Shown here: piece after piece, positions 1-64,000 of the stretch
Layout of the letters: every line of letters begins with the position of its first letter
Position numbering within the stretch: position 1 is the first letter of the stretch
Virus record (IMG/VR): IMGVR_UViG_3300050014_000899
Direction: 5' to 3' (one strand)
From: a virus
DNA length: 64,000 bases
Position numbers and translations under genes: made by a program
Notes under the pieces: model-generated
What the model saw: only the letters and a program-made list of their open reading frames with translations
What the model was told of the DNA's origin: nothing
Database searches by the model: none

Positions 1-2
1 TT

Positions 3-521
3 GTTGCAACAGGAAATCATACAGAAATAGTTTTGGGATGGGCAACCTTTCATGATATAGGTTCAATTGGAACCCATGCACTTATTGGGGATTTAACCAA
101 AATGGAACTTTACGAATTGGCAAGATATATCAATAAATTTCTTTACAACAAAGAAGTAATACCACCGGATTTGTTCAATGGAAAATTCGTTCCAGCTGCG
201 GAATTACCAGATGCAAAAGAGGATCCAATTGACTATACCGTTCAGAGCGGAATCTGTGCAATGCTTATCAGGGATAGAAAAAATCAAAGACAGATTCTAA
301 AAGAAATTTATGAAGAGGCCCCAAATCCGGATTATTTTCCGGATATTGATGAGGTTCGAAAATATTCAAAAGAAGGTCTTAAAGCTCAGATTGAATTTGC
401 TGTTAAAGCTATGAAAAGATCTGTTTTCAAAGCAGGACAAGCTGCTCCAACCGTAATTATATCTCCAAGAAGTCGGGGATTTAGCAATAGAGAAACACTT
501 ATAAATTACTATAATATTTAA
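3..521 (+). CDS. nadE: NAD+ synthetase, C-terminal part (5' truncated by window edge)
   Basis: Frame is open from position 3 (VATGNHTEIVLGW, a TGNKSE-like motif); also IGDLTKxELYELA and PAAEL (PSAEL-like). Confidence 0.88.
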   Translation, partial: VATGNHTEIVLGWATFHDIGSIGTHALIGDLTKMELYELARYINKFLYNKEVIPPDLFNGKFVPAAELPDAKEDPIDYTVQSGICAMLIRDRKNQRQILKEIYEEAPNPDYFPDIDEVRKYSKEGLKAQIEFAVKAMKRSVFKAGQAAPTVIISPRSRGFSNRETLINYYNI

Positions 522-525
522 AATA

Positions 526-837
526 ATGGAAGAAAAAATAGGTAACACCGCATGTTATTATAAAAGAAAAACTTTATCTTCGATTGCAATTACATTAAAA
601 GATGTTTTTGATCAAATCGATATGGCTGCTTCTAGCGGAAAATACGGAGCCAATATTAAAGAAGAACTATCCGATGATCAATTGGAAGTTCTAGAAGGTC
701 TAGGATTTGAACTAACCGTTTATGATGAAGATGATACGGAATGGGACGAAGGTATCAAATATCTTATAGAATGGGAACAGGCAGATCTTGATGAGGATGA
801 TAATAATTCTAAATATACTGACGGAGACAATAACTAA
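526..837 (+). CDS. hypothetical acidic protein
   Basis: Tightly packed co-directional ORF. Confidence 0.7.
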   Translation: MEEKIGNTACYYKRKTLSSIAITLKDVFDQIDMAASSGKYGANIKEELSDDQLEVLEGLGFELTVYDEDDTEWDEGIKYLIEWEQADLDEDDNNSKYTDGDNN

Positions 838-842
838 AAAAA

Positions 843-1508
843 ATGAAGAATAATAAAGCGTTAATCGTAGTAGATGTACAGAATGATTTCTGTCCAGGGG
901 GAGCATTAGCCGTTACAGAAGGTGATACGATTATACCGATTATCAATAAGCTCCTTCCAGAATTTGAGCTAGTTATTTTTACAAAAGATTGGCATCCAGC
1001 AAGACACAATGGATTTGCATCAAATCATAAAAACGTCAAACCCTTTGAACACTTGATTGTGTGGAACAACAGCGGAGGTTTTGGTGGTGTAATGGATACG
1101 AGTGATGACAATAAAGTTGATCTGGGAATTATGTGGCCCGATCATTGTGTTCAAGATACTCCAGGTGCAGATTTTCATCCCTATCTAGATTTAGGAAAGT
1201 GTAAAGGAGAGTTCTATATCTTTAAAAAAGGAATGGAGACTCATGAGCAGGGTTACAGCGCATTTGAAAAACCTCAATTAGCTTCTTTCTTAGATGGGAA
1301 GGGAATATCTGAACTCTACATTTGCGGGTTGGCTACTGATTATTGCTGCAAACAAACAGCTTTGGATTCTGAAAAATTGGGTTTTGAAACATTTGTTGTT
1401 TTGGATGCTATGAAAGCTATTTCGGACGAAGGAGAAAAAATTGCAATGCTTGAATTAAATAAAAATAACATAAAAATTATTCAATCTTCCGAATTATTAA
1501 CACAATAG
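843..1508 (+). CDS. pncA: nicotinamidase/pyrazinamidase
   Basis: VVDVQNDFCPGGALAV, DWHP, WPDHCVQ and GLATDYC motifs. Confidence 0.97.
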   Translation: MKNNKALIVVDVQNDFCPGGALAVTEGDTIIPIINKLLPEFELVIFTKDWHPARHNGFASNHKNVKPFEHLIVWNNSGGFGGVMDTSDDNKVDLGIMWPDHCVQDTPGADFHPYLDLGKCKGEFYIFKKGMETHEQGYSAFEKPQLASFLDGKGISELYICGLATDYCCKQTALDSEKLGFETFVVLDAMKAISDEGEKIAMLELNKNNIKIIQSSELLTQ

Positions 1509-1544
1509 ACAGAGGCATCATGAATATATAAATAAAACATATTC

Positions 1545-2273
1545 ATGAAAAGAAAATTTAATTTTGTTTATCTAACTATCTGTAAATCCAATGGCAAGTG
1601 TTATGTGGGAAGCCATTGTACGGATCGGACGGATTTAGATGTTAACAGATATTTTGGAGGAGGGGATTTATTTAAAATAGCTTTTAGAAAATACGGAAAA
1701 TCGAAATTTCTTAGAATTATTTTAAAACAATGCGATGATATTATTGAAGCTAGAAATTTAGAAAGACATTATATTGATCTATTTGAAACTCTACGTCCGA
1801 ATGGATATAATATAAGCCCATCTGGCGGGATGGATAGAGGAATGTTTGGAAATCATTCAGAAGAATCCAAATTGCAGATGAGTCAATCAAGGATAGGACA
1901 AGAACCATGGAATAAAGGAAAAACGGGGGTTTATATAACTTCGGAGGAAACTAAGAAAATATTGAGGGACAAAAATTTAGGGGAGAATAATGCTATGTAT
2001 GGGAGAAAAGGAAAAAACTCACCCATATATGGAATCAAGAAATCCCAAGAACATCGAGAAAATCTGGGTAAAGCTAAATTAGGTAATAAAAACCCAAATG
2101 CGGGGCAATATGAAATAATTGATCCCTATGGTAATAAATTTTTAGTTTTGTCGGCAACAGATTTTATAAATGAACATCCAGAATATGGAATTAATCGTCA
2201 TTTTTTATATTCAGCTTCAAAGACAAAAAAACCAAATCATAAAGGATGGAAGGTAATAAAAATACAGGATTAA
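1545..2273 (+). CDS. GIY-YIG homing endonuclease with NUMOD3 repeats
   Basis: FVYLT..CYVGSH, PNGYN, HSEESK/PWNKGK; ATATATAAATA promoter just upstream. Confidence 0.9.
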   Translation: MKRKFNFVYLTICKSNGKCYVGSHCTDRTDLDVNRYFGGGDLFKIAFRKYGKSKFLRIILKQCDDIIEARNLERHYIDLFETLRPNGYNISPSGGMDRGMFGNHSEESKLQMSQSRIGQEPWNKGKTGVYITSEETKKILRDKNLGENNAMYGRKGKNSPIYGIKKSQEHRENLGKAKLGNKNPNAGQYEIIDPYGNKFLVLSATDFINEHPEYGINRHFLYSASKTKKPNHKGWKVIKIQD

Positions 2274-2659
2274 TTGATTGCAATTGTTTACCTATTTTAG
2301 TTGGTGATAAATTTCGGGTTACTAAGCATCAAAATGAATGTTGTAATCATTGGGTTATTTGCGAAGTAAAAGAAGATTTGACTTGCCGATGCGGGTATGG
2401 ATTGTTTTCGGTTGAAACCGGTGAATTAATCTCCAATGCAGCAATAGCAAATTATCGAGTATGATAGAAATCGATCTTAAAACTGAGTTTCCGCCCAAGT
2501 GGATTGGTGTTAGATTCAACGGATCCCGAAAAATGGTTTATCGAATTGATGGAGAGATGGGGTTGGTATTCCACATGAATAAAATTACTGGAGAAAGCGA
2601 TCACAGGTGGGAACATTTTACAAAATTTATAGATAGCAAAACTTCAAAATCACAATAAC

Positions 2660-3076
2660 ATGAATCAGACAGAACAATCAATTTATAATTTTAAAAAAGG
2701 GGATCTAATTACTCGCCTTAAACCGATGGTTGATGGAGATGGATTTAGAGATTTTTCTCTTGTTGGAACAGAAGTTACCTTTATTGGGATCGCTAATGCC
2801 TGCATTTATCTTTCAAAAAGAGCTGATTTCTTTTCTCAAATGCTTTTAGGATTAGCTGTTTCTCAGGTTAAAATTCCTCTGGAATTGGGGCAAGATGGAT
2901 GGGCATTTTATGTCAAACCCGATTTCCTGGAAGATCAGGATCCTACCGAATTTACGGATCAAGGTATGGTTGAAGCTGAAATCCAGAAAGCTATTGAAAA
3001 GGAAGATTATATGAGAGCAGAGTATCTTAAACAAAAGTTAGAAGAACTTTTAAAAAAGAATAAAGATGGAAAATGA
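2660..3076 (+). CDS. hypothetical protein with C-terminal UvrB/UvrC-like coiled motif
   Basis: KAIEKEDYMRAEYLK resembles the UVR motif. Confidence 0.6.
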   Translation: MNQTEQSIYNFKKGDLITRLKPMVDGDGFRDFSLVGTEVTFIGIANACIYLSKRADFFSQMLLGLAVSQVKIPLELGQDGWAFYVKPDFLEDQDPTEFTDQGMVEAEIQKAIEKEDYMRAEYLKQKLEELLKKNKDGK

Positions 3077-3560
3077 AATTGAAGGTTCTATTATAGTTGA
3101 ACCAAACCCAGAATTGGTTCTTTATGCTGTAAGAAGTCAGCAAGGTCAGTATTTTCGTGCTAAGGGTTATCAAGGATATGGTGAAAGTTGGGTAGATACT
3201 CTCCAGGAAGCTAAAATCTATGGCAAAATAGGTATGGCAAAAAGACAAGCCACTTATTGGGGAGCTCATTTTCCTAAATACGGAACTCCGGATGTTATTA
3301 AATTAACACTAGGCTCCATGGAAGTAATTGATCAAAAATCTCGTGTAGAAAAATTCAAGCTTAAAAAAGCTCAGGAAGAAGCTAAAGAAAAGGAAAGAAG
3401 AGCTAAGGAAAGAATAAAAGAAGCTCATGCAGATATTGCTAGGGCTAAAAGAGATATGGAAAATGCTGAAAAGGAGATTCAAAAAATAGGGGAACATTTT
3501 CGAAATCCCAAACTTTCTTTTAACCCCTATGATCCTAGCGAAGACATCGAATTAGATTAA
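3066..3560 (+). CDS. hypothetical phage protein
   Basis: Overlapping co-directional ORF with coiled-coil C-terminus. Confidence 0.7.
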   Translation: MENEIEGSIIVEPNPELVLYAVRSQQGQYFRAKGYQGYGESWVDTLQEAKIYGKIGMAKRQATYWGAHFPKYGTPDVIKLTLGSMEVIDQKSRVEKFKLKKAQEEAKEKERRAKERIKEAHADIARAKRDMENAEKEIQKIGEHFRNPKLSFNPYDPSEDIELD

Positions 3561-3608
3561 AATAGTCTCAAAAATATTTTTTACTTTGGATTCTTTTTTG
3601 TATATTTG
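3560..3608 (+). promoter_or_regulatory. Bacteroidota-type sigma70 (early) promoter
   Basis: TTTG element, T-tract and TATATTTG (TAnnTTTG) upstream of ATG at 3624. Confidence 0.7.
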
Positions 3609-3623
3609 CTTAAAGAATATACA

Positions 3624-4136
3624 ATGAAGACCCTTGTTATACATCCTAAAGATTCCACAACTGATTTTCTTTCAGCTATCTATGCTGACAAGGGTTGGGA
3701 TGTAATCAATACTAATGTTTCAAAAAGTTATTTATGCAGTCAGATCAAAGATCATGACCGCATAATCTTGATGGGCCACGGAACGGATCAGGGGCTTATT
3801 GGTTACAATCATTATGTTATTGATTCACGTTTTGTATATCTTCTTCGTGACCCAAATAAAACTTATATCTTTATCTGGTGTAATTCTGATTTATTTGTTC
3901 AAAAATATAAACTTAAAGCTTTTCATACGGGAATGATCATTTCTGAATATGAAGAGGCCCTTATGTTTTGTATTCCCACAACTTCAGCAGACTTGGATCA
4001 TTCAAACAAAATTCTTGCTACAGCATTTAGACATTCTATAGATAGCAAAGATATGCTTGGAGATATGAGGCTTTTTTATGCTGGGGTTAGTCCTGTTGTT
4101 CAATTTAACCAACATCATTTTTATGATAACCGCTAA
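3624..4136 (+). CDS. hypothetical phage protein
   Basis: ATG at 3624 follows the promoter; 170 aa. Confidence 0.7.
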   Translation: MKTLVIHPKDSTTDFLSAIYADKGWDVINTNVSKSYLCSQIKDHDRIILMGHGTDQGLIGYNHYVIDSRFVYLLRDPNKTYIFIWCNSDLFVQKYKLKAFHTGMIISEYEEALMFCIPTTSADLDHSNKILATAFRHSIDSKDMLGDMRLFYAGVSPVVQFNQHHFYDNR

Positions 4137-4692
4137 CATATCTCAATATGTAGGAATGGATGCAGAACATTATTACTGCACATGGAAAGAAGTTGAAGAA
4201 AGTTTTCCTCGACCCAACTCAGGAGGTTCTCATGGAACTCAAGATCTCAAACATTCCTTAACTTATGCACAAGCTTGTGCATTATCTAGAAAGGACCACT
4301 ATCGCTGGGAGGAAGGAACAAAAACCAATAGATTTGATACAATTGAAGAAATTCATGAGGAACTTCAAAACCAATTTCCCAATCAAACGATTGTAACCTA
4401 CGAGGATGGCCAATTTTATAAAGACATGCTTTATATAAAAGATGGCGTTAATCTAGGAATCAAAGCATTTGGAGAAGTGTGGGTCAATTGTCCCCAATCG
4501 GTTTATACAGATCTTCTTCCAAAAGAAGGTATAAAAATTAAATGTTGTGACTGCGGTCATGAATATACTCTTGATGAGGTAACTACTGAAAGAGATTGGG
4601 CGGGGAGAGGATTAACTCAGTTTATTCGTAAGCGAGATATGGATGACCCCTGCTGCGATTATTTTGATCTCATTTGGAATGTTATATTGTAA
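4123..4692 (+). CDS. hypothetical protein with Cys-rich motifs
   Basis: CCDCGH and PCCDY motifs. Confidence 0.65.
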   Translation: MITANISQYVGMDAEHYYCTWKEVEESFPRPNSGGSHGTQDLKHSLTYAQACALSRKDHYRWEEGTKTNRFDTIEEIHEELQNQFPNQTIVTYEDGQFYKDMLYIKDGVNLGIKAFGEVWVNCPQSVYTDLLPKEGIKIKCCDCGHEYTLDEVTTERDWAGRGLTQFIRKRDMDDPCCDYFDLIWNVIL

Positions 4693-4731
4693 ATATTTTT
4701 TTATTCAAGATATTTGTTGTACATTTACGAT

Positions 4732-5151
4732 ATGAAAAAATTAGCATTGATTCTTTTCTTTTCTCTGGCGCCTTTAATCTGCTTTAGTCAGGTTAAAACA
4801 TCAGGCACTTTTGAAACAGGTTACGAATATCGAAGAACAGTCATTTATCTTGATCCGGAATTCCAGAGAAATACTGGCTGGTTTCCAATGTATGAGAGAG
4901 GGCCTTTTTACGGACATTTTTATGCTGATGCTGAATTGGAAGGTTTTAAACTTTACACATCAGACAAAACTTGGTTCAACAAGGATTCTCAAATTTACTT
5001 TAATCCGCAGGCATCTGAATTCATTATCGGATTATCATACAGCCATAATAAAATAAGTACCGGGTATGAGCACATGTGTACTCATTCATTTGAAGCACAA
5101 AAATTTTCGGATTTTTACGATAGAGTTTACATAAAATTTAAATTATTCTAA
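4732..5151 (+). CDS. secreted/outer-membrane beta-strand protein
   Basis: Signal peptide MKKLALILFF; alternating residues ending in C-terminal Phe. Confidence 0.6.
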   Translation: MKKLALILFFSLAPLICFSQVKTSGTFETGYEYRRTVIYLDPEFQRNTGWFPMYERGPFYGHFYADAELEGFKLYTSDKTWFNKDSQIYFNPQASEFIIGLSYSHNKISTGYEHMCTHSFEAQKFSDFYDRVYIKFKLF

Positions 5152-5488
5152 TGAAAAGAGCTTTAAAAATAACTTCTTGGATAGTTGGAATATTAACTTG
5201 CATTGTCGTTCTCATGCTGGTCATTGCAATGGTTTATGATGTTCCTCTTGGTGGTTTATATGAAGACATTTTTAAACCCATTTTAGTTATTTGGGTAGCA
5301 AGTGTTCTGGCATGGTTATTGATCTATGTTCCGGGAACTTTCAATGGAAAATTTGACAACCTATTATGAAATTATCTCTGCGAAATATAAAAAGAAGGTT
5401 ACGTATCTGGTATAAAAGACAGTGGCCTCACAATATTTGCAAACTTTTTAATGATGCTTATCGTTATTTTGGAACATAATCTTAATCT

Positions 5489-6412
5489 ATGAATATACAA
5501 ACCATATCAATCGTAGTCCCAACAAAGGGATGTGTGAATAACTGCAAATTTTGTTGCAGCAAAATGCATGACTGTCCTTATGAAAATCATTGGGATGAGG
5601 TAGGAATGATGGATCGTATTAAGTATGCTACCATGAATGGAGTCAATACCTGCATTCTTACAGGTACCGGAGAAGCGATGCAGAACATTCCATTTTTGGA
5701 AAAACTATCAAGTTTATTTCATCAGATGGATCGGCCATTTCCAAATATCGAACTTCAGACGACCGGAGTATTTTTGCAGAAGGAAGAAATCAAATCAAAG
5801 TACACTTTTGGCAAATATCCATATCTGGAATTATTGAAAATGCTAGGGGTCAAAACCATTAGTCTTTCGGTTGCAAATGTCTGCGCAAATGGAAAAAACA
5901 TGGAAATCATCGGAGTAAAACCTGCTCTCCAATTTAAACTTGAAGAATTAATCCCTCTTATAAAAGAACGGGGCTTTAATGTTCGTTTGAGCCTTAATAT
6001 GCTAAACTATTATGATCACCTTACCCCTCTAATGCTTCTTCAAAGATGTAAGGAACTTGGAGCAGATCAGGTTACTTTCAGAAAAATGTACAGGGGTCAA
6101 GCTGATACAGAGGAGAACTTTTATGTTTCAGATAATAAATGTTTGGACTCAACCCTCGAAAACATAAAGAAATATGTAGAAGGAGTTCATACAGTAAATT
6201 TTGCAGGTTACCGAACAGATCTTGAGGGTCATGGGACATTTCTTTATCCTCTCCCATTCGGCGGAAAAGTTTATTCAATAATGGGGATGTCAACGGTTAT
6301 GGATGACGATTGCATGTCAAAAGAAGCCGGCGAAGCCCTTAAATATATCATCTTAAGAGAAAACGGAAAGCTTTATTCTCGCTGGGATGACGAAGGTAGT
6401 TTAATCTTTTAA
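5489..6412 (+). CDS. radical SAM protein
   Basis: CVNNCKFC (CxxxCxxC) and LTGTGEA. Confidence 0.9.
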   Translation: MNIQTISIVVPTKGCVNNCKFCCSKMHDCPYENHWDEVGMMDRIKYATMNGVNTCILTGTGEAMQNIPFLEKLSSLFHQMDRPFPNIELQTTGVFLQKEEIKSKYTFGKYPYLELLKMLGVKTISLSVANVCANGKNMEIIGVKPALQFKLEELIPLIKERGFNVRLSLNMLNYYDHLTPLMLLQRCKELGADQVTFRKMYRGQADTEENFYVSDNKCLDSTLENIKKYVEGVHTVNFAGYRTDLEGHGTFLYPLPFGGKVYSIMGMSTVMDDDCMSKEAGEALKYIILRENGKLYSRWDDEGSLIF

Positions 6413-6467
6413 TCACTTAAAAATAAAAATTATAAAAAAGTTATTTATCATAGGGGTAATAATTAGA

Positions 6468-7010
6468 ATGACTTTATCATGCTTCGGGCAGGAAGATTAT
6501 ATTGTTTCTTCTAGTTGTTTTATACATTCAAATATGGGGGAACCCTTTACAGTTTTAGGGTCTTTGGAAAAAGGGTCTCATGTCGGAGTTATTTCATTGG
6601 ATTCTCTTTTTAATTCAACTTTTAAAAGTTGGGATGTTTATTGTAAAATAGTAGACCCCAGTGCTTTATCTAAATATGGATATGTATTAAGAGAAAAAGT
6701 ATCTTCTAAATTGGACCTTCAAAAAGAATTAAAATTACTTCAAAATAGGGTAGAGGCTGTTGACAAAGCATATAAACTTCATAATGCTAATTTAATCAAA
6801 AAATATGGTTCTGTTAATGGAAAAATGATAATAGAAGGAAAAATCTGGATTGGGATGACGGATAAAATGTGCAGAGAAAGTTGGGGTTCCCCCGATGAAA
6901 TAAACAGCAGCACTTATTCTTTTGGAGTTAAAGAACAATGGGTATATGGAAGCTCCTATGTTTATTTTGAAAATGGTATTTGCTCTTCATTTCAACAAAC
7001 AACTAGATAA
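6468..7010 (+). CDS. hypothetical protein
   Basis: IWIGMT..SWGSP..EQWVY C-terminal module. Confidence 0.6.
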   Translation: MTLSCFGQEDYIVSSSCFIHSNMGEPFTVLGSLEKGSHVGVISLDSLFNSTFKSWDVYCKIVDPSALSKYGYVLREKVSSKLDLQKELKLLQNRVEAVDKAYKLHNANLIKKYGSVNGKMIIEGKIWIGMTDKMCRESWGSPDEINSSTYSFGVKEQWVYGSSYVYFENGICSSFQQTTR

Positions 7011-7061
7011 TTTTTTGTATAAATCATTGTCAAAAGCGTAGATATATAAAAATAAAACGCT

Positions 7062-7730
7062 ATGATAATCTATAGAACAACTAATTTAATCAATGGAAAA
7101 ATTTATATAGGAAAGGACAAAAAAGAAAATCCCGCTTATTATGGTTCCGGCATTGTTCTTCGTCAAGCGATAAAAAAATATGGCAAAGAAAATTTCAAAA
7201 AAGAAATTTTAGATAAATGCAGTACTTCGGAAGAACTCAATGAAAAAGAAATTTTTTGGATTAATAAGTTGAAATCATGCAACAGAAAAATCGGATATAA
7301 CAAAAGTTTAGGCGGGGATGGATTTTCGGGTATGCTCCCCGAAACATTTGAAAAAATTCGATTAAAAAATATTGGTCAAAAAAGAACAAAGGAAACAAAA
7401 AATTTGCAAAGTGTTGCATCAAAAGATAAACCCAAATCTGAAGAACATAAAAAAGCATTATCTAAAGCTTGGGAAAAAAGAAAAATCGAAAAACCGCATA
7501 CTCAAGAAACTTTGGATTTAATGAGTAAATCTATGATAGGAAAAAATGTTGGAAAGTATGTGAAAATATATCAATTTAAAGGACCAGATGGAAAAATACA
7601 TCAAACCGATGAGGGATTAGTTAAATTTGCAAAATCTATTCATAAACATCCTATTTCATTCAGGGATTTAATACAAGGAAAAATTAAAGAATATCATGGT
7701 TGGACATATTTACAAACTATAAAAGAATAA
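7062..7730 (+). CDS. GIY-YIG homing endonuclease (Seg-like)
   Basis: IIYRTTNLINGKIYIGK, YYGSG, GYN..GGDG, NUMOD3. Confidence 0.93.
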   Translation: MIIYRTTNLINGKIYIGKDKKENPAYYGSGIVLRQAIKKYGKENFKKEILDKCSTSEELNEKEIFWINKLKSCNRKIGYNKSLGGDGFSGMLPETFEKIRLKNIGQKRTKETKNLQSVASKDKPKSEEHKKALSKAWEKRKIEKPHTQETLDLMSKSMIGKNVGKYVKIYQFKGPDGKIHQTDEGLVKFAKSIHKHPISFRDLIQGKIKEYHGWTYLQTIKE

Positions 7731-7733
7731 AAT

Positions 7734-8912
7734 ATGAATCAAATTATTAAAAGCATCCTAGATAATGACCTTTATAAATTTTCGATGCAATGCGCTGTCA
7801 TGCTACTTTTCCCAAGAGCTAAAGTTCGTTATAAGTTAATAGTTAGAACAAAGGTTGAATTCCCCGAGGGTTTTGCGGAAGAATTGAGAGAACAAATAAA
7901 TAGCATGAGGAATCTTAAACTTGGCGTAGAAGAAAAAACATTTTTCTCTTCTAGATGTAAGTATATGAATCCAATGTACTTCGATTTTCTCGAAGGCTAC
8001 AGATACAATCCTTCTGAGGTTGGGATCATTCAAAATGGTGGGGATCTTCAAATAAACATAGAAGGTTACTGGTATCGCACCATTCTCTGGGAAGTTCCTT
8101 TGATGGCTCTTATTTCAGAGTTATACTTCAAAATGACATTTCATTCAATTTATGATGAAACAACTCGTCATGATCATAATCAGAAAAAAGCAGCCCTTTT
8201 TAATTACAGCAATGTTAAGGTAGCTGATTTTGGAACTAGAAGAAGATATTCTTTCGACATCCAAAAAGAAATGGTAGAGGATCTTAGCCAAAGAATGAAT
8301 TCCGGCTTATTCGTTGGAACTTCAAATGTATTTCTTGCCTACAAATATAATTTAACTCCAATAGGCACTGAAGCTCATGAATGGTTTATGTTTCATGCCG
8401 CAAAATATGGTTTCCAGATGGCAACCGAGCTGGGACTTAAACATTGGTCAGATGTTTATCAAGGTGATCTTGGAACAGTTCTCTCGGATACATTTACTAC
8501 GGATGCTTTCCTGAAATCTTTTGGAAAGAAATATTCAAAACTTTATGATGGACCTCGACAGGATAGCGGAACAGAAATTGTAATTGCTCAGCAATTCATT
8601 GATCATTATAATAAAATGGGTATTGATCCTCTTTCGAAAACCATAGTTTTCTCCAATGCATTAACTCCTGAAAAAGCTATCGAAGTAAACAAATGGTGCA
8701 ACGGACAAATCAAATGTTCATTTGGAATTGGAACCAATTTAAGTAATGATATTGGAGCAGTTCCGCTGAATATGGTTATTAAGATGTCTGCTGCAAAGCC
8801 AGAACCAGAAGACGACTGGATTCCTACTATTAAACTTTCTGATGATGCAGGTAAACATACCGGAGATGAGAAAATGATTGAAGTTTGTAAATATCAACTT
8901 CATATAAAATAA
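7734..8912 (+). CDS. pncB: nicotinate phosphoribosyltransferase
   Basis: LDNDLYKFSM, DFGTRRR, GTSNV, GTEAHEW, RQDSG, FGIGT, KLSD. Confidence 0.97.
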   Translation: MNQIIKSILDNDLYKFSMQCAVMLLFPRAKVRYKLIVRTKVEFPEGFAEELREQINSMRNLKLGVEEKTFFSSRCKYMNPMYFDFLEGYRYNPSEVGIIQNGGDLQINIEGYWYRTILWEVPLMALISELYFKMTFHSIYDETTRHDHNQKKAALFNYSNVKVADFGTRRRYSFDIQKEMVEDLSQRMNSGLFVGTSNVFLAYKYNLTPIGTEAHEWFMFHAAKYGFQMATELGLKHWSDVYQGDLGTVLSDTFTTDAFLKSFGKKYSKLYDGPRQDSGTEIVIAQQFIDHYNKMGIDPLSKTIVFSNALTPEKAIEVNKWCNGQIKCSFGIGTNLSNDIGAVPLNMVIKMSAAKPEPEDDWIPTIKLSDDAGKHTGDEKMIEVCKYQLHIK

Positions 8913-8963
8913 ATTTTTTTCCTACGGTTTTTATTTGTACATTGCGAGTCTAATACTTAATTT

Positions 8964-9887
8964 ATGAAGTATCCCGAAATAGTTGCCAAAACAAAACTTC
9001 TTTATACCGGAGGCGGTGTTCCACTTATCAAACCCGGAGTCTTCACAGACGAATTTATCGACGAACAGATTACTTTAGTAATGGATGAAAAGCTTCTTTC
9101 TGAAAGAGAAATAGATGCTATTGTTCGTTATTGTGTTGATAATAATCTTAATAAAGAGGATAGTGAAAAGCAACTCATGAAATTCCTCAATTGGAATTGC
9201 AAACCAGATGAAAAATTCTGGAGAGAAAGCGGTTCCATCATAATCAAAAAGGAATATTTCAAAACTTGTTCTGGGGAATCGGGAAAAATTCCATGGAATG
9301 CTCTTGGATGGGACGATGTTTTTGGGCCAGAAAGACATGAAACATTTTACAAGCAAAGGAGTTTAATATATGGTTTGGATAATGCCATCAAAACTCTAAG
9401 AGAACTCAGGAAGCAGAAGACTACCCTAAAGTCTCAGAATTCTTACATGTTTAAAAGTGCGGATGAGTATATCAAGGCTATTGAAAATGCCAAAAAAACC
9501 ATCGAAGCTGATGCTATTAAATTTTATAGGGATCCAAATCATTCATTCCAGGATCGTTTGAGTCTTTTTAACATGCTTGGCAAATCGGAGACCTATATCT
9601 TCCATCCTAAACATAAAGGATTGGATAAAATATTTGAGATTCACCAGGAACAAGGATACGTCGAAAGACATCAAAAATATTACTGCTGGGATGTTATCGA
9701 ATGGTGGATGAATCAGATGCTGGAAGGAAGATGCAAAATTGACTATTCAAGAAATCAGTATCACCCGGATCTTAAGCAAAAGAAAAGAAATTATGTTTCT
9801 TCTCAGGCAGCTATTGATAGGCTTTACAATTACTATCTAAATCTTCTGATTGTTGAAGGAGTTAGTGAATTTATATTTGACTGGTAA
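8964..9887 (+). CDS. hypothetical protein
   Basis: 307 aa ORF after an early promoter-like site. Confidence 0.7.
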   Translation: MKYPEIVAKTKLLYTGGGVPLIKPGVFTDEFIDEQITLVMDEKLLSEREIDAIVRYCVDNNLNKEDSEKQLMKFLNWNCKPDEKFWRESGSIIIKKEYFKTCSGESGKIPWNALGWDDVFGPERHETFYKQRSLIYGLDNAIKTLRELRKQKTTLKSQNSYMFKSADEYIKAIENAKKTIEADAIKFYRDPNHSFQDRLSLFNMLGKSETYIFHPKHKGLDKIFEIHQEQGYVERHQKYYCWDVIEWWMNQMLEGRCKIDYSRNQYHPDLKQKKRNYVSSQAAIDRLYNYYLNLLIVEGVSEFIFDW

Positions 9888-11008
9888 TGAAAACAAAAAC
9901 AATCACAGTTTGCGATGCAATTCATATAAACGTACTTTGTGCGTATAATGATTATGCAGACATAAAATGCGGAGGTTCCCCAACATTAGGGTATGACTTT
10001 TTTGTCTCCCCAGATGAAGACAAACTCGCAATGACAAAATTTATTAAGAAATGTCTAAAAGAATATCAGAGACCATTTATCGGACTTGATTATGATATTA
10101 AGAAAGATTTCAAAATCGATAATCTCTGGACAAAAGAAGAAATTGAAGAATGTATTAAACAACACGCCGTATGTTAAAAAAGTATCGGGTTATCAGAGAT
10201 GTAACCTACAATGAATGTTCCTGGTTAGACCGGGATTTTATCGAAGGAGAAATCCTTTATGAATACACAGGTTATACCTATGGCTGCATAAGCTCTAATG
10301 GTATTGCTTTAACCGAAAGCCAAGATGGTGGAGAACCATTTTTCGAATTTCCGTATAATGCAGTGGAGGAAATGTAATATGAAAGAAGAAAAAACTGAAG
10401 ACCCAACAAGTGAATTTGATCCTCTAGGACACTTATCTGGATTTGCTACAGCTAGAACTCATATTGAGATCTTAACGGTTCTCAAAGATAATCTCGATCA
10501 ATTCTCTAAAGATCATTTTACCTGGAAAAGAATATCTATCGTTGATCTAGGGAACCTGGACAAGATAACTTATGAAGTTTATTTTGATGGAGAACTCTTT
10601 TCAACTTATGCCGTTCCATTCGAAAAAATGCTGGTCTTAATAGTTGAAGCTCTTGAAACCGGATACAGATTAGGCGGTAAAACGATTATGAATTTAGTTA
10701 TTGACAGCATGAAAACTCCCGGAAAATGAAAAAATTTCTATTACTTTTTATAATTATTCTCTTCTTTAGTCAATGCCAAATTAGTGTTAGGACTAGAGAA
10801 GCTGCTGCTCAAGATGCAATCGGTTCTCCCGAATATCAGGATCATCCTGCTACATCCTGGACAGTTCAAAAAGATGATGTGACCTATCGAGTTTTTTCCT
10901 TTGGAACTGGCTATAATAGCGCTGCTATTTATGTTGTTAATGTAACCAAAGAAAGACTTGAAATAGAAAAACTCAAATTGGAAATCGCTAAAATAAGAGG
11001 ATACTAAT

Positions 11009-11551
11009 ATGAAAGCAAGCGAGTACATAAACAAAAAACCGGAGCTTCAATATAAAGAACCAAAAAAGAGGTTCTTTACAGGAGACAATGTTTCAAAGAT
11101 TATTGGAAATATGGTCTCTCTTGTGATAGTTTTTCTTTTGCTATCTACCGGAAAATGGGCTATGGAATTTATGATTGATCACCAGCCAGTTAAATTAACA
11201 CAGGCTCAAATTGATAGTGCTGTTGTAAAACTGGTAAAACCTGATACTGTTCGCATTGTAAAACCAGACACTCTTACCATTCCGGTTGAATACAAATATG
11301 TTGACTCTCGTTTTACAAGTAACGGGGACACAACTTATTGGTTTCTTACAGGTCGTTTGTTTGGCCCAAATGATTATTCATATGGAATGACACGAGTAAT
11401 AAAGCTTCCCTATTCTCATTTTGATTTTTATCAAGCCACTCAAATGATTATTAAAAGGGATTCCAAAGCCAATGATGCTGTTATTGAATATTTTTCTCAG
11501 ATTTCCAAAGCAACTTTTATTAGTTACAACAAATATGCAAAACATAGTTAA
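11009..11551 (+). CDS. hypothetical membrane-anchored protein
   Basis: One hydrophobic segment and a VKPDT repeat. Confidence 0.6.
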   Translation: MKASEYINKKPELQYKEPKKRFFTGDNVSKIIGNMVSLVIVFLLLSTGKWAMEFMIDHQPVKLTQAQIDSAVVKLVKPDTVRIVKPDTLTIPVEYKYVDSRFTSNGDTTYWFLTGRLFGPNDYSYGMTRVIKLPYSHFDFYQATQMIIKRDSKANDAVIEYFSQISKATFISYNKYAKHS

Positions 11552-11552
11552 A

Positions 11553-13520
11553 ATGAAAAGAAACTTAACAATTTTATTCCTGTTTATCTCTCTGAACCTA
11601 TTTGCTCAGAAATCGATATTGGATACAATTCAAATAAAAGAGGTAGTTGTTACCGGATCTCATACAGCTTCAAAGGAAACTCCTTTCACAGTTCAAAATC
11701 TTGATTCTAAGGATATTAGTTTGAGATGCATTGGAGCAGAACCTGCTACGGTTTTATCCTCCACTCCCTCTGTTACCTTTTATTCAGATAATGGTTCTGG
11801 AACGGGCTATAATTATTATCGTCTAAGAGGAATCGATCAGACTCGTATAAATTCCACTCTTAATGGGGTTCCTCTTAATGAACCGGAAGACCAGGGAATT
11901 TACTACAATAACTTTGGCGGATTTCTAAATGCTGTTTCTGGTATACAGATAATTAGAGGTGCTGGGCTTTCCAAGCCCGGGGTTTCTTCTTATGGTGGAA
12001 GCATTGATTTTACATCTCTTGAATTCTCTAAAAAATGGAGTGGAGTTGCTCAAGTTACCGGAGGATCTTACAATACTCGACAAATAAACGGTCTTATAAA
12101 TAGCCCCAATTTCTTTCTTCAGTTTAATAAAAGCTATACTGATGGATACAAAGAAAGATCCCAAAATAGCACTAATTCAGCATTTTACGGAGGAAAAATA
12201 TCTAAGGGAAATAATGAATTTAAACTCTATGGCTTTGTAGGAGAACAGGAAAATGGTATGGCCTGGATGGGGGAACCGCTTGACAGTATAAAGAAAAATC
12301 CCAGATATAATTCTAATACTGATAAAGAAGTCGATCATTTTTTAGAAGTTCACAATCAGCTTAATTGGAAGAATGGAATTGTTCAAGCTACAGTTTATCA
12401 CACTTACTTAGATGGATGGTATACAACTGATATGGGGCATTTTGACCCTTCCCATAAAATGGGGGACTTGATTAATAAATTAGCTCTTAAATCTAATTGG
12501 TTTGGAACAAATTTAAATATCCAACCAAAATTAGGATTTCTTTATACCAACTTTGGATTAAGTGCTTACACGTATACTCGCGATCATGCAGGATCTTATA
12601 ATAAATACAATCCAGCGGAACCTTGGTATTATTCTTATAACAACTCAGGAACTAAAAATGAATTTGCCCCTTATGCAAAAGCCGAAATAAAACTTGGAGG
12701 ATTTGCTATTTATGGGGATGCTCAATACCGATTATCCAGTTTTTCTTATAGTGGATTGATGCCATTCGAAACTCAAAAATATAAATTCTTCAATTGGAGT
12801 GGCGGTATGTCCATGTCAACTGGCAACAAATCCTCAGCTTATTATGGGGTTGGTTTAACCCACAGAGAACCTTCAAGGTCTGATATGTTTGCAGGGATTG
12901 ACGATTTGGATACTTCCATGATAGTCAACATATTACCAGAACAGGCTTTAAGTAATGAGCTTGGATGGAAATATAGGGATGGCGATATTGCATTCAATGC
13001 AAATCTTTATTATATGGACTTTAAAAACGAGATAGTTCTTAATGGAAAAGTGGGCCCAAACTCTTTACTTCTTCACCAAAATGCTGCTAAATCTTTTAGA
13101 AGCGGACTGGAAATAGATGCTTCATGGAATATAAATCCATTATGGACCTTATCTACGACTAACTCATTCTCCTACAATCGAATAAAACAAAATGGAGAAA
13201 CATTTCAGCCAGTTTTAACTCCTTCAATAATGCTAAGTGGAGACATCATGTTTAATGTATGTAGGAGCGTGTATACGGGACTCAATGCAAGTTACATCGG
13301 TAAATCTTACATTGACTTTTCGAATGAGCACCAATTACCCTCCAATACCTCAGCAAACATTTATGCAGGGGTCAATTGGAAACAGTTTTCAATCCGAGGA
13401 GAAATCTATAATATTTTGGATCAGGTTAGTTTTGCCAGTGCTGTTATGTCCGGATCAGAACCAAGATACTTCGTACAATCCAGAAGAAGCGGGATATTAT
13501 CATTAACCTATAAATTTTAA
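11553..13520 (+). CDS. TonB-dependent outer-membrane receptor (Bacteroidota vitamin-uptake type)
   Basis: Signal peptide from ATG at 11553, TonB box EVVVTG, plug RLRGIDQTRIN..NGVPLN, C-terminal LTYKF. Confidence 0.92.
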   Translation: MKRNLTILFLFISLNLFAQKSILDTIQIKEVVVTGSHTASKETPFTVQNLDSKDISLRCIGAEPATVLSSTPSVTFYSDNGSGTGYNYYRLRGIDQTRINSTLNGVPLNEPEDQGIYYNNFGGFLNAVSGIQIIRGAGLSKPGVSSYGGSIDFTSLEFSKKWSGVAQVTGGSYNTRQINGLINSPNFFLQFNKSYTDGYKERSQNSTNSAFYGGKISKGNNEFKLYGFVGEQENGMAWMGEPLDSIKKNPRYNSNTDKEVDHFLEVHNQLNWKNGIVQATVYHTYLDGWYTTDMGHFDPSHKMGDLINKLALKSNWFGTNLNIQPKLGFLYTNFGLSAYTYTRDHAGSYNKYNPAEPWYYSYNNSGTKNEFAPYAKAEIKLGGFAIYGDAQYRLSSFSYSGLMPFETQKYKFFNWSGGMSMSTGNKSSAYYGVGLTHREPSRSDMFAGIDDLDTSMIVNILPEQALSNELGWKYRDGDIAFNANLYYMDFKNEIVLNGKVGPNSLLLHQNAAKSFRSGLEIDASWNINPLWTLSTTNSFSYNRIKQNGETFQPVLTPSIMLSGDIMFNVCRSVYTGLNASYIGKSYIDFSNEHQLPSNTSANIYAGVNWKQFSIRGEIYNILDQVSFASAVMSGSEPRYFVQSRRSGILSLTYKF

Positions 13521-13524
13521 AATC

Positions 13525-13878
13525 ATGTTAGACGCATCAGGTCCAGCAAAAGAAATCAAGCCGATATTACCGAAAGAAATAGACGATGCTAAATCGGCAA
13601 CAGTCCATCCAAAGCTTATTGAAGCTGCCAACAATCTGATTGTTAAGGAATGGAATGGATATAGTGCTAATTTCAAGTTGAAAGAATTGGTTGCTGAATT
13701 TGTCAGGATTACTGAAGATGAGGTAACTGAATCTGCTAAAAGTCGGGTTTATAAAGACCAGAATTTGAATATTGAAGATATTTTCCGTAAAGCTGGATGG
13801 AAAGTCAATTATGACAGTCCAGGTTACAATGAAAGCTACGATGCTTATTTTGAATTCACAAAAAAGAAAAAATCATGA
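13525..13878 (+). CDS. hypothetical phage protein
   Basis: Co-directional ORF. Confidence 0.65.
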   Translation: MLDASGPAKEIKPILPKEIDDAKSATVHPKLIEAANNLIVKEWNGYSANFKLKELVAEFVRITEDEVTESAKSRVYKDQNLNIEDIFRKAGWKVNYDSPGYNESYDAYFEFTKKKKS

Positions 13879-14393
13879 ATGCAATGACAATTGGAATGTT
13901 TGGAACCTGCGGTGGTTCAAAATGGAGAGATCGTTTTATAAAAGAATATCAATCTCAGGGTATACCTTTCTTTAATCCTCAGAAGGATAATTGGAAACCT
14001 GAAGATGCAATAACAGAAGCAGAACATCTGGCCAATGATAGAATTATGCTATTTCCAGTTACTGATGAAACTTATGCTTTTGGGAGTCTCGGAGAGGTTG
14101 GCTTTTCTATTCTGAATGCCCTCAAACTTAATTCAAATAGGGAAATAATCGTAATGATCGATCCTGAGGTCAATGTTGAACACGAGAATGCAGTACTTGC
14201 AGAGATCATCATGTATGATGCCCAGAAAAAAGATAGCTTGAGAGCAAGAAAGCTTGTAATGGAGCATCTCCGCAAAATTAGTCATCCAAATGTTTATATG
14301 GTAGACAACCTTGCAGACATGCTTTGGCTTAGCATAGATCTTTACAATCTTCAGATTCTTAAAGATTCTGCCAGAAAAAAATACGCAATATAA
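13875..14393 (+). CDS. nucleoside 2-deoxyribosyltransferase-like protein
   Basis: GTCGGSKWR, FFNPQxxxW and SLGE pattern. Confidence 0.75.
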   Translation: MNAMTIGMFGTCGGSKWRDRFIKEYQSQGIPFFNPQKDNWKPEDAITEAEHLANDRIMLFPVTDETYAFGSLGEVGFSILNALKLNSNREIIVMIDPEVNVEHENAVLAEIIMYDAQKKDSLRARKLVMEHLRKISHPNVYMVDNLADMLWLSIDLYNLQILKDSARKKYAI

Positions 14394-14427
14394 TTTTTTA
14401 TTCAAGGAATAATTAGTACATTTGGAT

Positions 14428-14952
14428 ATGAAAGAAATTGAAGGCAATCTTATTGCTTTAATGAAAGAGTTTAAATTCCAGGTTATGGCTCATGGTGCAA
14501 ATTGTTTTTGTACGATGGGTGCTGGTATAGCTAAGCAGGTAAGGGAAGAATTTCCAGAAGCATGGGAAGCTGATCAGAAAACAATCAAAGGAGATATTAC
14601 TAAGCTTGGCAATTATACTTTTGCCGACTATCGCTGGAATGGCCAATTTGCTTTCAGAGTGATAAATGCTTACACACAATATGGTCACAATCCTCTTGAA
14701 AAACCTTTCGATTATGAAGCTTTCACACTTTGCATGAGAAAGATCAATTTTAATCATAAAGGAATGACAATAGGCTTGCCTCTTATTGGTGCAGGTTTAG
14801 CCAGGGGTAATTGGGCAAGAATTGACCAAATCATCAAGGATGAATTAAAAGATATGGATGTTACCATTGTCAAATATGTTCCTTATGGTGCTGAAAATGC
14901 CAATAAAATCAATCAACTTTTGAAAAGCTTTGATGATGGGCAGACCAAGTAA
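14428..14952 (+). CDS. macro domain protein (ADP-ribose processing)
   Basis: AHGANCFCTMGAGIA, NAYTQ, PLIGAGLARGNW. Confidence 0.92.
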   Translation: MKEIEGNLIALMKEFKFQVMAHGANCFCTMGAGIAKQVREEFPEAWEADQKTIKGDITKLGNYTFADYRWNGQFAFRVINAYTQYGHNPLEKPFDYEAFTLCMRKINFNHKGMTIGLPLIGAGLARGNWARIDQIIKDELKDMDVTIVKYVPYGAENANKINQLLKSFDDGQTK

Positions 14953-15393
14953 ATATCCTCGATTCGTTATGATGATGCAAGATGGCAAGAAAGGATGTGC
15001 CATGATATTGCAGAGAAATGATGATTATGGAACACGAAGACCTGAATGGGAATATTGGAGGGATGGGGGTGAATGGGGAATCCATATTCGAGAGGAAAAT
15101 GGAAAACTGGTTTCAGATGCAAAACGTTATGGCGAGGATCTTCAATATTTGGATGGACAAGAATTAATTCCGATCACTGAAGCCGAATGGAAAGAAGATA
15201 ACGGACGATATGCTAGAAGTTTAAAAACCCACAAAAAAATAAAGACCGATGAACTTCCTTATTAGTCTTATAATCATTATCATTGCTATAGAATTCATTT
15301 ACAAGCCAAGATTAGACTTGACCGTAAATAAAAATTTAATTCTATGGTATGGGAGAAAAAAGAGAACCCCTATAATTTTACACTGTTTTTAAA

Positions 15394-15705
15394 ATGGACT
15401 TTGAAAGACATACAGAAGACCCTCTAAAATCGATGGGTATTGGAGTTGATGCTCGATTAAAAGATCTAGGGTGTAAATTCGTACGTACTCAGCATGGGGA
15501 GCCTATTTTTGTTAAAGGGGATGATCCCCAGACAACTGTTTCGGTTAGACCTGTAAATTGGAATGCTGAACAATTAAGAGCTATAGCAGATTATTTAGAT
15601 GCTCATCCTGAAGCTAATAAATGTATTGAGGTTATAGGGGAAGATAATTCCGCATTAAATGCACTGAAAAAATATACTCAAGCTTGCTCCGCTGGTCTTG
15701 GATGA
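15394..15705 (+). CDS. hypothetical protein with shared N-terminal FxR..DP..xIG motif
   Basis: MDFERHTEDPLKSMGIG. Confidence 0.7.
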   Translation: MDFERHTEDPLKSMGIGVDARLKDLGCKFVRTQHGEPIFVKGDDPQTTVSVRPVNWNAEQLRAIADYLDAHPEANKCIEVIGEDNSALNALKKYTQACSAGLG

Positions 15706-15827
15706 AATTAATGATGAACTGGATGCATTTGGAAATTGATAAATTATGATAAAAGGATTTGCACCCTTATGTCCTTTATGAAATAGCCAAAAACTTTATT
15801 TATTTTCGGATATATAAAATAAAAACA

Positions 15828-16607
15828 ATGTATATTCCGGAATTTGAAACAATTAAAATTGAAATTAATAATTATCAAAATAGGGGATTTTTCTCTAAAC
15901 TTTTAAATAAGGAGGTACGGGTAGGAGAAATTGTTGATGTTCATTGGTTATTATTGAGGAAAACCCATTATCGAAGAAATAAGATAAAGATAAAATGTGA
16001 TGGGTGTTCTTCTATAATAGAAAGAGAAATTAGGCATTTAAATATAAATAATTTTAATCATTTTTGCAAAAAATGTTCTAAAATAGGGAATAAAAATCCT
16101 GCATTTGGAAAACCCCAACACCCAAATATTGCAAAAGGGTTAAAAGATTTTATGGATGAATTTGGAAATCCGTCTACATGGGAATCAACAAAAGAAAAAT
16201 TAAGGGAAAAAAGAAAATTACAGGTGATGCCCAAAGGCTGGCATGCATCGGAGGAGACAAAAAAAAGAATGAGTGCCGGAATTAGATTAGCTTATAAAGA
16301 AGGGAGAATTTCGCCTTCTAAAAAATGGGGAAATTCAAAAATATTATTTTATAATGAAATTGGTTATCAAAGTACTTATGAATTAAAATTTTTAAAATAT
16401 TGTGAGGGAATAGGAATATTTGATAAAATTGAAAGGGGGCCTAAGATTCAATATATCGGATTAGATGGAAAATCGCATACATATTTTGTAGATTATAAAT
16501 TAAAAAATAGCAATAAAATTTTTGAAATAAAAAGTTCTTATATTTATAATAAACACCCTAAAATAACAGAATTGAAAAAAGAAGCAGCTTCTAAATTATA
16601 TGATTAA
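15828..16607 (+). CDS. putative homing endonuclease (Zn ribbon, NUMOD3, PD-(D/E)xK/TnsA-like)
   Basis: CxxC pairs, HASEETKKRMS, STYELKF..YFVDY..FEIKS; ATATATA promoter. Confidence 0.8.
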   Translation: MYIPEFETIKIEINNYQNRGFFSKLLNKEVRVGEIVDVHWLLLRKTHYRRNKIKIKCDGCSSIIEREIRHLNINNFNHFCKKCSKIGNKNPAFGKPQHPNIAKGLKDFMDEFGNPSTWESTKEKLREKRKLQVMPKGWHASEETKKRMSAGIRLAYKEGRISPSKKWGNSKILFYNEIGYQSTYELKFLKYCEGIGIFDKIERGPKIQYIGLDGKSHTYFVDYKLKNSNKIFEIKSSYIYNKHPKITELKKEAASKLYD

Positions 16608-17604
16608 AGGATTTGTTTGTGGGAAATGGAGTCCATTTCACAAGGGACATGAAGCATTAATTGATTATGCTAAATCTAATTGTGATCAATTAACTATTTT
16701 GATCACAACTCTTCCTGATGAAACTATTCCATATAAATATCGTCTTAAATGGATTCTTTCCACTTATCTTGATGATCCTAAAGTGGATATTTTGGCAGAC
16801 GTAATAGAAGAACCTGATATTCAAGGTGATGCTCTTTCAGGATGGTGGGGAAATTATGTAAAGTCTAAATATGGCCAATTTGATCGAGTATTCACTTCAG
16901 AAGATTATGGAGATGTGTTTGCTAAATCAATGGGAGCTGTTCACTGGAATTTTAATCAGGGCCGAACCATTGTTCCTGTAAGTGCTACTATAATTCGAAA
17001 CAAACCATTTAAATATTGGGACTACATTAATAGTTTTGCCAAAGATTATTTCGTTAAGAAGATTGCTATTGTTGGAACTGAATCAACTGGTAAGACCACA
17101 ATGTGCAAGAGATTAGCAGAAAAATATAATACGGTTTGGGTTCCTGAAATGGGTAGAGAATTAGTTCCGGATACCAGAAAATGTACCGTAGATGATCTTA
17201 AATTGGTTGCTTCGGAACATGCCAAAAGTATTATCAGACATACTCGTTTAGCTAACAAACTTCTTTTCATAGACACGGATGTTAATATCACTAAGAGTTA
17301 TTCTGAATTCTTATTTGGCAAATCTCTTAAGGTTGAACCCTGGGTAGAAAAAGCAAACGATGTAGATTATTACATCTACTTATCCCCAGATGCCCCGTAT
17401 GTGAATGATGGAACTAGAATCGAAAAAGATAGAAGAGACGAACTCGATAAGAGCCACCATAAAATGTTAAATAGAAAATTATTACATGAATTTAGGTGGA
17501 ATTCAGGAGGATATAATGAATTTACAGCTGAACAAAAATACGAAGAAAGATTCAAAGAAGTAACATATCACTTGAATCAATTCATTTATACATTCCAAGA
17601 TTAA
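16600..17604 (+). CDS. nadR: NadR-type NMN adenylyltransferase / ribosylnicotinamide kinase
   Basis: PFHKGH (HxGH), VSATIIR and P-loop GTESTGKTT; no N-terminal HTH. Confidence 0.93.
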   Translation: MIKGFVCGKWSPFHKGHEALIDYAKSNCDQLTILITTLPDETIPYKYRLKWILSTYLDDPKVDILADVIEEPDIQGDALSGWWGNYVKSKYGQFDRVFTSEDYGDVFAKSMGAVHWNFNQGRTIVPVSATIIRNKPFKYWDYINSFAKDYFVKKIAIVGTESTGKTTMCKRLAEKYNTVWVPEMGRELVPDTRKCTVDDLKLVASEHAKSIIRHTRLANKLLFIDTDVNITKSYSEFLFGKSLKVEPWVEKANDVDYYIYLSPDAPYVNDGTRIEKDRRDELDKSHHKMLNRKLLHEFRWNSGGYNEFTAEQKYEERFKEVTYHLNQFIYTFQD

Positions 17605-18441
17605 TGCTGGAATTTCCATTACCTGATCCTGAGAATGACGATCCATTTGGGGTAAAAGATTTGATGGATCAATTAAGGAAGGATGCGCCTAATCTCTCAG
17701 AAGAAGAATTTGATAGAAGACAATCGGAATTACTTGATATAGCGGGGTTTAGAAAGGTTCAGGAACGCCCGGATTTAATGAATGGATGGGTTGAACCAGA
17801 TGGAACTTTTCATAGATTGCTTAAACCAGATTGGCATGAAATGTGGTCTCTTGAGAAGTTTGGTATAAGACACAGAGAATTAATGTATAGGGGATGGGTT
17901 AAAGTTACCCAATGGGATAGGCAAGATAAATCCGTTGGCATGTATTTTACAGAACTCACTCCAGAACAAGAAAATAAATTAAAGGAACTAAACGTTAGAT
18001 TTTCAGAAATTTCAAGATTTTATTAATATGAGCAAAAAACACACAGTTTCTATCGAATCCCATAGCGGGATGGATAAAAGATTTGAAATGAATTTCCCAG
18101 GAGACTTACTGGTTTATGTTGATTACGATGATGTAGATCATGACTCCGTAGATGCTGCTGTTAAAGCATTAAAAGAAATTGTTGAAAAACATTGGGATGA
18201 AAAGGTATTCAAAAAATACTACATCAAAGAAGTAATGATCAGATGGGGAGAAAATGAATATGATCTTCAAGGAGATTATGAAGGCGGGTTAGAAGAATAT
18301 CTATCCGACCACAATTTTTCCGAAAAAGAGATAAAAGAAATCATTGAAGACTATCCCCCGGCGCTGTGTCCCGGATGAAATTATCTGAATTGATAAAACT
18401 TTTCGTCGCTATGTCCATATTATAGACCTAATGCTTTAAAA

Positions 18442-19068
18442 ATGCCCGAGAGAGGTTTGGTTACACAAAGTGGAAAATCATATAATTATCTGGAAAATAT
18501 AATTTTTCAGGATGGAGATATTTTAATAACGAAAAATGAGTTTCCGTCTAAGGATGCTATAGTTCTTTTTCTAATCGAGTATCTGGAAGAATGCATGGAA
18601 GAGGTAAATAGTCACAGTCAGCAAAATATAATGTTTGTTCTTAAGACCTGGTTTCGATTATTTGACCGATCGGATCTACAAGAATATGATGTCCAATATA
18701 TGTATCAATTATATGATGACTTTATAGTAGGAAATGAATTTCCCAAATTAAGCTTGGAGTTAGCGGGATCTTTTGTTACCGGAATTACTAAAATAAAAAA
18801 TCAAGCTATAGAGTATAATTTTGGTCAATCGGGACGTATTTTCAGCTATAAAAAAATCACGGAAACTATTAGGGAAAGAATAGAGGATATAAAAAGGGGT
18901 CAAATCATAGATAAAATTCAGGATACCTCCTTTTCATTGGATGGAAATATAGGAATGGTTATTAAAAGTTCGACAGAAATTTGGATTAAATTTATTCTTT
19001 CTGAAAATTCTCGACCGTATAAGCCATATGACGATTTGGAAAATCTTATGCCTCTGAATAGTTGGTAA
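18442..19068 (+). CDS. hypothetical protein
   Basis: 208 aa ORF. Confidence 0.65.
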   Translation: MPERGLVTQSGKSYNYLENIIFQDGDILITKNEFPSKDAIVLFLIEYLEECMEEVNSHSQQNIMFVLKTWFRLFDRSDLQEYDVQYMYQLYDDFIVGNEFPKLSLELAGSFVTGITKIKNQAIEYNFGQSGRIFSYKKITETIRERIEDIKRGQIIDKIQDTSFSLDGNIGMVIKSSTEIWIKFILSENSRPYKPYDDLENLMPLNSW

Positions 19069-19649
19069 TGTATTCGGGACTTATATATTGTGCTACCTCT
19101 CCTTCGAATAAAAAATATTATGGAAGAACCCGAAAATCTCTTCAATCAAGGATAAAGATCCATTTAAAAAATTCAAAGAATCAAAGATTTCCAAATGCTC
19201 TTCGAAAATATGGAAACTCCTCTTTTAAGTGGAATGTTATTGAGTCTTTCGAATTTGAATCAGAGAAAGAACTTGAAATAAAGCTCAATGAACGCGAAAC
19301 CTTTTGGATTAAAACGGATAAAACACTAAATCCAGAATATGGATACAATATGACTGAGGGCGGAGATCGAGGCCCTGCGAAAGGGATAAAACACAAAAAT
19401 CATACCCAACAGCATCGAGATCATATATCTGAAAGCAAAACAGGCATACCCATGGCCGAAAATACAAAAAAATTGCTTAGTTCTTTAAATATGGGGCATA
19501 CAAGACAATCAAACGGTCTAAATTCTCAAAAAGGAAAGAAATGGATGATAAATCCAGATAGAACACAAAGATCCCTGATTAAAATAGAGGAAACTCAAAA
19601 ATATCTGACGCTAGGTTGGGGTTTTGGAAGAAAACACATTAATAGATAA
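19068..19649 (+). CDS. GIY-YIG homing endonuclease
   Basis: MYSGLIYC..KKYYGRT, GYNMTEGG; paralog of 20153..20944. Confidence 0.9.
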   Translation: MYSGLIYCATSPSNKKYYGRTRKSLQSRIKIHLKNSKNQRFPNALRKYGNSSFKWNVIESFEFESEKELEIKLNERETFWIKTDKTLNPEYGYNMTEGGDRGPAKGIKHKNHTQQHRDHISESKTGIPMAENTKKLLSSLNMGHTRQSNGLNSQKGKKWMINPDRTQRSLIKIEETQKYLTLGWGFGRKHINR

Positions 19650-19685
19650 TAAAACATACGTTCTTTGAACATATTTAAAATTTAA

Positions 19686-19949
19686 AGTGTAGTAAGTGAT
19701 TTGCTTTACTTCGTACTAATTCTTGGCTTCGGTCAGGACTATGGGAGGATTCCCAGACACTATGTGATTATACTCATGTAAACGGCAAGTGACATGAGAA
19801 GCTTCGGCTTCAAAAAGGTCAGGAACTCAGAAAGGCTGGCAGGACGAATAAAATAAATCCTGTATCTGGGATGGTTTGGCAAGGTCCAGGTTTAAAAAAA
19901 TCTTCTAGAGATAGGAACTCTTAAAAACGCGCAACACCGGATTCTCACT
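19686..19949 (+). ncRNA. large Y-RNA-like structured RNA (copy 1)
   Basis: AGTG-TAGTAA..TTTACTTCG..GATTCT-CACT scaffold around many UUCG/GNRA hairpins. Confidence 0.65.
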
Positions 19950-19957
19950 CAATTTTA

Positions 19958-20081
19958 ATTATTAGCGATAACAAAACATATCTAGCACTGCTGCTCAACA
20001 TCACAGTTCCTATTTGCGGTCATTATGGGGTGAATTAAATTCACGGACAGAAGATTACGTAGGGTTGAGCCCGCTAATAAT
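19958..20081 (+). ncRNA. unknown structured RNA
   Basis: ATTATTAGCG/CGCTAATAAT and GCTCAAC/GTTGAGC helices. Confidence 0.5.
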
Positions 20082-20087
20082 ATAATC

Positions 20088-20132
20088 AAAAGGATCCATA
20101 GTTGGTGTTTAGCATTGACTATGGATTTTTTG
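20088..20132 (+). terminator. intrinsic terminator
   Basis: ATCCATAGTTGGTG/CATTGACTATGGAT stem followed by T-tract. Confidence 0.8.
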
Positions 20133-20152
20133 TGAATATATAAAATAAAACT

Positions 20153-20944
20153 ATGTATTCAGGACTTATCTATTGTATTGTTTCCAAAGATGGAAAAAAG
20201 TATTATGGAAAAACTATTCAGCCTTTTAAAATAAGAATTAAACAGCATTTAAATGAAAAAAGGAATTGCAAAATTTCTAATGCTTTAAAAAAATATGGAA
20301 AAGATGAGTTCACCTATAATATAATAGAAAAATATGAATTCATATCAAGAGAGGAACTAATTGATAGACTTAATCAAAGAGAAATATATTGGATAGATAA
20401 GGATCAAACTCAAAAAAATGGATATAACATGACTCCAGGAGGGGATCGGGGGTCAGATACAAGAGGAATGGTAAAAGTTATAGATCCAAATTCAGGACAA
20501 AAATATTTTGTATCCACTAAAGATTCTAGATATATTTCGGGACAATTAATTTCTGCAATGAAAGGATTTTTATCTGTTAAAGATTTAGATGGAATAAGAT
20601 ACAGAATAAAAATTGATGACCCTGAATATTTAAAAGGAGTCTTAGTTTCTGTAAATAAAGGAATTGGAAAGGTTTCCGGAATGAAAGATAAAAAAATGTC
20701 GGAAGAGGCAAAAGAAGAAATCCGAAAAAAACGAGAAGGGACAAAACTTTCCGATATAACAAAATATAATATTAGTAAATCTAATTTAAATCATAAACGA
20801 ATGTCAGGAGAAAAAAATTCTCATTATGGTAAAAAATGGATACTAAATCCTTCTAAAACTCAAAGAATTTTAATAGAAAAAGATAAAGCAGAAGAATATA
20901 TTGCGTTAGGATGGGTTTTTGGCAGAAAAATAATTAATAAATAA
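20153..20944 (+). CDS. GIY-YIG homing endonuclease
   Basis: MYSGLIYC..KKYYGKT, GYNMTPGG, NUMOD3. Confidence 0.9.
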   Translation: MYSGLIYCIVSKDGKKYYGKTIQPFKIRIKQHLNEKRNCKISNALKKYGKDEFTYNIIEKYEFISREELIDRLNQREIYWIDKDQTQKNGYNMTPGGDRGSDTRGMVKVIDPNSGQKYFVSTKDSRYISGQLISAMKGFLSVKDLDGIRYRIKIDDPEYLKGVLVSVNKGIGKVSGMKDKKMSEEAKEEIRKKREGTKLSDITKYNISKSNLNHKRMSGEKNSHYGKKWILNPSKTQRILIEKDKAEEYIALGWVFGRKIINK

Positions 20945-20964
20945 TCAAATATAAGTTCTTTTAA

Positions 20965-21208
20965 ATCTATAGTAAGTTGGCGTGATACATCGTTCGAGGA
21001 GCAATCCTCACAATAAAAATTCTTGCGTAAGCAAAATCAAAATTGATTCTACGACGATTGTCAATACAGAGCAGGAATTTTCCCACTGGGTTCGACAGCG
21101 AAAGCTTCGGTAGTTAGGCGACTTAATCTCGTACTAACCATTTTCCTAGGACGTGACGATCAAGAGAAGTTAAACTCTTTAAAATCTCACCCCACAATTT
21201 TCTTGGAT
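20965..21208 (+). ncRNA. large Y-RNA-like structured RNA (copy 2)
   Basis: ATCTA-TAGTAA..TACATCG..AATTTTCT-TGGAT scaffold. Confidence 0.62.
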
Positions 21209-21213
21209 AACAC

Positions 21214-21729
21214 TTAAAAGCCAGTAGGTCGCATAGCGTCCACTGGTTTTTTTATGGACTGTCGGAAAGCTCTTATTTTATCTTTAGCTTTATCAGAATG
21301 ATGCTGAAGCCCCGTTTTTCCTTTATTCCACGGGGTTCTTCCTAGATATGGTTTTAATTGTTCGTCAGATAGTTTTATTCCTTTATTCCAAGGCGAAATT
21401 CCTTTTTTTGCATCTTTCATTTTATCTAAAGATTCCCCATTAAGAAAAGTATATCCTCCTTTTGGATGAAGATTATATCCATTGGGGAATAAGGTATTAA
21501 ATTGATTAATATATCTTTCTTGAGCATCAAAAGCTTCTTGACGGGTTTCAAACCATTCTAATATTTCTTTAAAAAAGTTTTTCCTTTGATACTTTTTTAT
21601 AGCATTTTTTAGATAGGGTTTTCCGCTCCCAATATAATGGCATCTCTCATTCAATGTTATTGTATGATCCCCAATATATTGTTTCCCTGTAATTAAATTA
21701 GTAGTAATATAAACGTAATGCTCTTTCAT
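21214..21729 (-). CDS. GIY-YIG homing endonuclease, inverted orientation
   Basis: YVYITTNLITGKQYIGDH, PNGYN, PWNKG repeats; ATATATAAAAT upstream on the minus strand. Confidence 0.9.
   Translation of the reverse strand: MKEHYVYITTNLITGKQYIGDHTITLNERCHYIGSGKPYLKNAIKKYQRKNFFKEILEWFETRQEAFDAQERYINQFNTLFPNGYNLHPKGGYTFLNGESLDKMKDAKKGISPWNKGIKLSDEQLKPYLGRTPWNKGKTGLQHHSDKAKDKIRAFRQSIKKPVDAMRPTGF
21217..21253 (+). terminator. intrinsic terminator for the upstream RNA transcript
   Basis: AAAAGCCAGT..ACTGGTTTTTT. Confidence 0.65.
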
Positions 21730-22018
21730 ATTTTATATATCTCCGCATAGCGTCTAAATTTTTTATTTTCAAATTTAACGAATTAATTGAGATATTTTTC
21801 GTATATTTGTCTATAATAATTATGAACGACTTTTTAAAATCTGGCTTTAATCTAAAGAAAACTTCAGGAAGAACCTTTCTAACTGATAAGAGAACTGTTT
21901 GTATCAAACATCAGGATGGTCATGTAACTGAACATCGAGGAATTAGTGATCCGTGGAGATATATTGCTAAAGTCAAAAAAGAAATGGGCGTACAAGACGC
22001 CTGGATAAAAGACGAATA

Positions 22019-22621
22019 ATGAATTTCACAAGAGGCGGCGACGTCAAAGAAACCCTAGGTATTGGTCGAGATGCAATTCTAAAAGAAATTGGGGGAGTTG
22101 TAATAAATGATAAGGGTCAAATTGAAAGATGGAGAACCACTGAGAAATGGGATGCTACGGGGTTACTTTCTGGATTGGAAGATTTGGAAAAGGAGGAGAA
22201 AGAACTTGCAGAAAATGATTTTAGAAAGAAAAATGTCATAATTGGAGTTAGTGATGGGACTTTTACTATCCTACGAAACCGAATAAAATATGATGGCCCA
22301 GATAAAGGAGATGAAAAAGATCTAATTACAGTTCTTCTTGATTTACGAGATTGTTTTCGTAAATGGGGAATTGATAATGGTTTCTTTCCCTTCGCTAAAA
22401 AGGTAGCTGCTACAACTATTGGATTGGATCTTGTGTCGGTGGTCCCCATGTCTGCTCCATCAGGTCAATTGGCATATTTAGATTATGAATACGGCAAAAA
22501 GACTCTAGCAAAAAGAGTTAAGAAAATTTTCAAAAATATTTATTGGTTTTTCTACGTAAAAACAAGAAAATTTTACTATTTGTACTTGAATAAATACATC
22601 AATAAAAACAAACAAAAATAA
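22019..22621 (+). CDS. protein carrying a major-capsid (Gol-region) fragment
   Basis: FFPFAKKVAATTIGLDLVSVVPMSAPSGQLAYLDYEY aligns with the MCP at 62822. Confidence 0.75.
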   Translation: MNFTRGGDVKETLGIGRDAILKEIGGVVINDKGQIERWRTTEKWDATGLLSGLEDLEKEEKELAENDFRKKNVIIGVSDGTFTILRNRIKYDGPDKGDEKDLITVLLDLRDCFRKWGIDNGFFPFAKKVAATTIGLDLVSVVPMSAPSGQLAYLDYEYGKKTLAKRVKKIFKNIYWFFYVKTRKFYYLYLNKYINKNKQK

Positions 22622-22651
22622 CTAATTCAAAAGTAAATTTTTTACACATTA

Positions 22652-23821
22652 ATGGAAGAAAAAGATTCCTCTAAAGAGAGGCAGACTCAACAGCTAGAGC
22701 AAGTTGATTCTACCGAACCTCCCCTCGTCTGCTCTAACCAATCTCAGGTATTCAAAAACAAATTTTATCCTAATGCAACCCAACAAGAATGGGGTGACTG
22801 GAAATGGCAAATCAGAAATAGCATTACCAGCTATGAAGAATTAGCCAGAATTTTCGGTTCATCTGATTGCGAAGTTTCGGAAGATATAAATTTGCCTCTC
22901 AGAATTACTCCTTATTACGCCAGTACTATCAAGGATCCAAAAGGTCCGATTGGAAGATGCGTGATTCCCTCAAGCAATGAACTTATTGTAACAGAAAATG
23001 AAGAAAATGATTCTTTGCATGAAGAACAATACAGTCCTGTTCCGAATATCGTTCATCGTTATCCAGACCGTGTTCTATTCTTGACGACTGATTTTTGTTC
23101 ATCCTACTGTCGTTATTGTACCCGATCTCACATGGTTTCTCATCAGGAGATAACCAAAAAATTATGGGATAAGGGTATCGACTATATTCGCCAACATCCA
23201 GAAGTAAGAGACGTTCTCTTATCTGGTGGGGATTTTTTAACAATGAGTGATGAATCTATTGAGTACTTATTGAAGAATATCAGAGCTATTGAACACGTGG
23301 AATTCTTACGTATTGGAACTAAAGTTCCGGTTGTACTTCCACAAAGAATAACTCCAGAACTCGTCAACATGCTCAAAAAATACCATCCATTGTTTATGAG
23401 TATTCACTTTTCTCATCCGGATGAATTAACTCCAGAAGTAAAAGAAGCTTGTGAAAGACTTGCCGATGCAGGTATCCCATTAGGGTCCCAAACTGTCTTG
23501 CTGAAGGGTGTTAACGATGATGTAGCGACCATGAAAAGTCTTATGCATGGTTTACTTAAGATCAGAGTTCGACCTTATTATATCTATGCGTGCGACCTCG
23601 TACCGGGAACTTCCCATTTTAGAACTACAATCAATACTGGGCTTCAAATTATCCAGGGATTAAGAGGTTGGACAAGTGGTTATGCAGTTCCGCAATTTGT
23701 TATAGATGCTCCTGGCGGAGGTGGAAAAATTCCATTACTTCCAGAGTATTTCTTGGGTATGGATGGAAACAAAGTAAGACTTCGTAACTACGAAGGAAAA
23801 GAGTTTATCTATACGGAATAA
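22652..23821 (+). CDS. kamA: KamA-family radical SAM aminomutase (lysine 2,3-aminomutase-like)
   Basis: HRYPDRVL, CSSYCRYCTR, LLSGGD, QTVLLKGVND, DAPGGGGKIP. Confidence 0.93.
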   Translation: MEEKDSSKERQTQQLEQVDSTEPPLVCSNQSQVFKNKFYPNATQQEWGDWKWQIRNSITSYEELARIFGSSDCEVSEDINLPLRITPYYASTIKDPKGPIGRCVIPSSNELIVTENEENDSLHEEQYSPVPNIVHRYPDRVLFLTTDFCSSYCRYCTRSHMVSHQEITKKLWDKGIDYIRQHPEVRDVLLSGGDFLTMSDESIEYLLKNIRAIEHVEFLRIGTKVPVVLPQRITPELVNMLKKYHPLFMSIHFSHPDELTPEVKEACERLADAGIPLGSQTVLLKGVNDDVATMKSLMHGLLKIRVRPYYIYACDLVPGTSHFRTTINTGLQIIQGLRGWTSGYAVPQFVIDAPGGGGKIPLLPEYFLGMDGNKVRLRNYEGKEFIYTE

Positions 23822-23892
23822 CCTGTTAAAATATTGTTAAAAAAGATCCCAAATTATTTCATAGTTTGGGATTTTTTATGTACTTTTACTTT

Positions 23893-24246
23893 ATGAACTT
23901 TCAAAGAATAGATAACGATCCATTAAGAACCCTCGACATAGGGAAAAGAGCTCTTAAAAAACAAAAGATTCAGAGTCTTATGTATAAAGAGGGATTTGTA
24001 ACCCAAGGACAATTATGGATGGGCATGGGAAATATTATAGATCTCATCAAAGAAACTAAAGATGGTGAATATATTGAGATTTTTAAAGAAGATTTCTTAC
24101 AATATTTTGCTATTCCAGTTAGAAAGGGTGAAAAATGGAGATGGGAACAATTATATGAAATCATACCCCAATTTCCGAATAAAGGGGTTTTTAAAGTTCA
24201 TTCTAACGTAATGGAAATTGTTGCAGCTTTTGCAAAACTTTCATAA
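23893..24246 (+). CDS. hypothetical protein, FxR..DP..xIG family
   Basis: MNFQRIDNDPLRTLDIG. Confidence 0.65.
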   Translation: MNFQRIDNDPLRTLDIGKRALKKQKIQSLMYKEGFVTQGQLWMGMGNIIDLIKETKDGEYIEIFKEDFLQYFAIPVRKGEKWRWEQLYEIIPQFPNKGVFKVHSNVMEIVAAFAKLS

Positions 24247-24333
24247 TCCCGTTAAAATATTGTTAAAAAAGTCCTGAATTATTTTTTAGTTTGGGATATT
24301 TGTCGTACATTTACCGTATAAACCACAACCACT

Positions 24334-24849
24334 ATGGAACTTATTATCGACAGACTCAAAAAAATCAAAGAATTAGCTGAACGTGGAGTAGAAGGTGAAG
24401 CCGCTGAAGCTAAAAGAAAACTGGCAATTCTGTTGATGAAATACGGATTGAAAATTGAAGATCTTGAAGATGTTAAAGTATATCAATACAAATTCAAATA
24501 TATTACCATTCAGGAAAGACAGATAATTCTTCAGTGTATTGCTCAGGTAACTGATGATCCTGAACTTACATATTCACATTATAAAGACAAAAAGAAAGAA
24601 TTCTTTGTTAAATTAACGGAATGGCAATATGCGGAAGCAAAAGCCATGATCGATTTCCATATCAAGTTATTCAGAAAAGAACTCAAAGCTCAGTTGGCTG
24701 CTTTAACCAGTGCATATTGTGCAAAGCATTCTTTATTTGCAGCTAGTGCAAAAAGTGGCGGATCAAAATTAACCCCCGAAGAATTAGCTCGTTTATTGGC
24801 AATCTATTCTGCTTTGGATGATAAAATTTTCAGAAAACAATTAGCATAA
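24334..24849 (+). CDS. DUF2786-like protein
   Basis: RLKKIKELAERGVEGEAAEA..LLMKYGL. Confidence 0.7.
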   Translation: MELIIDRLKKIKELAERGVEGEAAEAKRKLAILLMKYGLKIEDLEDVKVYQYKFKYITIQERQIILQCIAQVTDDPELTYSHYKDKKKEFFVKLTEWQYAEAKAMIDFHIKLFRKELKAQLAALTSAYCAKHSLFAASAKSGGSKLTPEELARLLAIYSALDDKIFRKQLA

Positions 24850-25382
24850 TGTTCTCCAGAGAAATGACCCCAATGACTCTTGGCATCGGAATTGAAGCCA
24901 AGATACAAGCAAGAATGGAAGGAATGGGTAAACTCAGAAAGGGGTTACCGGATTCTATTGTATGGTCAATTCGTCATAATGAACGTGGGTTTTTTGAATA
25001 TTTTTTAGCTCAGGAAGGAGCAATTGAAAAATGTTTGGAAAATTCAGATATTTCAAAAGAGATAGTTCATAAAAATGCTCATTGGGCTTTAAAGAGTATT
25101 GTGGAAAAATCCCCGGATAAAGCATCTATGAAAATTTTACCTAAAGTCATTGTTAGAAATAACGGTAATATGCTTCAGCTTCTTTTAGAAAAATGGGGAG
25201 AATACTATAAGACCATGCAAGATTTCAAAAAGAGGTTATTTATGGCACTGTCTAATATGGATGGAACCAAAAAACTAAAACCGCCGACGATTAAGTCTTT
25301 GGAATACTTTTTTACTCTTGAAGAAATAGACGATATTCTGATCAAAAGAGGGCAGGCTCATGTAATAATTAACCTATCATGA
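24849..25382 (+). CDS. hypothetical protein, FxR..P..xIG family
   Basis: MFSREMTPMTLGIG. Confidence 0.6.
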   Translation: MFSREMTPMTLGIGIEAKIQARMEGMGKLRKGLPDSIVWSIRHNERGFFEYFLAQEGAIEKCLENSDISKEIVHKNAHWALKSIVEKSPDKASMKILPKVIVRNNGNMLQLLLEKWGEYYKTMQDFKKRLFMALSNMDGTKKLKPPTIKSLEYFFTLEEIDDILIKRGQAHVIINLS

Positions 25383-25720
25383 ACTTTGAAAGAACAAATA
25401 ATCCTTTAAAATCTCTTGATATTGGAAAAGATAGAATGCTCAAAATTGGGGATTCTTTTACGGTTCATATCGGAGATATGAAAGTTCCAGTTGTTGCTAC
25501 TTCTGATGAAACCAGAAATAAGCATTTCTATATGGAGAAAACCGATTGTTTTGGTCAAAAAGAATATACCGGATATGAGGTTCGACAGGTGGGGTACAAT
25601 GGATCTTTATACATCGGAATTGCAGAATGGAGAGAAAATTGTGAACACCCCAAATGGGAACATACAGATCATCCAGAAGATTTTCGAAAAATAAATCCAG
25701 AAGATGGAAGTTATATGTAG
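25379..25720 (+). CDS. hypothetical protein, FxR..NP..xIG family
   Basis: MNFERTNNPLKSLDIG. Confidence 0.65.
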   Translation: MNFERTNNPLKSLDIGKDRMLKIGDSFTVHIGDMKVPVVATSDETRNKHFYMEKTDCFGQKEYTGYEVRQVGYNGSLYIGIAEWRENCEHPKWEHTDHPEDFRKINPEDGSYM

Positions 25721-26075
25721 ATTTGAACGTAGAGCTGATCCGATTAAAACATTAGATATTGGTAATGCTAGGATTCTTCGAAAAGGAGATATGTTTGAGG
25801 TTACCCTTCCCTATTTACTTTGTGATTGTGATTGTGATGGGCAAGGGTATACTCATAGATGCATTGCAGTCAAGGATGAAAAAACAATGATTCTGATGAA
25901 TATAGGAAAGTATAAAATTCCTCAATTGGTGACTTCCGAAAACAGGGACAGAATTAAAGATTATACTGAACGTAGGGAAATAGAATTTTATCTTCTTAAT
26001 GTTGGATATGGAACAGCATATTTTGATGAAAAATTGAATATTTGGAAAATCGAAGAAAATGAATCGATAAGATGA
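25704..26075 (+). CDS. hypothetical protein, FxR..DP..xIG family
   Basis: RFERRADPIKTLDIG. Confidence 0.65.
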   Translation: MEVICRFERRADPIKTLDIGNARILRKGDMFEVTLPYLLCDCDCDGQGYTHRCIAVKDEKTMILMNIGKYKIPQLVTSENRDRIKDYTERREIEFYLLNVGYGTAYFDEKLNIWKIEENESIR

Positions 26076-26253
26076 ACCTTTAACGAACTTTTAACGTTTA
26101 AAATTTTTTTACTAAGAAAACTTTTCGTATAATTGCACTATTAAACATAATCTGCTTGTGTCTTTGTGAGCAAGGAATCAATGATTACCGGTCTGGATTT
26201 TAAATTCAGCGGCGGGAACTAACAGCAAGCAGATTTCTTTTTATTTTTGTTTA

Positions 26254-26805
26254 ATGGAAAATTTAATTTATGGTCTTTATTGTCCTATAAGAAAAAAACC
26301 AGTTTATGTTGGTCAAACTACTAAAGGAATTGATAGACCCTTTCAACATATAAAAGAACGATCTCATAGTAAAAAAGTTAATGAGTGGGTTCATGAATTA
26401 AAGAAGGATGGATTAACTCCAATAATAGTAATTTTGGAGACTTTTGAAGATTCTTCATTGTTGGATGATAAAGAAAGATTTTGGGTTCAGAAATTTTTAA
26501 ACGAAGGCGAATTACTTTTAAATCAACAATTAGTATCCCCTTTAATTTTAACAGTAGCTGAATTTTCAGAACAGAGGGAAACAACATTTAAAGATGAATT
26601 AGCTTTATTTGTTAAGGGAAGGAGAAAAATTTTAAATTTAACTCAGCAAAGATTTTGTGAAAAGACTGGGATTGGATTAAGATTTCTTCGAAGTGTTGAG
26701 CAAGGAAAATTCAAAAAAGATAATTTTAGTACGAAATCAATTGAAACTGTACTTTATTATTTAGGAGCAAGATTAACTATAGGACCTTATAAAAAAGAAG
26801 AATGA
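26254..26805 (+). CDS. GIY-YIG-like domain fused to XRE-type HTH
   Basis: LIYGLYCP..YVGQT and LTQQRFCEKTGIGLRFLRSVEQG; paralog at 45944. Confidence 0.8.
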   Translation: MENLIYGLYCPIRKKPVYVGQTTKGIDRPFQHIKERSHSKKVNEWVHELKKDGLTPIIVILETFEDSSLLDDKERFWVQKFLNEGELLLNQQLVSPLILTVAEFSEQRETTFKDELALFVKGRRKILNLTQQRFCEKTGIGLRFLRSVEQGKFKKDNFSTKSIETVLYYLGARLTIGPYKKEE

Positions 26806-27410
26806 AATTATTTCTCTTAAAAAGAAAATTCGATGGATTTGATCACTGGGATGTTACAATGGGTCTCGTGGTCGCTGCAGATAATGAAAATGATGCTTGG
26901 GAAGTTAATGGAGCAATCAATTTCAATCTTGACCGTCAAGAGGTAGAAATAACAGAATTAGGGGGAGCAAACCCAAACATTGAAAGAGGAATTATTTTGG
27001 AAGATTATAAAAGCTAAATAAGATGTTAACAGAAAAAAATACCGTACTTTTACCTCTTGAAGATTATAATGATCTTAGAGATTTTAAACAGAATCTTGAA
27101 AAAAATAATTCTGCTCGAATTACAGGAGGCAGATACAGTGGTGGAAACTCTTACACTTTTGTGTCTACAGAAGAAACGGTAAAATTGGCTACAAAATTTA
27201 ATGATGAGCTGATTAAGGAAAATAATGAATTAAGATCTAAAGTTTCAGAATTGCAAACTTTGAAGGATCTTCCAAAACCGGCACCAGTACCGTTAAACAC
27301 ATACCAACTTAATGAACTCAAAAATATGACAATTTGGGAGTTCAGAAAATGGAAAAAACAAAAATAAAAATAATTTTACATTAAGTTAAAACTTTTCGGG
27401 AAAATCCCGT

Positions 27411-27420
27411 AATATATAGA
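27411..27420 (+). promoter_or_regulatory. putative phage (late-type) promoter for tRNA operon 1
   Basis: AATATATAGA, same ATATATA core seen before the HE genes and the prohead protease. Confidence 0.55.
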
Positions 27421-27443
27421 GAAACTAATAAATACTACAGCAA

Positions 27444-27548
27444 ATGACAAGGCGTGCAAATATGGATAATTTCGTGGATTGGGGCTTTAATAGAGCAGCC
27501 AATAAAGACGGAGGTTATGGATGCCCGCTAAGGTGGAGAGGTATTTAA
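27444..27548 (+). CDS. attenuator leader peptide of tRNA operon 1 (MTRRANMDNFVDWGFNRAANKDGGYGCPLRWRGI)
   Basis: 34-codon ORF between promoter and terminator; codons 3-24 match downstream anticodons; contains antiterminator GGATGCCCGCT (27519-27529). Confidence 0.8.
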   Translation: MTRRANMDNFVDWGFNRAANKDGGYGCPLRWRGI

Positions 27549-27575
27549 CGAGGTAGTTAAAAAAATCTTTATATT

Positions 27576-27608
27576 AAGCGGGATCCCAACAGGTCCCGCT
27601 TTTCTTTT
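27576..27608 (+). terminator. attenuator terminator upstream of tRNA operon 1
   Basis: AAGCGGGATC-CCAACA-GGTCCCGCTT followed by TTCTTTT. Confidence 0.9.
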
Positions 27609-27675
27609 GATTAAAATTATGGAGCTTAAGCTAATCTAGTGAAAGCACTAACTCATCTAAATTTCTCTACTTTAT

Positions 27676-27762
27676 GGTCTCAGGAGCTGCTAGGCGTGGC
27701 TGCCGGACTGTCACTCCGGAACAGGTAAAACTGACAGGTGGGTTCGAATCCCATTGAGACCG
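27676..27762 (+). tRNA. tRNA-Asp(GTC) with long variable arm
   Basis: GGTCTCA/TGAGACC acceptor, CCGGA-CTGTCAC-TCCGG, TTCGAAT T-loop. Confidence 0.85.
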
Positions 27763-27817
27763 CAACAAATATGCTCGGTAAAGCCTCTTATGATAAATAA
27801 CGTAACTGAGTACTTAT

Positions 27818-27894
27818 AGGGGTGTAGTTCAAGTGGTAGAATAGTGGTCTCCAAAACCAAAGGTTTGCGGGTTCGAGTCCTGCCACCCCTGCCA
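27818..27894 (+). tRNA. tRNA-Trp(CCA)
   Basis: AGGGGTG/CACCCCT acceptor, loop CTCCAAA, encoded CCA. Confidence 0.93.
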
Positions 27895-27984
27895 GAGATT
27901 TAGTATATGTGAAGACTTGAAGGACTTTGGCCCTTGATTTTAGAGCTTACATACTTTCATGCCAATGAAGGAACTAAATCACAA

Positions 27985-28058
27985 GGGGAATTAGCTCAGT
28001 TGGCTAGAGCACCTGCCCTGCAAGCAGGGGGTCACGAGTTCGACTCTCGTATTCTCCA
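27985..28058 (+). tRNA. tRNA-Ala(TGC), C33 variant
   Basis: G3-U70; CCTGC-CCTGCAA-GCAGG. Confidence 0.92.
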
Positions 28059-28189
28059 CTCGAGGATGTTCGGCATCATTCAACTCATTCCAAGAAGGTG
28101 TCAAGTAACGAATGTCTAAGTTAAGTCACAGCGGCCGTACCTATAACGGTCAAAATTTCATGCTCGGGCTTTTTTCCGGTTCGTTACTT
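28059..28189 (+). ncRNA. structured RNA containing a 23S rRNA helix 69 mimic
   Basis: GCGGCCGTACCTATAACGGTC at 28131-28151. Confidence 0.65.
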
Positions 28190-28192
28190 TAT

Positions 28193-28265
28193 GCGCTTTT
28201 AGCTCAGATGGTAGAGTAGGTGCCTCTTAAGCATCGGGTCCAGGGTTCGATCCCCTGAAGGCGCA
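28193..28265 (+). tRNA. tRNA-Lys(CTT)
   Basis: Cloverleaf with loop CTCTTAA. Confidence 0.92.
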
Positions 28266-28350
28266 CAAATGAAAGTGAACGGCGCGTCTACCGTTTAATG
28301 ATTACCGACAAGTTGAAAAAGTCTTGGGCTATAACAGCTTTCATTTATTT

Positions 28351-28426
28351 GGGACGTAGGTCAAACGGTTAAGATGTCGGCCTGTCACGCCGTACGGAGC
28401 GGGTTCAACTCCCGTACGTCCCGCCA
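28351..28426 (+). tRNA. tRNA-Asp(GTC)
   Basis: Cloverleaf, loop CTGTCAC, G73-CCA. Confidence 0.93.
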
Positions 28427-28528
28427 ATATGTAGTAAGAAAAGGGTTACATCGGTTATGATTGGTTCGATTCCAATTTTACCCTGCGAAAGCTCGGGTGA
28501 ATTAAAGCTCTTTTCAATTTTCTCATAT
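28427..28528 (+). ncRNA. Y-RNA-like (YrlA-like) RNA with T-arm and closed acceptor cargo
   Basis: ATATG-TAGTAA..TTACATCG..ATTGG-TTCGATT-CCAAT..AATTTTCT-CATAT. Confidence 0.72.
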
Positions 28529-28534
28529 CGTTTT

Positions 28535-28608
28535 GTCGATAATAGTTTAATGGTAGAATATCCAGCGGTAAAACGAGGGAAGGAACCGGTTCGATTCCGG
28601 CTAAGACT
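28535..28608 (+). ncRNA. degenerate tRNA-like element
   Basis: D-arm and T-arm present; anticodon arm and acceptor are aberrant. Confidence 0.45.
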
Positions 28609-28611
28609 CCT

Positions 28612-28761
28612 GGGAGTATAGCTCAATGGTAGAGCAATTGGCTGTCTACAGACAGAAGTGTCTGAATAAAAACTTTAGGTGAAGTCTTATGAAGTTAAAG
28701 GAATCAAAATCCTCTTCATCTGCTAACCAATAGGTTCTGGGTTCGAGTCCCTGTGCCCCCG
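28612..28761 (+). tRNA. tRNA-Asn(GTT) interrupted by a 78-nt anticodon insertion
   Basis: ATTGG-CTGT[28646-28723]TAA-CCAAT; G73. Confidence 0.75.
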
Positions 28762-28828
28762 CTAATAACTAATAAGCAAAAAGATAAAAGTTCGAAACTT
28801 TTTCTGAATATATAGTAAAAGATATATT

Positions 28829-29548
28829 ATGAAGAGTTGCGAAAATTGTCAAAAAGAGCATGAAGGAACTTATGGTTCTGGAAGATTTTGTTCAGCTGAA
28901 TGTGCTAGGGGATTTAGCACAAAAGAAAAACGTTCTTTGATAAATGAAAAAATAAGCAAAAAAATGAAAGGATCGGGACATTCTGATATAAAAATAATTT
29001 GTCCTATATGCCAAACAGAATTTGAAGTTTCATGGAATAAAAGAAATCAAAAATTTTGTTCACGAAATTGTTCAATGAGATTTTCTAATTCTCAACCAGA
29101 AAATATAAAAAATTTATCTTTAAAAAGAATCAACAAAATACTTAAAGGACAAGTAAATGATTATGGTATAAAGATGATATATAAATTCAAAAATAAGGAT
29201 ATTAAATGCGATTCAAAAATAGAATTTGCTTGTTTAAATTTTTTTGAAACTAAAGAGGCATCAGAGATGGAAAGATGCAATCTAATTATTGAATATAAGG
29301 ATAAAGATAAAATAAGAAGATTTAATCCGGATTTTAAAATAAAAATAGATAATAATATTTATATTGTTGAAGTTAAGAGTTATATGAGTATTAAATCTAT
29401 AAATGAAAAATGGCGAAATTATAATGAATTATCTAAATTGAAAAAAGAAGCTTTAATAAATTTTTGTCAATTAAATAACTATATTCCCTTTTGGTTTACA
29501 AAAGATTTAAACAGAAATTTTTATAATAATGTTTCGGTCGTACTATAA
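28829..29548 (+). CDS. putative homing endonuclease (Zn fingers plus PD-(D/E)xK)
   Basis: CENC..GSGRFCS, FNPDF..IVEVKS; ATATATA promoter. Confidence 0.8.
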   Translation: MKSCENCQKEHEGTYGSGRFCSAECARGFSTKEKRSLINEKISKKMKGSGHSDIKIICPICQTEFEVSWNKRNQKFCSRNCSMRFSNSQPENIKNLSLKRINKILKGQVNDYGIKMIYKFKNKDIKCDSKIEFACLNFFETKEASEMERCNLIIEYKDKDKIRRFNPDFKIKIDNNIYIVEVKSYMSIKSINEKWRNYNELSKLKKEALINFCQLNNYIPFWFTKDLNRNFYNNVSVVL

Positions 29549-29606
29549 TTGGTCAGACTGCACTCTGTTAAAGTGAATAATGTAGGTTCGAATCCTACCC
29601 GAAACG
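29531..29606 (+). tRNA. tRNA-Asn(GTT), atypical D-arm
   Basis: GTTTCGG/CCGAAAC acceptor, CACT-CTGTTAA-AGTG, T-arm. Confidence 0.75.
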
Positions 29607-29680
29607 CCGCGCCGCCCAAAGGACGGATGCCCTGGTCACACAAAACCGTATTTGTGCAACTCACCTACGGGGTGAGTATT

Positions 29681-29917
29681 GCCCTGGTAGTTTAACTGGA
29701 GGAGGAACATGAAGTTATTAAATGCTCTCAACACTCAGCGCTGAGATGTTGGTCAAAGAGACATCAGACCTGATAAAAAAGTTAGGGAGGTGCAAAGGCA
29801 TTTATTAAAGAATGGTGGAATAGCTTGCCATCCAAATTTAATTTATGCTGGTAATAGACATTCCGAGAATTCTGGATTCGTTCAGAGGTGTGGGTTCGAT
29901 TCCCGCTGGGGGTTCCA
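29681..29917 (+). ncRNA. tRNA-like RNA with a ~165-nt structured insert replacing the anticodon loop
   Basis: GCCCTGG plus D-arm at the 5' end; TGAA/TTCA stem; T-arm plus TGGGGGT-T-CCA at the 3' end. Confidence 0.6.
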
Positions 29918-29925
29918 ATTTTAAA

Positions 29926-29998
29926 GTTCTTTTAGCTCAGTTGGAAGAGCGCTTCCGTGACATGGAAGAGGCCGTAGATTCGAGTTCTACAAGGAACA
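29926..29998 (+). tRNA. tRNA-Val(GAC)
   Basis: CTTCC-GTGACAT-GGAAG. Confidence 0.9.
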
Positions 29999-30003
29999 CA
30001 AAC

Positions 30004-30079
30004 AGCGACATAGCTCAGTGTGAGAGCGCTCCCGTTCATAGGGAGAGGTGCGGAGGTTCAATTCCTTCTGTCGCTACCA
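30004..30079 (+). tRNA. Met-scaffold tRNA with loop GTTCATA (formal anticodon TCA, or off-centre CAT)
   Basis: AGCGACA/TGTCGCT-A-CCA; CTCCC-GTTCATA-GGGAG. Confidence 0.65.
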
Positions 30080-30080
30080 A

Positions 30081-30182
30081 GGGAGTATAAGCTGTTAGAT
30101 GCATAAACAGCCATACGGGAGAACGGCGAATTTGGTGCTAAGACCATCATCCGCTGAGAGGGTTCGAATCCCTTTACTTCCA
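30081..30182 (+). ncRNA. tRNA-like RNA with expanded D and anticodon domains
   Basis: GGGAGTA/TACTTCC acceptor and a canonical T-arm. Confidence 0.55.
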
Positions 30183-30247
30183 CGAAATTCACTGTGAAGG
30201 TGAAATTTAATTTTCTTTCCAAAAGTTCGAACATAAGAAAGAAGATT

Positions 30248-30322
30248 TGCGATATAGAGCAGTGTTAGCTCGCTCCCGGGAAAAGGGAGAGGTCGGAGGT
30301 TCAATTCCTTCTGTCGCGACCA
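30248..30322 (+). tRNA. tRNA with GAA (Phe) anticodon on the same scaffold as 30004
   Basis: CTCCC-GGGAAAA-GGGAG; T-arm identical to 30004; CCA end. Confidence 0.65.
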
Positions 30323-30396
30323 GTTCCTTTAGCTCAGCTGGAAGTAGCGCCACCCCTACATGGTGGATGTCATAGGTTCGATCCCTATAAGGAACA
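30323..30396 (+). tRNA. tRNA-Val(TAC), C33 variant
   Basis: CCACC-CCTACAT-GGTGG. Confidence 0.85.
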
Positions 30397-30397
30397 C

Positions 30398-30537
30398 AAA
30401 CTGTAGTAAAACAGCGAGTTACTTCGTATTCCAAACGACTAGTCTAGGTGCAAATCCTGGGTCCCCTGCCAAAATTACTTAGGGGATTAGTGTAATAGAT
30501 AGCACAGTAAAAACACTCAAGTTAAATTTCTCAGTTT
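30398..30537 (+). ncRNA. Y-RNA-like RNA containing a circularly permuted tRNA-Trp
   Basis: Scaffold encloses the 3' half (TTCCAAA..T-arm..GTCCCCT-G-CCA) before the 5' half (AGGGGAT plus D-arm). Confidence 0.78.
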
Positions 30538-30539
30538 AC

Positions 30540-30641
30540 GGGAATGAAACTATTAGGGGGCGGAACCCTTTTATCCACAGTAGGAATAGTGATAAGGAAG
30601 CAGGCCGATCACCTGAGTGAGTTCGATTCTCACCATTTCCA
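30540..30641 (+). ncRNA. tRNA-like RNA (acceptor and T-arm, novel interior)
   Basis: GGGAATG/CATTTCC; GTGAG-TTCGATT-CTCAC. Confidence 0.55.
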
Positions 30642-30699
30642 CTAGTAGACCGTTATAATTTCATAGGACTCACATTGGAGAGTACAGCGTAGAAATTAA

Positions 30700-30773
30700 T
30701 GGGACACATGTTCCAAGGCAAGGCGAATGAGTTTTGCAAACTTGTTGGGAGGTTTCGATTACCTTTGTCTCCA
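30700..30773 (+). tRNA. atypical tRNA-Ala(TGC)
   Basis: G3-U70, loop TTTGCAA, U1/C72 mismatch, unusual D-arm. Confidence 0.7.
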
Positions 30774-30778
30774 CACAC

Positions 30779-30874
30779 TGCGGAAGAGTGAAACGGATAG
30801 AGATTTTAATTAATTTCGCTATCATCCAGGGCTCATAACCCTCGGGATATTGGGTTCGACTCCCATTTCCGCTA
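30779..30874 (+). tRNA. initiator-type tRNA-Met(CAT) with extended D-arm
   Basis: 1:72 mismatch, GGG/CCC anticodon stem, ~20 extra nt in the D-loop. Confidence 0.8.
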
Positions 30875-30880
30875 CTAAAA

Positions 30881-30984
30881 ACAAATGGCAGCACAACACC
30901 TAAAGGGACGCTTTTAAGGTAGTGGCCGAAGCATCGAAAATCAGAAATGACCTGCCGATGTAAAAAACGAATCCGGGCGTTTGT
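30881..30984 (+). ncRNA. unknown structured RNA
   Basis: ACAAATG/CGTTTGT closure, GCATCG/CGATGT helix, possible GGCAG/CTGCC pseudoknot. Confidence 0.45.
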
Positions 30985-30991
30985 TTTATAT

Positions 30992-31078
30992 GCCGTCGTG
31001 CCAGAGTGGCCAATCGGGGAGGGCTCATATCCCTTGGCTTTTATAGCCCCATAGGTTCGAATCCTATCGACGGTACCA
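30992..31078 (+). tRNA. class II (Leu-like body) tRNA with CAT anticodon
   Basis: GCCGTCG/CGACGGT-A-CCA, loop CTCATAT, variable arm GGCT-TTTAT-AGCC. Confidence 0.8.
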
Positions 31079-31094
31079 AATTTAATGTATAAAA

Positions 31095-31601
31095 ATGTAT
31101 TATACAATTTACAAAACTACGAATAAATTTAATGGCAAGTTTTATATCGGAAAGCATCAGACTCAGAAATTAAATGATAATTATTTAGGGTCTGGAAAAG
31201 CTTTGGAACTGGCTATTAAGAAATACGGTAAAGAGAATTTTCAAAAAAGAATTATTTTTGTTTTTGATAATGAAATTTTAATGAATCAAAAAGAAAAAGA
31301 AATTGTTACAGAGAATTTTATATCCAGCAATACAAATTATAATTGTGGGGTTGGGGGAGAAGGAGGAGCTCAATTCTTAAATAAATCTCACTCTGAAAAA
31401 ACTAAAAAATTGCTTGCTGAAAAAGCTAAATTAATAAAGCCCTCTAAAGAAACTAGAGATAAAATATCAGAGGGTAATAGAAAAAGAACATTATCTAAAG
31501 AAACAAGAAATAAACTCTCTCAAAAATCTTTCGAGAGATGGAAAAAATTGCGGGTTGGAGAAAATAGTCATCTCATTGGGCTCATAACCCAAGGTTGCTA
31601 G
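31095..31601 (+). CDS. GIY-YIG homing endonuclease (SegB-like)
   Basis: YTIYKTTN..FYIGKH, YLGSG, NUMOD3. Confidence 0.92.
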   Translation: MYYTIYKTTNKFNGKFYIGKHQTQKLNDNYLGSGKALELAIKKYGKENFQKRIIFVFDNEILMNQKEKEIVTENFISSNTNYNCGVGGEGGAQFLNKSHSEKTKKLLAEKAKLIKPSKETRDKISEGNRKRTLSKETRNKLSQKSFERWKKLRVGENSHLIGLITQGC

Positions 31602-31624
31602 GGCGGTACTAGTGCCCGCTACCA
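31549..31624 (+). tRNA. initiator-type tRNA-Met(CAT)
   Basis: TTGGG-CTCATAA-CCCAA, 1:72 mismatch, divergent T-loop, CCA. Confidence 0.8.
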
Positions 31625-31629
31625 ATTAA

Positions 31630-31741
31630 GCTGTAGTAACTGTAAGAATTACTTCGTTGAGTTCGATTCTCAATTTTCCCGCCAGATTTTAAAGGGAAAA
31701 TCGCCACAAAGGGTGGCATTATTCTTCTAATTTTTCTCAGC
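31630..31741 (+). ncRNA. Y-RNA-like (YrlA-like) RNA with T-arm, acceptor and D-like cargo
   Basis: GCTG-TAGTAA..TTACTTCG-TTGAG-TTCGATT-CTCAA-TTTTCCC..GGGAAAA..ATTTTTCT-CAGC. Confidence 0.75.
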
Positions 31742-31797
31742 GAAAATACATGCCGGATGACCCCCGTTGTATCACGGTGCCGGCTCCAATAAGGTCA

Positions 31798-31870
31798 GAT
31801 CTCGTAGCTCAGTTGGTAGAGCACATCCCTTTTAAGGATGGGGTCCTGGGTTCGAGCCCCAGCGGGATCA
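31798..31870 (+). tRNA. tRNA-Lys(TTT)
   Basis: Canonical cloverleaf, loop CTTTTAA. Confidence 0.95.
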
Positions 31871-31871
31871 C

Positions 31872-31977
31872 AATCGTAGTAATGGAAAGAGTTACTTCGT
31901 GCTAATGGTTAGCAAAATCCTGTTAAGATTACTTCGCGGTTCAATTCCGCCTGTTACCTCTTCCGATTTTCTCGATT
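31872..31977 (+). ncRNA. Y-RNA-like RNA carrying D, anticodon (GTT) and T arms
   Basis: AATCG-TAGTAA..TTACTTCG, D-arm, AATC-CTGTTAA-GATT, T-arm..GATTTTCT-CGATT. Confidence 0.72.
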
Positions 31978-31980
31978 ATG

Positions 31981-32054
31981 GGAGCTTAGCTCAGTTGGTT
32001 CAGAGCATCTGCCTTACAAGCAGAGGGTCGAGGGTTCGAATCCCCCAGTTCCCA
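31981..32054 (+). tRNA. tRNA-Val(TAC)
   Basis: Canonical, loop CTTACAA. Confidence 0.95.
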
Positions 32055-32143
32055 CATAACGTATAAAATAATATACGTTAACTAAGAAAAAGGGACTTAA
32101 TGTATAATATTTTATCCGTTATGACCCGATAATATCCGATAAT

Positions 32144-32216
32144 GGTCCGGTAGCTCAATGGATAGAGCACCTGCCTTCTAAGCAGGTGGTTGAGAGTTCG
32201 AGTCTCTCCCGGATCA
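32144..32216 (+). tRNA. tRNA-Arg(TCT)
   Basis: Canonical, loop CTTCTAA. Confidence 0.95.
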
Positions 32217-32223
32217 CTAATTT

Positions 32224-32298
32224 GGTCTCATAGTACAACGGATAGTGCGCGAGTTTCCTAAACTTGAAATCCGGGTTCGATTCCCAGTGAGATCACCA
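32224..32298 (+). tRNA. tRNA-Arg(CCT)
   Basis: Loop TTCCTAA, CCA end. Confidence 0.92.
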
Positions 32299-32579
32299 AA
32301 TAATTTATAAACATGACTCATACTCTTAAGCAAATTGTTAAGGGTAATACTGCTCGCTTTTCATATGCATGCGAAGGGAAGCTCTATTACACTATTGAAG
32401 TAGAAGAATCAGTATATCAAGTAGAATTGGACAGTACCGCCGATGAATGGAGGGCAACATATATGACCCCAACTTTTCCTGCCATCACTCTTATGAGATG
32501 GATCAGAAAAGGTATGGAAAATGAAAAATTTATTCAGATAAAGTAGACAACTTTAGGATATTTTTCGTATATTTGTCCC

Positions 32580-33011
32580 ATGGTAATTCACGAAATATTG
32601 AAGGAACATGGGATTTTTAGTAATGACATAAAAGTCAAAATTAAAAATGGCCAGATTAAATTAAATGGAGAAGTTGTTACGGATCCTTTAATGGATTTGG
32701 ATATTGAATTCGTGAAGAAGGAGGACCGGCCTACCAAAGAAACCCCTGCATTTGAAGATGCTGGAAATTTTCTTTTCAGAGCAATTAGTAAAGACAAAGA
32801 ATGTTTTGACTTATGTACAGCTATGGGGGTTGATGGATTGGGTATTCATCCAGAATTTTGGCCAGATTTGAATTTTACCAACAAACTAGTTGAAAAATTT
32901 AGAAAGGTTTATGTCTTAAAGATTTCTAAAAAAGAATGGATCATACTCCAGAAAAAAGAAGTTGAAATTGAAACGGAAGAATTTTTAATATTGAAGAAAA
33001 ATGATTGTTAA
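32580..33011 (+). CDS. hypothetical protein with N-terminal S4-like RNA-binding motif
   Basis: LKEHGIFS..IKNGQIKLNGEVVTDP. Confidence 0.55.
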   Translation: MVIHEILKEHGIFSNDIKVKIKNGQIKLNGEVVTDPLMDLDIEFVKKEDRPTKETPAFEDAGNFLFRAISKDKECFDLCTAMGVDGLGIHPEFWPDLNFTNKLVEKFRKVYVLKISKKEWIILQKKEVEIETEEFLILKKNDC

Positions 33012-33230
33012 AAAAAGAACTGATAAGATTGAAGTTGACCTGACAGGTCCGCATGGAAATGCTTATGCTCTTTTAGGATTAGCAAGTGATATTTGCAAGA
33101 ATTTAAATCGTCTTGCAGGAAAAGAATTATATGACTTCAAAGAAATTGAAAAAGATATGAAGAGTTCTGATTATGAACATCTTTTGGAAGTTTTGGAAGA
33201 ACACTTTGGTAACTTTATAATATTATACAG

Positions 33231-33638
33231 ATGAGATTTGCAAATGATCCAGCGGAGCCAACAACTCCCACGAACCCGAAATTATCTTCGATAGCTTATA
33301 CATTGTCAAAATTGACTGTATTGGAAGCTAAAGAATTAGCTGATATACTTGAAAACGATTTTGGTATCAAGAAAGCTAAAACAGAGTTTAAACCTGCAGG
33401 ATATGAACCTGTTCCTGAAGTGGAACAAACTGAATTCAATGTTTACCTCAAAGAAATTGGCAATCAAAAATTGCAGGTTATAAAAAAGGTCCATGAAGTA
33501 ATGGGATTGGGTCTTAAAGAAGCCAAAGCATTGGTTGATTCTACCCCCTGTCTTTTAAAAGAAAAGATTTTAAAAGCTGAAGTAACAACCATAAAAGCCG
33601 AATTGGAAAATGTCGGAGCAGTAGTGGAAGTGAGATGA
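33231..33638 (+). CDS. rplL: ribosomal protein L7/L12
   Basis: LTVLEAKELADILE, EQTEFNV, KLQVIK..GLGLKEAKALVD. Confidence 0.93.
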   Translation: MRFANDPAEPTTPTNPKLSSIAYTLSKLTVLEAKELADILENDFGIKKAKTEFKPAGYEPVPEVEQTEFNVYLKEIGNQKLQVIKKVHEVMGLGLKEAKALVDSTPCLLKEKILKAEVTTIKAELENVGAVVEVR

Positions 33639-34313
33639 AATTAAAGAACCTCATATTAGCATTAAAAGATCAAGGTCCGCTTAAAAGAGCTTTTCGAAAC
33701 TTCTTTATAACTGGAAATGCATGGGGTTTATTTTCCATAAACTCTCACATAAGGCAGGATACTCAAAAGCCAAAGGTGACTTATAATACTCAAGAAACAG
33801 CTGCTAAATCAGCTATCAGTTTGGGTAAGAAAAATGGGGTTCACTTTAGCTATTACAAATGTGCTTACTGTGATGGTTATCATATCGGTAAGAATAGAGA
33901 CAATAAAACAAATGAAAAATAGAGCAAAAGGTTTTTATTGGGTTCAATATGCAAATTTATCTTGGGTAGTTTGCGAATGGGATGGTGTCCAATGGCATCA
34001 CCAAGGGGCAAGTTATCCGGATGAAAGTTTTAAACAGATTCATGAGATAAGAATTGAGCCTCCAAAACCCAAAGATGTTAGAAATTCCGATGGTATATGG
34101 ACTCCAGAATGTTTAATTTTTTAAAATGAGAATAATAATCACAGCTGAAGAAGCAATCGATAAAGGAATCTGGGAAGATTTATGCGACATGGTCGGATAC
34201 AGTTATTATGCAGTTAACGAAGGTATGGACCCTGATACAGAAATTTCTTTAACAGAGGATCAAGCAAGACAGCTGGGAGTAATACCTGCAAAAAATAGTA
34301 TTTCCTGGGACTA

Positions 34314-34948
34314 ATGAAAGCATATCACACAATACAGAAATATACCGAGGATCACTATGGAAAGTTTGTATGGGCTTTCGATAAGGTAGATGGATCTAAT
34401 TTCAGGTAGAGTGGGATAGAAAACTTTCAAAGAAAAGCCAGTTTACATTTGGATTCAAAAAATTCGGGACAAGAACCGAAATGATAATGAACAACAGAAA
34501 TCCATTTATTGAAGCTGTTACTTTGTTTGAAATGGAATATGCTCCAAAATTTGACCAGATTTTTAAAGACGCAAAAGAGCTAAGAGGAGTTCCGATAATT
34601 ACCTTATTTGGAGAGTTTTATGGTCCAGGTAGCTTTGCAGGTATGCACGATTGGAACGCTACCCATAGTTTAACATTTTTCGATGCGGCAATATATAAGA
34701 AGGGATACCTTCCTCCATCAGATTTTCAAAATCTATTTGGAGAACTCCCCATACAAAAACTTATTTGGAAAGGAATTTTCAATGAGGAATTTGTAAAAAG
34801 AGTAGAAGCCAATGAATTCGGACTTTCCGAAGGAATAGTTTACAAGGGCGTTGAAGACGGAGATGTCTTTATGGGCAAAATCAAAACTCTTCAATGGCTC
34901 GAAAGTATAAGAAATAAGTACGGTATCAAAAAAATGCTAGAGTACTAA
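34314..34948 (+). pseudogene. Rnl2-like RNA ligase with a 1-nt frameshift near 34406
   Basis: Motif I DKVDGSNFR then TAG; the other frame continues with FGEFYG, FFD, EGIVYK and KIK motifs. Confidence 0.75.
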
Positions 34949-35135
34949 TGGAAGATTTCAAAAAGAAGCGAAAAGATCTTCGCGATCGAAAAAGAGAAGC
35001 AATGAACGAGGAATATAAATCCGCCAAAGAAAGAAAAGGGGTTGTTAACACATTTAAAAGAGAATCCAGATCCATTAAGAGATCTGAGAAAAATGAAATA
35101 AAGAAAGTTCTTCGGAACGATTTTGGAATTTAAAC

Positions 35136-35211
35136 GCGCCGGTATCACGCCTCGCTACGAACGAGGAGAAGTGTAATTGGACACATGAGGGTTCGAATCC
35201 CTTTCGGCGTT
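35136..35211 (+). tRNA. non-canonical tRNA-Arg(ACG) with D-loop relocated 3' of the anticodon arm
   Basis: 7-nt linker, CCTCG-CTACGAA-CGAGG, then AGAAGTGTAATTGGACACAT and a T-arm. Confidence 0.75.
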
Positions 35212-35215
35212 CTAA

Positions 35216-35375
35216 TGGGTAAAGTGTTATACGGTCTGAAGCCCGGGTTTGGGAAATGAATCATCAGAGTACCTCAGGTCTATAAAATAACACAAGAGGG
35301 GAATCTTTTCAGATGATCAATCCTTCAAAGACGCTGAATTTATCCAGGTGGGAAGGGTTCGCCCGATTCTCACCA
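35216..35375 (+). ncRNA. unknown structured RNA
   Basis: TGGGTAAA/TTTATCCA closure, GTGTTAT/ATAACAC pseudoknot, terminal hairpin ending in CCA. Confidence 0.5.
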
Positions 35376-35379
35376 AATT

Positions 35380-35451
35380 GCGGAGGTAGTATAACGGTTA
35401 GTATAGGGCCTTGCCAAGGCTCAGATGGGTTTTCGATTAACCTTCTCCGCA
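35380..35451 (+). tRNA. tRNA-Gly(GCC)
   Basis: GGGCC-TTGCCAA-GGCTC; GCGGAG acceptor. Confidence 0.88.
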
Positions 35452-35503
35452 CAAAGTAGCAAAATTGGTAGAGCGCATGTGAATATATATAGAAAATATT
35501 CGC

Positions 35504-36310
35504 ATGCTACCAAGAAATAAAAAAAATTGTGAAAAATGCAATAAAGAAATAAGTTTGTCTAATTTTAATTTGCATTATTCTTCATGTAAAGGAAATATAG
35601 AAGAAACAAAGATAAGAGTAAAAGAAGAATGGAAATTGGTCAACGGAAAATACAAATGTCCATATTGTAATAAAGAGTATTCGAAGAATGGAATTTCTAC
35701 ACATATTATAAGAAATCATACCGAAAAAGGAAAAGGGCAAAATCCCAATATTGGTTTTTTAAAGGAAACCCAAATTATTTGGAATAAGGGGTTATCAAAG
35801 GAAACAAATAAAAGTCTTGAAAATCTTTCAAAAACATTATTAAAAAAATATAAATCTGGAGAATTAAAATCCGGATTTAAAAATAAAAAACATAATAAAA
35901 TATCATGTGAAAAAATGTCTAAAAGTGCTATTCTAGCATTTCAAGAAGGAAGACATTCTGGATGGGTTTCAAGAAAAATACAAAGTTATCCTGAGATATA
36001 TTTTGAAAAGGTTTTAAAAAGCAAAAAGTTATTTGAAGAATGTATCCCTGAATATTTTATTAAACATAAAAACAATTCTAATTATTTTTTGGATTTTTAT
36101 TTTCCAAATAAAAGGATTAATTTAGAAATTGATGGCTCTCAACATGAATTGGAAGATCGAAAAATATCTGATAATCAAAGAGATAATTTTTTATCAGAAC
36201 AAAATATATTTGTTTTTAGAATAAAATGGAGAAACCCAAAATCATTAGATGGTAAAAAATATTTGGAGAATAAAATAAAAGAATTTATTGAATTATACAA
36301 GCGGAAGTAG
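35504..36310 (+). CDS. putative homing endonuclease (Zn finger plus DUF559/Vsr-like)
   Basis: CPYC..H..H, SYPE, YFLDF..LEIDGSQH..RD. Confidence 0.85.
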   Translation: MLPRNKKNCEKCNKEISLSNFNLHYSSCKGNIEETKIRVKEEWKLVNGKYKCPYCNKEYSKNGISTHIIRNHTEKGKGQNPNIGFLKETQIIWNKGLSKETNKSLENLSKTLLKKYKSGELKSGFKNKKHNKISCEKMSKSAILAFQEGRHSGWVSRKIQSYPEIYFEKVLKSKKLFEECIPEYFIKHKNNSNYFLDFYFPNKRINLEIDGSQHELEDRKISDNQRDNFLSEQNIFVFRIKWRNPKSLDGKKYLENKIKEFIELYKRK

Positions 36311-36373
36311 CTCAGTTGGTAGAGCACCGTCCTTCCACGTCGGGGGTCGCGAGTTCGAACCTCGTCTTCCGCT
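36301..36373 (+). tRNA. tRNA-Gly(TCC)
   Basis: GCGGAAG/CTTCCGC-T, loop CTTCCAC. Confidence 0.93.
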
Positions 36374-36380
36374 CAATTTT

Positions 36381-36452
36381 GCCTCTATGGTGTAATGGAT
36401 AACATGGGTGACTTCGGATCATCTGTTACGGGTTCGAATCCTGTTAGGGGCA
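36381..36452 (+). tRNA. tRNA-Arg(TCG)
   Basis: GGTGA-CTTCGGA-TCATC. Confidence 0.9.
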
Positions 36453-37464
36453 CAACTTTTTTAAACTAAAATAATGAATTATACAAATTATATTTTAAGC
36501 GGAAACTCTATCAATATCAATTCTCTCATCTCCAAAAAAAGATACTTAAAACCAATAACTATTACAATTGCTATTCCAGTAGCTATAGTAGGATTTCTAG
36601 CATTTTCGGGAATATTACCAGCAACCTATATAATAGATCGTGTTAAAGAAGGAGAAATTAAATATCTTAAAGTTATAAGAAAATATAAAAGAAACAAAGA
36701 GTTTCAAGCTTTTTTAGAAACCATTTCAGATGATAAAGAAGAAATGAAAAGAATCAAAAAAATGTATCATTAATCATGAAAAAATTATTCGATGGTCATT
36801 AGGTAAGAAAGTTACCTAAAATAAGACCATTATGAGAAGAAGACATTATTTGAAAACGACTCAAATACTTGAGCACACCACAAATCGTAGAGAATTTAAA
36901 ATTCTTACCACCGTTGATCAAGATCCATATCCTGAAGAGTATGGGTATTACCAAAAGCACAAATGGGGATTCAGAGGATGCAGAAAGTCCAGATTAATCT
37001 GGAAACATCAAGTAAGAATGTATCGTACTTGGAAGCATAATAGAAAAACCCAGTATAAATATAATAAAAACGATGGATATATCCACAATAACGAAGGAAC
37101 AATTTGATTTAGCTTATAATAAGTTTCAACCAAATGCTTGGGTCAAATTTGGATTTAAGTACTTTTCTAATAGTACTTTAAAAGAAAATTTCAAAATAAA
37201 GAAAACTGTAACTTGGATTCTCGGTGTTCTTTTTGGAATTGGTTTTTTAGCAACTGTAATTGGATTACCGCACAATGTAATTGCAGTTCCTGTTCTAATA
37301 TATTCAGGAATTATTGTTATTTTAGCTATTATTATGGGGGGATCCGCTCTAATGAATAATCTGAGAATTAAAAAAATTCAGAAAGAATTAGGAGTAAACA
37401 TTTGGCAATATGAAGCTTTAGTAAATATGTTTTATCCAACCCCTATCAACCCACTTCAAAATTA

Positions 37465-38052
37465 ATGAATAAATTGAGTCCTTTTCTTCAATACAAGGAC
37501 ATCCTTGAGAAATATTTGTCTCCTAAAACCATTTTTAAATTAAAGGAGGCTTGGAATGAACCCAGAAGAAGGTATCATAATGAAGATCACTTATATCAGA
37601 TTTTAAAAGATCTCGAAAAAAGTAAATCAAAAGTATCTTCAGTTCAATGGGAATCTTTAGTAATAGCCGCTTTCTTTCACGATGCTATTTATGTTCCGGG
37701 GAATTCCAATAACGAGGATCAGTCCATTAAAGTTTTCTTAGAGTCTTTTTTAGGAAAAAGATTTGATATGGTTAAAGCTATTAAAGAAATGATCAAAGCA
37801 ACTCAATTTAGAGTGGTTCCAGCGGATAAACTAGTTAAGATTTTTTGGGAAGCAGATAATGCAGGATTCCAGGGACCATTTGAAAGTTTTTTAGAAACCG
37901 AGAAGAAGATTAGATTAGAGTTTGGACATGTTTCTTTGCATACTTATAAGAAAGGAAGACTAAAGTTTCTCAATTCCTGTTTAGGATTAATGGGGCCAAA
38001 AGCAGACGAAAACGTCTCAAAACTAATCGAGTACATAGAAAAAAATTACTAA
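37465..38052 (+). CDS. HD-superfamily metal-dependent phosphohydrolase
   Basis: RRYHNEDH, AAFFHDAIY..NEDQS, EAD. Confidence 0.85.
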   Translation: MNKLSPFLQYKDILEKYLSPKTIFKLKEAWNEPRRRYHNEDHLYQILKDLEKSKSKVSSVQWESLVIAAFFHDAIYVPGNSNNEDQSIKVFLESFLGKRFDMVKAIKEMIKATQFRVVPADKLVKIFWEADNAGFQGPFESFLETEKKIRLEFGHVSLHTYKKGRLKFLNSCLGLMGPKADENVSKLIEYIEKNY

Positions 38053-38589
38053 TTTTAACGTTTTTTCTTCAAAAATATTTTTTTTCTAAGTAAAATAATT
38101 GTACATTTACTATGAAATTAAAAATAAGAGATATGAGAACCACAGGCGTTATCGAATTCGAAGGATTTAAATTCAAAAATACAGAATTTCAATTTAAGAA
38201 CAAGAAAGAGATGAACAGCTTTTTTAATGAGGTTCTTATTGATAGTCCTCAGAGATTCATTAATACTTTGGATCGTTGGAATTTGGAAAATATGCACATT
38301 GCGTTTTCACAATTTATGCTGATGAAAGTTATTGCTTTTTCAGGTCTTGGAATGGGATTAGTATCAATACTTGCAAAGCTTCCGTCAATTGTTGGAATTG
38401 GTTTCGTAGTAATGGCAGCAGTTAATTATATTGCAAGCAAAAAAGCCGAAAAAAGACTTGATAACATCAACTACAGCAGAGGAGATTATGAAATGATGGC
38501 TGAAGGACTTGATGAAGTTCGTGAAGATTTAATAAAAGAAAAAAATTCAAAGTAATACAAAACCTAAGCATTTTTACGTATATAAGATA

Positions 38590-38600
38590 GATATATAAAG
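38590..38600 (+). promoter_or_regulatory. putative phage (late-type) promoter for tRNA operon 2
   Basis: GATATATAAAG. Confidence 0.55.
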
Positions 38601-38621
38601 AAACAACAAAAAGTTAAAACA

Positions 38622-38699
38622 ATGAAAAGGCAGTCCATACATACGATTAGTATTACCTCATCACACGATAAGGGCGGCCTTTTTATGACTAGACTTTAG
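38622..38699 (+). CDS. attenuator leader peptide of tRNA operon 2 (MKRQSIHTISITSSHDKGGLFMTRL)
   Basis: Codons 5-15 are all Ser/Ile/His/Thr and match the operon; alternative 1:2, 2:3 and 3:4 pairings. Confidence 0.87.
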   Translation: MKRQSIHTISITSSHDKGGLFMTRL

Positions 38700-38724
38700 T
38701 ACTAAGATATTAAATGATTTATTC

Positions 38725-38757
38725 AAAGGAAGGCTCCAATCAGTCTTCCTTTTTTTT
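38725..38757 (+). terminator. attenuator terminator upstream of tRNA operon 2
   Basis: AAAGGAAGGCT-CCAATC-AGTCTTCCTTT followed by T-tract. Confidence 0.9.
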
Positions 38758-38762
38758 GTTTT

Positions 38763-38848
38763 GGAGAGTAGCATTCGATGGTGGATAACAGGTCTCGAAA
38801 ACCTGGCCGGCGGTTCAAATCCCAAGGGTTCGACTCCTTTACCCTCCG
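38763..38848 (+). tRNA. tRNA-Ser(CGA)
   Basis: Loop CTCGAAA, long variable arm, G73. Confidence 0.85.
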
Positions 38849-38864
38849 CTAGAAAATAAAATAT

Positions 38865-38954
38865 GGATGGGTACCCAAATTGGTTAAGGGGGCGGTCTTG
38901 AAAACCGTTAGGTCGTGTAAACACGGCGCGTGGGTTCGAACCCCACCTCATCCG
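38865..38954 (+). tRNA. tRNA-Ser(TGA)
   Basis: Loop CTTGAAA, long variable arm. Confidence 0.93.
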
Positions 38955-38957
38955 CAA

Positions 38958-39027
38958 GGGGCGAAACCAACTTCGCAAGTTGGATCTGGATTTAGCTACC
39001 AGATAAGCATATGTGTGATGCTGTCCC
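38958..39027 (+). ncRNA. four-way cloverleaf RNA without tRNA consensus motifs
   Basis: GGGGCG/TGTCCC closing three hairpins. Confidence 0.5.
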
Positions 39028-39033
39028 GGTTAT

Positions 39034-39110
39034 GGTGGTATTAGTGTTAGTGGTAAGCACGAAAGTCTGTGGAACTTTTAGGATGGGTTCGAATCCCATA
39101 TAACACCCCA
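39034..39110 (+). tRNA. tRNA-His(GTG), encoded G-1
   Basis: Loop CTGTGGA, C73, CCA. Confidence 0.92.
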
Positions 39111-39114
39111 TTAT

Positions 39115-39194
39115 GGTAGACGTAGCTTAATTGGTTAAAGGGCCAGATTGTGGATCTGATGCGATTGAGGGTTCGAATCCCTTCGTCTACCCCA
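39115..39194 (+). tRNA. tRNA-His(GTG), second copy, encoded G-1
   Basis: Loop TTGTGGA, C73, CCA. Confidence 0.9.
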
Positions 39195-39195
39195 C

Positions 39196-39268
39196 GCCTC
39201 TATAGTATAGTTGGTAATTATAGCTGATTCGTAATCAGCAGACTGGGATTCGAATTCCCGTAGAGGCT
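39196..39268 (+). tRNA. tRNA-Thr(CGT)
   Basis: GCTGA-TTCGTAA-TCAGC. Confidence 0.9.
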
Positions 39269-39275
39269 CAATAAT

Positions 39276-39349
39276 GCACCCTTAGCTCAGCTGGTAGAGC
39301 ACTTGCTTGGTAAGCAAGAGGTTCCCGGATTCGATCTCCGGAGGGTGCT
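39276..39349 (+). tRNA. tRNA-Thr(GGT)
   Basis: CTTGC-TTGGTAA-GCAAG. Confidence 0.92.
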
Positions 39350-39430
39350 CAAAAGCATACGTGTATGCGACAATAGTGAAGAGTGGTAATACACCCCGCC
39401 GTTAACTTGAGGAGGTCAGGCACTATTTTT

Positions 39431-39515
39431 GGAGGGTTGACCGAGAGGTAAGGTATCGCTCTGGAAAGGCGAAGTCAGGGTTAAACTTGGGTGGGATCGT
39501 TACCCGCATCCTCCG
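39431..39515 (+). tRNA. tRNA-Ser(GGA)
   Basis: Loop CTGGAAA, long variable arm, G73. Confidence 0.87.
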
Positions 39516-39522
39516 CAAAAAT

Positions 39523-39595
39523 ACTGGTGTGGCGCAATGGTAAGCGCAGGACCCTTATAAGGTCAAGGTTGGGGGTTCAAGTCCCTTCACCAGTA
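39523..39595 (+). tRNA. tRNA-Ile(TAT)
   Basis: Loop CTTATAA, A73. Confidence 0.88.
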
Positions 39596-39602
39596 CAAAT
39601 TT

Positions 39603-39679
39603 CGGCCTGTATACCCTCTGTCTGATAAACAGTTGAAAGGTTAGCTGGTTGCATAGTGGTTCGACTCCACTCAGGCCGA
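39603..39679 (+). tRNA. non-canonical tRNA-Ile(GAT) with relocated D-loop
   Basis: CGGCCTG/CAGGCCG, 7-nt linker, CTGT-CTGATAA-ACAG; same architecture as 35136. Confidence 0.75.
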
Positions 39680-39685
39680 CAAAAT

Positions 39686-39758
39686 GGGCGTATCATATAG
39701 TTGGTTAGTATACGTGCCTGATAAGCACGACACGGAGGTTCGAGGCTTCCTATGCCCA
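39686..39758 (+). tRNA. tRNA-Ile(GAT)
   Basis: CGTGC-CTGATAA-GCACG. Confidence 0.9.
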
Positions 39759-39833
39759 CAAATTCTAGAGGGTTAAGAAATGGGGATAGCAATCTAGCCT
39801 GCATTTTTACGGATATATATAATAAATAATATT

Positions 39834-40580
39834 ATGTATAAGTGTAATCATTGCGATAAAGAATTTGAATTAAAACAACAAAAAACTAATCATGAAAGAT
39901 GGCATGCCAATCCTAAACACAATGAGATTAAAAAAGAATATTGTTGTTCGATATGTGGAAAAACATTTACAAATTTTGGATGGAAACAAATTCATGAAAA
40001 ATATTGTGATGGATCAGGATTAACTAAAAAAGAAAAAATTCTTAAAAACAGAGAAAATAATAAAGGCAAAACTTTTGATGAAATTTTAGTTCAAAAAGGA
40101 ACTTATGAAAAGTTTTGTCAAAATGTATCTTTTGGAATGAAAGAAGCTTTTAAAGAAGGCAAATTTACCGGATCCCCATCTACAGAAGAAGGCAAAAAAA
40201 GAAAAAATGAAAAATTAAGACAGAGTACATTAAAAAGATACAAGGAGGGGTGGGATTCAAAATGTGGAAGAGCTCCTAAATATCATTACGAAAGCAAGAT
40301 AGCAGGAAAAATAACTGTTGATGGGTCATGGGAATTAAATGTAGCCAAATATTTAGATAACAATAATTTTAGATGGATTAGAAATACAAAAAGATTTGAT
40401 TATGTTAATTTAGAAGGAAAACAATCAACATATAAACCGGATTTTTATATTTTTAATTGGAGTAGTTATTTAGAAATAAAAGGATTTGAAACAAAACTGG
40501 ATAAATGTAAATGGGAGCAATTTAAAGAACCCCTAATAATATGGAAAAGAAATGATTTAAAAGAATTAAAAATAATTTAA
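39834..40580 (+). CDS. putative homing endonuclease (C2H2 fingers plus PD-(D/E)xK)
   Basis: CNHC..HERWH, GSWE, YKPDF..LEIKG. Confidence 0.82.
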   Translation: MYKCNHCDKEFELKQQKTNHERWHANPKHNEIKKEYCCSICGKTFTNFGWKQIHEKYCDGSGLTKKEKILKNRENNKGKTFDEILVQKGTYEKFCQNVSFGMKEAFKEGKFTGSPSTEEGKKRKNEKLRQSTLKRYKEGWDSKCGRAPKYHYESKIAGKITVDGSWELNVAKYLDNNNFRWIRNTKRFDYVNLEGKQSTYKPDFYIFNWSSYLEIKGFETKLDKCKWEQFKEPLIIWKRNDLKELKII

Positions 40581-40582
40581 AA

Positions 40583-40669
40583 GGAGAGTAAACCGGAAAG
40601 GTTTGCCGGAACCGCCTGCTAAGCGTGTTGAGCGTTAATTCGCTTGGTTTTCGAATATCCTGCTCTCCG
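40583..40669 (+). tRNA. tRNA-Ser(GCT)
   Basis: Loop CTGCTAA, long variable arm, G73. Confidence 0.82.
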
Positions 40670-40675
40670 CTCATG

Positions 40676-40724
40676 AAAAAGACCCAATATAATTTTTTTA
40701 TATGGGTCTTTTTTTGTACATTTA
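40676..40724 (+). terminator. terminator ending tRNA operon 2, overlapping an early promoter
   Basis: AAAAAGACCCA..TGGGTCTTTTTTT followed by TACATTTA. Confidence 0.8.
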
Positions 40725-40744
40725 CAGAGTTAAAAAGTATATGT

Positions 40745-41128
40745 ATGAACTTTGAAAGACATCAGGATCCTTTAACCTCAATGAATATTGGGATTACTAC
40801 TTGGGATAAACTGCAGCAAGGTCAAGTCCTAAAAACTAAAAGAAGCGTAAAGCTTACCGAAATCCCTGGGGGAGCATGGAAAATAAAAGCTGATGGTAGT
40901 GTGTTGGATAATTCTATTGGTAAAGATATGTTCTGCCATCTTATTCGTGTAAACCACGTTAGGGTAAAAGACGGAAAAACAAAAATTTTACAAATTGTAT
41001 TTGCTGAATATTTATGGTTAGACAGTATAGCTAAAGATACTAAACAATTTACAGCTACAAAAACTTTAATTGGAAATATTGATCAGATCAAAAGTAGATT
41101 TGAAATTATTCAAAGAGTAAAAATATGA
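40745..41128 (+). CDS. hypothetical protein, FxR..DP..xIG family
   Basis: MNFERHQDPLTSMNIG. Confidence 0.65.
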   Translation: MNFERHQDPLTSMNIGITTWDKLQQGQVLKTKRSVKLTEIPGGAWKIKADGSVLDNSIGKDMFCHLIRVNHVRVKDGKTKILQIVFAEYLWLDSIAKDTKQFTATKTLIGNIDQIKSRFEIIQRVKI

Positions 41129-41910
41129 AAAATCATTTTGTCCGAGGGGGAAATGTCATTAAGAAATTAGGTATAGGAAGATCCATTCTTGATGAACTCA
41201 TGGAACATAAGGTTGCTAGACCTATGAATGATCCTCGTGAAAAGCTGGAGGGAGATGAAAAATACAGTCAGAATATTGCTGTTTGGATAAATCCTAGTAA
41301 TCAAACCTGTTTTAATGCTATGTGGTGTGACTATCAGAATCTGGAGGATTGGATGAACGGAAAAGGACCGATGGTTAAAGGGGATACAGATGAGGAAAAG
41401 AAAAAATATTGGGATTATGCTGTAGCTGAAGCAGAAGACACGGAACATATGATGTGGTCCATTTTATATCATTGGAAATGGTTTGACCAGTTTACAACAG
41501 ATTTTGATCCTCATAAACATGCAGCTTCTTTTGGAATAAGTAACGTTATAAAAAATCCTCTTAAGCTTAACAAGAAAGACCCCTCGGAAACTATAAAAGC
41601 TATGTATGCTCCGTATGTGGATGAAATGGCCAGAGATATGGAATATAGGGACTGGGGTAACATTAGAAGAGAAGCTGAAAAAGAATGGTATGGGATTAAA
41701 AGAACCCTTTATTGTTTAGGAATTGGTTATATGGGAGCTTGCAATACCCCAGAGGAGATTGAAAATCTTAATTGGATTGAAGGTATTGTTCTATCTAAAG
41801 CATATTATAATGGATTGATTAAATATTCCCCCCATAAATCTCTTCCTGATTTTGCATGGCTTTCCCAAAAAGAGCAAGATAAATACAAGAAAGATAAGAT
41901 GGATTTATGA
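41125..41910 (+). CDS. hypothetical protein, FxR..xIG family
   Basis: MKNHFVRGGNVIKKLGIG. Confidence 0.65.
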   Translation: MKNHFVRGGNVIKKLGIGRSILDELMEHKVARPMNDPREKLEGDEKYSQNIAVWINPSNQTCFNAMWCDYQNLEDWMNGKGPMVKGDTDEEKKKYWDYAVAEAEDTEHMMWSILYHWKWFDQFTTDFDPHKHAASFGISNVIKNPLKLNKKDPSETIKAMYAPYVDEMARDMEYRDWGNIRREAEKEWYGIKRTLYCLGIGYMGACNTPEEIENLNWIEGIVLSKAYYNGLIKYSPHKSLPDFAWLSQKEQDKYKKDKMDL

Positions 41911-42329
41911 AAAACCAACTCCTATGGAATGAATCGCTTGAAACTGGTATCGTTGAATTAGATATTCAGCATAGAAACCTTTTCAACATATTTAAGATTC
42001 TACGCGATGCTATTGAAAACAAAAAATCTTCATTAGTTATTAAATACATTATTGAAGAGGTAGAACGATACGGAGAGTATCACATAAATGCCGAAGAAGA
42101 GATTCTAAGAAAATATCAGGTATTAAGTGAATCCCATTATAGGGAACACGAAAGCTTCAAAAAAATCGTTCATGATTTTAAAGAAAGATATATCACAACC
42201 CCAGATAATATTTTAGCTGAGGAAATTTCTAAATATCTCTATAGCTGGGTAACGAATCATATCATGAAAATTGATATGGAAGACATTCGGCTTCTGAATG
42301 AAGAATTTAAAAAAGCTGGAAAGCTTTAA
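41907..42329 (+). CDS. bacteriohemerythrin
   Basis: W..SLETGIVELDIQH, HxxxEE, HxxEH, WVTNHIMKID. Confidence 0.9.
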   Translation: MKNQLLWNESLETGIVELDIQHRNLFNIFKILRDAIENKKSSLVIKYIIEEVERYGEYHINAEEEILRKYQVLSESHYREHESFKKIVHDFKERYITTPDNILAEEISKYLYSWVTNHIMKIDMEDIRLLNEEFKKAGKL

Positions 42330-42377
42330 AAAAGATCCCAAATTATTTTTTAGTTTGGGATCTTTTTTGTACATTTG
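42328..42377 (+). promoter_or_regulatory. terminator-like inverted repeat overlapping a TAnnTTTG promoter
   Basis: AAAAAAGATCCCAAA..TTTGGGATCTTTTTT-GTACATTTG. Confidence 0.75.
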
Positions 42378-45034
42378 TCCTATATAAATGACGACACATG
42401 GAAGAAATGGATCCCAGAGACGTAAAAGATAAAGATGGCAACATCGTTATGAACTGTACTGGTTACGAAGCTTATCTCAAAGAAAACGGAAAACTCAGCT
42501 TAAAAGGAATGAAAAGAGGAGACCAGATTGAGGTTAGTACTTACTGGGGGAGCAAAAGAGTCGTAGTAGATGGTTTCGAGGATAATCATATTTTCTGCGA
42601 TGATGATGGTGTTGAAATGTGTGTTGCTTTACAACAGGATTCTGGAAGACTTATGTTTGTTGATAGAACTGAAAGATAATGGCAAAAGAAACCGAATTAC
42701 ACAGAGCTATAATGAGTAGCCGAGAAATCTCCTTCGAAGAAGCAGATGATTTGATTGCTGAAATGAAAGAACGATTCAAAGAAGGGGAAGACCCGGAAGA
42801 GGTTCTTTTAAGCGAAGGATATGAACCTGATTACGTATTTGATATATTATTTGACTAATGAAAACATTTGAAGAAATCGACATTACTGCTCCTCTTTTGA
42901 AAGAGGAATTCTTCATGTTATTTGATACTCAGCTTCCATTAAATGATGCTGAAAAGAAGAAAATAAATGAAGACTATTTTCCCTTATATGCTTTATTTAT
43001 AACTGATGGCGGAGTTACGCCGGAAGTAGCATTTGAAGCAACCAAAACAGTTTTTTATAGTCAGGAAACTCAGATTAAAGAACGTCTCGATGGAAAAATT
43101 TGAAAATACAGGAAAAACAACCCATTGCGATGCATTGGGAAATCCTATTGAAATAGGCAAGGCTTATGGTTTTTCTAAAAATGTAAACGGTCTTACCCAA
43201 GTCATAATAGGGGTTGCTAAAAAACTTACTGATCATGGGGTAACTCTTACCGTAATCAGTTCTTGCAAAGCTCTTTATGATTATGATTCGGAACCTGAAG
43301 AAACAAAAGCATCTGTAACAACTCGAGGAATGATGATGTTTCCTATTCCGCCAGCGAAAACTCGTAATCCCGGGACATTTATTCATGGAAACAACAACGG
43401 GTTTGCTCATTTGGATGATTAAGATTTAACCAGAATTTAACAAAAACTTCAAAACTATCTCTAAAACTAGCATAAAAAGAGTGTCCAGAGAGAAGGTAAG
43501 AAGGTTACTTATAATAGAAAGGAAAGAAATGGCAACAAATTTCATGACGACTAAGTTCGATAAGTGGTTAAACAGAGATGTTAAAACCCACAAAAAAGGA
43601 GTAACCTTAATCCATTTATTTCACGAAGTATGGAGAACCGGAAAACTCAATGAGAAAAAAGATAAACCAGCTCACCTGGTTATCTATGATCCCCATGATA
43701 AACAATACGATGTTTATGGGCAGGAAGCTTTGGATTTAATGAGTGCCTACACTCGCGAATTTCGTGGATGCATGAGAGTCGATCCAGCCAAAGTAAAAAT
43801 CTATATCTTATCTTCAATCCTTGATAAAAAGGAAAACTGGTGCTTTAATCTTTCGGAAAAACCAGCTGTTGATGCTATGATCAAAGTTATTTATAACAAC
43901 GGAACGATCAAAGTTATCAAATCTACAGGTAACTGGGAGCCTGAAGTTATTGACAGAAAATACTCAGAGGATACTTCTATACCTCAAACAATTTACCCGG
44001 TTGCTTATAAATGCAAACAATGAAAAGCGATAAAAAATACGTCGTTTTAGAACATCTAACCCTACCAGATAGAGGTTTTAGATTTTTCACTGCCAATACG
44101 GAAGATAATACTCACGGACGTAATGGGGAACTTTGGTATAAAGAAGTTCTTTTTACCGATAGCACCAAGGAAGCTCAGGAGGCATGTCGAAGTCTTGGCG
44201 AGGTTCCATCCATGCATGAATTGGAAGAATATTATAGAAACTTATTAGAACAAGAAAATGAAAATTAAAGGTTATGTACTCGTTGGGGTTTCCAGAGGGG
44301 TTTCCAGAGATGTAAATTTTTACTTCTCTAGATCTCAGGAAAAATTTGTGGATAGTGTTATGAAATTAAATCTGTCTGATCTGGAAGAAGAACCAAGCGG
44401 GGTTGGCCCAACTGAGATGCTTAAGATAAGACAGGATTATCCGCTTATTGATAGTATCAAAGGATATGCTAAAATCAAAATTAAAATAAAGCTATGAATA
44501 GAAGAAACTTGCGTAGAATGATTCTACTTTTAGCCACTGCTGTTGCTATAATTCTAATGTTATCCAGCTGTATGTGCAAAGGGATGCCCGATGATGCAGT
44601 AACAGTCACCACGAATTTTTATGTTACCGATGTTTATGTCGGCAAATATTCTAAGGTAAAGGGATATATCATTTACAAAGATATAAAAATCCCAGCTGAT
44701 AATGGTGGTTCTGGATATTATAGTTTAACTGAAGGAAGCGTTGTTCCGGTAACAATTAGTATTGCTATAGAGAATGATGGGTATAATTCTGTTACTCTTA
44801 GAACTTCCGCTCTGGATTTAACCAAATACATTCAATAATGGAATTCAATACATGCGGCACTTGTGGTGCTAAAAATGGAAGAGCAGGTCCTCTTATAGCT
44901 ACAGAAAAAAGCAATCGGGTTTTTGAATGTATGAATTGTCATGATACCAGGGAATCTGGAGAAATTACTATTCATACGAATCTATCCAGAACTGATGCAG
45001 AAATTGAAAAAACAATGAAAATACTTGATACAAA

Positions 45035-45907
45035 ATGAAAGACGAATTAGGTGACAGAATGAAGGGTAATTACGAAGACAGAACTCGTTTCTCCCTTCCA
45101 AGAAGAACATATACAATTATCCGAGTTGACGGAAAAGCATTTCACACATTAACAAAGGGGATGTGTAAACCGTTCAGCGTAGATTTTAAACAAAACGTAT
45201 TTGCTGGTTTTATGGACAAAACAGCAAAAGCTTTATGCGAACATATTCAAGGAGCTCAGTTTGCTTTTGTTCAGTCCGATGAAATCTCAGTTTTGTTAAC
45301 TGATTTTGAAAAGACTACAACTGATGCATGGTTTGATGCCAATATTCAGAAAATGGCTTCCGTAGCTGCTTCAATTGCTACAGCTGCTTTTAACAAAGCT
45401 AGACTGATAAGAGTTTTCGAGGAATTCCCCAATACATTTGATATTGAACCTGAATTGGATTGCTATACTGTTGCAAAAATGATCGATATGGTTAAAGTTG
45501 GGGAATTTGATGCAAGAGTATTTACTATCCCGGATCCAATAGAAGTTGAAAACTACTTTATATGGAGACAAAAAGATGCCGTAAGAAACTCTGTTTCGAT
45601 GGCCGCTAAATCTCTTTATTCAACAAAAGAACTCGAAGGAGTATCTTCTCAGGGAAAACTGGATTTGATTCACGATAAAGGAGAAAATTGGAATGATCTC
45701 CCCGATGGATTTAAAAGAGGACGTTTAATATCTTACAACTATTCTTTTGATCTTGAAACTGCTCCTTTAAATACTGGATCCTTTAAAGAAGAACACCAAA
45801 TGGTTGAGGGGGTTTCCAGAGGAGCTTGGGAAGTTAATCCTGCTCCGGATTTTCTTAAGGAAAGGGATGAGTTGAGAGACCGTATTCCAAAAATAGAAGT
45901 AAATTAA
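45035..45907 (+). CDS. thg1: tRNA-His guanylyltransferase-like protein (Thg1/TLP)
   Basis: IIRVDGKAFH, QSDEIS, FDAR, YFIWRQKDA. Confidence 0.95.
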   Translation: MKDELGDRMKGNYEDRTRFSLPRRTYTIIRVDGKAFHTLTKGMCKPFSVDFKQNVFAGFMDKTAKALCEHIQGAQFAFVQSDEISVLLTDFEKTTTDAWFDANIQKMASVAASIATAAFNKARLIRVFEEFPNTFDIEPELDCYTVAKMIDMVKVGEFDARVFTIPDPIEVENYFIWRQKDAVRNSVSMAAKSLYSTKELEGVSSQGKLDLIHDKGENWNDLPDGFKRGRLISYNYSFDLETAPLNTGSFKEEHQMVEGVSRGAWEVNPAPDFLKERDELRDRIPKIEVN

Positions 45908-45943
45908 TTTTTTTACTAAGGATTTTTGTTGTACATTTGCTTT

Positions 45944-46471
45944 ATGAATAAGTATTTAATCTACGGACTTTATTGCCCATTTACCGATAACTTACATTAT
46001 GTCGGACAAAGCAGTACCGGAATGACGAGACCCAAATCTCATATGACCGGAAGAAGTTCAAAGAAAATAGGTGAATGGGTTGACCAATTAAAATTTTTAG
46101 GATATAAGCCTATAATTAAAATACTTGAAGAATGCTCAAAAGATAATCTTGATGAAAAAGAAAAATATTGGATTAAAAAATCCAAAGATGAGGGGGCATA
46201 TCTTTTAAATGTTGTGTACAACAAAACTGAGAAGATATTATTTCAAAAAGAATATGAATTTAGTGATGCGGATATTTTAACTATTGCTAAAATAATTCGA
46301 GAAACCCGCCACAAATTAGATATTCGTCAAGAGGATTTATGCGAAGCAGCAGGAATTACTCGTCCAACTTTATACATGATTGAAAAAGGAAACAATAAAA
46401 CAGTTTATAATAATTTGAAAAAGGTTTTGGGGATTTTGGGATTTGAAATTACGATTCGAAAAAAATCATAA
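45944..46471 (+). CDS. GIY-YIG-like domain fused to XRE-type HTH
   Basis: LIYGLYCP..YVGQS and RQEDLCEAAGITRPTLYMIEKG. Confidence 0.8.
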   Translation: MNKYLIYGLYCPFTDNLHYVGQSSTGMTRPKSHMTGRSSKKIGEWVDQLKFLGYKPIIKILEECSKDNLDEKEKYWIKKSKDEGAYLLNVVYNKTEKILFQKEYEFSDADILTIAKIIRETRHKLDIRQEDLCEAAGITRPTLYMIEKGNNKTVYNNLKKVLGILGFEITIRKKS

Positions 46472-46524
46472 CGTCAAATATCTTTTACAAAGGCCCCGGT
46501 AAATTCGCAAATATAATTGACATT

Positions 46525-46797
46525 ATGGAAAATACTACATTTGACAATAAACAAAAGGAACTTAGGGAACAACTCATGGCAAGACCTACCCCGGTTCACT
46601 TTACTTACAGAAAAGCTGATGGAACTATCAGAGATGCCATTGGTACCCTTCGTCCTGGATTAATTCCGGTAAGCAAAGAACCTAAGTCTCCTAATTTAAA
46701 CGACAATCCAAGTCTTAATCTGAGATATTATGATCTTCAGAAAGAGGCTTGGAGGTCTTTAACACAGGATTGTTCAATTATAAATATTTTGGACTAG
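46525..46797 (+). CDS. WYL-like/SH3 beta-barrel protein (DUF2693-like)
   Basis: FTYRKADGTIRDAIGTL..YYDLQKEAWRS. Confidence 0.8.
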   Translation: MENTTFDNKQKELREQLMARPTPVHFTYRKADGTIRDAIGTLRPGLIPVSKEPKSPNLNDNPSLNLRYYDLQKEAWRSLTQDCSIINILD

Positions 46798-46856
46798 GTT
46801 AAATGATGGAACAAAACTTTTTAGAAGATTTTGATATATAATACAAAAACAATATT

Positions 46857-47435
46857 ATGTTTTATGTATATCAATTAAGTTCTTTATCTTACGGGGTTTT
46901 TTATATTGGAAAAGGAAAAGGAAACAGAATGTACCGGCATAGTGAAATAGCTCGGGGAAATTCTATTAATAGGAAAACTAATATTCATTTGTATAACCGA
47001 ATTTTAAAAATTATTCAGTCAGATGAAAAATTGGTTTATAAAAAAATATTTACTTCTGAAAATGAGGAGGAATGTTTAAAAGTTGAAATCCAATATATTA
47101 AGGAATATGGAACTTTTCATAAAGTTAAAGGAATTAAGCGAGGCCCTTTATTAAATTTGACACTAGGTGGAGAAGGAACTTCCGGATATACATTATCCGA
47201 AGAGACAAAAGAAAAAATGTCAAAAGCAAAAAAAGGAAAAAGTTTGCCTAAATGGTCGGATGAGTCGAAAGAAAAGTTGTCAAAAACAAATATGGGGAAG
47301 AAGGGATTCTGGGAAGGAAAAAATTTATCCGAAAAAACAAAAGAGAACATGAGCAAATCTCATCTTGGAAAAAATAAAGGACCCATTTCTGAGAAACGAA
47401 GATTAGCTATTATAGAAGGAATGAAAAAATATTGA
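46857..47435 (+). CDS. GIY-YIG homing endonuclease with NUMOD3 repeats
   Basis: FYVYQL..FYIGKGKGNR, LNLTLGGEG, SEETKEKMS repeats. Confidence 0.9.
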   Translation: MFYVYQLSSLSYGVFYIGKGKGNRMYRHSEIARGNSINRKTNIHLYNRILKIIQSDEKLVYKKIFTSENEEECLKVEIQYIKEYGTFHKVKGIKRGPLLNLTLGGEGTSGYTLSEETKEKMSKAKKGKSLPKWSDESKEKLSKTNMGKKGFWEGKNLSEKTKENMSKSHLGKNKGPISEKRRLAIIEGMKKY

Positions 47436-47633
47436 TACAGAGAATTCGTCGCACTACGGTGAGAAACTTCAGTCCATCACAGCTGAAAGCGGGAGATCTA
47501 ACTAATCGTTAATACCGCTGAGAGATGCAACTTAAACAGACTTAGACTAAAAGCTGATCAATGATAGTCGGGTTAAGGCCAATAGACAAATGACGAAATA
47601 AAGCAAAAGACTGGGTACGCTCATATCAATATT
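47428..47633 (+). ncRNA. rnpB: compact RNase P-like RNA
   Basis: P1 ATATTGATA/TATCAATAT; P2 TTCGTCG/TGACGAA; P3; P4 GAGAA-ACTTCAGTC with CAAAA-GACTGGGT-AC (bulged U); CR-IV-like TAGACAAATG. Confidence 0.75.
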
Positions 47634-47637
47634 AAAT

Positions 47638-47745
47638 GGTTTCGTAGCTTAGGGGCAGAGTACTGGCGGAACATGCGGGGAGCGAGAGATCGTCCGTAAT
47701 GACCTAGAGGCATACGGGGCGGAGGTTCGATTCCTTCCGAGACCA
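47638..47745 (+). ncRNA. tRNA-like RNA with enlarged anticodon domain
   Basis: GGTTTCG/CGAGACC, D-arm, T-arm, ~50-nt structured insert. Confidence 0.6.
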
Positions 47746-47758
47746 CAAAAATTAAATT

Positions 47759-48292
47759 ATGAACACAAAACAGATTGCAGTTACAGGAGATTTGGCTTTA
47801 GGGAATTCGGTAAAACCCCTTTTGAAAAATACAGAACTTTATTGCGAAGTCTGTAAAGACTACACTGAACACGAAGAAGGTGAAATCACAAAATGTATGG
47901 TTTGCGGCTCCGTCTATCGGAATGTTAAAAGATATATCATCTGCGGTAAACCTGATAATGCAGAAGTAATTGCAGCTCGCGAGGCATTATTGGACAAAGA
48001 ACCCGATGTTATTATCATCGATGAAGAGGTTGCTTGGAAACATAAGGTTAAAGGATTTTCTAACAATCCATTCCAATCTCGCCCAACAATGCCAATCTAT
48101 CCTAATCCCGAATTATTTCAGGGTTTAGAAGATATGAGATATGATCATCTTTCCAAAAGAGAAAGAAATGCTGTTATTGAGCCGGTTCGTACCGAACCTA
48201 AATACCAAAGGAACGAACCATGTCCTTGCGGTAAAACCGACGATAATGGTAAGAGATTAAAATACAAAAAATGCTGTGGAAAAAATGGCTAA
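47759..48292 (+). CDS. SEC-C motif protein
   Basis: RNEPCPCG..KYKKCCG. Confidence 0.8.
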   Translation: MNTKQIAVTGDLALGNSVKPLLKNTELYCEVCKDYTEHEEGEITKCMVCGSVYRNVKRYIICGKPDNAEVIAAREALLDKEPDVIIIDEEVAWKHKVKGFSNNPFQSRPTMPIYPNPELFQGLEDMRYDHLSKRERNAVIEPVRTEPKYQRNEPCPCGKTDDNGKRLKYKKCCGKNG

Positions 48293-49236
48293 GAAAGAAA
48301 AAAGAATCAAAAATCAGGACATTATTGATTTCCGATATTGGCTAATCAATCAGATGTATCCCGGATCAGTTCCCGATACTTCAAGCACTTCTTTTATTGT
48401 TAATGGAAAGAAAAGAGAAATGGATCCGTATGAAAGAGCAGTCTATGATGAAGTGCTGCTTCAGTTTAACAGTCACTTTGGAGTAAGAGGTTATGATATA
48501 GGATAATTATGGCTATAAATTTTGCAGAGTTAGATAAGGAGCTCAAGGAGGGTCCGCTAACAAGAGACGAATTATTAATCATTGAAAGATTTGAAAATCA
48601 GATCGACAAAGATATAAAAAGACAATATACTGGAAACAACTCGGTTCATATTTCTGATCATCAAGTTGAGTTTACTTTTGACTCAATACAGGATCGTCAA
48701 TTAAATCTTCCTTATGCCCGAAGAAAAATCATGACAAAAGAACTTTTGAATCGATATGATAGAGCTGGATGGAAAGTTCAGAAGGATTCAGGTGGAGAAG
48801 ATGATGGCCCAAATCGTCCAGCAATTCCATTTTACGTATTCACAGGCAAAACCTTAAGATAATGTATACGGATGCACTTTCACTCGAAGAAAAGAAATAC
48901 AGGCAAACAAAGTCTGTAAGGTGGTTAGATACACCAGAGGGAACTATTTGGGCAACATATGGTTTTAGAAACTATATCCAGCCCGTTGATCCGAATTTAA
49001 GATATACCCCGCTTGGAGTTGATCTTGATCTTTTGTTTGATGAAGATGAAGCAATATTTGAACCTACAAAATAATATGGCTAAAATTATTATTGATCCCG
49101 TCGGAGACTATGATGTAAATTGGAGAAGGGGTCTTTGGAAATCTGTTTGGAAAAATGCTTTTATTCCAGAAGGTTTGCGAGGAAAAATCAAAATAGTTTT
49201 TGATAAGAAAGACGGGCATCCTATAATTAAAAAGAA

Positions 49237-49812
49237 ATGATTGAAACCCTTGCGGTCATATTTACTATAATAGATGTTTGGCTGACAACCAAAAGGCATA
49301 TTTTAACTTGGCCTGTAGGAATCATCGGGGTTATTCTTTATGGCATCGTTTTCTGGAATTCCAGACTTTATTCTGACTTTGGTCTTCAATTTGTTTTCTT
49401 AGCTCAAAGTATTGTTGGCTGGATAACTTGGAGCAGACATCTGGAGGATGTTAAAACTCATACGAGAGTCACATGCATGACTCCAAAAGAAATGGCTTAT
49501 TGGTTTTCTGGGGGAATTTGGGCATATATCATTTTAGCCATAGTGATGAAAAAATATACAAATGCTGCTGTTCCATGGGTAGATTCATTTGTAGCAGTTT
49601 TTAGCTTAATAGCCAACTGGTTACTTGCTAAAAGGAAACTTGAAAATTGGTATGTCTGGATTCTTGCAAACACGATTTATGTCGGACTATTTTTATATAA
49701 AGGGCTTTACCTATCCTCAGTTCTATATGCTGGATTAATATATTTGGATATTGTAGGATTGAAAGATTGGACCAAAAAATTAAAAGAACAATTTTTAATG
49801 TTTAAATCATGA
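49237..49812 (+). CDS. pnuC: nicotinamide riboside transporter PnuC family
   Basis: WPVGI, GWITW, PWVDS, LLAKRKLENWYVW. Confidence 0.93.
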   Translation: MIETLAVIFTIIDVWLTTKRHILTWPVGIIGVILYGIVFWNSRLYSDFGLQFVFLAQSIVGWITWSRHLEDVKTHTRVTCMTPKEMAYWFSGGIWAYIILAIVMKKYTNAAVPWVDSFVAVFSLIANWLLAKRKLENWYVWILANTIYVGLFLYKGLYLSSVLYAGLIYLDIVGLKDWTKKLKEQFLMFKS

Positions 49813-50493
49813 ACTGCGCAGCTAAATTATTTTGGTTAATGTTAGGGCTCTTTTTTATCATGTGCCTTATATTCTTCTTTTCGTGGATAGTGATGATTGT
49901 ATTTGGAGCAATTCTGATAACCGGAATCTGCGGAATATTCTCCAATAAAAGAAAAAAGGAAATATCTATTTCAGTAAGAGGTACTGGAACTGTGGATGAA
50001 AATGGAAAAGTGACAGATTATAAATTGCAAGGTATTGATATAGTGGAAAATGAAAACACCAAAGAAAGCTAAAATGAGCGATGATCCTCGATGGGAAAAA
50101 TATGATGAACTGAGGAAAGCTGGAGATATTTTAAAAGCAGATAAATTAAAAGAGGAAATCAAAGATACTTACATTTGGAAAAAACCGTGTCACCATGTCG
50201 GAGAAAAATGAACTAAGCAAATCCTATCGCGATTGGGAAAAAGATGTTGATCTTGACGAACTGGATAAAAAAATGGCAAAAGAATTGGAAATGACACAGC
50301 AGGATAAGGACTTGGCTAAAGTTACTGGTTTTGTTAGTAAAAATTATGGGCCAAAAGCTGCTCTAATTTTTTACATTGATTTTATACAACCTATTAAAGA
50401 ACGTTTAGAAGAATTAAAAGATGAGTCATAAACGTATAATTTTTGTGGGTTCAACTTTTTCGGGAATGAACTTGGATATATATAATAAAAACT

Positions 50494-51357
50494 ATGTATT
50501 CAAGAAATTGTCCAAAATGCGGAAAAGTAATAAATTATCGAAATAAAAGATCTTTTTTAATTTCGATAAAACAAAATACCAACTGTGGGCCATGCCGTTC
50601 TGCTGGTATAAATAAAGGGAAAAAAGCTTCAGAAAAAACAAAGAAGAAATTAAGTATAAACAATTCCGGCTCTGGAAATGGTTTTTTTGGTAAAAATCAT
50701 ACAAAACAATCCAAAGATGCTATAAAAAATTATAATATTGGGAAAACATATTCTGATGAAACAAATAAAACTAAAGGATTAAAAGGAGAATTAAATCCTA
50801 GATATGGCAAAAATAATTATGATTCATGGCTTAAAAAATATGGAGAAAAAGAAGCAAATGAAAAACTTAATAATTTTAAAAAGAAAGCATCAATAAATTC
50901 TTCAGGAAAAAATAATCCAATGTATGGTAAGCCTTCCCCAACTGGTTCTGGGAATGGTTGGTCTGGTTGGTATAAAAATAAATATTTTCGAAGTTTGCGA
51001 GAACTTTCTTTTATAATTTACTATATTGAAAGATTTAATCTAAAATATGAAACTGGAGAAAGTAAGAAATATCAAATAAAATATAAGGATAATGAAGTTG
51101 AAAGAAATTATTATCCTGATTTTTTTATAAGCAACCATTATTTAGTAGAAATTAAGCCAATAAAACTTTGGAATAGTAGATCCGTTCTATTAAAAAAAGA
51201 AGCAGCAATTAGATTTTGTGAAGAGAGAGGATTAAAATATAAATTGATAGACCCCATAAAATTAGTTACAAAAATCGAGTTAATGAAAAAAATTGAAATG
51301 GGGGAACTCCAATTTTTAGAAAAATATCAACTAAAATTAAATAATTATGAGTCATAA
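50494..51357 (+). CDS. putative homing endonuclease (NUMOD3 plus TnsA-like nuclease)
   Basis: NGFFGKNHT, NPMYGK, FRSLRE, YYPDF..VEIKP. Confidence 0.85.
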   Translation: MYSRNCPKCGKVINYRNKRSFLISIKQNTNCGPCRSAGINKGKKASEKTKKKLSINNSGSGNGFFGKNHTKQSKDAIKNYNIGKTYSDETNKTKGLKGELNPRYGKNNYDSWLKKYGEKEANEKLNNFKKKASINSSGKNNPMYGKPSPTGSGNGWSGWYKNKYFRSLRELSFIIYYIERFNLKYETGESKKYQIKYKDNEVERNYYPDFFISNHYLVEIKPIKLWNSRSVLLKKEAAIRFCEERGLKYKLIDPIKLVTKIELMKKIEMGELQFLEKYQLKLNNYES

Positions 51358-51832
51358 ACGCGTGATAATTTGTGGCGCAACTTGCTCCGGTAAGACCTAT
51401 CTTCGAAAGAAACTTGAAGAAAAAGGATTTCATTTTGATGTTTCATATACTACTCGCCCTCGTAGACCAGGTGAGGAGGACGGAGTTCATTACAAATTCA
51501 TTAAACAAGATGCATTTGAATTTATGGTTAAGATAGGATCTTTCTATGAACATGTAGAGTATAATGGATTTGGTTACGGAACTGGAAAACAGGAATGGAA
51601 TACCTCAGATTGTTTCATCATGGAAACTGATGGTATCAAACACATTGATAAAACCAGCAGAAAACATACATTCATCATATACATCAACCCACCAGTAAAA
51701 ATTCGTAAAGAAAGAATGCTTGGAGAACGTGGTTGGTCCGAAGAAGAAGCTAATGCGAGACTCAAAACAGATAAGAAGAAATTCAAAGACTTCACGGATT
51801 ACGATTTAATGATTACAAACCCCGATTTCTAA
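51347..51832 (+). CDS. gmk: guanylate kinase
   Basis: GATCSGKT, SYTTRPRRPGEEDGVHYKF, YGT. Confidence 0.92.
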   Translation: MSHKRVIICGATCSGKTYLRKKLEEKGFHFDVSYTTRPRRPGEEDGVHYKFIKQDAFEFMVKIGSFYEHVEYNGFGYGTGKQEWNTSDCFIMETDGIKHIDKTSRKHTFIIYINPPVKIRKERMLGERGWSEEEANARLKTDKKKFKDFTDYDLMITNPDF

Positions 51833-52074
51833 TGAAAGAAATACTAACCGGTTTATTATACCTTTTAGGATTTATAGCAGTCCTTATAGGAACTCTATAT
51901 TTTCTGGGTCATGCTGGCCGAATTATTAAGAATTTTTTCTCTTGCTGTAGCTATACCCCTCCAGAAAACTTTGAAGATACCTGTTTAAGAGGAGTAACAA
52001 GTATGCTAATTCTTTTATAGTAGCTGCATTTATAATGGTATGCTATGCTCTAGGATCTGCAATTTTAAATTAAT

Positions 52075-52968
52075 ATGGACTCAAAATCTCTACAAAAGAA
52101 AGTTTCGGGGGTTTTCAAAGATAACTTTGGATATACTCCTCTTAGCGAACGTCTTCAAGATATTCAAAGAGAATTCTTTGAACTTATGAAATGGACTGAT
52201 GTAAAAAATCTTAAAGAGGAAGCAGGGGATCTCTTAACTTCCTTGATTGCTCTTCATGAAGAAAATGAGTGGTGGTTTGATGAGAATGTTCATGCAACTT
52301 TAGAAAAAATAGAAAAGAGGAAACTTCAATATAAAACACTTGGAAGAAAAACCAAGGTAGCTATTTATGGCGGAGCATTTAATCCTATCACAACTGGTCA
52401 CATTCAAGTTTGTAAATTCTTATTGAACACTTCCAAAGAATTTGACGAAGTTTGGATAATGCCGGCTTATCACCACATGTATAATAAAGAAATGGTATCT
52501 CCCGAACACCGTCTTTCAATGTGTGAACTTGCTGCTCAGGTTGATAAAAGAATCAAAATATTCCCATTTGAGATTGACAATAAGCTTCATGGGGAAACTT
52601 ATTACTTTGTCAAGAAACTCAAAGAAGAAACACTTAACGAACAATACAATTTTAGCATAGTTATTGGTTTGGATAATGCTAATACTTTCTATCATTGGGT
52701 TAATTATGAACTACTTGAAAGACTAATTCGTTTCGTGGTTGTTCCTAGAAAAGGATACTCAGCTATTGAAAATGCCTGGTATTTTAAAGAACCTCATATT
52801 TACTTACATGAAGATCCTAATGCAATAGAGGTTTCATCTTCGGAAGTTCGAGGACTATTAGGCATGTCGGAATTTAACGCAGAAAATCATAAACATTTAA
52901 TGACTAAAATTTGTCCGGAAGTCTTCGAGTATATTATAAAAAACAAATTATACATCTATGGCACGTAA
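52075..52968 (+). CDS. nadD: nicotinate-nucleotide adenylyltransferase with N-terminal MazG-like domain
   Basis: EFFEL..EEAGDLL N-domain; YGGAFNPITTGH, HRLSM, IGLDN, VSSSEVR. Confidence 0.92.
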   Translation: MDSKSLQKKVSGVFKDNFGYTPLSERLQDIQREFFELMKWTDVKNLKEEAGDLLTSLIALHEENEWWFDENVHATLEKIEKRKLQYKTLGRKTKVAIYGGAFNPITTGHIQVCKFLLNTSKEFDEVWIMPAYHHMYNKEMVSPEHRLSMCELAAQVDKRIKIFPFEIDNKLHGETYYFVKKLKEETLNEQYNFSIVIGLDNANTFYHWVNYELLERLIRFVVVPRKGYSAIENAWYFKEPHIYLHEDPNAIEVSSSEVRGLLGMSEFNAENHKHLMTKICPEVFEYIIKNKLYIYGT

Positions 52969-53223
52969 ATCTATTTGTTCAGATTGCGGCGAAGTTCTGG
53001 AACCAACTAACAAAGATTATGTTGTTTGCGGAAATTGCGGTGAATTCCAATGGGTTGACTTTGATCAAAAAATAGAAGAGGAACCTACAATTTCAGAAAG
53101 ACTCAGGGAAGCTGCAAAGAAATATAAAGCAGTAACAGAAGAGATGGGGGTACCCGGAAAATTTCACGGAAATAAAGTCATGAAAAGCACATTGGTTAAA
53201 AAGAAACGTAATAAAAAATATTA

Positions 53224-53760
53224 ATGGTAAGACCTATCGTATTATTTGGAGACCCTATGCTAAGGCTTATTAGCACAGAGGTTCAAAAAAATAGCAAAAT
53301 TCCTATTGAGCCGCTTCTTGTTGACATGTTTGAAACTGTGAAGAAAGCAAACGGTGCTGGTCTTGCTGCAATTCAAGTTGGAGTTCCTCTTCGTATTTTT
53401 GTTGTTGATGCTAATCTTGAAAAGGAGGACTTTCACTTCAAACAGTCATTTATAAATCCTAAGATTTTAAAAGAATGGGGAGAACCGGAAAAGCATCCGG
53501 AAGGTTGTCTTTCTATTCCTCAATTAACAGCGATGATCTCACGTCTTCCTAATATAGAATTCGAATGGTATGATGAAGAATGGGTTTACCATAAGGAAGA
53601 ATTTTCTGGTTACGCAGCTCGCATTATACAGCATGAATACGAGCATTTAAATGGTGGGTTATATGTTGATGATCTGGATCTCATGTGGAGCGAAATGTTT
53701 AAACTTCCTCTTGACTTAATTGAAAAAAGAAAAATCAAATTACCATATTTATGGAGATAA
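53224..53760 (+). CDS. def: peptide deformylase
   Basis: GAGLAAIQVG, EGCLS, QHEYEHLNG. Confidence 0.95.
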   Translation: MVRPIVLFGDPMLRLISTEVQKNSKIPIEPLLVDMFETVKKANGAGLAAIQVGVPLRIFVVDANLEKEDFHFKQSFINPKILKEWGEPEKHPEGCLSIPQLTAMISRLPNIEFEWYDEEWVYHKEEFSGYAARIIQHEYEHLNGGLYVDDLDLMWSEMFKLPLDLIEKRKIKLPYLWR

Positions 53761-53986
53761 CATCTGATTTCATTTACACAGAAAGGATCAAACGATTAGA
53801 GAAACTCTATCAGGATGGAATTGATCTATTGAAAGAAAATAAAAGACAATGGGATAAAGCTGTCGACGATGAAACCTGCAATCCCATTATGCTAAATATC
53901 ATAGCGGATAATATGTACTCGATGGAAGAAACTCTTCGAGTCATTAAGGAACGAATGGGTACAATTAAACTTGAAATATCCAATTA

Positions 53987-54496
53987 ATGAAGAATAGAAT
54001 ACCACATGAATTTTTTATAACCAAAGGTTCTGGTTGTAGTGACTTAGCTCTCCATCCGGGTTCATATCACATGGCTTTGCATGATGCTGGAATACACCAA
54101 TTCAATATAGTTGGATATTCTTCAGTGTTACCTGCTTCAGCTAAACTCGTAACTACTGATGAAGTAGATTTACCCGAATTTGGTTCAGAACTTTCTACAA
54201 TAATGGCTTGTGCCAGCGGTAACTACGGAGAACATATTTCAGCAGGGATTATTTATGCTTGGTTATACAAGGATGATAATTTTGATGAAAAAATCGGTGG
54301 CATTGTTTGTGAACTTGCCGGATATTTTAACGTAGAAGAATTAGAAGGAAGATTGTATGCAGTTATTGAAGACATGCATAAGAAAACTTTCGACCAATAC
54401 TTTATGGGGGAACCTCAGGTTCTTACAGAATCTCTTACCATAGATAAAAGATTTGGTACCGCTTTAGTTTCAATGTGTTTCGTAAATTACAAATAA
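53987..54496 (+). CDS. pdaD: pyruvoyl-dependent arginine decarboxylase
   Basis: ALHDAGI..FNIVGYSSVLP (Ser-Ser autocleavage site). Confidence 0.88.
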   Translation: MKNRIPHEFFITKGSGCSDLALHPGSYHMALHDAGIHQFNIVGYSSVLPASAKLVTTDEVDLPEFGSELSTIMACASGNYGEHISAGIIYAWLYKDDNFDEKIGGIVCELAGYFNVEELEGRLYAVIEDMHKKTFDQYFMGEPQVLTESLTIDKRFGTALVSMCFVNYK

Positions 54497-55585
54497 GATG
54501 GATAGCAGGATTTGTACATATCTCAACACTGTTGAGCTGGATGCAGTAATCCAGAGAATAATTAACGAACTTACAAATATTCAGATTATATCTGTTGTTC
54601 GTACTTCGGAATTTCAAAGATTAACTCCTACATCGGGAGACTGTGCCGATTATATAATACTTTATACCAATACCAATTAATATGACAAAAGAAGAAATTG
54701 CTCGAGAAGTAGCTGTAATGACCCCGGTTAAAAATGGTCGTTACTTAATGGGAACCAAAGCATATCATCAACTTGGTGATATAAGCAGAGATGAACCTGA
54801 TCTTTTCTGTGCTTCTGCCGAAACCGAAAAGTTTTACATTGGTATGTGGGTTACTGGTTTTGGATTTTTCAATGTATGTTTCCCTAAAGAAACCAGCCGG
54901 GAACTTACTCCTGAAGAAATTGAAAAGTACAACAAAACCTACATTCAGATCTCTTCACAGCCTCCCATAAAATTAAAAGTCGATTAATTTCTTAAAAATA
55001 TTTTTTTTCTAAGGAATAATTGTGTACATTTGTATCCACATTTAAATTAACTTAATCGAATACACATGAAGAAAATCGTATTGTTATTTATGCTACTTAT
55101 TTTTTCAGCTGTGGCTTATTCCCAGTCTAGCGGAATAACACTCACTCCTGATCAAATTAGTAAGTTGGACCCCGCCACAAAGGCTCAGATTGTAGCTTTA
55201 CAGGCTGAACAGAAAACAGATCAACTAATTTCTACCGGATCAAAATGGGTAGGATTAGGAAAAGAAATTGCTGAAGCTGTAAATGAATCAGCTAAAGGAG
55301 TCGCTTTAACTGCATCTGAATTTGCCGAAACTAAACTCGGAAAGTATACCATGTTTCTTATTGCTTATAAGGTACTTGGTGGAGATTTTCTGCGATTTTG
55401 CTTCTTATAAACACTATGGTTTATGGAGGTCTTATCTGGTTTCTTGATTCCCAACTTTTGCAGGATATAAAAGATCCAATCAATCCTAAAACAGCAATTA
55501 ATGCAATTCTTTTAACTGGATGGGCATTAAGCTCTGTAGTTTGTTGCATACTTCCATACATTAAACTTCATAAAAACAAGACAAT

Positions 55586-57049
55586 ATGATAATGTTCGGT
55601 GCCCTTATCGTTGTTATCCTTATCACTGGGATATTCTATTTTCTCAAACCTAAAGAATTTACTTGGTGGGAATTTTTTGTTCCTATGATTATAACTACCG
55701 GAATTATATTCGGTATGAAAGCATTGGTTGAACGTAGCAATGTTATGTTCACGGAATATTGGGGGGAAACTATCGACGTTGTCGGGGAAGAAGCTCCTTA
55801 TAATTACTGGCATAGTGAAACATGTTATCGTCAGGTCGCTTGTGGAACTGACAAAGATGGGAATACAGAATATTGTTCAGAACCTTATGATTGTTCTCAT
55901 CAGGAAGACGTTGGTCCAAGTTGGTGGGCTCATACTAATTTAGGAAACACTTATTCTCTTACTGAACATCAGCATGATAGTATCGTAGCTTTGTTTAGAA
56001 CTCCTAAAATAATCGTTAGCAGAAGAGACAATTATTCTCCTCGGGATCGAGCTGTTGGCTCAGATGGAACTAAATTTGAAGGAACTTGCGTAGGACAATC
56101 TAGCCCAATATGGAATACAACTTGGTCTGGGACAGATCAAACTCGGAAAGGCTATTTTACAATGCATACTTATGAAAATCGAATTAAAGCTTCGGATTTA
56201 ACCATATTTAATATTTCAGTTATTGATGATAAAGAAGCAGATAGTATTGGCCTTTATAAATACCCAAATATGAATGAAGGCGGATTTTTCAGAGGGATTG
56301 GGGATGCTATTTATTTTCCCACAATACTTGGTAAGAATGTTTCCAAAACTACTCAAACAAAATTTCAACGACTTAATGCGAAGTTTGGTCCGTCAAATGA
56401 ATTAAGATTGTGGATTCTCTTATTTGATAAGAAGCCTGCTTCAATAGCTGCACTTCAGGAAAATTACTGGGTTAAGGGAAATCAGAATGAATTAATCATT
56501 TGTATTGGAACCAATGGCGATGAAATTACTTGGGTACATTCATTCTCATGGGCTTTATCTGGAGACCTAACAGCCGAAACAACTCAAAAAGCTTTGGATC
56601 TTTATATGATGAATATTGAAACCAAAAAGGGCCAAACTCTTCCAGTTGCAATACCATTAAATTCTCAGCTGAAAGAAACTATCGGAAAAGGAACAGGCAT
56701 AGATACTGCATTACTTCCTCCAGTTCTTCCTTTAAACTTGAATAAGAAAGATATAACCAAAGTCACCAAAGGAAAGTATCCTGTTCTCAACGATCAAACC
56801 TGGGATGTATATTACAACTATCTTAATCAGAACCTAAACAAATTTAAGAGGAGACATTTTGAGGAATTTTCTTATTTGAAAGTAGTTCCAAAGACATGGC
56901 AGGTTATCTTGCTATACGTATTAGCCATTGCCATTGCGATAGGTATAAACTTTTGGAATATCAGTAATGAGTTTAATGATGATAGTCCAAGGGGAAATTC
57001 AGGCTACGGTGGTTACAATATTCAATACAGAAATAAATTCAGGTACTAA
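55586..57049 (+). CDS. membrane-anchored hypothetical protein
   Basis: N- and C-terminal TM helices with a Cys-rich loop. Confidence 0.7.
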   Translation: MIMFGALIVVILITGIFYFLKPKEFTWWEFFVPMIITTGIIFGMKALVERSNVMFTEYWGETIDVVGEEAPYNYWHSETCYRQVACGTDKDGNTEYCSEPYDCSHQEDVGPSWWAHTNLGNTYSLTEHQHDSIVALFRTPKIIVSRRDNYSPRDRAVGSDGTKFEGTCVGQSSPIWNTTWSGTDQTRKGYFTMHTYENRIKASDLTIFNISVIDDKEADSIGLYKYPNMNEGGFFRGIGDAIYFPTILGKNVSKTTQTKFQRLNAKFGPSNELRLWILLFDKKPASIAALQENYWVKGNQNELIICIGTNGDEITWVHSFSWALSGDLTAETTQKALDLYMMNIETKKGQTLPVAIPLNSQLKETIGKGTGIDTALLPPVLPLNLNKKDITKVTKGKYPVLNDQTWDVYYNYLNQNLNKFKRRHFEEFSYLKVVPKTWQVILLYVLAIAIAIGINFWNISNEFNDDSPRGNSGYGGYNIQYRNKFRY

Positions 57050-57387
57050 TGAAAATGTATATCTTCCTCTGGGAACATGTCCCAGATCATATGGCACCGG
57101 TTGTTGCAGCTCATGCTTCATTAGCTTGTTATCTTAAATTTCAAGACGATCCAAGAATGAAAAAATGGCTGGAAACCTCATTTAAAAAAGTAGTTTGTCG
57201 AGTATCTGAATCCGACTTTAAATGGTTAAAGCTGTGTGATAAGATTGATAACCTTAAACATCTCAATTATAATGTTACTACAGAATCTTCATTAAGTGGA
57301 GAAGAAGTAGCTATTACATTCTGTCCTGAAGAAACATTCCCTGAATTCTTTCATAAATTTAAACTCTGGAAACCTAATAAATCTTAA
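57049..57387 (+). CDS. peptidyl-tRNA hydrolase, Pth2-like
   Basis: KMYI..AAHASL..W..SFKKVVCRV..FCP..KLW. Confidence 0.8.
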   Translation: MKMYIFLWEHVPDHMAPVVAAHASLACYLKFQDDPRMKKWLETSFKKVVCRVSESDFKWLKLCDKIDNLKHLNYNVTTESSLSGEEVAITFCPEETFPEFFHKFKLWKPNKS

Positions 57388-57447
57388 AGTCCGGATTACT
57401 GGGGATATTTGGTATTTCTTCATGAATATATAAATAAAAAGATATTC

Positions 57448-58311
57448 ATGAAAGAATTAAGAAAAGAAAAAGAATTATATATTTGTGAAGAATGTGGAAC
57501 CCTACATAAAAAAATTAATGGTTTATTAACCCATGTTGCTTTAAAACATGATAAAAAAGCATATTTTGATAAATGGAGAAAAGAAGAAATAGATGATAAA
57601 TGCAAAATTTGTAATCAAAAAACCGAATTTATTTCTGTTTTCTTAGGATATAAAAATGGATGTTGTAAAGAGCATCTGAATCAATATGTTTATAAAACTA
57701 GTCAAGAAGCTATATTTGATAGATATGGAGTTGAAAATCAGTATCAAAGAGAAGATGTAAAAAAGAAATTGAAAAAAACCTGGTTTAAAAATTATGGATT
57801 TGATAATCCTTCCAAATCTGAAGCTATAAAAAGTCAAAAAGAAAAAACTTGTTTAAAAAATAATGGAGTTAAATATGCTTTACAATCCTTAGTATTTCAG
57901 GAAAAATACAAGCAAACTTGTTTAAGAAAATATGGGGTTGAATATAGTCATCAGAATAGAGGGATTTTAGATAAAGCTCTAAAATCTAGTAGATTGCTAA
58001 AACCCTTTGCCAATACCTCGCTAAAATATCAGGGAACATATGAATTAGATTTTTTAGAAAAATATTATAATAGTTATCCAGATATTAAAAAAGGATTTTC
58101 TTTCAGATATAATTATAATGGCAAAAATAGAGTCTATCACTCTGATTTTTATATTCCTTCTTTAAATTTAATTGTCGAAATAAAAAGTTCGTATATTTTA
58201 ACACTTGATATAGAAATTGAAGAAAAAAAGAAAAGTGTTTTGAATAGCGGATATAACTATATAATGATACTTGATAAAAATTATGAAAAAATGATAAATT
58301 ATGAAAAATAA
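57448..58311 (+). CDS. putative homing endonuclease (Zn finger, YGV repeats, PD-(D/E)xK)
   Basis: CEECG..H..H, KTCLxKYGV repeats, YHSDF..IVEIKS. Confidence 0.78.
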   Translation: MKELRKEKELYICEECGTLHKKINGLLTHVALKHDKKAYFDKWRKEEIDDKCKICNQKTEFISVFLGYKNGCCKEHLNQYVYKTSQEAIFDRYGVENQYQREDVKKKLKKTWFKNYGFDNPSKSEAIKSQKEKTCLKNNGVKYALQSLVFQEKYKQTCLRKYGVEYSHQNRGILDKALKSSRLLKPFANTSLKYQGTYELDFLEKYYNSYPDIKKGFSFRYNYNGKNRVYHSDFYIPSLNLIVEIKSSYILTLDIEIEEKKKSVLNSGYNYIMILDKNYEKMINYEK

Positions 58312-59113
58312 GGTAATTGTTGGTAAGAAAATATTATTCATAGGAGACATCCACGGTAATTCAGAGTGGGAAGATCTTGTAAAAGAAGGTCTAAAATCTT
58401 TTTATGAAATTGTTTTTCTTGGCGATTATGTCGATAGTTTTCACGTTCGTCCAGTAGAACAAATTCACAATTTAAATAATCTTGTTAATTTTTTAAGCAA
58501 GCAACGTAAGATTGGTGGCAAAGTTACTGCTCTTTTGGGAAATCATGATTATGCTTATATCTATAATTATCCAGGTATAAGTGGACATAATTTTATTCAA
58601 GGACCAGAATACCGTAAGATATTCACAGATAATCTTGATTTATTTCAAATGGCCTGGGGATATGCTAGTGCCAATACTGGAAGATATACTCTTGCCAGTC
58701 ATGCAGGATTAACTCAAACATTTTGGAGTCAGTTTATGTTACCGGAAATGAATAATCCAGAAAGTACGGTTGCTCAATTAATTGCTGCTGAAGAAAGAGG
58801 AAATGGAAGTGTCGATGGCGATCCATTTAAACCGGCTCGAAAATTGGCTATTCATGAGAAGCTAAATTTTTTCAGGGATAAAAGCGACATTTTATGGAAA
58901 GTAGGATCTGATCGTGGTGGATGGGGAACTCCCGGACCACTATGGGGGGATTTCAGAGAATTGCTTGAAGATCCATACGAAGGAATTGATCAGGTTGTAG
59001 GGCATACACCCAAAATTTCTCCTTCGGTAGTTCCAAACCAGAATGGATGTTTTTATGCTTGTATTGACAATTGGGGAAATAAAAAAACAGCTAGCTTGAT
59101 CGTCTCTTTATAG
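58301..59113 (+). CDS. calcineurin-like metallophosphoesterase
   Basis: GDIHG, GDYVD, GNHD, HAG, GHT. Confidence 0.93.
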   Translation: MKNKVIVGKKILFIGDIHGNSEWEDLVKEGLKSFYEIVFLGDYVDSFHVRPVEQIHNLNNLVNFLSKQRKIGGKVTALLGNHDYAYIYNYPGISGHNFIQGPEYRKIFTDNLDLFQMAWGYASANTGRYTLASHAGLTQTFWSQFMLPEMNNPESTVAQLIAAEERGNGSVDGDPFKPARKLAIHEKLNFFRDKSDILWKVGSDRGGWGTPGPLWGDFRELLEDPYEGIDQVVGHTPKISPSVVPNQNGCFYACIDNWGNKKTASLIVSL

Positions 59114-59138
59114 AATATATAAAGAAAACGACCTACGC

Positions 59139-60176
59139 ATGAAAGTTATTATAAGTATTGATGGCGGCGGAATACGAGGAATTGTAACCGCCGCCATTTT
59201 AGATTACATCGAAAGAAAGATACAAGAAATTCAGGGGGATAATAGAATAAGAATTGGTAATCTAGTTGACTTAGTGGCTGGAACCTCTACCGGATCTATT
59301 GTTGGAGCTCTAATGCTTATTCCATCTGAAACAAGTCCATGGGCAAAATATACCATGAAAGAAATCATAGATTTGTATTTTAGTTTAGGAGAAACTGTTT
59401 TTAAATCTGACACTAAACATAATTTTAAAACTTTGTGGGGATTAATTGGTCCACAATTCTCTGCAAGTAATATCGAGGATCCATTATTAACTCAATTTAA
59501 TCATTACAAATTAAAGGACCTTATTAAACCTTGTTTATTTACTGGCTACGACATCGACAAAAGAATAGTCAATATCTACACTAACTCGGATATAGATCGA
59601 AAATATGCTGAGTATTATGTAAAGGATATTGTAAGAGGATCTACTGCTATTCCATCAATTTTTCCACCAGCTTATTTTAAAGAAGGAATTGACATTAATA
59701 CTATTGTCGATGGTGGAGTTTTTGCAGGGAATCCTTCCATGATTGCTTATATTGAAGCATTCAAAACACTTTTTGGAAAAGCAGATAATGTTGCAAATTT
59801 AGATCCTAATCAAGTTCTGATGATTTCTTTAGGAACTGGAATAGGAGTTAGAACCCCATATTCATTCAATACAGTTAAACGTTGGGGAAAAGCTCAATGG
59901 TTAATGCCGGTTCTAAATGTCCTAATGTCCGCAGCAACAGATATTACCGATTATGAAATGTCGATGATGTTTAAATCTGTTTTGAGAAATGATAACTATA
60001 AAAGAATAAATCCCCCTCTTACCCATAATGTTCAACCTTCTACCGATGCATCAAAAGAAAACATGTTGAATCTGCTGAAAGATGCCAACGATTACATCGA
60101 AGCAAATAAAGCATATCTCGATTTAATTGCACATGAAATTTGTGATCTTCACTACCTAATTAAGCTCGACGATTAA
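59139..60176 (+). CDS. patatin-like phospholipase
   Basis: DGGGIRG, GTSTG, DGG. Confidence 0.95.
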   Translation: MKVIISIDGGGIRGIVTAAILDYIERKIQEIQGDNRIRIGNLVDLVAGTSTGSIVGALMLIPSETSPWAKYTMKEIIDLYFSLGETVFKSDTKHNFKTLWGLIGPQFSASNIEDPLLTQFNHYKLKDLIKPCLFTGYDIDKRIVNIYTNSDIDRKYAEYYVKDIVRGSTAIPSIFPPAYFKEGIDINTIVDGGVFAGNPSMIAYIEAFKTLFGKADNVANLDPNQVLMISLGTGIGVRTPYSFNTVKRWGKAQWLMPVLNVLMSAATDITDYEMSMMFKSVLRNDNYKRINPPLTHNVQPSTDASKENMLNLLKDANDYIEANKAYLDLIAHEICDLHYLIKLDD

Positions 60177-60187
60177 GAAAATATACT

Positions 60188-60214
60188 AAACCCCAGCGAA
60201 AACTGGGGTTTTTT
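60188..60214 (+). terminator. intrinsic terminator
   Basis: AAACCCCAG-CGAAAA-CTGGGGTTTTTT. Confidence 0.9.
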
Positions 60215-60356
60215 GTTGTGGGCTTAACATTGAAGTAACATCATGAATTCGTATAAACCCTTAAAATACATGCACTTTCTTAGATATTTTCAGTCATATT
60301 TTAATTAAATTTTAACTATTTTACGTTATACCCCTTATCCACAAGAATACTAAACG

Positions 60357-60369
60357 TATATATAAATAA
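60357..60369 (+). promoter_or_regulatory. T4-like late promoter
   Basis: TATAAATA upstream of the prohead protease. Confidence 0.7.
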
Positions 60370-60384
60370 AAAAATAGTATTCAG

Positions 60385-62751
60385 ATGAGTCAAAGAAACG
60401 TATTGATCCTTGAAAGATCGAGCCAAAACCTTCAAAAGATAAGTAAAGAAGGAAAAGTTGTCCTAGAAGGTGTCTTTGCCGAATTCGGAGTCGAAAACAG
60501 AAATGGACGTATTTACGAGGAAAAGGAATACCTTCCACATTTGGAATATCTAAAGAAAGATATTGCATCAGGTAACTTACTTGGCGAACTAGATCACCCA
60601 GAACGTTTTGAAGTAGCCTTAGGCAGTGTTTCTCACAGAATTTCCGAACTTTGGTATGACCAATCCGCTAGACAAATTAAAGGTAGAATTGAGGTTCTCA
60701 ATACACCTAAAGGCCAGATCGCTAAATCTCTTTTAGAAGCTGGTATCCCACTTTCAATCTCTTCACGTGCCGCTGGTACGGTCAATGAAGACAAAACCGT
60801 TTCAATTCAGCAAATTTACACTTATGACTTAGTTGCTAAGCCAGGGTTTGAGAATGCCCAATTGTCAACCGTTAATGAAGGTGCTAAGGCACGTATTCAG
60901 AGTCAAATTTCTAAACTAAATGAGTCTTACAGTAAAGGTGCGTCTCATAACGTTGCCAAGACTGAATTTGGTATAGTCAATGAAAATATTACTATTGTCG
61001 ATTTAACTGACAAATTTCCATCAGTTAAGTTGAGGGAAGAGGCAATTGCCCTTCAAAACCCAAACGTTAAAAATAAAAGCGAGTTTAAAATGGAAAATGT
61101 TAATGAAGATCAGGCTCTTCAGCAATGGACAGTATTCTTTAAAAACGAGCTTAGCAAAATGAACCAAAAGTTAACTTCAATTGAGAACACTATTCTTGAA
61201 GGAACTAATGAAGGTGTTGCCAAAGAAATTGGAATTATTAAGGAATACCTTGAAAAACTAAGAGGCGTTCAAGAAAAATCTCTTAATTGGACAGGCGATA
61301 TTGCTAAAGCAGTTAACAAAGTTGCTACCTATGCAGACACTCTTGCAGAAAAGAACAACGTTCACTACAAACTTACAAAGAAAGTAGTTGAGACAGTTGA
61401 TCACAATGCTAAGACTTTAAATGCAACCCAGGACTGGGTAGGTAACAATGCAAAGATTCTTAATATTGTTGCAGAAACAGTAGACCACAATGCAGAAATG
61501 ACAAACGGTCTAAATGAATGGAACGGCCAAATTTCTAAGGCAGTTAATGCACTCCATGAATGGGGTGGCGAAAAAGCAAAAGCAATTAATGGAATTCACG
61601 AGTGGACTTCATCTATTGCAAAGAATGTAAACGAAATGGCAAACTGGTCAGAAGACATGTTCGGAAGAGCAGTTAGCAAAGAAGATGCGAAGACTCTTAT
61701 TAAATATATCGAGTTGGTAGCTGAATCCAAAAAGGATCCTGAACTCAAGGCAAAACTTGACGAAACACTATCTAAACATGGGATCACCGAAAAACCATTA
61801 ACCGAATCTATGATCACAGGAATTAAAGGAATTAAAGGACTCGGTGTTATCACAGACGTTACTAAAATTGGCAACGAAAAAGTAAACACCGATGCTGGCA
61901 AGAGTGCTGGCGTAACCTTCGATGGTAAAACTATCGTTGCGAAAATGAATAAATCTAAAGTTGGTTCTGGAAACAAACCAAAGGCTCTAAAGACGATCGA
62001 AGATCAGAAAATGGAACCAGGTAAAGTATCCGGAGCTAAAGTAAAAGGAATTATGGTTCTTGACAAAATCAGCGGAACCCTACATTCTGTAAAAGGAACC
62101 TCAACAGAAGGTAATCTCAAAACTTCAAAACAGAACATGAAGCTTGATACCAAACCTGCTGGAAAGGGATTTATAACCGAAAAACAGGAAACTCCAATTC
62201 TTACAAAGGCACCCGCCATTAAAGAAAGAGCTTCTAAACTCGATGAGAAACTAAGTGCAATCATTACCAATATCGAAAAAGAAAAGACTTTGATTGAAAA
62301 CGCGAGGGCTCAATATCCATTTATCGCTCTCTTAGCTGAAAGTGATAAGAAAGATTTTGCTGCACTATCAGACTCCGACAAAAAGAAGGTAGCCGCAGAA
62401 GTTAGCAAAAATCCAACTGTTGATTCTGGAACAATTAAAGGACTATGGTCAGCTGCATTAGTTGAAAACAAAGTTGAAGAACCATTATGGTTAGCACTTG
62501 CTCCAAAAGAGTACAAAGAGCTATACACAAAGGCTTCTCCCGTTATGCAGGAATCTATTAAAGCTAGATCAGAATTCTATCCTCTAGAAACACAGTACCA
62601 AATCATCAATTTCTGGGAAACTTCTAAGATTGCCCCAAGAACATCAAGCCTCAATGAGGTCTTCGTTGCTCCAGGCGTTAAGGGAGAAGAACCAAAAATG
62701 GACCCATTCATCGCTCAAATCGGTGAAGAAATGAAAAGGTATCAGAGATAA
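60385..62751 (+). CDS. prohead protease (gp21-like) fused to a long scaffold/core region
   Basis: EGVF..NRNGRIY, GELDHP, TPKGQI, ISSRAAG, YDLVAKPGF, then helical repeats. Confidence 0.9.
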   Translation: MSQRNVLILERSSQNLQKISKEGKVVLEGVFAEFGVENRNGRIYEEKEYLPHLEYLKKDIASGNLLGELDHPERFEVALGSVSHRISELWYDQSARQIKGRIEVLNTPKGQIAKSLLEAGIPLSISSRAAGTVNEDKTVSIQQIYTYDLVAKPGFENAQLSTVNEGAKARIQSQISKLNESYSKGASHNVAKTEFGIVNENITIVDLTDKFPSVKLREEAIALQNPNVKNKSEFKMENVNEDQALQQWTVFFKNELSKMNQKLTSIENTILEGTNEGVAKEIGIIKEYLEKLRGVQEKSLNWTGDIAKAVNKVATYADTLAEKNNVHYKLTKKVVETVDHNAKTLNATQDWVGNNAKILNIVAETVDHNAEMTNGLNEWNGQISKAVNALHEWGGEKAKAINGIHEWTSSIAKNVNEMANWSEDMFGRAVSKEDAKTLIKYIELVAESKKDPELKAKLDETLSKHGITEKPLTESMITGIKGIKGLGVITDVTKIGNEKVNTDAGKSAGVTFDGKTIVAKMNKSKVGSGNKPKALKTIEDQKMEPGKVSGAKVKGIMVLDKISGTLHSVKGTSTEGNLKTSKQNMKLDTKPAGKGFITEKQETPILTKAPAIKERASKLDEKLSAIITNIEKEKTLIENARAQYPFIALLAESDKKDFAALSDSDKKKVAAEVSKNPTVDSGTIKGLWSAALVENKVEEPLWLALAPKEYKELYTKASPVMQESIKARSEFYPLETQYQIINFWETSKIAPRTSSLNEVFVAPGVKGEEPKMDPFIAQIGEEMKRYQR

Positions 62752-62821
62752 TTGCGACGCTATGTCCCTATTTCAATGAACCGTTAAAAAATAAATAAAT
62801 AAAAATAAATAATTTTTCAAA

Positions 62822-64000
62822 ATGAAACAATTAAACGAACAACAAATCGTAGAAAAATGGAGTCCTATGATTGAGTCTACAACCGGTCTTAAAGATAAGT
62901 CAAGACTTAATTGGATTTCTAAATACGCTCATTTTCACGCCTTAAACGAGGCTGACATGGGTGGTGTATCTGCACCATATGCAACTCTATTCAATGTTCC
63001 TGGCGTTGGTAATGCTCAGCCTGCTTCTCAGGCAGCTACAACTGGTAACCAGTTCTATCAGCAAGGTACAAAGGGTTCAGGTGACAAATGGCCTGCACTT
63101 CTTCCAATGGCTCTTCAGGTTGCTGCAAGAACAGTTGGTTTCGACATCGTTAACGTAATTCCTATGGCTGGTCCAACTGGCGTAGTTTCTTACCTTGATT
63201 ATGTATACGCTGGTGGAAAACAGCCTTATGGCGCTCCTCCTGCTCACGATCCAAACTCAGCTAACCCTCCTTATTTCCAGGGAAGCAACGCAACCGGAAA
63301 ATTTGAAGCTCCACTTGCATTCAAAATCCAGCTAAAAGCTGTTGATGCTTCTGCAGTTGTAGCCGGACTTTACAATGGTGAAGTTGTTACATTCCAGAAT
63401 GGCGGACCTTCAATTCAGGTTACAGCTACTTATATTGGAAAATCACGTATTGATGGTTTTGCAATGTTTAAAACAGGCGCTTTCACAGGAACAACCAAGA
63501 ACTTAGCAGAAGTATTTGATGGCTCAGCTATCATCGTTTCTGACACATCAGTTGGTGGTGTTGTTACTACTTACCCAACCTTAGTTTCTACTCTTGAAGA
63601 TCAGATCCAGGGATTCACTGGCGCTGGCGAACAGGACAATAACGCATGGCAGGGAACATTCGTATCAGGTACAACCCTTTACGAACCTATGGAAAGAGGC
63701 GTTGGTGAAATGCAGTACCCAAGGGCTTTAGGTCTTCAGGTATTCACCAAATTCGTTACCGTTGGAACTTACCAGGTATCAGTTTCTGTAACTCAGGAAC
63801 AAATTCAGGACCTTAACAAACAGTGGGGTATTGATGTTATCGCAATGGTAGAAAACGCTGGTATCAACGAAATCAGCCAGTCAATTAACAAACACATCCT
63901 TTCAAGATTATTCGGTCTAGGATGGAAGAACCACCTTAGAGCTTACAATGCTGAAGCTATTAACCTTAACTTCAGAGTAGACTCATCAGCTGACGGCGTA
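62822..64000 (+). CDS. major capsid protein (T4 gp23-like), 3' truncated
   Basis: MKQLNEQQIVEKWSP..VAARTVGFDIVNVIPMAGPTG..EQIQDL..EISQSINKHIL; open to the window end. Confidence 0.92.
   Translation, partial: MKQLNEQQIVEKWSPMIESTTGLKDKSRLNWISKYAHFHALNEADMGGVSAPYATLFNVPGVGNAQPASQAATTGNQFYQQGTKGSGDKWPALLPMALQVAARTVGFDIVNVIPMAGPTGVVSYLDYVYAGGKQPYGAPPAHDPNSANPPYFQGSNATGKFEAPLAFKIQLKAVDASAVVAGLYNGEVVTFQNGGPSIQVTATYIGKSRIDGFAMFKTGAFTGTTKNLAEVFDGSAIIVSDTSVGGVVTTYPTLVSTLEDQIQGFTGAGEQDNNAWQGTFVSGTTLYEPMERGVGEMQYPRALGLQVFTKFVTVGTYQVSVSVTQEQIQDLNKQWGIDVIAMVENAGINEISQSINKHILSRLFGLGWKNHLRAYNAEAINLNFRVDSSADGV

Follow-up and report, generated by a model that had tools for sequence, protein, structure and literature searches.

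Circularly permuted and split tRNA genes, found in Cyanidioschyzon merolae and some archaea, are restored to a normal cloverleaf by processing. They are whole-molecule circular permutations or halves, in which the order of the segments departs from that of the cloverleaf. In class II tRNAs (Leu, Ser, bacterial Tyr and Sec), the long segment between the anticodon and T arms forms a hairpin of its own and a normal D-arm is kept. The D-armless mitochondrial tRNAs, such as mammalian mt-tRNA-Ser(AGY) and the nematode mt-tRNAs, have an acceptor and an anticodon stem with no intervening hairpin and are missed by standard finders (PMC7609411). They are shortened, are devoid of the D-loop GG and of the canonical T-loop interaction, and need adapted mitochondrial factors. 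Finally, tRNA-Sec (8/5 or 9/4), tRNA-Pyl and the allo-tRNAs are natural exceptions to the 7/5 cloverleaf for which charging by an aminoacyl-tRNA synthetase is established (PMC7609411, PMC9976931). Their helix lengths or loop sizes are altered, the order of the four arms is kept and none of them shifts a strand of the D-arm past the anticodon arm.

Two genes in the tRNA cluster of an uncultured peat phage most likely show just such a shift, their sequences being those expected of Arg and Ile tRNAs in which the D-arm strands flank the anticodon arm. The window, meaning the whole stretch of 64,000 nucleotides that was analysed (IMG/VR record IMGVR_UViG_3300050014_000899), carries these rewired genes at positions 35136-35211 (anticodon ACG, 35157-35159) and 39603-39679 (anticodon GAT, 39624-39626), both on the plus strand and inside a run of tRNAs of the same orientation. 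They had been pointed out there by a sequence-only reading, and a check of the sequence confirmed the two positions, the 7 nt between the acceptor and anticodon stems and the 20 or 21 nt that follow the anticodon arm. The acceptor, anticodon and T arms are normal in both genes. Canonical class I tRNA-Arg and tRNA-Ile (RF00005; E. coli tRNA-Arg(ACG) and tRNA-Ile(GAU)) share with them a 7-bp acceptor stem, an anticodon arm with U33 and A37, a T arm of the GGTTCRANTCC type, a GG of the G18G19 type, U8- and A14-type bases, A20 (Arg) or U20 and A73 (Ile), and a total length of 76-77 nt. Unlike in these tRNAs, the acceptor arm of the rewired ones is not separated from the anticodon arm by a D hairpin; the D-stem strands flank the anticodon arm, the D-loop replaces the variable loop and leads to the T stem, and the secondary structure is a three-way rather than a four-way junction.

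The Arg gene begins with the 5' strand of the acceptor stem (GCGCCGG, 35136-35142), which forms 7 bp with TCGGCGT at 35204-35210, with a G.U at both ends, and it terminates with a discriminator U at 35211. A UAU linker follows the stem (35143-35145). It is invariant in 103/103 sequences of the family described below, and its residues may represent U8, A9 and a U facing U35174. The triplet CAC (35146-35148), which would be equivalent to positions 23-25 of the D-stem 3' strand, is separated by a single G from the anticodon arm CCTCG/CTACGAA/CGAGG (35150-35166), itself defined by sequence, fold and Rfam alignment. An AGAA linker (35167-35170) then connects the anticodon stem to the triplet GTG (35171-35173), a presumed equivalent of positions 10-12 of the D-stem 5' strand. 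The pairing of CAC with GTG, hereafter helix X, is supported by family covariation, RNAalifold and mutual information. The D-loop-like segment TAATTGGACA (35174-35183) contains a GG at 35179-35180 (G18 G19) followed at 35181 by A20, the main determinant for ArgRS and a member of the bacterial Arg identity set (A20, C35, A/G/U73; PMC9976931, Table 1). A CAU linker (35184-35186), also invariant in 103/103 sequences, leads to the T stem; its last U, as position 48, probably forms the Levitt pair with the conserved A located two bases past helix X. The T arm, GAGGG/TTCGAAT/CCCTT, occupies 35187-35203 according to sequence and Rfam alignment. The AGAA linker, a G26-like base and a complete 5-bp anticodon stem characterize the subtype of this gene, which has 11 close relatives with the triplets CAC/GTG, CGC/GCG, CTC/GAG and CAT/ATG.

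The Ile gene belongs to the main subtype, with a UGAAA linker. Its acceptor stem, composed of CGGCCTG (39603-39609) and CAGGCCG (39672-39678), consists of 7 Watson-Crick bp and is followed by a discriminator A at 39679; the UAU (39610-39612) and CAU (39652-39654) linkers are those invariant in the family. Helix X is formed by ACC (39613-39615) and GGT (39639-39641), again with family covariation. Between its strands are found a single C, the anticodon arm TCTGT/CTGATAA/ACAGT (39617-39633) and the UGAAA linker itself (39634-39638), nearly invariant within the main subtype. The top 'pair' of the anticodon stem is U.U, as in 91/103 family members, which leaves four standard pairs in that stem. 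In the D-loop-like segment TAGCTGGTTG (39642-39651), the GG lies at 39647-39648 and the U at 39649 corresponds to U20, part of the bacterial Ile identity set (A73, U20, A35; PMC9976931, Table 1). The T arm AGTGG/TTCGACT/CCACT covers 39655-39671 by sequence and Rfam alignment. Homologs with 80-87% identity to this gene are present, unannotated, in 42 Streptomyces phage records.

The concern that tRNA finders may miss such genes was well founded, since ARAGORN called 26 tRNAs in the window with neither rewired gene among them, and recovered 0/103 family members. The Rfam tRNA model, with a cut-off of 29 bits, scored the Arg gene at 29.1 bits and the Ile gene at 30.2 bits, in both cases with the D-arm deleted (4 nt vs 15 in the model) and an insert of 17-18 nt in the variable region; a 15-kb-wide Rfam scan reported 35136-35211 alone and not 39603-39679. 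With the family covariance model R1, by contrast, scores of 73.3 bits (E 3e-18) and 86.6 bits (E 5e-22) were obtained for the Arg and Ile genes respectively, all the canonical tRNAs of the window being below 25 bits; the two genes are therefore not chance matches. Neither encodes CCA, and the trailer of the Arg gene is CTA. Codons matching the two anticodons had also been noticed in 'leaders', which are two short ORFs elsewhere: CGT is present in ORF 27444-27548 and ATT occurs twice in the short ORF preceding the Ser/His/Thr/Ile tRNA run. There is no CGT in the 100 nt immediately upstream of 35136.

Relatives were collected from phage contigs with a search pattern that left the triplets and the anticodon unconstrained, which yielded 103 unique sequences. 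The covariation first seen between CAC/GTG and ACC/GGT holds in this larger alignment, where the triplets form a 3-bp helix covarying over more than 100 independent phage sequences. Indeed, columns 11-13 and 37-39 are 100% paired (n=103), exclusively by Watson-Crick pairs with no G.U, and CG, GC, AU and UA are all seen at each of the three positions. Among 164 unique members, 19 distinct perfectly complementary triplet combinations were counted. The acceptor helix is 96.7% paired, with changes on both sides at all 7 pairs, and covariation is also seen in the anticodon and T helices; its overall score amounts to 0.891, vs 0.209 in shuffled controls and no more than 0.156 with slid partners. Helix X is predicted independently by RNAalifold from the family alignment. 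In a blind ranking by mutual information, 16 of the 17 best-ranked pairs belong to helices of the proposed structure, and the three pairs of helix X are within the 16 highest. A viral-contig scan requiring the AGAA linker returned 66 loci and 47 unique parsed sequences, of which 11 are of the subtype of the Arg gene and 36 have a form of the helix with 2 bp plus C.A; in the GCC/AGC subtype, helix X is limited to 2 bp plus C.A.

At the level of sequence comparison, these data show a predicted RNA with a 7-bp acceptor stem, normal anticodon and T arms, and a strictly Watson-Crick helix X of 3 bp. One triplet of this helix just precedes the anticodon arm, the other lies 4-5 nt downstream of that arm, and helix X is connected to the T stem by 13 unpaired nucleotides, UA(R)NNGGNNN-CAU. 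Since the strands of helix X flank the anticodon arm, this arm sits on the helix, the two making one long arm. The RNA can be viewed as an ordinary tRNA core in which a single segment has been transposed. Relative to the cloverleaf, positions 10-21 (D-stem 5' strand and D-loop) would be shifted from the 5' to the 3' side of positions 22-44 (D-stem 3' strand plus anticodon arm), resulting in the order 7-U8-A9-[22-25]-26-[27-43]-44-GAAA-[10-13]-[14-21]-CAU-[49...]. In yeast tRNA-Phe, 9 is in contact with 23, 44/45 with 10, and 21 with 46-48. The new junctions would join these same residues, already touching in the canonical L-shape, so that U8-A14, R15-Y48 and the G18G19/T-loop interaction would still be possible and the L-shape could persist; this three-dimensional argument is built on textbook tertiary contacts. 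At position 11-24, helix X mostly has R-Y, the opposite of the usual Y11-R24, and the mapping of helix X onto the D-stem may for this reason be inexact.

The two genes are quite probably working elongator tRNA genes, Arg(ACG) and Ile(GAU), belonging to a large phage-borne family that departs from the cloverleaf. Host ArgRS or IleRS would recognize the rewired tRNA by the anticodon together with positions 20 and 73 and charge it, and the phage would then use it for decoding. Only seven anticodons occur in the family, either Arg (ACG, UCG, UCU, CCU) or Ile (GAU, UAU, CAU). The conserved GG is followed by A in 52/52 members with an Arg anticodon and by U in 51/51 Ile/CAU members, and the base at this position shares 1.0 bit of mutual information with anticodon position 35; the TA..GG.. 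segment thus behaves as the D-loop it had been taken for, this base tracking amino-acid identity perfectly. At the discriminator position, 51/51 Ile/CAU members have A and Arg members have A, G or U; both elements, as judged from the alignment, correspond to the identity sets of bacterial ArgRS and IleRS. An encoded CCA comes immediately after the discriminator in 55/164 members, vs about 1 in 64 by chance. Of the 'distinct functional architecture' put forward by the sequence-only reading, the distinct and conserved fold is upheld; its functional character is probable on comparative grounds, namely the identity elements, the encoded CCA and isoacceptor replacement. The evasion of tRNA-targeting toxins that was also put forward is speculative.

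Alternatively, these RNAs could be mimics acting off the ribosome, either as decoys that titrate out a tRNA-targeting host enzyme, be it a nuclease or a modification enzyme, or by binding ArgRS or IleRS in a regulatory role, a reading to which a low but appreciable probability is given. Their fold is unlike what EF-Tu and the ribosome normally meet, and the restriction to two amino acids looks as if one host activity were targeted. Moreover, the rewired Ile(GAU) gene fills no gap in the window: canonical Ile(TAT) (39523-39596) ends 6 nt upstream of it and canonical Ile(GAT) (39686-39759), with which it is redundant, starts 6 nt downstream. In the Microbacterium phage Zooman, a canonical Arg(ACG) likewise lies just upstream of the rewired ACG gene. 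A decoy, however, needs no isoacceptor replacement, yet in tRNA-rich loci a canonical tRNA of the same anticodon was found in 6/85 cases with a rewired gene vs 154/431 without one (Fisher p 1.5e-8, a value overstated by the partial contigs and related phages in the sample). This mutual exclusion suggests that rewired genes take the place of canonical tRNAs with identical anticodons. They also fill out otherwise full Arg sets: the window, devoid of canonical ACG tRNA, has canonical UCU, CCU and UCG, which the rewired ACG as sole source would complete, and the Streptomyces phage Mildred21 has canonical CCU only, together with rewired UCG, rewired ACG and a divergent UCU relative. The seven anticodons maintained in intact U33/A37 loops, as well as the identity elements and encoded CCA, which suggest charging, speak further for decoding tRNAs.

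It is improbable that the genes encode D-armless tRNAs whose long variable region is unstructured or folds separately, the triplet pairing being irrelevant. Such tRNAs exist in mitochondria (PMC7609411), and the minimum-free-energy fold of the single sequence 35136-35211 has a GUGU/ACAC hairpin in the variable region. Covariation disfavours this hairpin, which is absent from the Ile gene: across the family 50.2% of its cells are paired and 2 of its 4 pairs never show a compensated change, whereas helix X is compensated at all three. In contrast to the mitochondrial tRNAs, the phage RNAs are full length, with a D-loop motif, a consensus T-loop and a covarying D-stem-like helix. The length of their anticodon-to-T-arm segment (20-21 nt) recalls class II tRNAs, but this segment forms no conserved hairpin and supplies instead one D-stem strand and the D-loop.

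Even less credible is a scrambling confined to the DNA, with the transcript cut and rejoined to a cloverleaf, perhaps by a phage RNA ligase or polynucleotide kinase. An RNA ligase is encoded by Mildred21, TunaTartare and the Microbacterium phage A3Wally, and a polynucleotide kinase by Mildred21 and TunaTartare. Nevertheless, the acceptor-stem ends are in their normal places, which points to an internal transposition and not to a circular permutation, and restoring a cloverleaf would take two cuts and two internal ligations. In the family, conservation is highest at the UAU, UGAAA and CAU junctions, which suits structural elements of the mature RNA better than joints to be discarded, and the carriers, crAss-like phages and others, are too diverse for one shared dedicated machinery. 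As for decaying pseudogenes or chance tRNA-like sequences, a reading favoured by the low scores under standard tRNA models, it is refuted by the number of independent phage sequences, well over 150, in which every helix shows compensated changes, by the invariance of the junction motifs, by identity elements that vary with the anticodon and by the frequent presence of an encoded CCA.

The rewired architecture, common to all these sequences, is essentially phage-borne. Two viral-contig scans detected it in more than 119 and in 66 contigs, and its carriers among cultured phages are Streptomyces, Microbacterium and crAss-like phages. No description of a tRNA with a rewired D-arm was found in a literature search. 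Annotations miss these genes too: in the listed records of Streptomyces and Microbacterium phages, the matching stretch bears no annotation; one rewired copy of Mildred21 carries the annotation tRNA-Phe.

The tRNA gene run of the window occupies 27.6-39.8 kb, lies entirely on the + strand and contains 26 genes called by ARAGORN. Two genes of unusual layout, referred to here as rewired, are embedded in this run: one for arginine with the anticodon ACG (35136-35211, + strand, anticodon loop CUACGAA) and one for isoleucine with the anticodon GAU (39603-39679, + strand, loop CUGAUAA). Both sequences match exactly the positions assigned to them by the sequence-only reading. Each combines a 7-bp acceptor stem followed by its discriminator, a 5-bp/7-nt anticodon arm with U33 and R37, and a consensus T arm made of a 5-bp stem and a TTCRANY loop; the top of the anticodon stem is U.U in the Ile gene and in most of its relatives (91/103). 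A D-arm hairpin (positions 10-25) is not found between the acceptor and anticodon stems. As had been described, the anticodon arm is preceded there by only 7 nt (TAT, a triplet and one further nucleotide) and followed by a stretch of 20 or 21 nt. Measured against the tRNA definition of Rfam (RF00005), the rewired RNAs conform in every arm except the D hairpin. Infernal aligned 4 nt to the 15 D-arm positions of the model and placed 17-18 nt as an insert in the variable region. The expectation that tRNA finders would miss such genes was borne out, since neither element is among the ARAGORN calls and the RF00005 scores, 29.1 bits for the Arg gene and 30.2 bits for the Ile gene, barely reach the curated cut-off of 29. 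The output of a 15-kb Rfam scan listed the Arg gene alone, the Ile gene being absent from it, and homologs in the Streptomyces phage Mildred21 obtained 25.2-32 bits on the Rfam tRNA model.

The main feature of these RNAs is a 3-bp pairing, called helix X, between the triplet located 5' of the anticodon arm and the triplet located 3' of it. Its conservation was evaluated on an alignment (A2) of 103 unique full-length members among the matches listed, aligned without hand editing. In this larger alignment, named beforehand as one of the two points on which the proposal could fall, the covariation of the triplets held: the cells of helix X (columns 11-13 with 37-39) are 100% paired with no G.U, and CG, GC, AU and UA are each seen at all three positions. 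The acceptor, anticodon and T helices likewise covary among these 103 members, and the covariation score of the whole structure is 0.891, as compared with 0.209 for shuffled alignments and at most 0.156 when the partners are slid. RNAalifold recovers the same 3-bp helix X when no structure is supplied, and in a blind ranking by mutual information 16 of the 17 top pairs are helix pairs of the proposed structure, including all three pairs of helix X. Among the 164 unique members listed, 19 distinct combinations of perfectly complementary triplets were counted. The subtype of the window Arg gene, characterized by an AGAA linker, contributes CAC/GTG, CGC/GCG, CTC/GAG and CAT/ATG, and a GCC/AGC subtype has a helix X of 2 bp plus C.A. 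The minimum free energy fold of the Arg gene alone proposes instead a hairpin in the variable arm; this candidate was rejected, being paired in only 50.2% of the family without consistent compensation.

Both window genes fit the layout of R1, the covariance model of the rewired family, which reads UAU, a 3-nt strand, N, the anticodon arm, (U)GAA(A), the complementary strand, UA..GG..., CAU and the T arm. On this model the Ile and Arg genes score 86.6 and 73.3 bits, values that are favoured because both sequences belong to the R1 seed, and canonical tRNAs score below 25 bits. The real test of the R1 family is the occurrence of the same layout in independent phages.

These features can be accommodated in a fold derived from the canonical one. 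In the cloverleaf, the D-stem is stacked on the anticodon stem, and the strand 22-25-26-27 passes through the stack without interruption. In the rewired tRNAs, positions 23-25 would be represented by the triplet preceding the anticodon arm and positions 10-12 by the triplet following it, the segment 10-21 being transposed to behind the segment 22-44. The innermost pair of helix X is C-G in 86/103 members, in agreement with G10-C25. The bases following the 3' strand of helix X would fit U13, A14, R15, N16-17, G18 G19, N20, N and A21, the invariant UAU that follows the acceptor stem would fit U8, A9 and a U facing U13, and a Levitt pair could form between the conserved A15 and the last U of the invariant CAU. 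A (U)GAAA bulge is conserved in the family. In the structure of yeast tRNA-Phe, position 9 contacts 23, 44/45 contacts 10, and 21 contacts 46-48. The three new joints would link residues that already touch in that structure, which by analogy makes an L-shape with the usual elbow plausible.

The anticodons and the residues recognized by the synthetases provide a separate line of evidence. Even if the anticodon was left unconstrained in the search, only ACG, UCG, UCU and CCU (Arg) and GAU, UAU and CAU (Ile) were found among the matches listed, the CAU members being probably of the lysidine Ile2 type. The identity of bacterial tRNA-Arg depends on A20, C35, U/G36 and A/G/U73, and that of bacterial tRNA-Ile on A73, U20, G34/A35/U36, A37, A38 and U12-A23 (PMC9976931, Table 1). 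In the 103 members, the base after the invariant GG is A in 52/52 cases with C35 and U in 51/51 cases with A35. With 1.0 bit of mutual information, this is the single strong covariation outside the helices. The base after GG tracks identity, and the UA..GG.. segment is for this reason read as the D-loop; we infer that this base is the equivalent of position 20. The discriminator is A in 51/51 Ile/CAU members and A, G or U in the Arg members. The Arg identity set is present in 35136-35211, with A at 35181 after GG, the anticodon ACG and a discriminator U, and the Ile set in 39603-39679, with a discriminator A, U39649 after GG and the loop CUGAUAA. The outer pair of the Ile helix X, A39613-U39641, is the equivalent of 23-12, the elements compared being those listed above.

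Two further observations concern the use of these genes. CCA is encoded directly after the discriminator in 55/164 members. In addition, where a locus contains 10 or more canonical tRNAs, the rewired gene is accompanied by a canonical gene of the same anticodon in 6/85 cases, as compared with 154/431 cases in which the rewired gene is lacking, with a p value of 1.5e-8 that is generous because the loci are partial and related. In the window, the rewired Arg gene is the only one with ACG, the Arg set being completed with canonical UCU, CCU and UCG, and the rewired Ile(GAU) is redundant with a canonical Ile(GAU) located 6 nt downstream. In the cultured phage Mildred21 (NC_042008.1; loci L213 and L001), the sole canonical Arg tRNA is CCU and both UCG and ACG are found as rewired genes only. 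In this genome, the rewired Arg(UCG) is mis-annotated as tRNA-Phe(gaa), no annotation exists for the rewired Arg(ACG) or for Ile(GAU), and a divergent relative with a UCU loop (48 bits) is annotated as tRNA-OTHER; these rewired genes and the divergent relative are located at 91367-91442, 94857-94933, 73703-73779 and 86379-86453. Taken from comparative data, the anticodons, the identity elements, the encoded CCA and the replacement of canonical genes argue that the rewired genes would be transcribed, processed, charged and used on the ribosome as tRNAs.

The known departures from the cloverleaf do not account for this architecture. A permuted tRNA gene, in which the 3' half lies upstream of the 5' half and the mature ends are joined in the precursor, is rejected because the rewired genes have normal termini, the two acceptor strands being the gene ends and paired over 7 bp in both genes. 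Class II tRNAs share an extended segment after the anticodon arm but possess a conserved hairpin in the variable region together with a normal D-arm; the rewired RNAs have neither, and the assignment is rejected on the same 50.2% pairing of the candidate hairpin. In the D-armless mitochondrial tRNAs, a short unstructured replacement takes the place of the D-arm and the D-loop/T-loop motifs are lost. The rewired RNAs in contrast keep GG, UA and a consensus T-loop, all invariant, and a D-stem-like helix that covaries, and are therefore not of this type. They also differ from tRNA-Sec, tRNA-Pyl and allo-tRNAs, which are length variants. No description of the rewired fold was found in the literature searched, including PMC7609411 and PMC9976931 (reviews), PMC10690425 (a survey of csRNAs) and PMC5764925 (an announcement on BE1 phages), a coverage that is incomplete and mostly leaves out subscription journals, so that this absence is not proof of novelty.

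The distribution of the family was investigated by BLAST and by pattern searches. Against phage genomes, homologs of the Ile element were detected in 42 Streptomyces phage records, all unannotated, and further matches in Microbacterium phages, in a 462-kb uncultured phage and in the crAss-like Kehishuvirus tikkala of Bacteroides; the Arg element matches Microbacterium and Streptomyces phages. Among these relatives, the acceptor and T stems vary by compensated changes, and the triplets vary yet remain complementary (CAC/GTG, ACC/GGT, CCG/CGG, CTC/GAG). IMG/VR was scanned with patterns in which the junction motifs, GG and the start of the T arm were fixed and the triplets and anticodon left free. 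The first pattern returned at least 119 viral contigs, and a second one, for the AGAA-linker subtype, 66 additional matches. The window DNA itself occurs in peat metagenomes, and no RNA data set is among the runs listed as containing it. A close relative of its phage (IMGVR_UViG_3300037067_024448, 45,520 bp; loci L036 and L165) has copies of both rewired genes, each differing by one or two substitutions; one of the two changes in its Arg copy turns acceptor G7 into A, replacing a G.U by an A-U.

A chromosomal bacterial gene was considered as an alternative, one match being in the isolate Pedobacter nyackensis. The first pattern was found in only 14 places among the bacterial and archaeal representative genomes of 185,579 species, mostly on MAG contigs with dense phage-like tRNA clusters. 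The Pedobacter nyackensis copy adjoins a phage portal gene, and under stricter filters a strong match was present in 1 of the 81 sampled genomes of its family that were searched. A bacterial chromosomal gene is rejected on these counts, and the rewired family is essentially phage-borne. A contig, JBAZIW010000001.1 (362,763 bp, locus L139), filed as a 'Candidatus Paceibacterota' MAG, contains 20 canonical tRNAs within 8 kb and the same rewired Ile(GAU) as IMGVR_UViG_3300029288_000055 (362,763 bp, locus L053), and appears to be a huge phage genome.

In a tree of the 103 members built on non-identity columns, the Arg/Ile labels require 8 changes, as compared with 34.9 when shuffled, which suggests a few coherent lineages. 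These coherent groups and the shared junction motifs tentatively suggest a single origin followed by a few identity switches, although an alignment of 72 columns is too short for counting or dating such switches. It is rather unlikely, in our judgement, that the transposed D-arm is an adaptation keeping recognition by ArgRS/IleRS, EF-Tu and the ribosome and removing a surface needed by a tRNA-targeting activity. Such an activity could come from anticodon nucleases specific for Arg or Ile, from other defence toxins that cleave tRNAs, or from the shut-off of host tRNAs by the phage itself, and the phage would go on decoding Arg and Ile codons during the destruction of cloverleaf tRNAs. If so, the family would offer a natural, transferable and nuclease-proof tRNA scaffold, and the cloverleaf would be dispensable for bacterial translation. 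A dedicated partner protein was sought among the window neighbours, namely the homing-endonuclease-like genes and bL12, and no hint of one was found.

To our knowledge, the four-arm cloverleaf is regarded as near-universal outside organelles. Should the rewired tRNAs be charged and take part in translation on bacterial ribosomes, they would demonstrate that another strand topology can give rise to the L-shaped core. They would also constitute a natural test of the parts of the core read by ArgRS, IleRS, RNase P, EF-Tu, the modification enzymes and the ribosome, and a new starting point for engineering tRNAs, including orthogonal ones. Phage tRNA repertoires are under-counted or mis-called, as with the Arg(UCG) of Mildred21 called Phe(GAA), and inferences on codon usage and host range are affected. 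Direct testing is possible in cultured carriers, namely the Streptomyces cluster BE phages, the Microbacterium phages A3Wally and Zooman, and the crAss-like Kehishuvirus tikkala.

The tRNA region of the window contains other unusual elements, all on the + strand. Two short ORFs, noted as leaders by the sequence-only reading, precede two tRNA runs. The first (27444-27608, MTRRANMDNFVDWGFN...) is followed by a terminator-like hairpin, and the second (~38621-38698, MKRQSIHTISITSSHDKGG...) has a high content of Ser, Ile, His and Thr, in line with the tRNAs encoded downstream. The codons matching the rewired anticodons are present in these leaders, CGT in the first ORF and ATT twice in the second. 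In the immediate 5' flanks of the genes, CGT is missing from the 100 nt upstream of 35136, and ATT occurs once within the 6-nt spacer upstream of the rewired Ile gene. A tRNA at 28612-28761 (Rfam, 49.2 bits), without ARAGORN call, carries an 81-nt insertion in its anticodon loop that folds into hairpins of its own. The gene at 30004-30076, labelled 'SeC' by ARAGORN, has a UGA-reading anticodon, UCA. It shares an identical T arm and an identical acceptor 3' strand with the tRNA-Phe(GAA) at 30248-30319, the remaining body being similar, and may have arisen from that tRNA as an opal suppressor or a UGA-recoding tRNA. The 88-nt tRNA at 27676-27763 (GUC, Asp) has a long D-stem, a long variable arm and a body resembling allo-tRNA or class II, and obtains 29.8 bits with the Rfam tRNA-Sec model, a higher score than with the tRNA model; the 87-nt tRNA at 30992-31078 combines a CAU anticodon, a long variable arm and an encoded CCA. 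Weak tRNA-like genes at 29531-29606 and 30702-30773 (25.4 and 28 bits; GUU (Asn) and UGC (Ala) loops) have poor D-arms and no ARAGORN call, and fall outside the rewired family (at most 24 bits on R1). Homing-endonuclease-like genes and a bL12 gene are interspersed among the tRNAs, an arrangement seen in large phages; the latter, at 33231-33638, encodes a phage ribosomal protein bL12 (L7/L12) with the Pfam C-terminal domain (E 6.9e-23) and the N-terminal dimerisation domain.

Follow-up and report, generated by a model that had tools for sequence, protein, structure and literature searches.

The leader-peptide attenuators of the enterobacterial ilvGMEDA, thr, trp, and his operons share a short ORF in which regulatory codons are densely grouped and a set of mutually exclusive hairpins (I:II, II:III, and III:IV), the last of which is an intrinsic terminator. 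In the ilv and thr leaders, codons for more than one amino acid are sensed by one leader. The E. coli pheST attenuator uses a leader peptide with cognate codons to control phenylalanyl-tRNA synthetase, that is, a component of the translation apparatus and not a biosynthetic pathway. The T-box riboswitch works without translation: it binds uncharged tRNA directly via a specifier codon and the T-box sequence, and the state of a specific tRNA drives the choice between terminator and antiterminator for translation-related genes. In the leader-peptide scheme, slow reading of the regulatory codons results in read-through (PMC1183508). It has been proposed that phage tRNAs stand in for host tRNAs that are depleted or cleaved (PMC10264068, PMC11555353). 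Our literature search found no report of a leader-peptide sensor upstream of phage tRNA genes, and no published trp-operon-style control of tRNA genes. Here we describe a group of phage tRNA genes that, judging from the sequence, probably lies behind a ribosome-mediated (leader-peptide) transcription attenuator, which would sense decoding speed and gate phage tRNA transcription.

The locus lies in a 64-kb stretch of viral DNA (hereafter the window). The source phage is giant and uncultured and comes from a peat-soil metagenome; it is a large T4-like phage (gp21-type prohead protease) with clustered tRNA genes and homing-endonuclease-like ORFs between them, an arrangement shared with the T4 tRNA region and other phage tRNA clusters. 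In a phage reference collection, no close relative of the window was found and matches were at the tRNA level only. Among the sequencing runs listed for the sequence, none was of RNA. The features of the locus are collected in Table 1.

Table 1. Positions of the putative attenuator, the tRNA genes it precedes, and the sister leader in the window.
Feature	Position	Strand	Remarks
Promoter-like region	38568-38599	+	17-nt motif and ATATATAAA; conserved 5' of the leader in all relatives
Leader ORF, 25 codons, ATG to TAG	38622-38699	+	ORF of 23-26 codons in seven variants
Segment 1, start codon and codons 2-5	38622-38637	+	Pairs with segment 2
Candidate sensing block, 11 consecutive Ser/Ile/His/Thr codons	38634-38666	+	Longest such run in the window
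Segment 2, antiterminator strand	38672-38688	+	Pairs with segment 1 or the terminator 5' arm
Segment 3, terminator 5' arm	38723-38735	+	Pairs with segment 2 or segment 4
Segment 4, terminator 3' arm (38742-38752) and T-tail	38742-38762	+	11 pairs, 6-nt loop, T-rich tail
Compact tRNA cluster: Ser(CGA), Ser(TGA), His(GTG) x2, Thr(CGT), Thr(GGT), Ser(GGA), Ile(TAT), tRNA-like element, Ile(GAT)	38763-39759	+	ARAGORN (all but the tRNA-like element)
Inserted 248-aa ORF (39834-40580), N-terminal C2H2 zinc finger	39801-40580	+	Own copy of the 17-nt motif and ATATATATA motif
tRNA-Ser(GCT), divergent	40583-40670	+	ARAGORN at relaxed thresholds only
Unit-closing terminator	40675-40714	+	Hairpin of -17.7 kcal/mol, then T-run
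Putative sister attenuator (leader 1) of the other sub-array	27412-27608	+	Promoter-like motif, ORF, block, antiterminator, terminator
Leader 1 promoter-like motif	27412-27420	+	
Leader 1 ORF	27444-27548	+	
Leader 1 block, 22 codons	27450-27515	+	Only R, A, N, M, D, F, V, W, G, K
Leader 1 antiterminator strand	∼27519-27529	+	
Leader 1 terminator	27578-27599	+	T-run to 27608

The leader ORF given in the first-pass annotation, including the identity of codons 5-15, was reproduced exactly. So was its run of 11 consecutive Ser, Ile, His, and Thr codons, which is the maximum over the six frames of the window (the runner-up has 7). At the background S/I/H/T codon frequency of 0.238 in the window, ∼0.02 runs of this length would be expected per window and, by our arithmetic, ∼2e-5 within the 150 nt upstream of the cluster. 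As in the enterobacterial leaders, the regulatory codons are cognate to what the operon supplies: all 11 precede tRNA genes for Ser, His, Thr, and Ile. Of the 9 anticodon classes in the cluster, 8 are represented in the block (p ∼0.02, conditional on its amino-acid sequence and on the codon usage of the phage). The ACA codon is absent. So is the TCG codon, even though the cluster opens with Ser(CGA), in agreement with the earlier statement that Ser CGA alone has no matching codon. In the relative L001, a 13-codon block covers 9 of 9 anticodon classes (p ∼0.01 with the same conditioning on amino acids and codon usage). The ORF is preceded by an A-rich region without a Shine-Dalgarno sequence, as are 56 of the 60 genes in the window.

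The ATATATA previously described as promoter-like corresponds to the motif ATATATAAA at 38591-38599, 31 nt upstream of the leader ATG. This motif recurs before ORF starts, with a strong strand bias: 14 copies are found on the + strand of the window and 1 on the - strand, and an ORF start lies 18-32 nt downstream of 13 of the 14. The leader is preceded by the type of motif found before many genes of this phage. The accompanying 17-nt motif is at 38568-38584 and has an exact second copy at 39801. The promoter-like motif is absent between the terminator and tRNA-Ile(GAT), i.e., within the tRNA cluster at 38763-39759.

The ARAGORN-called anticodons of the cluster belong to Ser, His, Thr, and Ile tRNAs only. 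The tRNA list of the first-pass annotation stood for Ser CGA, TGA, and GGA, both His, both Thr, Ile TAT, and one Ile GAT, and for Ser GCT at relaxed thresholds only; its second Ile-GAT (∼39601-39682) was dropped, being a non-canonical tRNA-like fold called by neither ARAGORN nor Infernal. The divergent tRNA-Ser(GCT) resembles unannotated stretches in Acinetobacter T4-like phages. In the operon as originally proposed, no promoter-like motif intervenes through Ile(GAT), but Ser(GCT) is preceded by the inserted ORF, which has a promoter-like motif of its own. This ORF is mobile-looking, and relatives have insertions elsewhere in the array. The 261-aa protein encoded downstream has no relatives in IMG/VR.

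The terminator reported between the ORF and the tRNA genes is present (stem 38725-38752, T-tail to 38762) and is the sole terminator-like match in 36000-42000; its T-tail ends one base short of the first tRNA gene. The two alternative pairings described earlier are also present, and both are stronger than chance. Compared with random windows, the 1:2 duplex reaches -19.9 kcal/mol (p ∼0.0007) and the 2:3 duplex -12.5 kcal/mol (p ∼0.003); the terminator hairpin (3:4) in the window is at -9.7 kcal/mol. The 1:2 helix is part of the MFE fold (z-score, -3.9). The locus can be drawn as three mutually exclusive helices of similar stability, and the seven variants found in relatives give energies of -12.7 to -19.3 kcal/mol for the 1:2 region, -12.4 to -18.7 kcal/mol for the 2:3 region, and -9.7 to -14.2 kcal/mol for the 3:4 hairpin. 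In the variant L009, the 1:2 helix is weak (-7.6 kcal/mol) and carries an A.C mismatch.

The spacing of these elements is that of an attenuator. The last block codon lies ∼6-10 nt before segment 2 (6 nt in the window), and the leader stop codon lies ∼6-24 nt past segment 2 across the variants, in every case upstream of segment 3. On reaching the stop codon, a ribosome would mask segment 2, whereas one stalled in the block would leave it free. In the window, the computed probability of the terminator fell from ∼0.98 to 0.02-0.3 when a ribosome footprint was masked on early block codons, and the same masking lowers it from 0.97 in L046 and from 0.65 in L009. For L001, the terminator probability was near zero with a ribosome on the early codons and ∼0.97 once the ribosome was past the block. 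Three of the seven variants (L041, L043, and L048) gave no switch, the terminator staying at ∼0.95 at any ribosome position under equilibrium masking, so a switch in these variants would have to be kinetic.

The seven variants come from related huge-phage contigs in which the neighbouring protein is 53-65% identical, and all keep the ORF, its frame and ATG, the block, and the helices. The block is 11-13 codons long in the relatives. Its changes (Q to H, H to S, T to I, and an added S) all fall within or extend the S/I/H/T set, and its only indel is 3 nt. Every related contig that reaches the site has the leader and the terminator, followed by the Ser/His/Thr/Ile set of tRNAs where the contig extends that far. 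Two candidate relatives, L007 and L011 (2 of 6 exact-pattern matches to the leader core), were discarded as chance matches. Position 5 of segment 1 and its segment-2 partner are an A-U pair in the window but a G-C pair in five variants; the segment-2 base can still pair with segment 3. In the terminator, a G gained in one arm is accompanied by a C in the other. This covariation comes from ∼5 independent lineages, for which the statistics are thin. The pairs were read sequence by sequence, because in alignment A2 MAFFT places the terminator arms one column out of register.

The features, their conservation, and the helix energetics were computed from the sequence, and from them we infer leader translation, stalling, and the polarity of the switch as follows. 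Transcription would start from the phage's late-type promoter-like motif, and a ribosome would load on the A-rich leader. If the whole block is decoded fast, the ribosome at the stop codon would cover segment 2, the 3:4 terminator would form, and the polymerase would halt just ahead of the first tRNA gene. Should any of the sampled tRNAs be scarce, the ribosome would stall inside the block with segment 2 free, because the block ends before that segment. Stalled or queued ribosomes on segment 1 would then permit 2:3 pairing and read-through into the Ser/His/Thr/Ile tRNA genes. As segment 1 is the initiation region and not the block, a stall at a late codon would block the 1:2 helix only through ribosome queuing or steric hindrance. 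Without translation, the 1:2 helix would sequester the start codon and the terminator would be free to form. The Ser, His, Thr, and Ile tRNAs are thus probably made only if ribosomes slow on those codons in the 25-codon ORF. The tRNA products would relieve the stall, which would amount to direct negative feedback on tRNA supply.

The earlier assignment to the trp/his/thr type of attenuator was supported in every computational test that could be run, and the phage element shares with those operons the short ORF, the dense codon block, and the exclusive hairpins ending in a terminator. With ilvGMEDA and thr, it shares a leader that would sense more than one amino acid. It differs in several respects. 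The enterobacterial attenuators control biosynthetic enzymes, whereas the phage element would regulate tRNA genes, and the sensed quantity and the product would therefore be the same molecule class. Its block covers four amino acids, and that of the sister leader ten, with nearly every anticodon class present once or twice in place of one repeated codon. Segment 1 is the start-codon region, while in the enterobacterial attenuators it consists of the regulatory codons. The element is also virus-encoded, without a Shine-Dalgarno sequence, and without a match to an Rfam leader family. The pheST attenuator likewise controls a component of the translation apparatus, but its target is a synthetase, it senses one amino acid, it belongs to a cellular gene, and no tRNA genes lie behind it. 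The T-box resembles the phage element in that the state of a specific tRNA drives the terminator/antiterminator choice; it differs in that the phage element has an ORF with a block of 11-13 codons. A cmscan search of 27000-41500 (E up to 1) matched none of the Rfam leader families (Trp, His, Thr, Leu, and similar) and no T-box model; the matches were to the tRNA clan, plus two weak matches to Plastid-ycf2 that overlap tRNA genes on the minus strand.

A second leader of the same design (leader 1) precedes the other sub-array of tRNA genes. Its block is made up of the ten amino acids that its array serves, if Asn is counted via an interrupted tRNA at 28612-28762, and the 22-codon run is the longest for that set in the window (the next is 12). 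Its 2:3 and 3:4 helices covary in three lineages (GGAU/AUCC, GGUU/AACC, and GAAGUU/AACUUC), and the substitutions in its block stay in the set, including a non-conservative D to V change. Relatives have a third leader and terminator upstream of a Cys/Thr/Gln/Pro/Leu/Tyr/Glu array; this leader is seen in the related lineage only, because the scaffold of the window starts inside array 3. Covariation of leader and array had been set beforehand as a test, and its outcome was mixed. The leader blocks match the sets of their arrays, but array 1 of G004 is without Ala, Asn, Val, and Met tRNA genes, while codons of this kind are retained in its leader 1 and some have even been added there. Co-evolution of leader and array is therefore not strict.

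The G004 mismatch is one of four observations that would suit a simpler arrangement, in which a constitutively leaky terminator (an insulator or dosage limiter) follows a small conserved peptide gene, the tRNAs come from fixed read-through or an unrecognised promoter, and the codons have no sensing role. In the same direction point the array 3 of relatives that is preceded by an ordinary 60-aa ORF and a terminator, the terminator that wins at equilibrium in three variants, and a TTTGACAT that relatives conserve 3' of the terminator, ahead of the first tRNA, and that includes a sigma-70 -35 hexamer. The last of these was set aside as the -35 element of a tRNA promoter because no usable -10 fits before the tRNA 5' end. 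In the window itself there is no room for an unseen promoter 3' of the terminator, since the T-tail ends directly before the tRNA gene. A leaky terminator would also leave unexplained the extreme runs of own-array amino acids in three leaders, the block substitutions that stay in the set, and the conserved, covarying strand complementary to the terminator 5' arm, and we regard this explanation as unlikely.

It is also possible to accept that the leader is translated and senses decoding speed, and to place its output elsewhere than in termination: in the processing or stability of the tRNA precursor (e.g., nuclease access), or in a trans-acting sRNA or functional peptide. Sinorhizobium offers a precedent, with attenuator-derived sRNAs and leader peptides that have trans functions (PMC6614838, PMC7968998). 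Also in favour, the leader DNA is somewhat more conserved than the neighbouring gene (0.71-0.81 vs. 0.63-0.66), and small inner hairpins within the block are conserved. Yet the leader peptide is free to vary outside the block, the leader has no match to an Rfam family, and the terminator/antiterminator geometry is complete, conserved, and sufficient for a transcriptional switch, which makes an output of this kind quite improbable.

Chance assembly of ORF, codon run, and hairpins in AT-rich intergenic DNA can hardly be maintained, even though the amino-acid set was defined after viewing the locus and the lineages are few, given the rarity of such runs over a whole window, the same extreme in a second independent leader and set and in a third in relatives, conservation of the element where the flanking protein has diverged, and helix energies at p <=0.003; a tRNA-remnant origin of the leader ORF was likewise rejected, as was chance, on run-length and codon-class statistics.

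The rationale for phage tRNAs has been debated for decades, and the candidate explanations are that they compensate for codon usage, replace host tRNAs that have been degraded, or evade anticodon nucleases (PMC10264068, PMC11555353). An attenuator that reads the codons of the tRNAs encoded downstream would reveal tRNA supply to be a quantity that the phage regulates, and it would also indicate which shortage the phage is built to detect. Since the sensor codons would point to the shortage sensed, the question of why phages carry tRNAs would become directly testable with a small reporter. An anti-nuclease purpose, i.e., replacing tRNAs cleaved by anticodon nucleases, is speculation. The element would extend classical attenuation to tRNA targets, to a virus, and to a multiplexed probe of 4-10 amino acids, and for synthetic biology it would be a compact natural part for gauging the decoding speed of chosen codons.

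More tentatively, the three leaders may belong to three attenuated tRNA regulons (∼7, ten, and four amino acids) that split the genetic code in this phage family, each with its own multi-codon probe of decoding speed. The virus might then gauge translation per codon class and turn on only the failing tRNA set, be the cause a codon-usage mismatch, host shut-off, or tRNA-cleaving defence nucleases. If this three-regulon reading is true, the tRNAs of these phages would be a self-tuning, on-demand supply and not constitutive cargo.

ARAGORN detected 26 tRNA genes in the window, from 27676 to 39759, and the last nine are for Ser, His, Thr, and Ile only; the first tRNA of this cluster begins at 38763. 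The first-pass annotation had placed a 25-codon leader ORF at 38622-38699, and re-reading of the window sequence gave an exact match to the ORF and its codons. Leader codons 5-15 (38634-38666, the block) form an 11-codon Ser/Ile/His/Thr run, the longest of the window over six frames (the runner-up is 7). These four amino acids take up 21% of codons in the phage ORFs. At a background frequency of 0.238, runs this long are calculated to occur ∼0.02 times per window and ∼2e-5 times within 150 nt of the cluster. The block samples 8 of the 9 anticodon classes of the cluster and contains no ACA codon, a result with a probability of ∼0.02 conditional on the amino-acid sequence and phage codon usage. 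As noted earlier, Ser(CGA) is the exception: TCG is absent from the window block, though Ser(CGA) is the first gene of the cluster, a point that weighs against the attenuator reading.

The terminator (stem at 38725-38752, T-tail to 38762) is the sole terminator-like site in 36000-42000. In the MFE fold (z-score -3.9), it is accompanied by pairing of the start-codon segment (segment 1) with the post-block segment (segment 2). Both alternative pairings claimed at first pass were recovered in the window: the 1:2 duplex at -19.9 kcal/mol (p 0.0007 vs. same-length random windows) and the antiterminator between segment 2 and the terminator 5' arm (2:3) at -12.5 kcal/mol (p 0.003, same comparison). 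Energies of the 1:2, 2:3, and terminator helices are comparable over seven variants, i.e., the window and six related-contig leaders. When a ribosome footprint was masked over the early codons of the block, the terminator probability fell to 0.02-0.3 for the window and for variants L009 and L046, and to approximately zero for L001. In the remaining three variants (L041, L043, and L048), a kinetic switch would be required because the terminator holds ∼0.95 at equilibrium despite masking. The gap between the block and segment 2 is 6 nt, and in 7/7 variants translation of the leader would stop at a codon placed after segment 2 and before segment 3. An attenuator would be expected to have this layout of block, segment 2 and stop codon (PMC1183508).

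Relatives were found with a 195-aa protein (37465-38052) as query, whose matches (53-65% identical) came from 3 IMG/VR loci and 19 loci in metagenomes; an exact-word search gave a further 133-kb contig. Leader and terminator are present in every related contig reaching the site, followed by Ser/His/Thr/Ile-set tRNAs wherever the contig extends far enough. The seven distinct leader sequences carry blocks of 11-13 codons, and the 13-codon block of L001 covers 9/9 anticodon classes (p ∼0.01). Conservation is somewhat higher for leader DNA (0.71-0.81) than for the adjoining gene (0.63-0.66). Position 5 of segment 1 forms an A-U pair with its segment-2 partner in the window and a G-C pair in five variants, and in both states the segment-2 base is able to pair with segment 3. 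The alignment and per-variant folds also show a G gained with a matching C in the terminator arms. In L009 the 1:2 helix is weak and contains an A.C mismatch. In relatives, a conserved TTTGACAT sits after the T-run of the terminator and before the first tRNA in arrays 2 and 3; it is absent from the window, and this element counts among the evidence against the attenuator reading.

Locations of leaders, tRNA-related features, motifs and auxiliary genes, with helix energies over the seven leader variants
Feature	Location	Details
1:2 region	seven variants	-12.7 to -19.3 kcal/mol
2:3 region	seven variants	-12.4 to -18.7 kcal/mol
Terminator hairpin	seven variants	-9.7 to -14.2 kcal/mol
Second putative leader-peptide attenuator	27412-27608	34-codon ORF 27444-27548; precedes the other tRNA sub-array
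Third leader and terminator	L062 ∼2000-2275; also L061, L063, L052	related lineage
TTTGACAT	L001 7230-7237; L009, L041, L046, L048; L052 ∼1215	
Interrupted tRNA gene	28612-28762	Rfam 49 bits; ∼78-nt insert in anticodon loop
tRNA-Ser(GCT), divergent	40583-40670	ARAGORN, relaxed thresholds
ORFs interspersed in tRNA arrays	28829-29548, 31095-31601, 35504-36310, 39834-40580	
Phe-like tRNA, anticodon TCA	30004-30079	would read TGA
Anticodon-CTA tRNA	G004 3442-3517; L050 10155-10227; L057 5347-5419	would read TAG
tRNA-like sequences	39601-39682, ∼30402-30475, 31628-31685, 31873-31960	acceptor and T-arm features
TTGTACATTT(A/G)C motif	4715-4731, 38095-38111, 45927-45943	directly 5' of ORF starts
TonB-dependent receptor-like gene	11472-13520	
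Nicotinate phosphoribosyltransferase gene	7734-8912	
Radical-SAM lysine-2,3-aminomutase-like gene	22652-23821	

Codons 3-24 of the second leader (leader 1) are restricted to R, A, N, M, D, F, V, W, G, and K, a 22-codon run that is the window's longest for this set (runner-up 12). The same ten amino acids are those of the following tRNAs if the interrupted gene is read as Asn(GTT), which excision of its insert, below group I intron size, would leave; relatives have plain uninterrupted Asn genes at the matching position. The 2:3 duplex of this leader reaches -17.1 kcal/mol in the window (p below 0.0004), its antiterminator strand and both terminator arms covary among three lineages, and block substitutions, including the non-conservative D to V, remain within the set. 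The third leader lies upstream of a Cys/Thr/Gln/Pro/Leu/Tyr/Glu array, with 16 of 18 block codons in that set; in those contigs, the leader is separated from its array by a 60-aa ORF and a further terminator.

Block changes among the Ser/His/Thr/Ile leaders (Q to H, H to S, T to I, and one Ser added by a 3-nt insertion) all keep to the set or extend it. The refuting condition named at first pass, no leader/array covariation, applies in part to leader 1 of the relative G004, a natural mismatch with its array 1. That array (G004 32890-39321) has shrunk to Phe, Lys, Gly, Asp, Trp, Gly, Gly, and Arg, and ten amino acids are still sampled by the leader. Because this leader keeps Val, Asn, Met, and Ala codons without array-1 tRNAs, leaders do not strictly track arrays.

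ATATATA[AGT]A, which resembles the T4 late promoter, has 14 copies on the + strand against a single one on the - strand, and 13 of the 14 lie 18-32 nt 5' of an ORF start, both leaders included. The region upstream of the leader is A-rich and without a Shine-Dalgarno motif, which is normal for this phage since only 4/60 genes have one. Among the interspersed ORFs, two have the full promoter-like motif upstream, one a close variant, and the ORF at 31095 none. One ORF has a GIY-YIG-like N-terminus and another a C2H2 zinc finger; insertion sites differ between relatives, and these ORFs look like homing endonucleases. The divergent tRNA-Ser(GCT) need not rely on the attenuator, because the 248-aa inserted ORF preceding it has its own promoter-like motif.

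The Phe-like TCA tRNA of the window and CTA tRNAs in several relatives are suppressor-like, and suggest that stop-codon read-through or recoding may be possible in the phage group. Neither ARAGORN nor Infernal, at default thresholds, called four further tRNA-like sequences as tRNAs. A GTAGTAA...GTTACTTCG motif is common to several of the four, and the group may represent tRNAs that have been rewired or have decayed.

The window sequence is contained in peat metagenomes and is AT-rich (∼34% GC), and almost all of its long ORFs lie on the + strand. Its genes include one for a T4 gp21-type prohead protease and auxiliary ones such as those for NAPRTase and a TonB-dependent receptor. The NAPRTase, TonB-dependent receptor-like and radical-SAM genes have the look of auxiliary metabolic or surface genes. 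The full genome is probably ∼400 kb, since 60-kb and 133-kb related contigs were rated 15% and 33% complete. The TTGTACATTT(A/G)C motif 5' of several ORFs is similar to the Bacteroidota -7 promoter element TAnnTTTG, and this likeness and the near absence of Shine-Dalgarno motifs hint at a Bacteroidota-like host.

The five sequence-level features that define a leader-peptide attenuator are present, in support of the original reading, and the Ser/His/Thr/Ile leader is probably such an attenuator by mechanism. It may serve the anti-defence purpose put forward at first pass. It falls in none of the Rfam leader families and has no T-box match, and full-text literature searches found no description of leader-peptide attenuation of phage or cellular tRNA genes. 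The closest analogues are the pheST attenuator and the multivalent leaders of ilv and thr. The phage leader differs from these in its viral setting, in having tRNA genes as target, in sampling almost all anticodon classes in a multiplexed way, and in that the start-codon region serves as segment 1.

Follow-up and report, generated by a model that had tools for sequence, protein, structure and literature searches.

A probable half-size RNase P RNA of bacterial type A descent encoded by large phages

RNase P trims the 5′ end of new tRNAs, and its RNA is regarded as a universal cellular ribozyme. Large phages already bring translation-related tRNAs, tmRNA, synthetases and ribosomal proteins. The locus studied here, positions 47428-47633 (+ strand) of a 64,000-nt stretch of DNA from a giant peat-soil phage (the whole stretch is referred to below as the window), raises the question of whether such phages also encode an RNase P RNA. 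The initial annotation had proposed a miniature RNase P RNA at this place. We found that this identity is strongly supported by the type A topology with its covariation, by the match of a relative (L050) to the bacterial RNase P RNA model RF00010, by the matches of a model of the phage copies (R1) to bacterial RNase P RNAs, and by the presence of RnpA in some carriers. We conclude that 47428-47633 (+) is probably the gene of a phage RNase P RNA of half the usual size, descended from bacterial type A. A literature search found no publication describing a phage RNase P RNA, and the RNA family, which is large, phage-borne and includes one cultured phage, is unpublished.

Structure of the RNA in the window

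The whole gene, from the 5′ to the 3′ strand of P1, comprises 206 nt. The catalytic domain is retained (P1-P6, P15-P17, CR-I, CR-IV, CR-V, the U bulge of P4, the adenosine of J5/15 and an L15 with GG). The specificity domain, which in bacteria occupies ~150-200 nt and reads the T-loop/D-loop elbow of the tRNA, is replaced by a single 32-nt hairpin, and P18 is absent. The features of the locus are as follows.

46857-47435, + strand: GIY-YIG/NUMOD3 homing endonuclease ORF (Pfam NUMOD3, LEM-3_GIY-YIG); its stop codon (47433-35) lies within P1
47428-47437 with 47624-47633, + strand: P1, 10 bp; CA bulge at 47438-39
47440-42 (GAG) with 47620-22 (CUC), + strand: P1 extension, which covaries
47445-47450 (UUCGUC) with 47592-47597 (GACGAA), + strand: P2
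47452-47461, + strand: P3 hairpin, CAC-UACG-GUG, with a UACG loop
47462-47474, + strand: J3/4 GAGAA (CR-I-like) and P4 5′ strand, AAC-U-(bulged U47469)-CAGUC
47466-68 and 47470-74 with 47609-16, + strand: P4 with bulged U47469, a pseudoknot across P2
47475-47478 (CAUC) with 47524-47527 (GAUG), + strand: P5
47480-47484 (CAGCU) with 47552-47556 (AGCUG) in the P17 loop, + strand: P6 pseudoknot
47488-47519, + strand: hairpin in the position of the specificity domain (P7-P14); outer stem 47488-92/47515-19, inner stem 47495-97/47505-07
47493-94 (GA) opposite 47508-14 (GUUAAUA), + strand: conserved internal loop of the replacement hairpin, family-specific
47524-47530, + strand: P5 3′ strand, then J5/15 CAA
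47531-47542, + strand: P15 5′ strand CUUAA, L15 5′ side ACA and P16 5′ strand GACU, pairing with 47566-77
47543-47565, + strand: UAG, weak P17, loop with the P6 3′ strand, and J17/16 AAUGAU
47566-47577, + strand: P16 3′ strand AGUC, L15 3′ side GGG (47570-72) and P15 3′ strand UUAAG
47578-47591, + strand: J15/2 with CR-IV-like AUAGACAAAU (47582-91); no P18
47592-47616, + strand: P2 3′ strand GACGAA, J2/4 AUAAAGCAAAA (CR-V-like) and P4 3′ strand GACUGGGU
47617-47633, + strand: ACG linker, then the P1 3′ strand: CUC, bulged A and UAUCAAUAUU
47638-47745, + strand: tRNA-like gene (RF00005, 37.5 bits) with a 7-bp acceptor stem, D arm and T arm

Reading the sequence, we found P1, P2, P3, P4 with its bulged U and the CR-IV-like segment each at the coordinates that had been claimed for them, and P4 in the contexts that had been described, GAGAA in J3/4 and AAAGCAAAA in J2/4, with compensated sequence. 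The CR-IV-like AUAGACAAAU lies immediately 5′ of the P2 3′ strand. At the P18 site only 4 nt separate it from P15, the full linker from P15 to P2 being 14 nt. To our knowledge, P8, which belongs to the missing specificity domain, is the sole partner of P18. P17 is barely formed in the window copy (only G47545-C47559 and A47546-U47558). The stability of the single-sequence fold is ordinary (z = -0.14), and the support for the structure is comparative, not thermodynamic.

Apart from the final 8 nt of the endonuclease ORF and the terminal part of a 41-aa ORF on the minus strand (47621-47746), no long ORF overlaps the RNA. The endonuclease ORF is an insertion relative to the related locus L001, where none separates the WYL_2 gene from the RNA. 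A group I intron remnant or homing-endonuclease-associated spacer, guessed from the adjacent GIY-YIG ORF, was dropped given the existence of the family and its RNase P topology. A tmRNA was also rejected: ARAGORN finds none at the locus, and the topology is unfit.

A scan for promoters and terminators gave nothing above shuffled sequences, and we propose no transcription unit. Positions 47442-47591 have an exact match in a 151-nt contig of a metatranscriptome library from peat, which is compatible with expression but is not proof of it. The flanks of the RNA are without cover in RNA-library contigs, which should not be taken as a sign of differential expression. For X18 and X19, the RNA contigs come from relatives and continue into unlike sequence.

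Covariation, conservation and homology to bacterial RNase P RNA

Relatives of the window copy were gathered through a protein database and contig look-up. The pattern GGAGANCTAANNANTCGTT gave 30 matches, mostly due to chance, with about a dozen real ones. R1, a covariance model built from phage copies alone and covering the core from CR-I to CR-V, finds 74 distinct members and scores the window core (47460-47618) at 151.4 bits (E = 1.6e-28). A 23-sequence MAFFT alignment (A2), in which a 2-nt indel is misplaced at the P15 3′ strand, is excluded from the counts given here.

The structure is conserved under selection. When 20 relatives were aligned with MAFFT, blind to structure, 92.0% of cells were paired, as against 24-42% when the partners were slid, and this alignment had 198 double-change cells versus 15-29 in the slid controls. 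Across the 74 distinct sequences the values were 91.8% versus 29-43%, with 718 double-change cells, and none of 500 shuffles scored as high.

Individual helices contribute to this signal to different extents. P1, P2 and P3 are supported with double changes in an 11-sequence MAFFT alignment, where P1 is 77%, its extension 97%, P2 100% and P3 88% paired; four of the six P2 pairs show double changes there. GAUA/UAUC of P1 has become AGUG/CACU in L002, a compensated replacement, and the GAG/CUC extension covaries between GC, AU and CG types. P3 is longer or branched in relatives (CUC/GAG in L012; GNRA-capped 6-bp stems in L006 and L050). P4 is 98-100% paired (98.5% on the 74 sequences) with five covarying pairs, and the base preceding its bulge covaries with its partner (UG 51, CG 14, UA 4, GC 4). 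On the 74 sequences, P5 is 99.7% paired with all four pairs covarying, P15 and P16 are 85% and 89% paired, both covarying, and the two stems of the replacement hairpin are 96% and 99% paired and also covary. The weakest helix is P17, 65% paired across the same set, and the pairing of its loop in P6 is retained.

The P6 pseudoknot, in which the P17 loop pairs with the strand 3′ of P5, is specific to type A RNAs. It is 100% paired in the 20-relative MAFFT alignment and 95.6% paired in the 74 sequences, with double changes in five of five pairs. P6 was left out of R1.

At the level of single nucleotides, GAGnAA and the bulged U of P4 are invariant (74/74), as are the J5/15 adenosine (position 67), which aligns with GCAA of RF00010, CR-IV A119 G120 .. 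A125 U126, and J2/4 A137, C139, A140 and A143 (A.CA..A). The CR-IV segment of the window aligns to uAGAugAAUG of RF00010. In bacteria, the GG(U) of L15 pairs with the 3′ CCA of tRNA; the 3′ side of L15 reads GGG, AGG, UGG or GGU in 69 of the 74 members, contains GG in 70, and aligns to CGGGU of RF00010. In the replacement hairpin, the loop positions G33 G34 A35 G36 / C45 G46 .. A52 C53 are invariant or nearly so.

The initial annotation had suggested covariance models of RNase P as a check, and the outcome was divided: the Rfam RNase P models miss the window copy, and the relative L050 aligns to RF00010 (E = 8.5e-7). For the window copy, searched as 221 nt and as 2.5 kb with E up to 10, the only RNase P model reported was RF00373 (7.5 bits, E = 3.1). 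RF00010, with its 100-bit gathering score, gave no match at E up to 10, and neither did the type T model RF02357 for the 221-nt and 2.5-kb queries. For the copy in Stenotrophomonas phage DLP6, Rfam reports nothing. The miss of the window copy reflects the insensitivity of full-length models to a half-size RNA and is not counter-evidence to the RNase P reading. L050 aligns end to end with RF00010 (positions 1-367, 26.2 bits), including the P1-P2-P3 helices, and skips its specificity domain (model positions ~74-210) and P18; even this best member lies far under the gathering score (26 versus 100 bits).

Homology is also seen in the reverse direction. R1 matches bacterial loci from CR-I to CR-V at 31-56 bits; of 18 such loci that were checked, 16 score above the gathering threshold of RF00010 and are genes of that family. 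Its best match at rnpB of E. coli is the CR-IV/CR-V segment (E = 0.007), where E. coli carries UAGAUGAAU in the place of AUAGACAAAU of the window, 5′ of the P2 3′ strand. A blastn search of GenBank phages with the window copy gave no match, and other members used as queries did retrieve records. Scans of viral contigs for the downstream 177-aa protein and for the exact tRNA-like 3′ end found nothing.

Carrier phages, genomic context and proposed function

The RNA is present in one copy apiece in five phage genomes that are 95-100% complete (362-483 kb), and these five near-complete genomes lack a canonical RF00010 gene. Copies are also found in the GenBank huge phages LR745206, LR756501 and LR756511 and in the cultured DLP6, whose copy (KU682439.2, about 105,775-106,017) has two extra hairpins at the P18 site. 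Carriers, which include huge phages of Al-Shayeb 2020, span T4-like phages of 168 kb up to phages of 735 kb. GenBank phage records, among them those of a cultured T4-like phage and of the largest published phage genomes, do not annotate the RNA. RnpA (PF00825, above cut-off and with an intact RNR motif) is encoded in 3 of 13 RNA-bearing phage records tested; the 64-kb window contains no RnpA gene, and most carrier phages are without one. A phage RnpA is encoded in L076. A search for phage RnpA loci with weak N-terminal patterns gave three loci only and provides no estimate of distribution.

A tRNA gene lies within 3 kb of the RNA in 33 of the 74 members, and over half are without one in the available DNA. 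Many members lie inside or beside tRNA arrays. In five members and in the window a tRNA begins directly after P1. The window was said to have a tRNA-like RNA 4 nt downstream of the RNA, and this is borne out by the RF00005 match at 47638-47745, which reaches 37.5 bits against a 29-bit gathering score through its acceptor, D and T arms. This element has 47 nt at the site of the anticodon arm, where 15 are expected, and is absent from the ARAGORN predictions. L001 and L002 carry it in synteny, with an interior unlike that of the window. The window contains many further non-canonical tRNA-like genes. The initial annotation took the RNA to be a ribozyme dedicated to such tRNAs of this phage, which is a conjecture; the family also occurs in phages with a conventional tRNA complement, such as DLP6, which has 30 annotated tRNAs.

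On balance, we favour the view that large phages have a working, catalytic-domain-only RNase P of bacterial type. The RNA would fold through its P2/P4 and P6 pseudoknots and bind RnpA, in most cases that of the host but, for some of the largest phages, one of their own, and would cleave the 5′ leaders off the phage's own tRNA precursors. The GA / GUUnnYA loop of the closing hairpin may take over the contact that was lost with the specificity domain. Such cleavage could add RNase P capacity during infection or give independence from the host. Where a tRNA or tRNA-like gene lies a few bases downstream, as at 47638, one RNase P cut might also free the 3′ end of the ribozyme itself. Homology, structure, conservation, distribution and genomic context are shown by the data, and catalysis, the protein partner and the biological role are what we infer from them, catalysis from the conserved core. 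Work on engineered RNAs bears on its feasibility: the catalytic domain of E. coli cleaves substrates by itself, whether or not the protein is present, requires a P6-like contact, and can dispense with P18 after loss of the specificity domain (PMC5839562). Domain-only engineered RNAs also cleave with lowered efficiency (PMC5839562), so that strong cellular activity of the phage RNA is not to be assumed.

The lowered efficiency of engineered forms without the specificity domain (PMC5839562) could also speak for a non-catalytic decoy. Such an RNA would keep the surfaces that bind RnpA and the CCA end, soak up host RnpA or pre-tRNAs, and thereby throttle or redirect host tRNA maturation. Most carrier phages are without their own RnpA, so that the protein which the RNA encounters must be the host's, and there is a viral precedent in a poxvirus RNA that is like H1 RNA and is reported to be inactive on pre-tRNA in vitro. 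We nevertheless consider a decoy unlikely, because the invariant positions (the P4 bulged U, J3/4, J2/4 and the J5/15 A) define the active site and extend beyond the protein-binding surface, and because the P6 contact, important for catalysis by the isolated catalytic domain, is maintained by covariation. Moreover, the gene lies among the phage's own tRNA genes, which need RNase P, and some phages also carry RnpA, which a sponge would hardly need. A core that is active on other substrates is a different matter. The elbow-measuring specificity domain has been swapped for a different conserved module, over half of the members are not adjacent to tRNA genes in the available DNA, in the clade of the window a tRNA-like RNA whose interior is not that of a tRNA comes after the gene, and the window has many non-canonical tRNA-like genes. 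All of this could fit a ribozyme whose main substrates are phage tRNA-like scaffolds, other structured RNAs or host RNAs rather than ordinary pre-tRNAs. Members, however, occur in phages with ordinary tRNA sets (DLP6), often with a standard tRNA directly downstream, L15 keeps its GG motif for the CCA end, and no alternative substrate has been identified; we regard such retargeting as quite improbable.

The half size of the RNA, its scores under the Rfam thresholds, and the mobile endonuclease genes beside or inside the RNA gene might suggest a captured, truncated fragment of host rnpB that is decaying without function. Against this, the 74 distinct sequences retain 12 helices through hundreds of compensatory changes with invariant core nucleotides, the truncation is identical throughout the members, near-complete genomes carry a single copy, and the RNA is conserved from 168-kb T4-like to 735-kb phages. 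We give this possibility almost no weight, and the covariation, as we read it, effectively refutes it.

If the preferred reading of a working phage RNase P is true, the translation-related repertoire of phages would be extended by a ribozyme, a virus-encoded half-size RNase P RNA. It would be the first RNase P ribozyme from a virus and, among natural ones of bacterial type, the smallest, and DLP6, being cultured, would be usable for testing. The family would also present a natural experiment on a catalytic domain without a specificity domain, a subject addressed so far mostly with engineered RNAs, and both the RnpA genes of phages and the conserved hairpin in place of that domain would offer handles for biochemistry and structural work. 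Annotation pipelines overlook these genes because the Rfam thresholds fail for them.

Comparison with known RNase P RNAs and phage ribozymes

The closest counterpart of the phage RNA is the bacterial class A RNA (E. coli M1 RNA, rnpB; RF00010). The two share the order and topology of P1, P2, P3, P4 with its bulged U, P5, P6, P15, L15, P16 and P17, carry the GAGGAA, GCAA, CGGGU, UAGAUnAAUG and ACAGAA..GGCUA motifs at matching places, and detect each other through covariance models. They differ in that the phage RNA is phage-encoded and measures 206 nt rather than about 330-400 nt, has one hairpin with its own conserved loop instead of P7-P14, CR-II and CR-III, is without P18, and scores 0-26 bits against the 100-bit gathering score.

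Natural RNase P RNAs of about 200 nt that have lost nearly the whole specificity domain are reportedly found in Pyrobaculum and its relatives (type T, RF02357), as Lai et al. are said to have described in PNAS in 2010. Type T RNA is encoded on archaeal chromosomes and is the sole RNase P RNA of its cell, whereas the phage RNA appears to descend from bacterial type A and has P6, P15-P17 and the GG of L15. It seems to resemble type T in kind, as a catalytic-domain-only RNase P, and is not a member of RF02357. The poxvirus RNA, from a eukaryotic virus, shares with the phage RNA that it is virus-encoded and RNase P RNA-like (in its case H1 RNA-like); it is reported not to process pre-tRNA in vitro, and it is not known to belong to a large covarying family.

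Among phage ribozymes, the theta (HDV-like) ribozymes likewise adjoin phage tRNA genes and, according to one proposal, make the maturation of phage tRNAs independent of host nucleases (PMC10879173). They are, however, small and self-cleaving, act in cis on 3′ trailers and have an unrelated fold, whereas RNase P acts in trans on 5′ leaders. CPR bacteria have reduced type A RNase P RNAs that fall below the Rfam thresholds, have lost some helices (P12-P14, P16-P18) and were found only once cut-offs had been lowered (Lui et al. 2021, PMC8172020). These are cellular genes with a specificity domain, in contrast to the phage form, which is without that domain entirely.

The engineered Eco CP RPR (Mao et al. 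2018, PMC5839562) is, like the phage RNA, a type A catalytic domain without the specificity domain, and its need for a P6-like contact and the dispensability of its P18 match what the phage RNAs keep and drop. The phage RNA differs from this construct in being natural and selected, and in having the conserved GA / GUUnnYA loop in its closing hairpin, which the construct does not contain.

Structure and identity of the window RNA

The initial annotation had read the 206-nt RNA at 47428-47633 (+) as a miniature RNase P RNA, and each of the elements named there, P1, P2, P3, P4 with a bulged U in its flanking contexts and a CR-IV-like segment, can indeed be read in the sequence.

Elements of the window RNA
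47428-37 with 47624-33, +, P1, terminal helix: 10 bp, extended by GAG/CUC
47445-50 with 47592-97, +, P2: read from the sequence
Small hairpin with UACG loop, +, P3: read from the sequence
47466-74 with 47609-16, +, P4, long-range: one unpaired U; contexts GAGAA and AAAGCAAAA
47480-84 (just 3′ of P5) with 47552-56 (loop of the last hairpin), +, P6 pseudoknot: covariation
47488-47519, +, one hairpin replacing the S-domain
Directly 5′ of the P2 3′ strand, +, CR-IV-like AUAGACAAAU: read from the sequence

The elements follow one another as P1, P2, P3, J3/4-P4, P5, P6, hairpin, P5′, J5/15, P15, L15, P16, P17 (the loop of which is P6′), P16′, L15′, P15′, CR-IV, P2′, J2/4, P4′ and P1′. This order is that of the catalytic domain (C-domain) in the type A RNase P RNA of bacteria. 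Throughout the family, the specificity domain (S-domain, P7-P14) is swapped for the single hairpin and P18 is missing. Within the hairpin is an asymmetric internal loop, conserved in the family, in which GA faces GUUnnYA; this loop has no counterpart in RF00010, the Rfam model of bacterial class A RNase P RNA. The unpaired positions invariant across all members (GAGnAA, the A of J5/15, AG..AU of CR-IV and A.CA..A of J2/4) are those conserved in RF00010; the GG of the L15 3′ side is found in 70 of the 74 members.

One family member, L050, aligned with RF00010 over the whole model (1-367; 26.2 bits, E 8.5e-7), matching P1-P5, P15-P17 and the conserved regions and skipping the S-domain and P18. 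A pattern covering CR-IV through CR-V of the phage RNAs was found in bacterial genomes as well, and at those loci R1, a covariance model of the RNA core built from phage copies only, matched CR-I to CR-V with 31-56 bits. At sixteen of the 18 loci checked, the R1 match lies inside a gene that exceeds the RF00010 gathering score; the other two loci belong to CPR bacteria, a group with RNase P RNAs known for scoring below thresholds (PMC8172020). In E. coli, R1 matched the rnpB locus best at the J18/2-P2-J2/4-P4 segment (E 0.007). The Rfam check proposed initially failed for the window copy, which drew no report from the RNase P models even at E up to 10. The type A catalytic-domain order, the L050 alignment and the R1 matches to bacterial genes bear out the identity proposed initially, and we regard it as almost certain that the window RNA is a miniature RNase P RNA.

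Family members and covariation

The first relatives were found through homologues of the downstream 177-aa gene, on contigs L001-L004, which carry the same element in the same place with P1, P2 and P4 compensated; further IMG/VR copies were drawn by two degenerate patterns from conserved blocks. R1 was trained on 20 phage sequences, leaves out P6 and spans 158 positions, starting at CR-I and ending with the P4 3′ strand. It gave 80 matches with E below 1e-10, 74 of them distinct, and scored the window copy at 151 bits.

In a structure-blind MAFFT alignment of the 20 sequences, 92.0% of pairs were standard, compared with 24-42% when partners were slid by 1-3 columns, and cells with both bases of a pair altered numbered 198 versus 15-29. 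Among the 74 distinct sequences 91.8% were paired (29-43% slid), with 718 such double changes, and none of 500 shuffles attained the observed values. P1, P2 and P3 were backed by a MAFFT alignment of 11 sequences. P6, a second pseudoknot that was not among the elements named initially and the defining mark of type A RNase P RNAs, was 96-100% paired, with double changes in all five pairs, though it lies outside R1. The base before the unpaired U of P4 and its partner occur as U-G (51), C-G (14), U-A (4) and G-C (4), and covariation settles the P4 register. The U itself (window position 47469) is invariant (74/74), and a C-G pair directly follows it, as in bacterial P4. Folded alone, the window RNA is of ordinary stability (z = -0.14); for this reason, and for want of an Rfam RNase P match, a single-sequence analysis would reject the finding. 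We conclude that the RNA is homologous to the RNase P catalytic domain and that its fold and core nucleotides are under purifying selection.

The smallest contigs bearing the RNA are about 1 kb long and the largest 483 kb, and there is a single copy in each of the five genomes (362-483 kb) with a completeness of 95-100%. It is also present, unannotated, in the GenBank records of the published huge phages LR745206, LR756501 (735 kb) and LR756511. The cultured T4-like Stenotrophomonas phage DLP6 (KU682439.2) bears it too (R1 61 bits, E 1e-11), in an unannotated 258-nt gap of its tRNA cluster, just 5′ of tRNA-Arg-CCG. The DLP6 copy has a 7-bp P6 and, between P15 and CR-IV, where bacterial RNAs have P18, two additional small hairpins (L316 2960-3010), one with a UUCG cap.

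Several other members depart from the common form. In L034, which has RNA copies at 3390-3524 (-) and 3217-3378 (-) bordering a 35-gene tRNA array, a partial second copy (45 bits) lies 12 nt from a full one (111 bits). In L064 (8629-9280 (-)) and also L063, the gene is interrupted in the P16/P17 region by an insertion of about 450 nt. In L064 the insertion has, on the minus strand at 8704-9114, an ORF for an HNH-type endonuclease of 136 aa, and the 5′ portion of the RNA gene carries a P17-like stub of its own. L138 (JBAZIW010000001.1), a MAG labelled Candidatus Paceibacterota, and IMGVR_UViG_3300029288_000055 are both 362,763 bp and carry the same copy (both 135.3 bits), and L138 appears to be a huge-phage genome deposited under the label of a CPR bacterial MAG; L175 seems to be another such case.

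Genomic neighbourhood, RnpA and possible expression

The window RNA sits between the stop of a GIY-YIG/NUMOD3 homing-endonuclease ORF (46857-47435), the stop codon falling within P1, and the tRNA-like RNA noted beside it initially, which is a 108-nt gene at 47638-47745. Upstream are genes for a Thg1-like tRNA-His guanylyltransferase (45035-45907) and a WYL_2 (Sm-like) protein (46525-46797), in an order kept in L001 and relatives, a conserved neighbourhood; with the RNA they look like a small tRNA-maturation gene cluster. A second GIY-YIG ORF, with an HTH, lies at 45926-46471. The Thg1-like gene and the RNA flank both GIY-YIG ORFs, L001 has neither of these ORFs, and in L005 a GIY-YIG ORF lies just 3′ of the RNA copy.

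As far as contig sequence reaches, a tRNA gene lies no more than 3 kb away in 33 of the 74 members, and in five members plus the window a tRNA begins directly after P1. In three related phages (window 47638-47745; L002 938-1029; L001 3896-3988) the tRNA-like gene is always just downstream of the RNA. It has normal acceptor, D and T arms, a 30-50-nt variable interior instead of an anticodon arm, and no encoded CCA; ARAGORN missed the window copy and called one of the other two tRNA-Leu(caa) and one tRNA-???. On L008, a 150-kb phage contig, ARAGORN found a tmRNA gene (1263-1644 (-); tag peptide ending ALAS) among tRNA genes, at a distance of about 1.3 kb from its copy of the miniature RNA.

Homologues of the RNase P protein RnpA, above the Pfam cut-off and with the RNR motif intact, are encoded by 3 of 13 RNA-bearing phage records and absent from the rest, complete DLP6 included; the 64-kb window has none.

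Phage RnpA homologues (99-114 aa, motif KKFxRAVDRNRIKR)
L076 1498-1797 (-)
L077 1462-1806 (+)
LR745206.1 76444-76752

In two phages the RnpA gene adjoins a ClpP-like protease gene. The element is carried as one copy per phage genome, frequently linked to tRNA genes and occasionally accompanied by RnpA. A peat metatranscriptome library includes a contig of 151 nt with an exact match to 47442-47591; this is compatible with expression of the RNA but no proof of it.

Predicted activity and known systems

On this comparative evidence, the window RNA is probably an active tRNA-processing ribozyme. With host or phage RnpA, it would trim 5′ leaders off phage pre-tRNAs, and where a tRNA directly follows the RNA that cut would also make the RNA's own 3′ end. 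The specialisation for non-canonical tRNAs that was suggested initially may hold but is not required, because phages with ordinary tRNA sets also bear the RNA. A rival explanation is a decoy that soaks up RnpA or pre-tRNA, for which the camelpox RNase P-like RNA provides a precedent (PMC3001073); another is a ribozyme that has been retargeted. A decaying remnant is excluded by the covariation.

An active phage RNase P is feasible because the E. coli C-domain alone cleaves, both with and without protein; the isolated domain needs a P6-like contact and can dispense with P18 once the S-domain is removed (PMC5839562), and the phage RNAs keep and drop exactly the parts that it needs and can spare. 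In the literature searched, including the huge-phage and DLP6 papers, we found no description of RNase P RNA or RnpA encoded by a phage, and Rfam 15 has no family for the phage miniature RNA. Natural RNase P RNAs lacking the S-domain are already known in archaea (type T), and the phage RNA is therefore a variant rather than a new kind.
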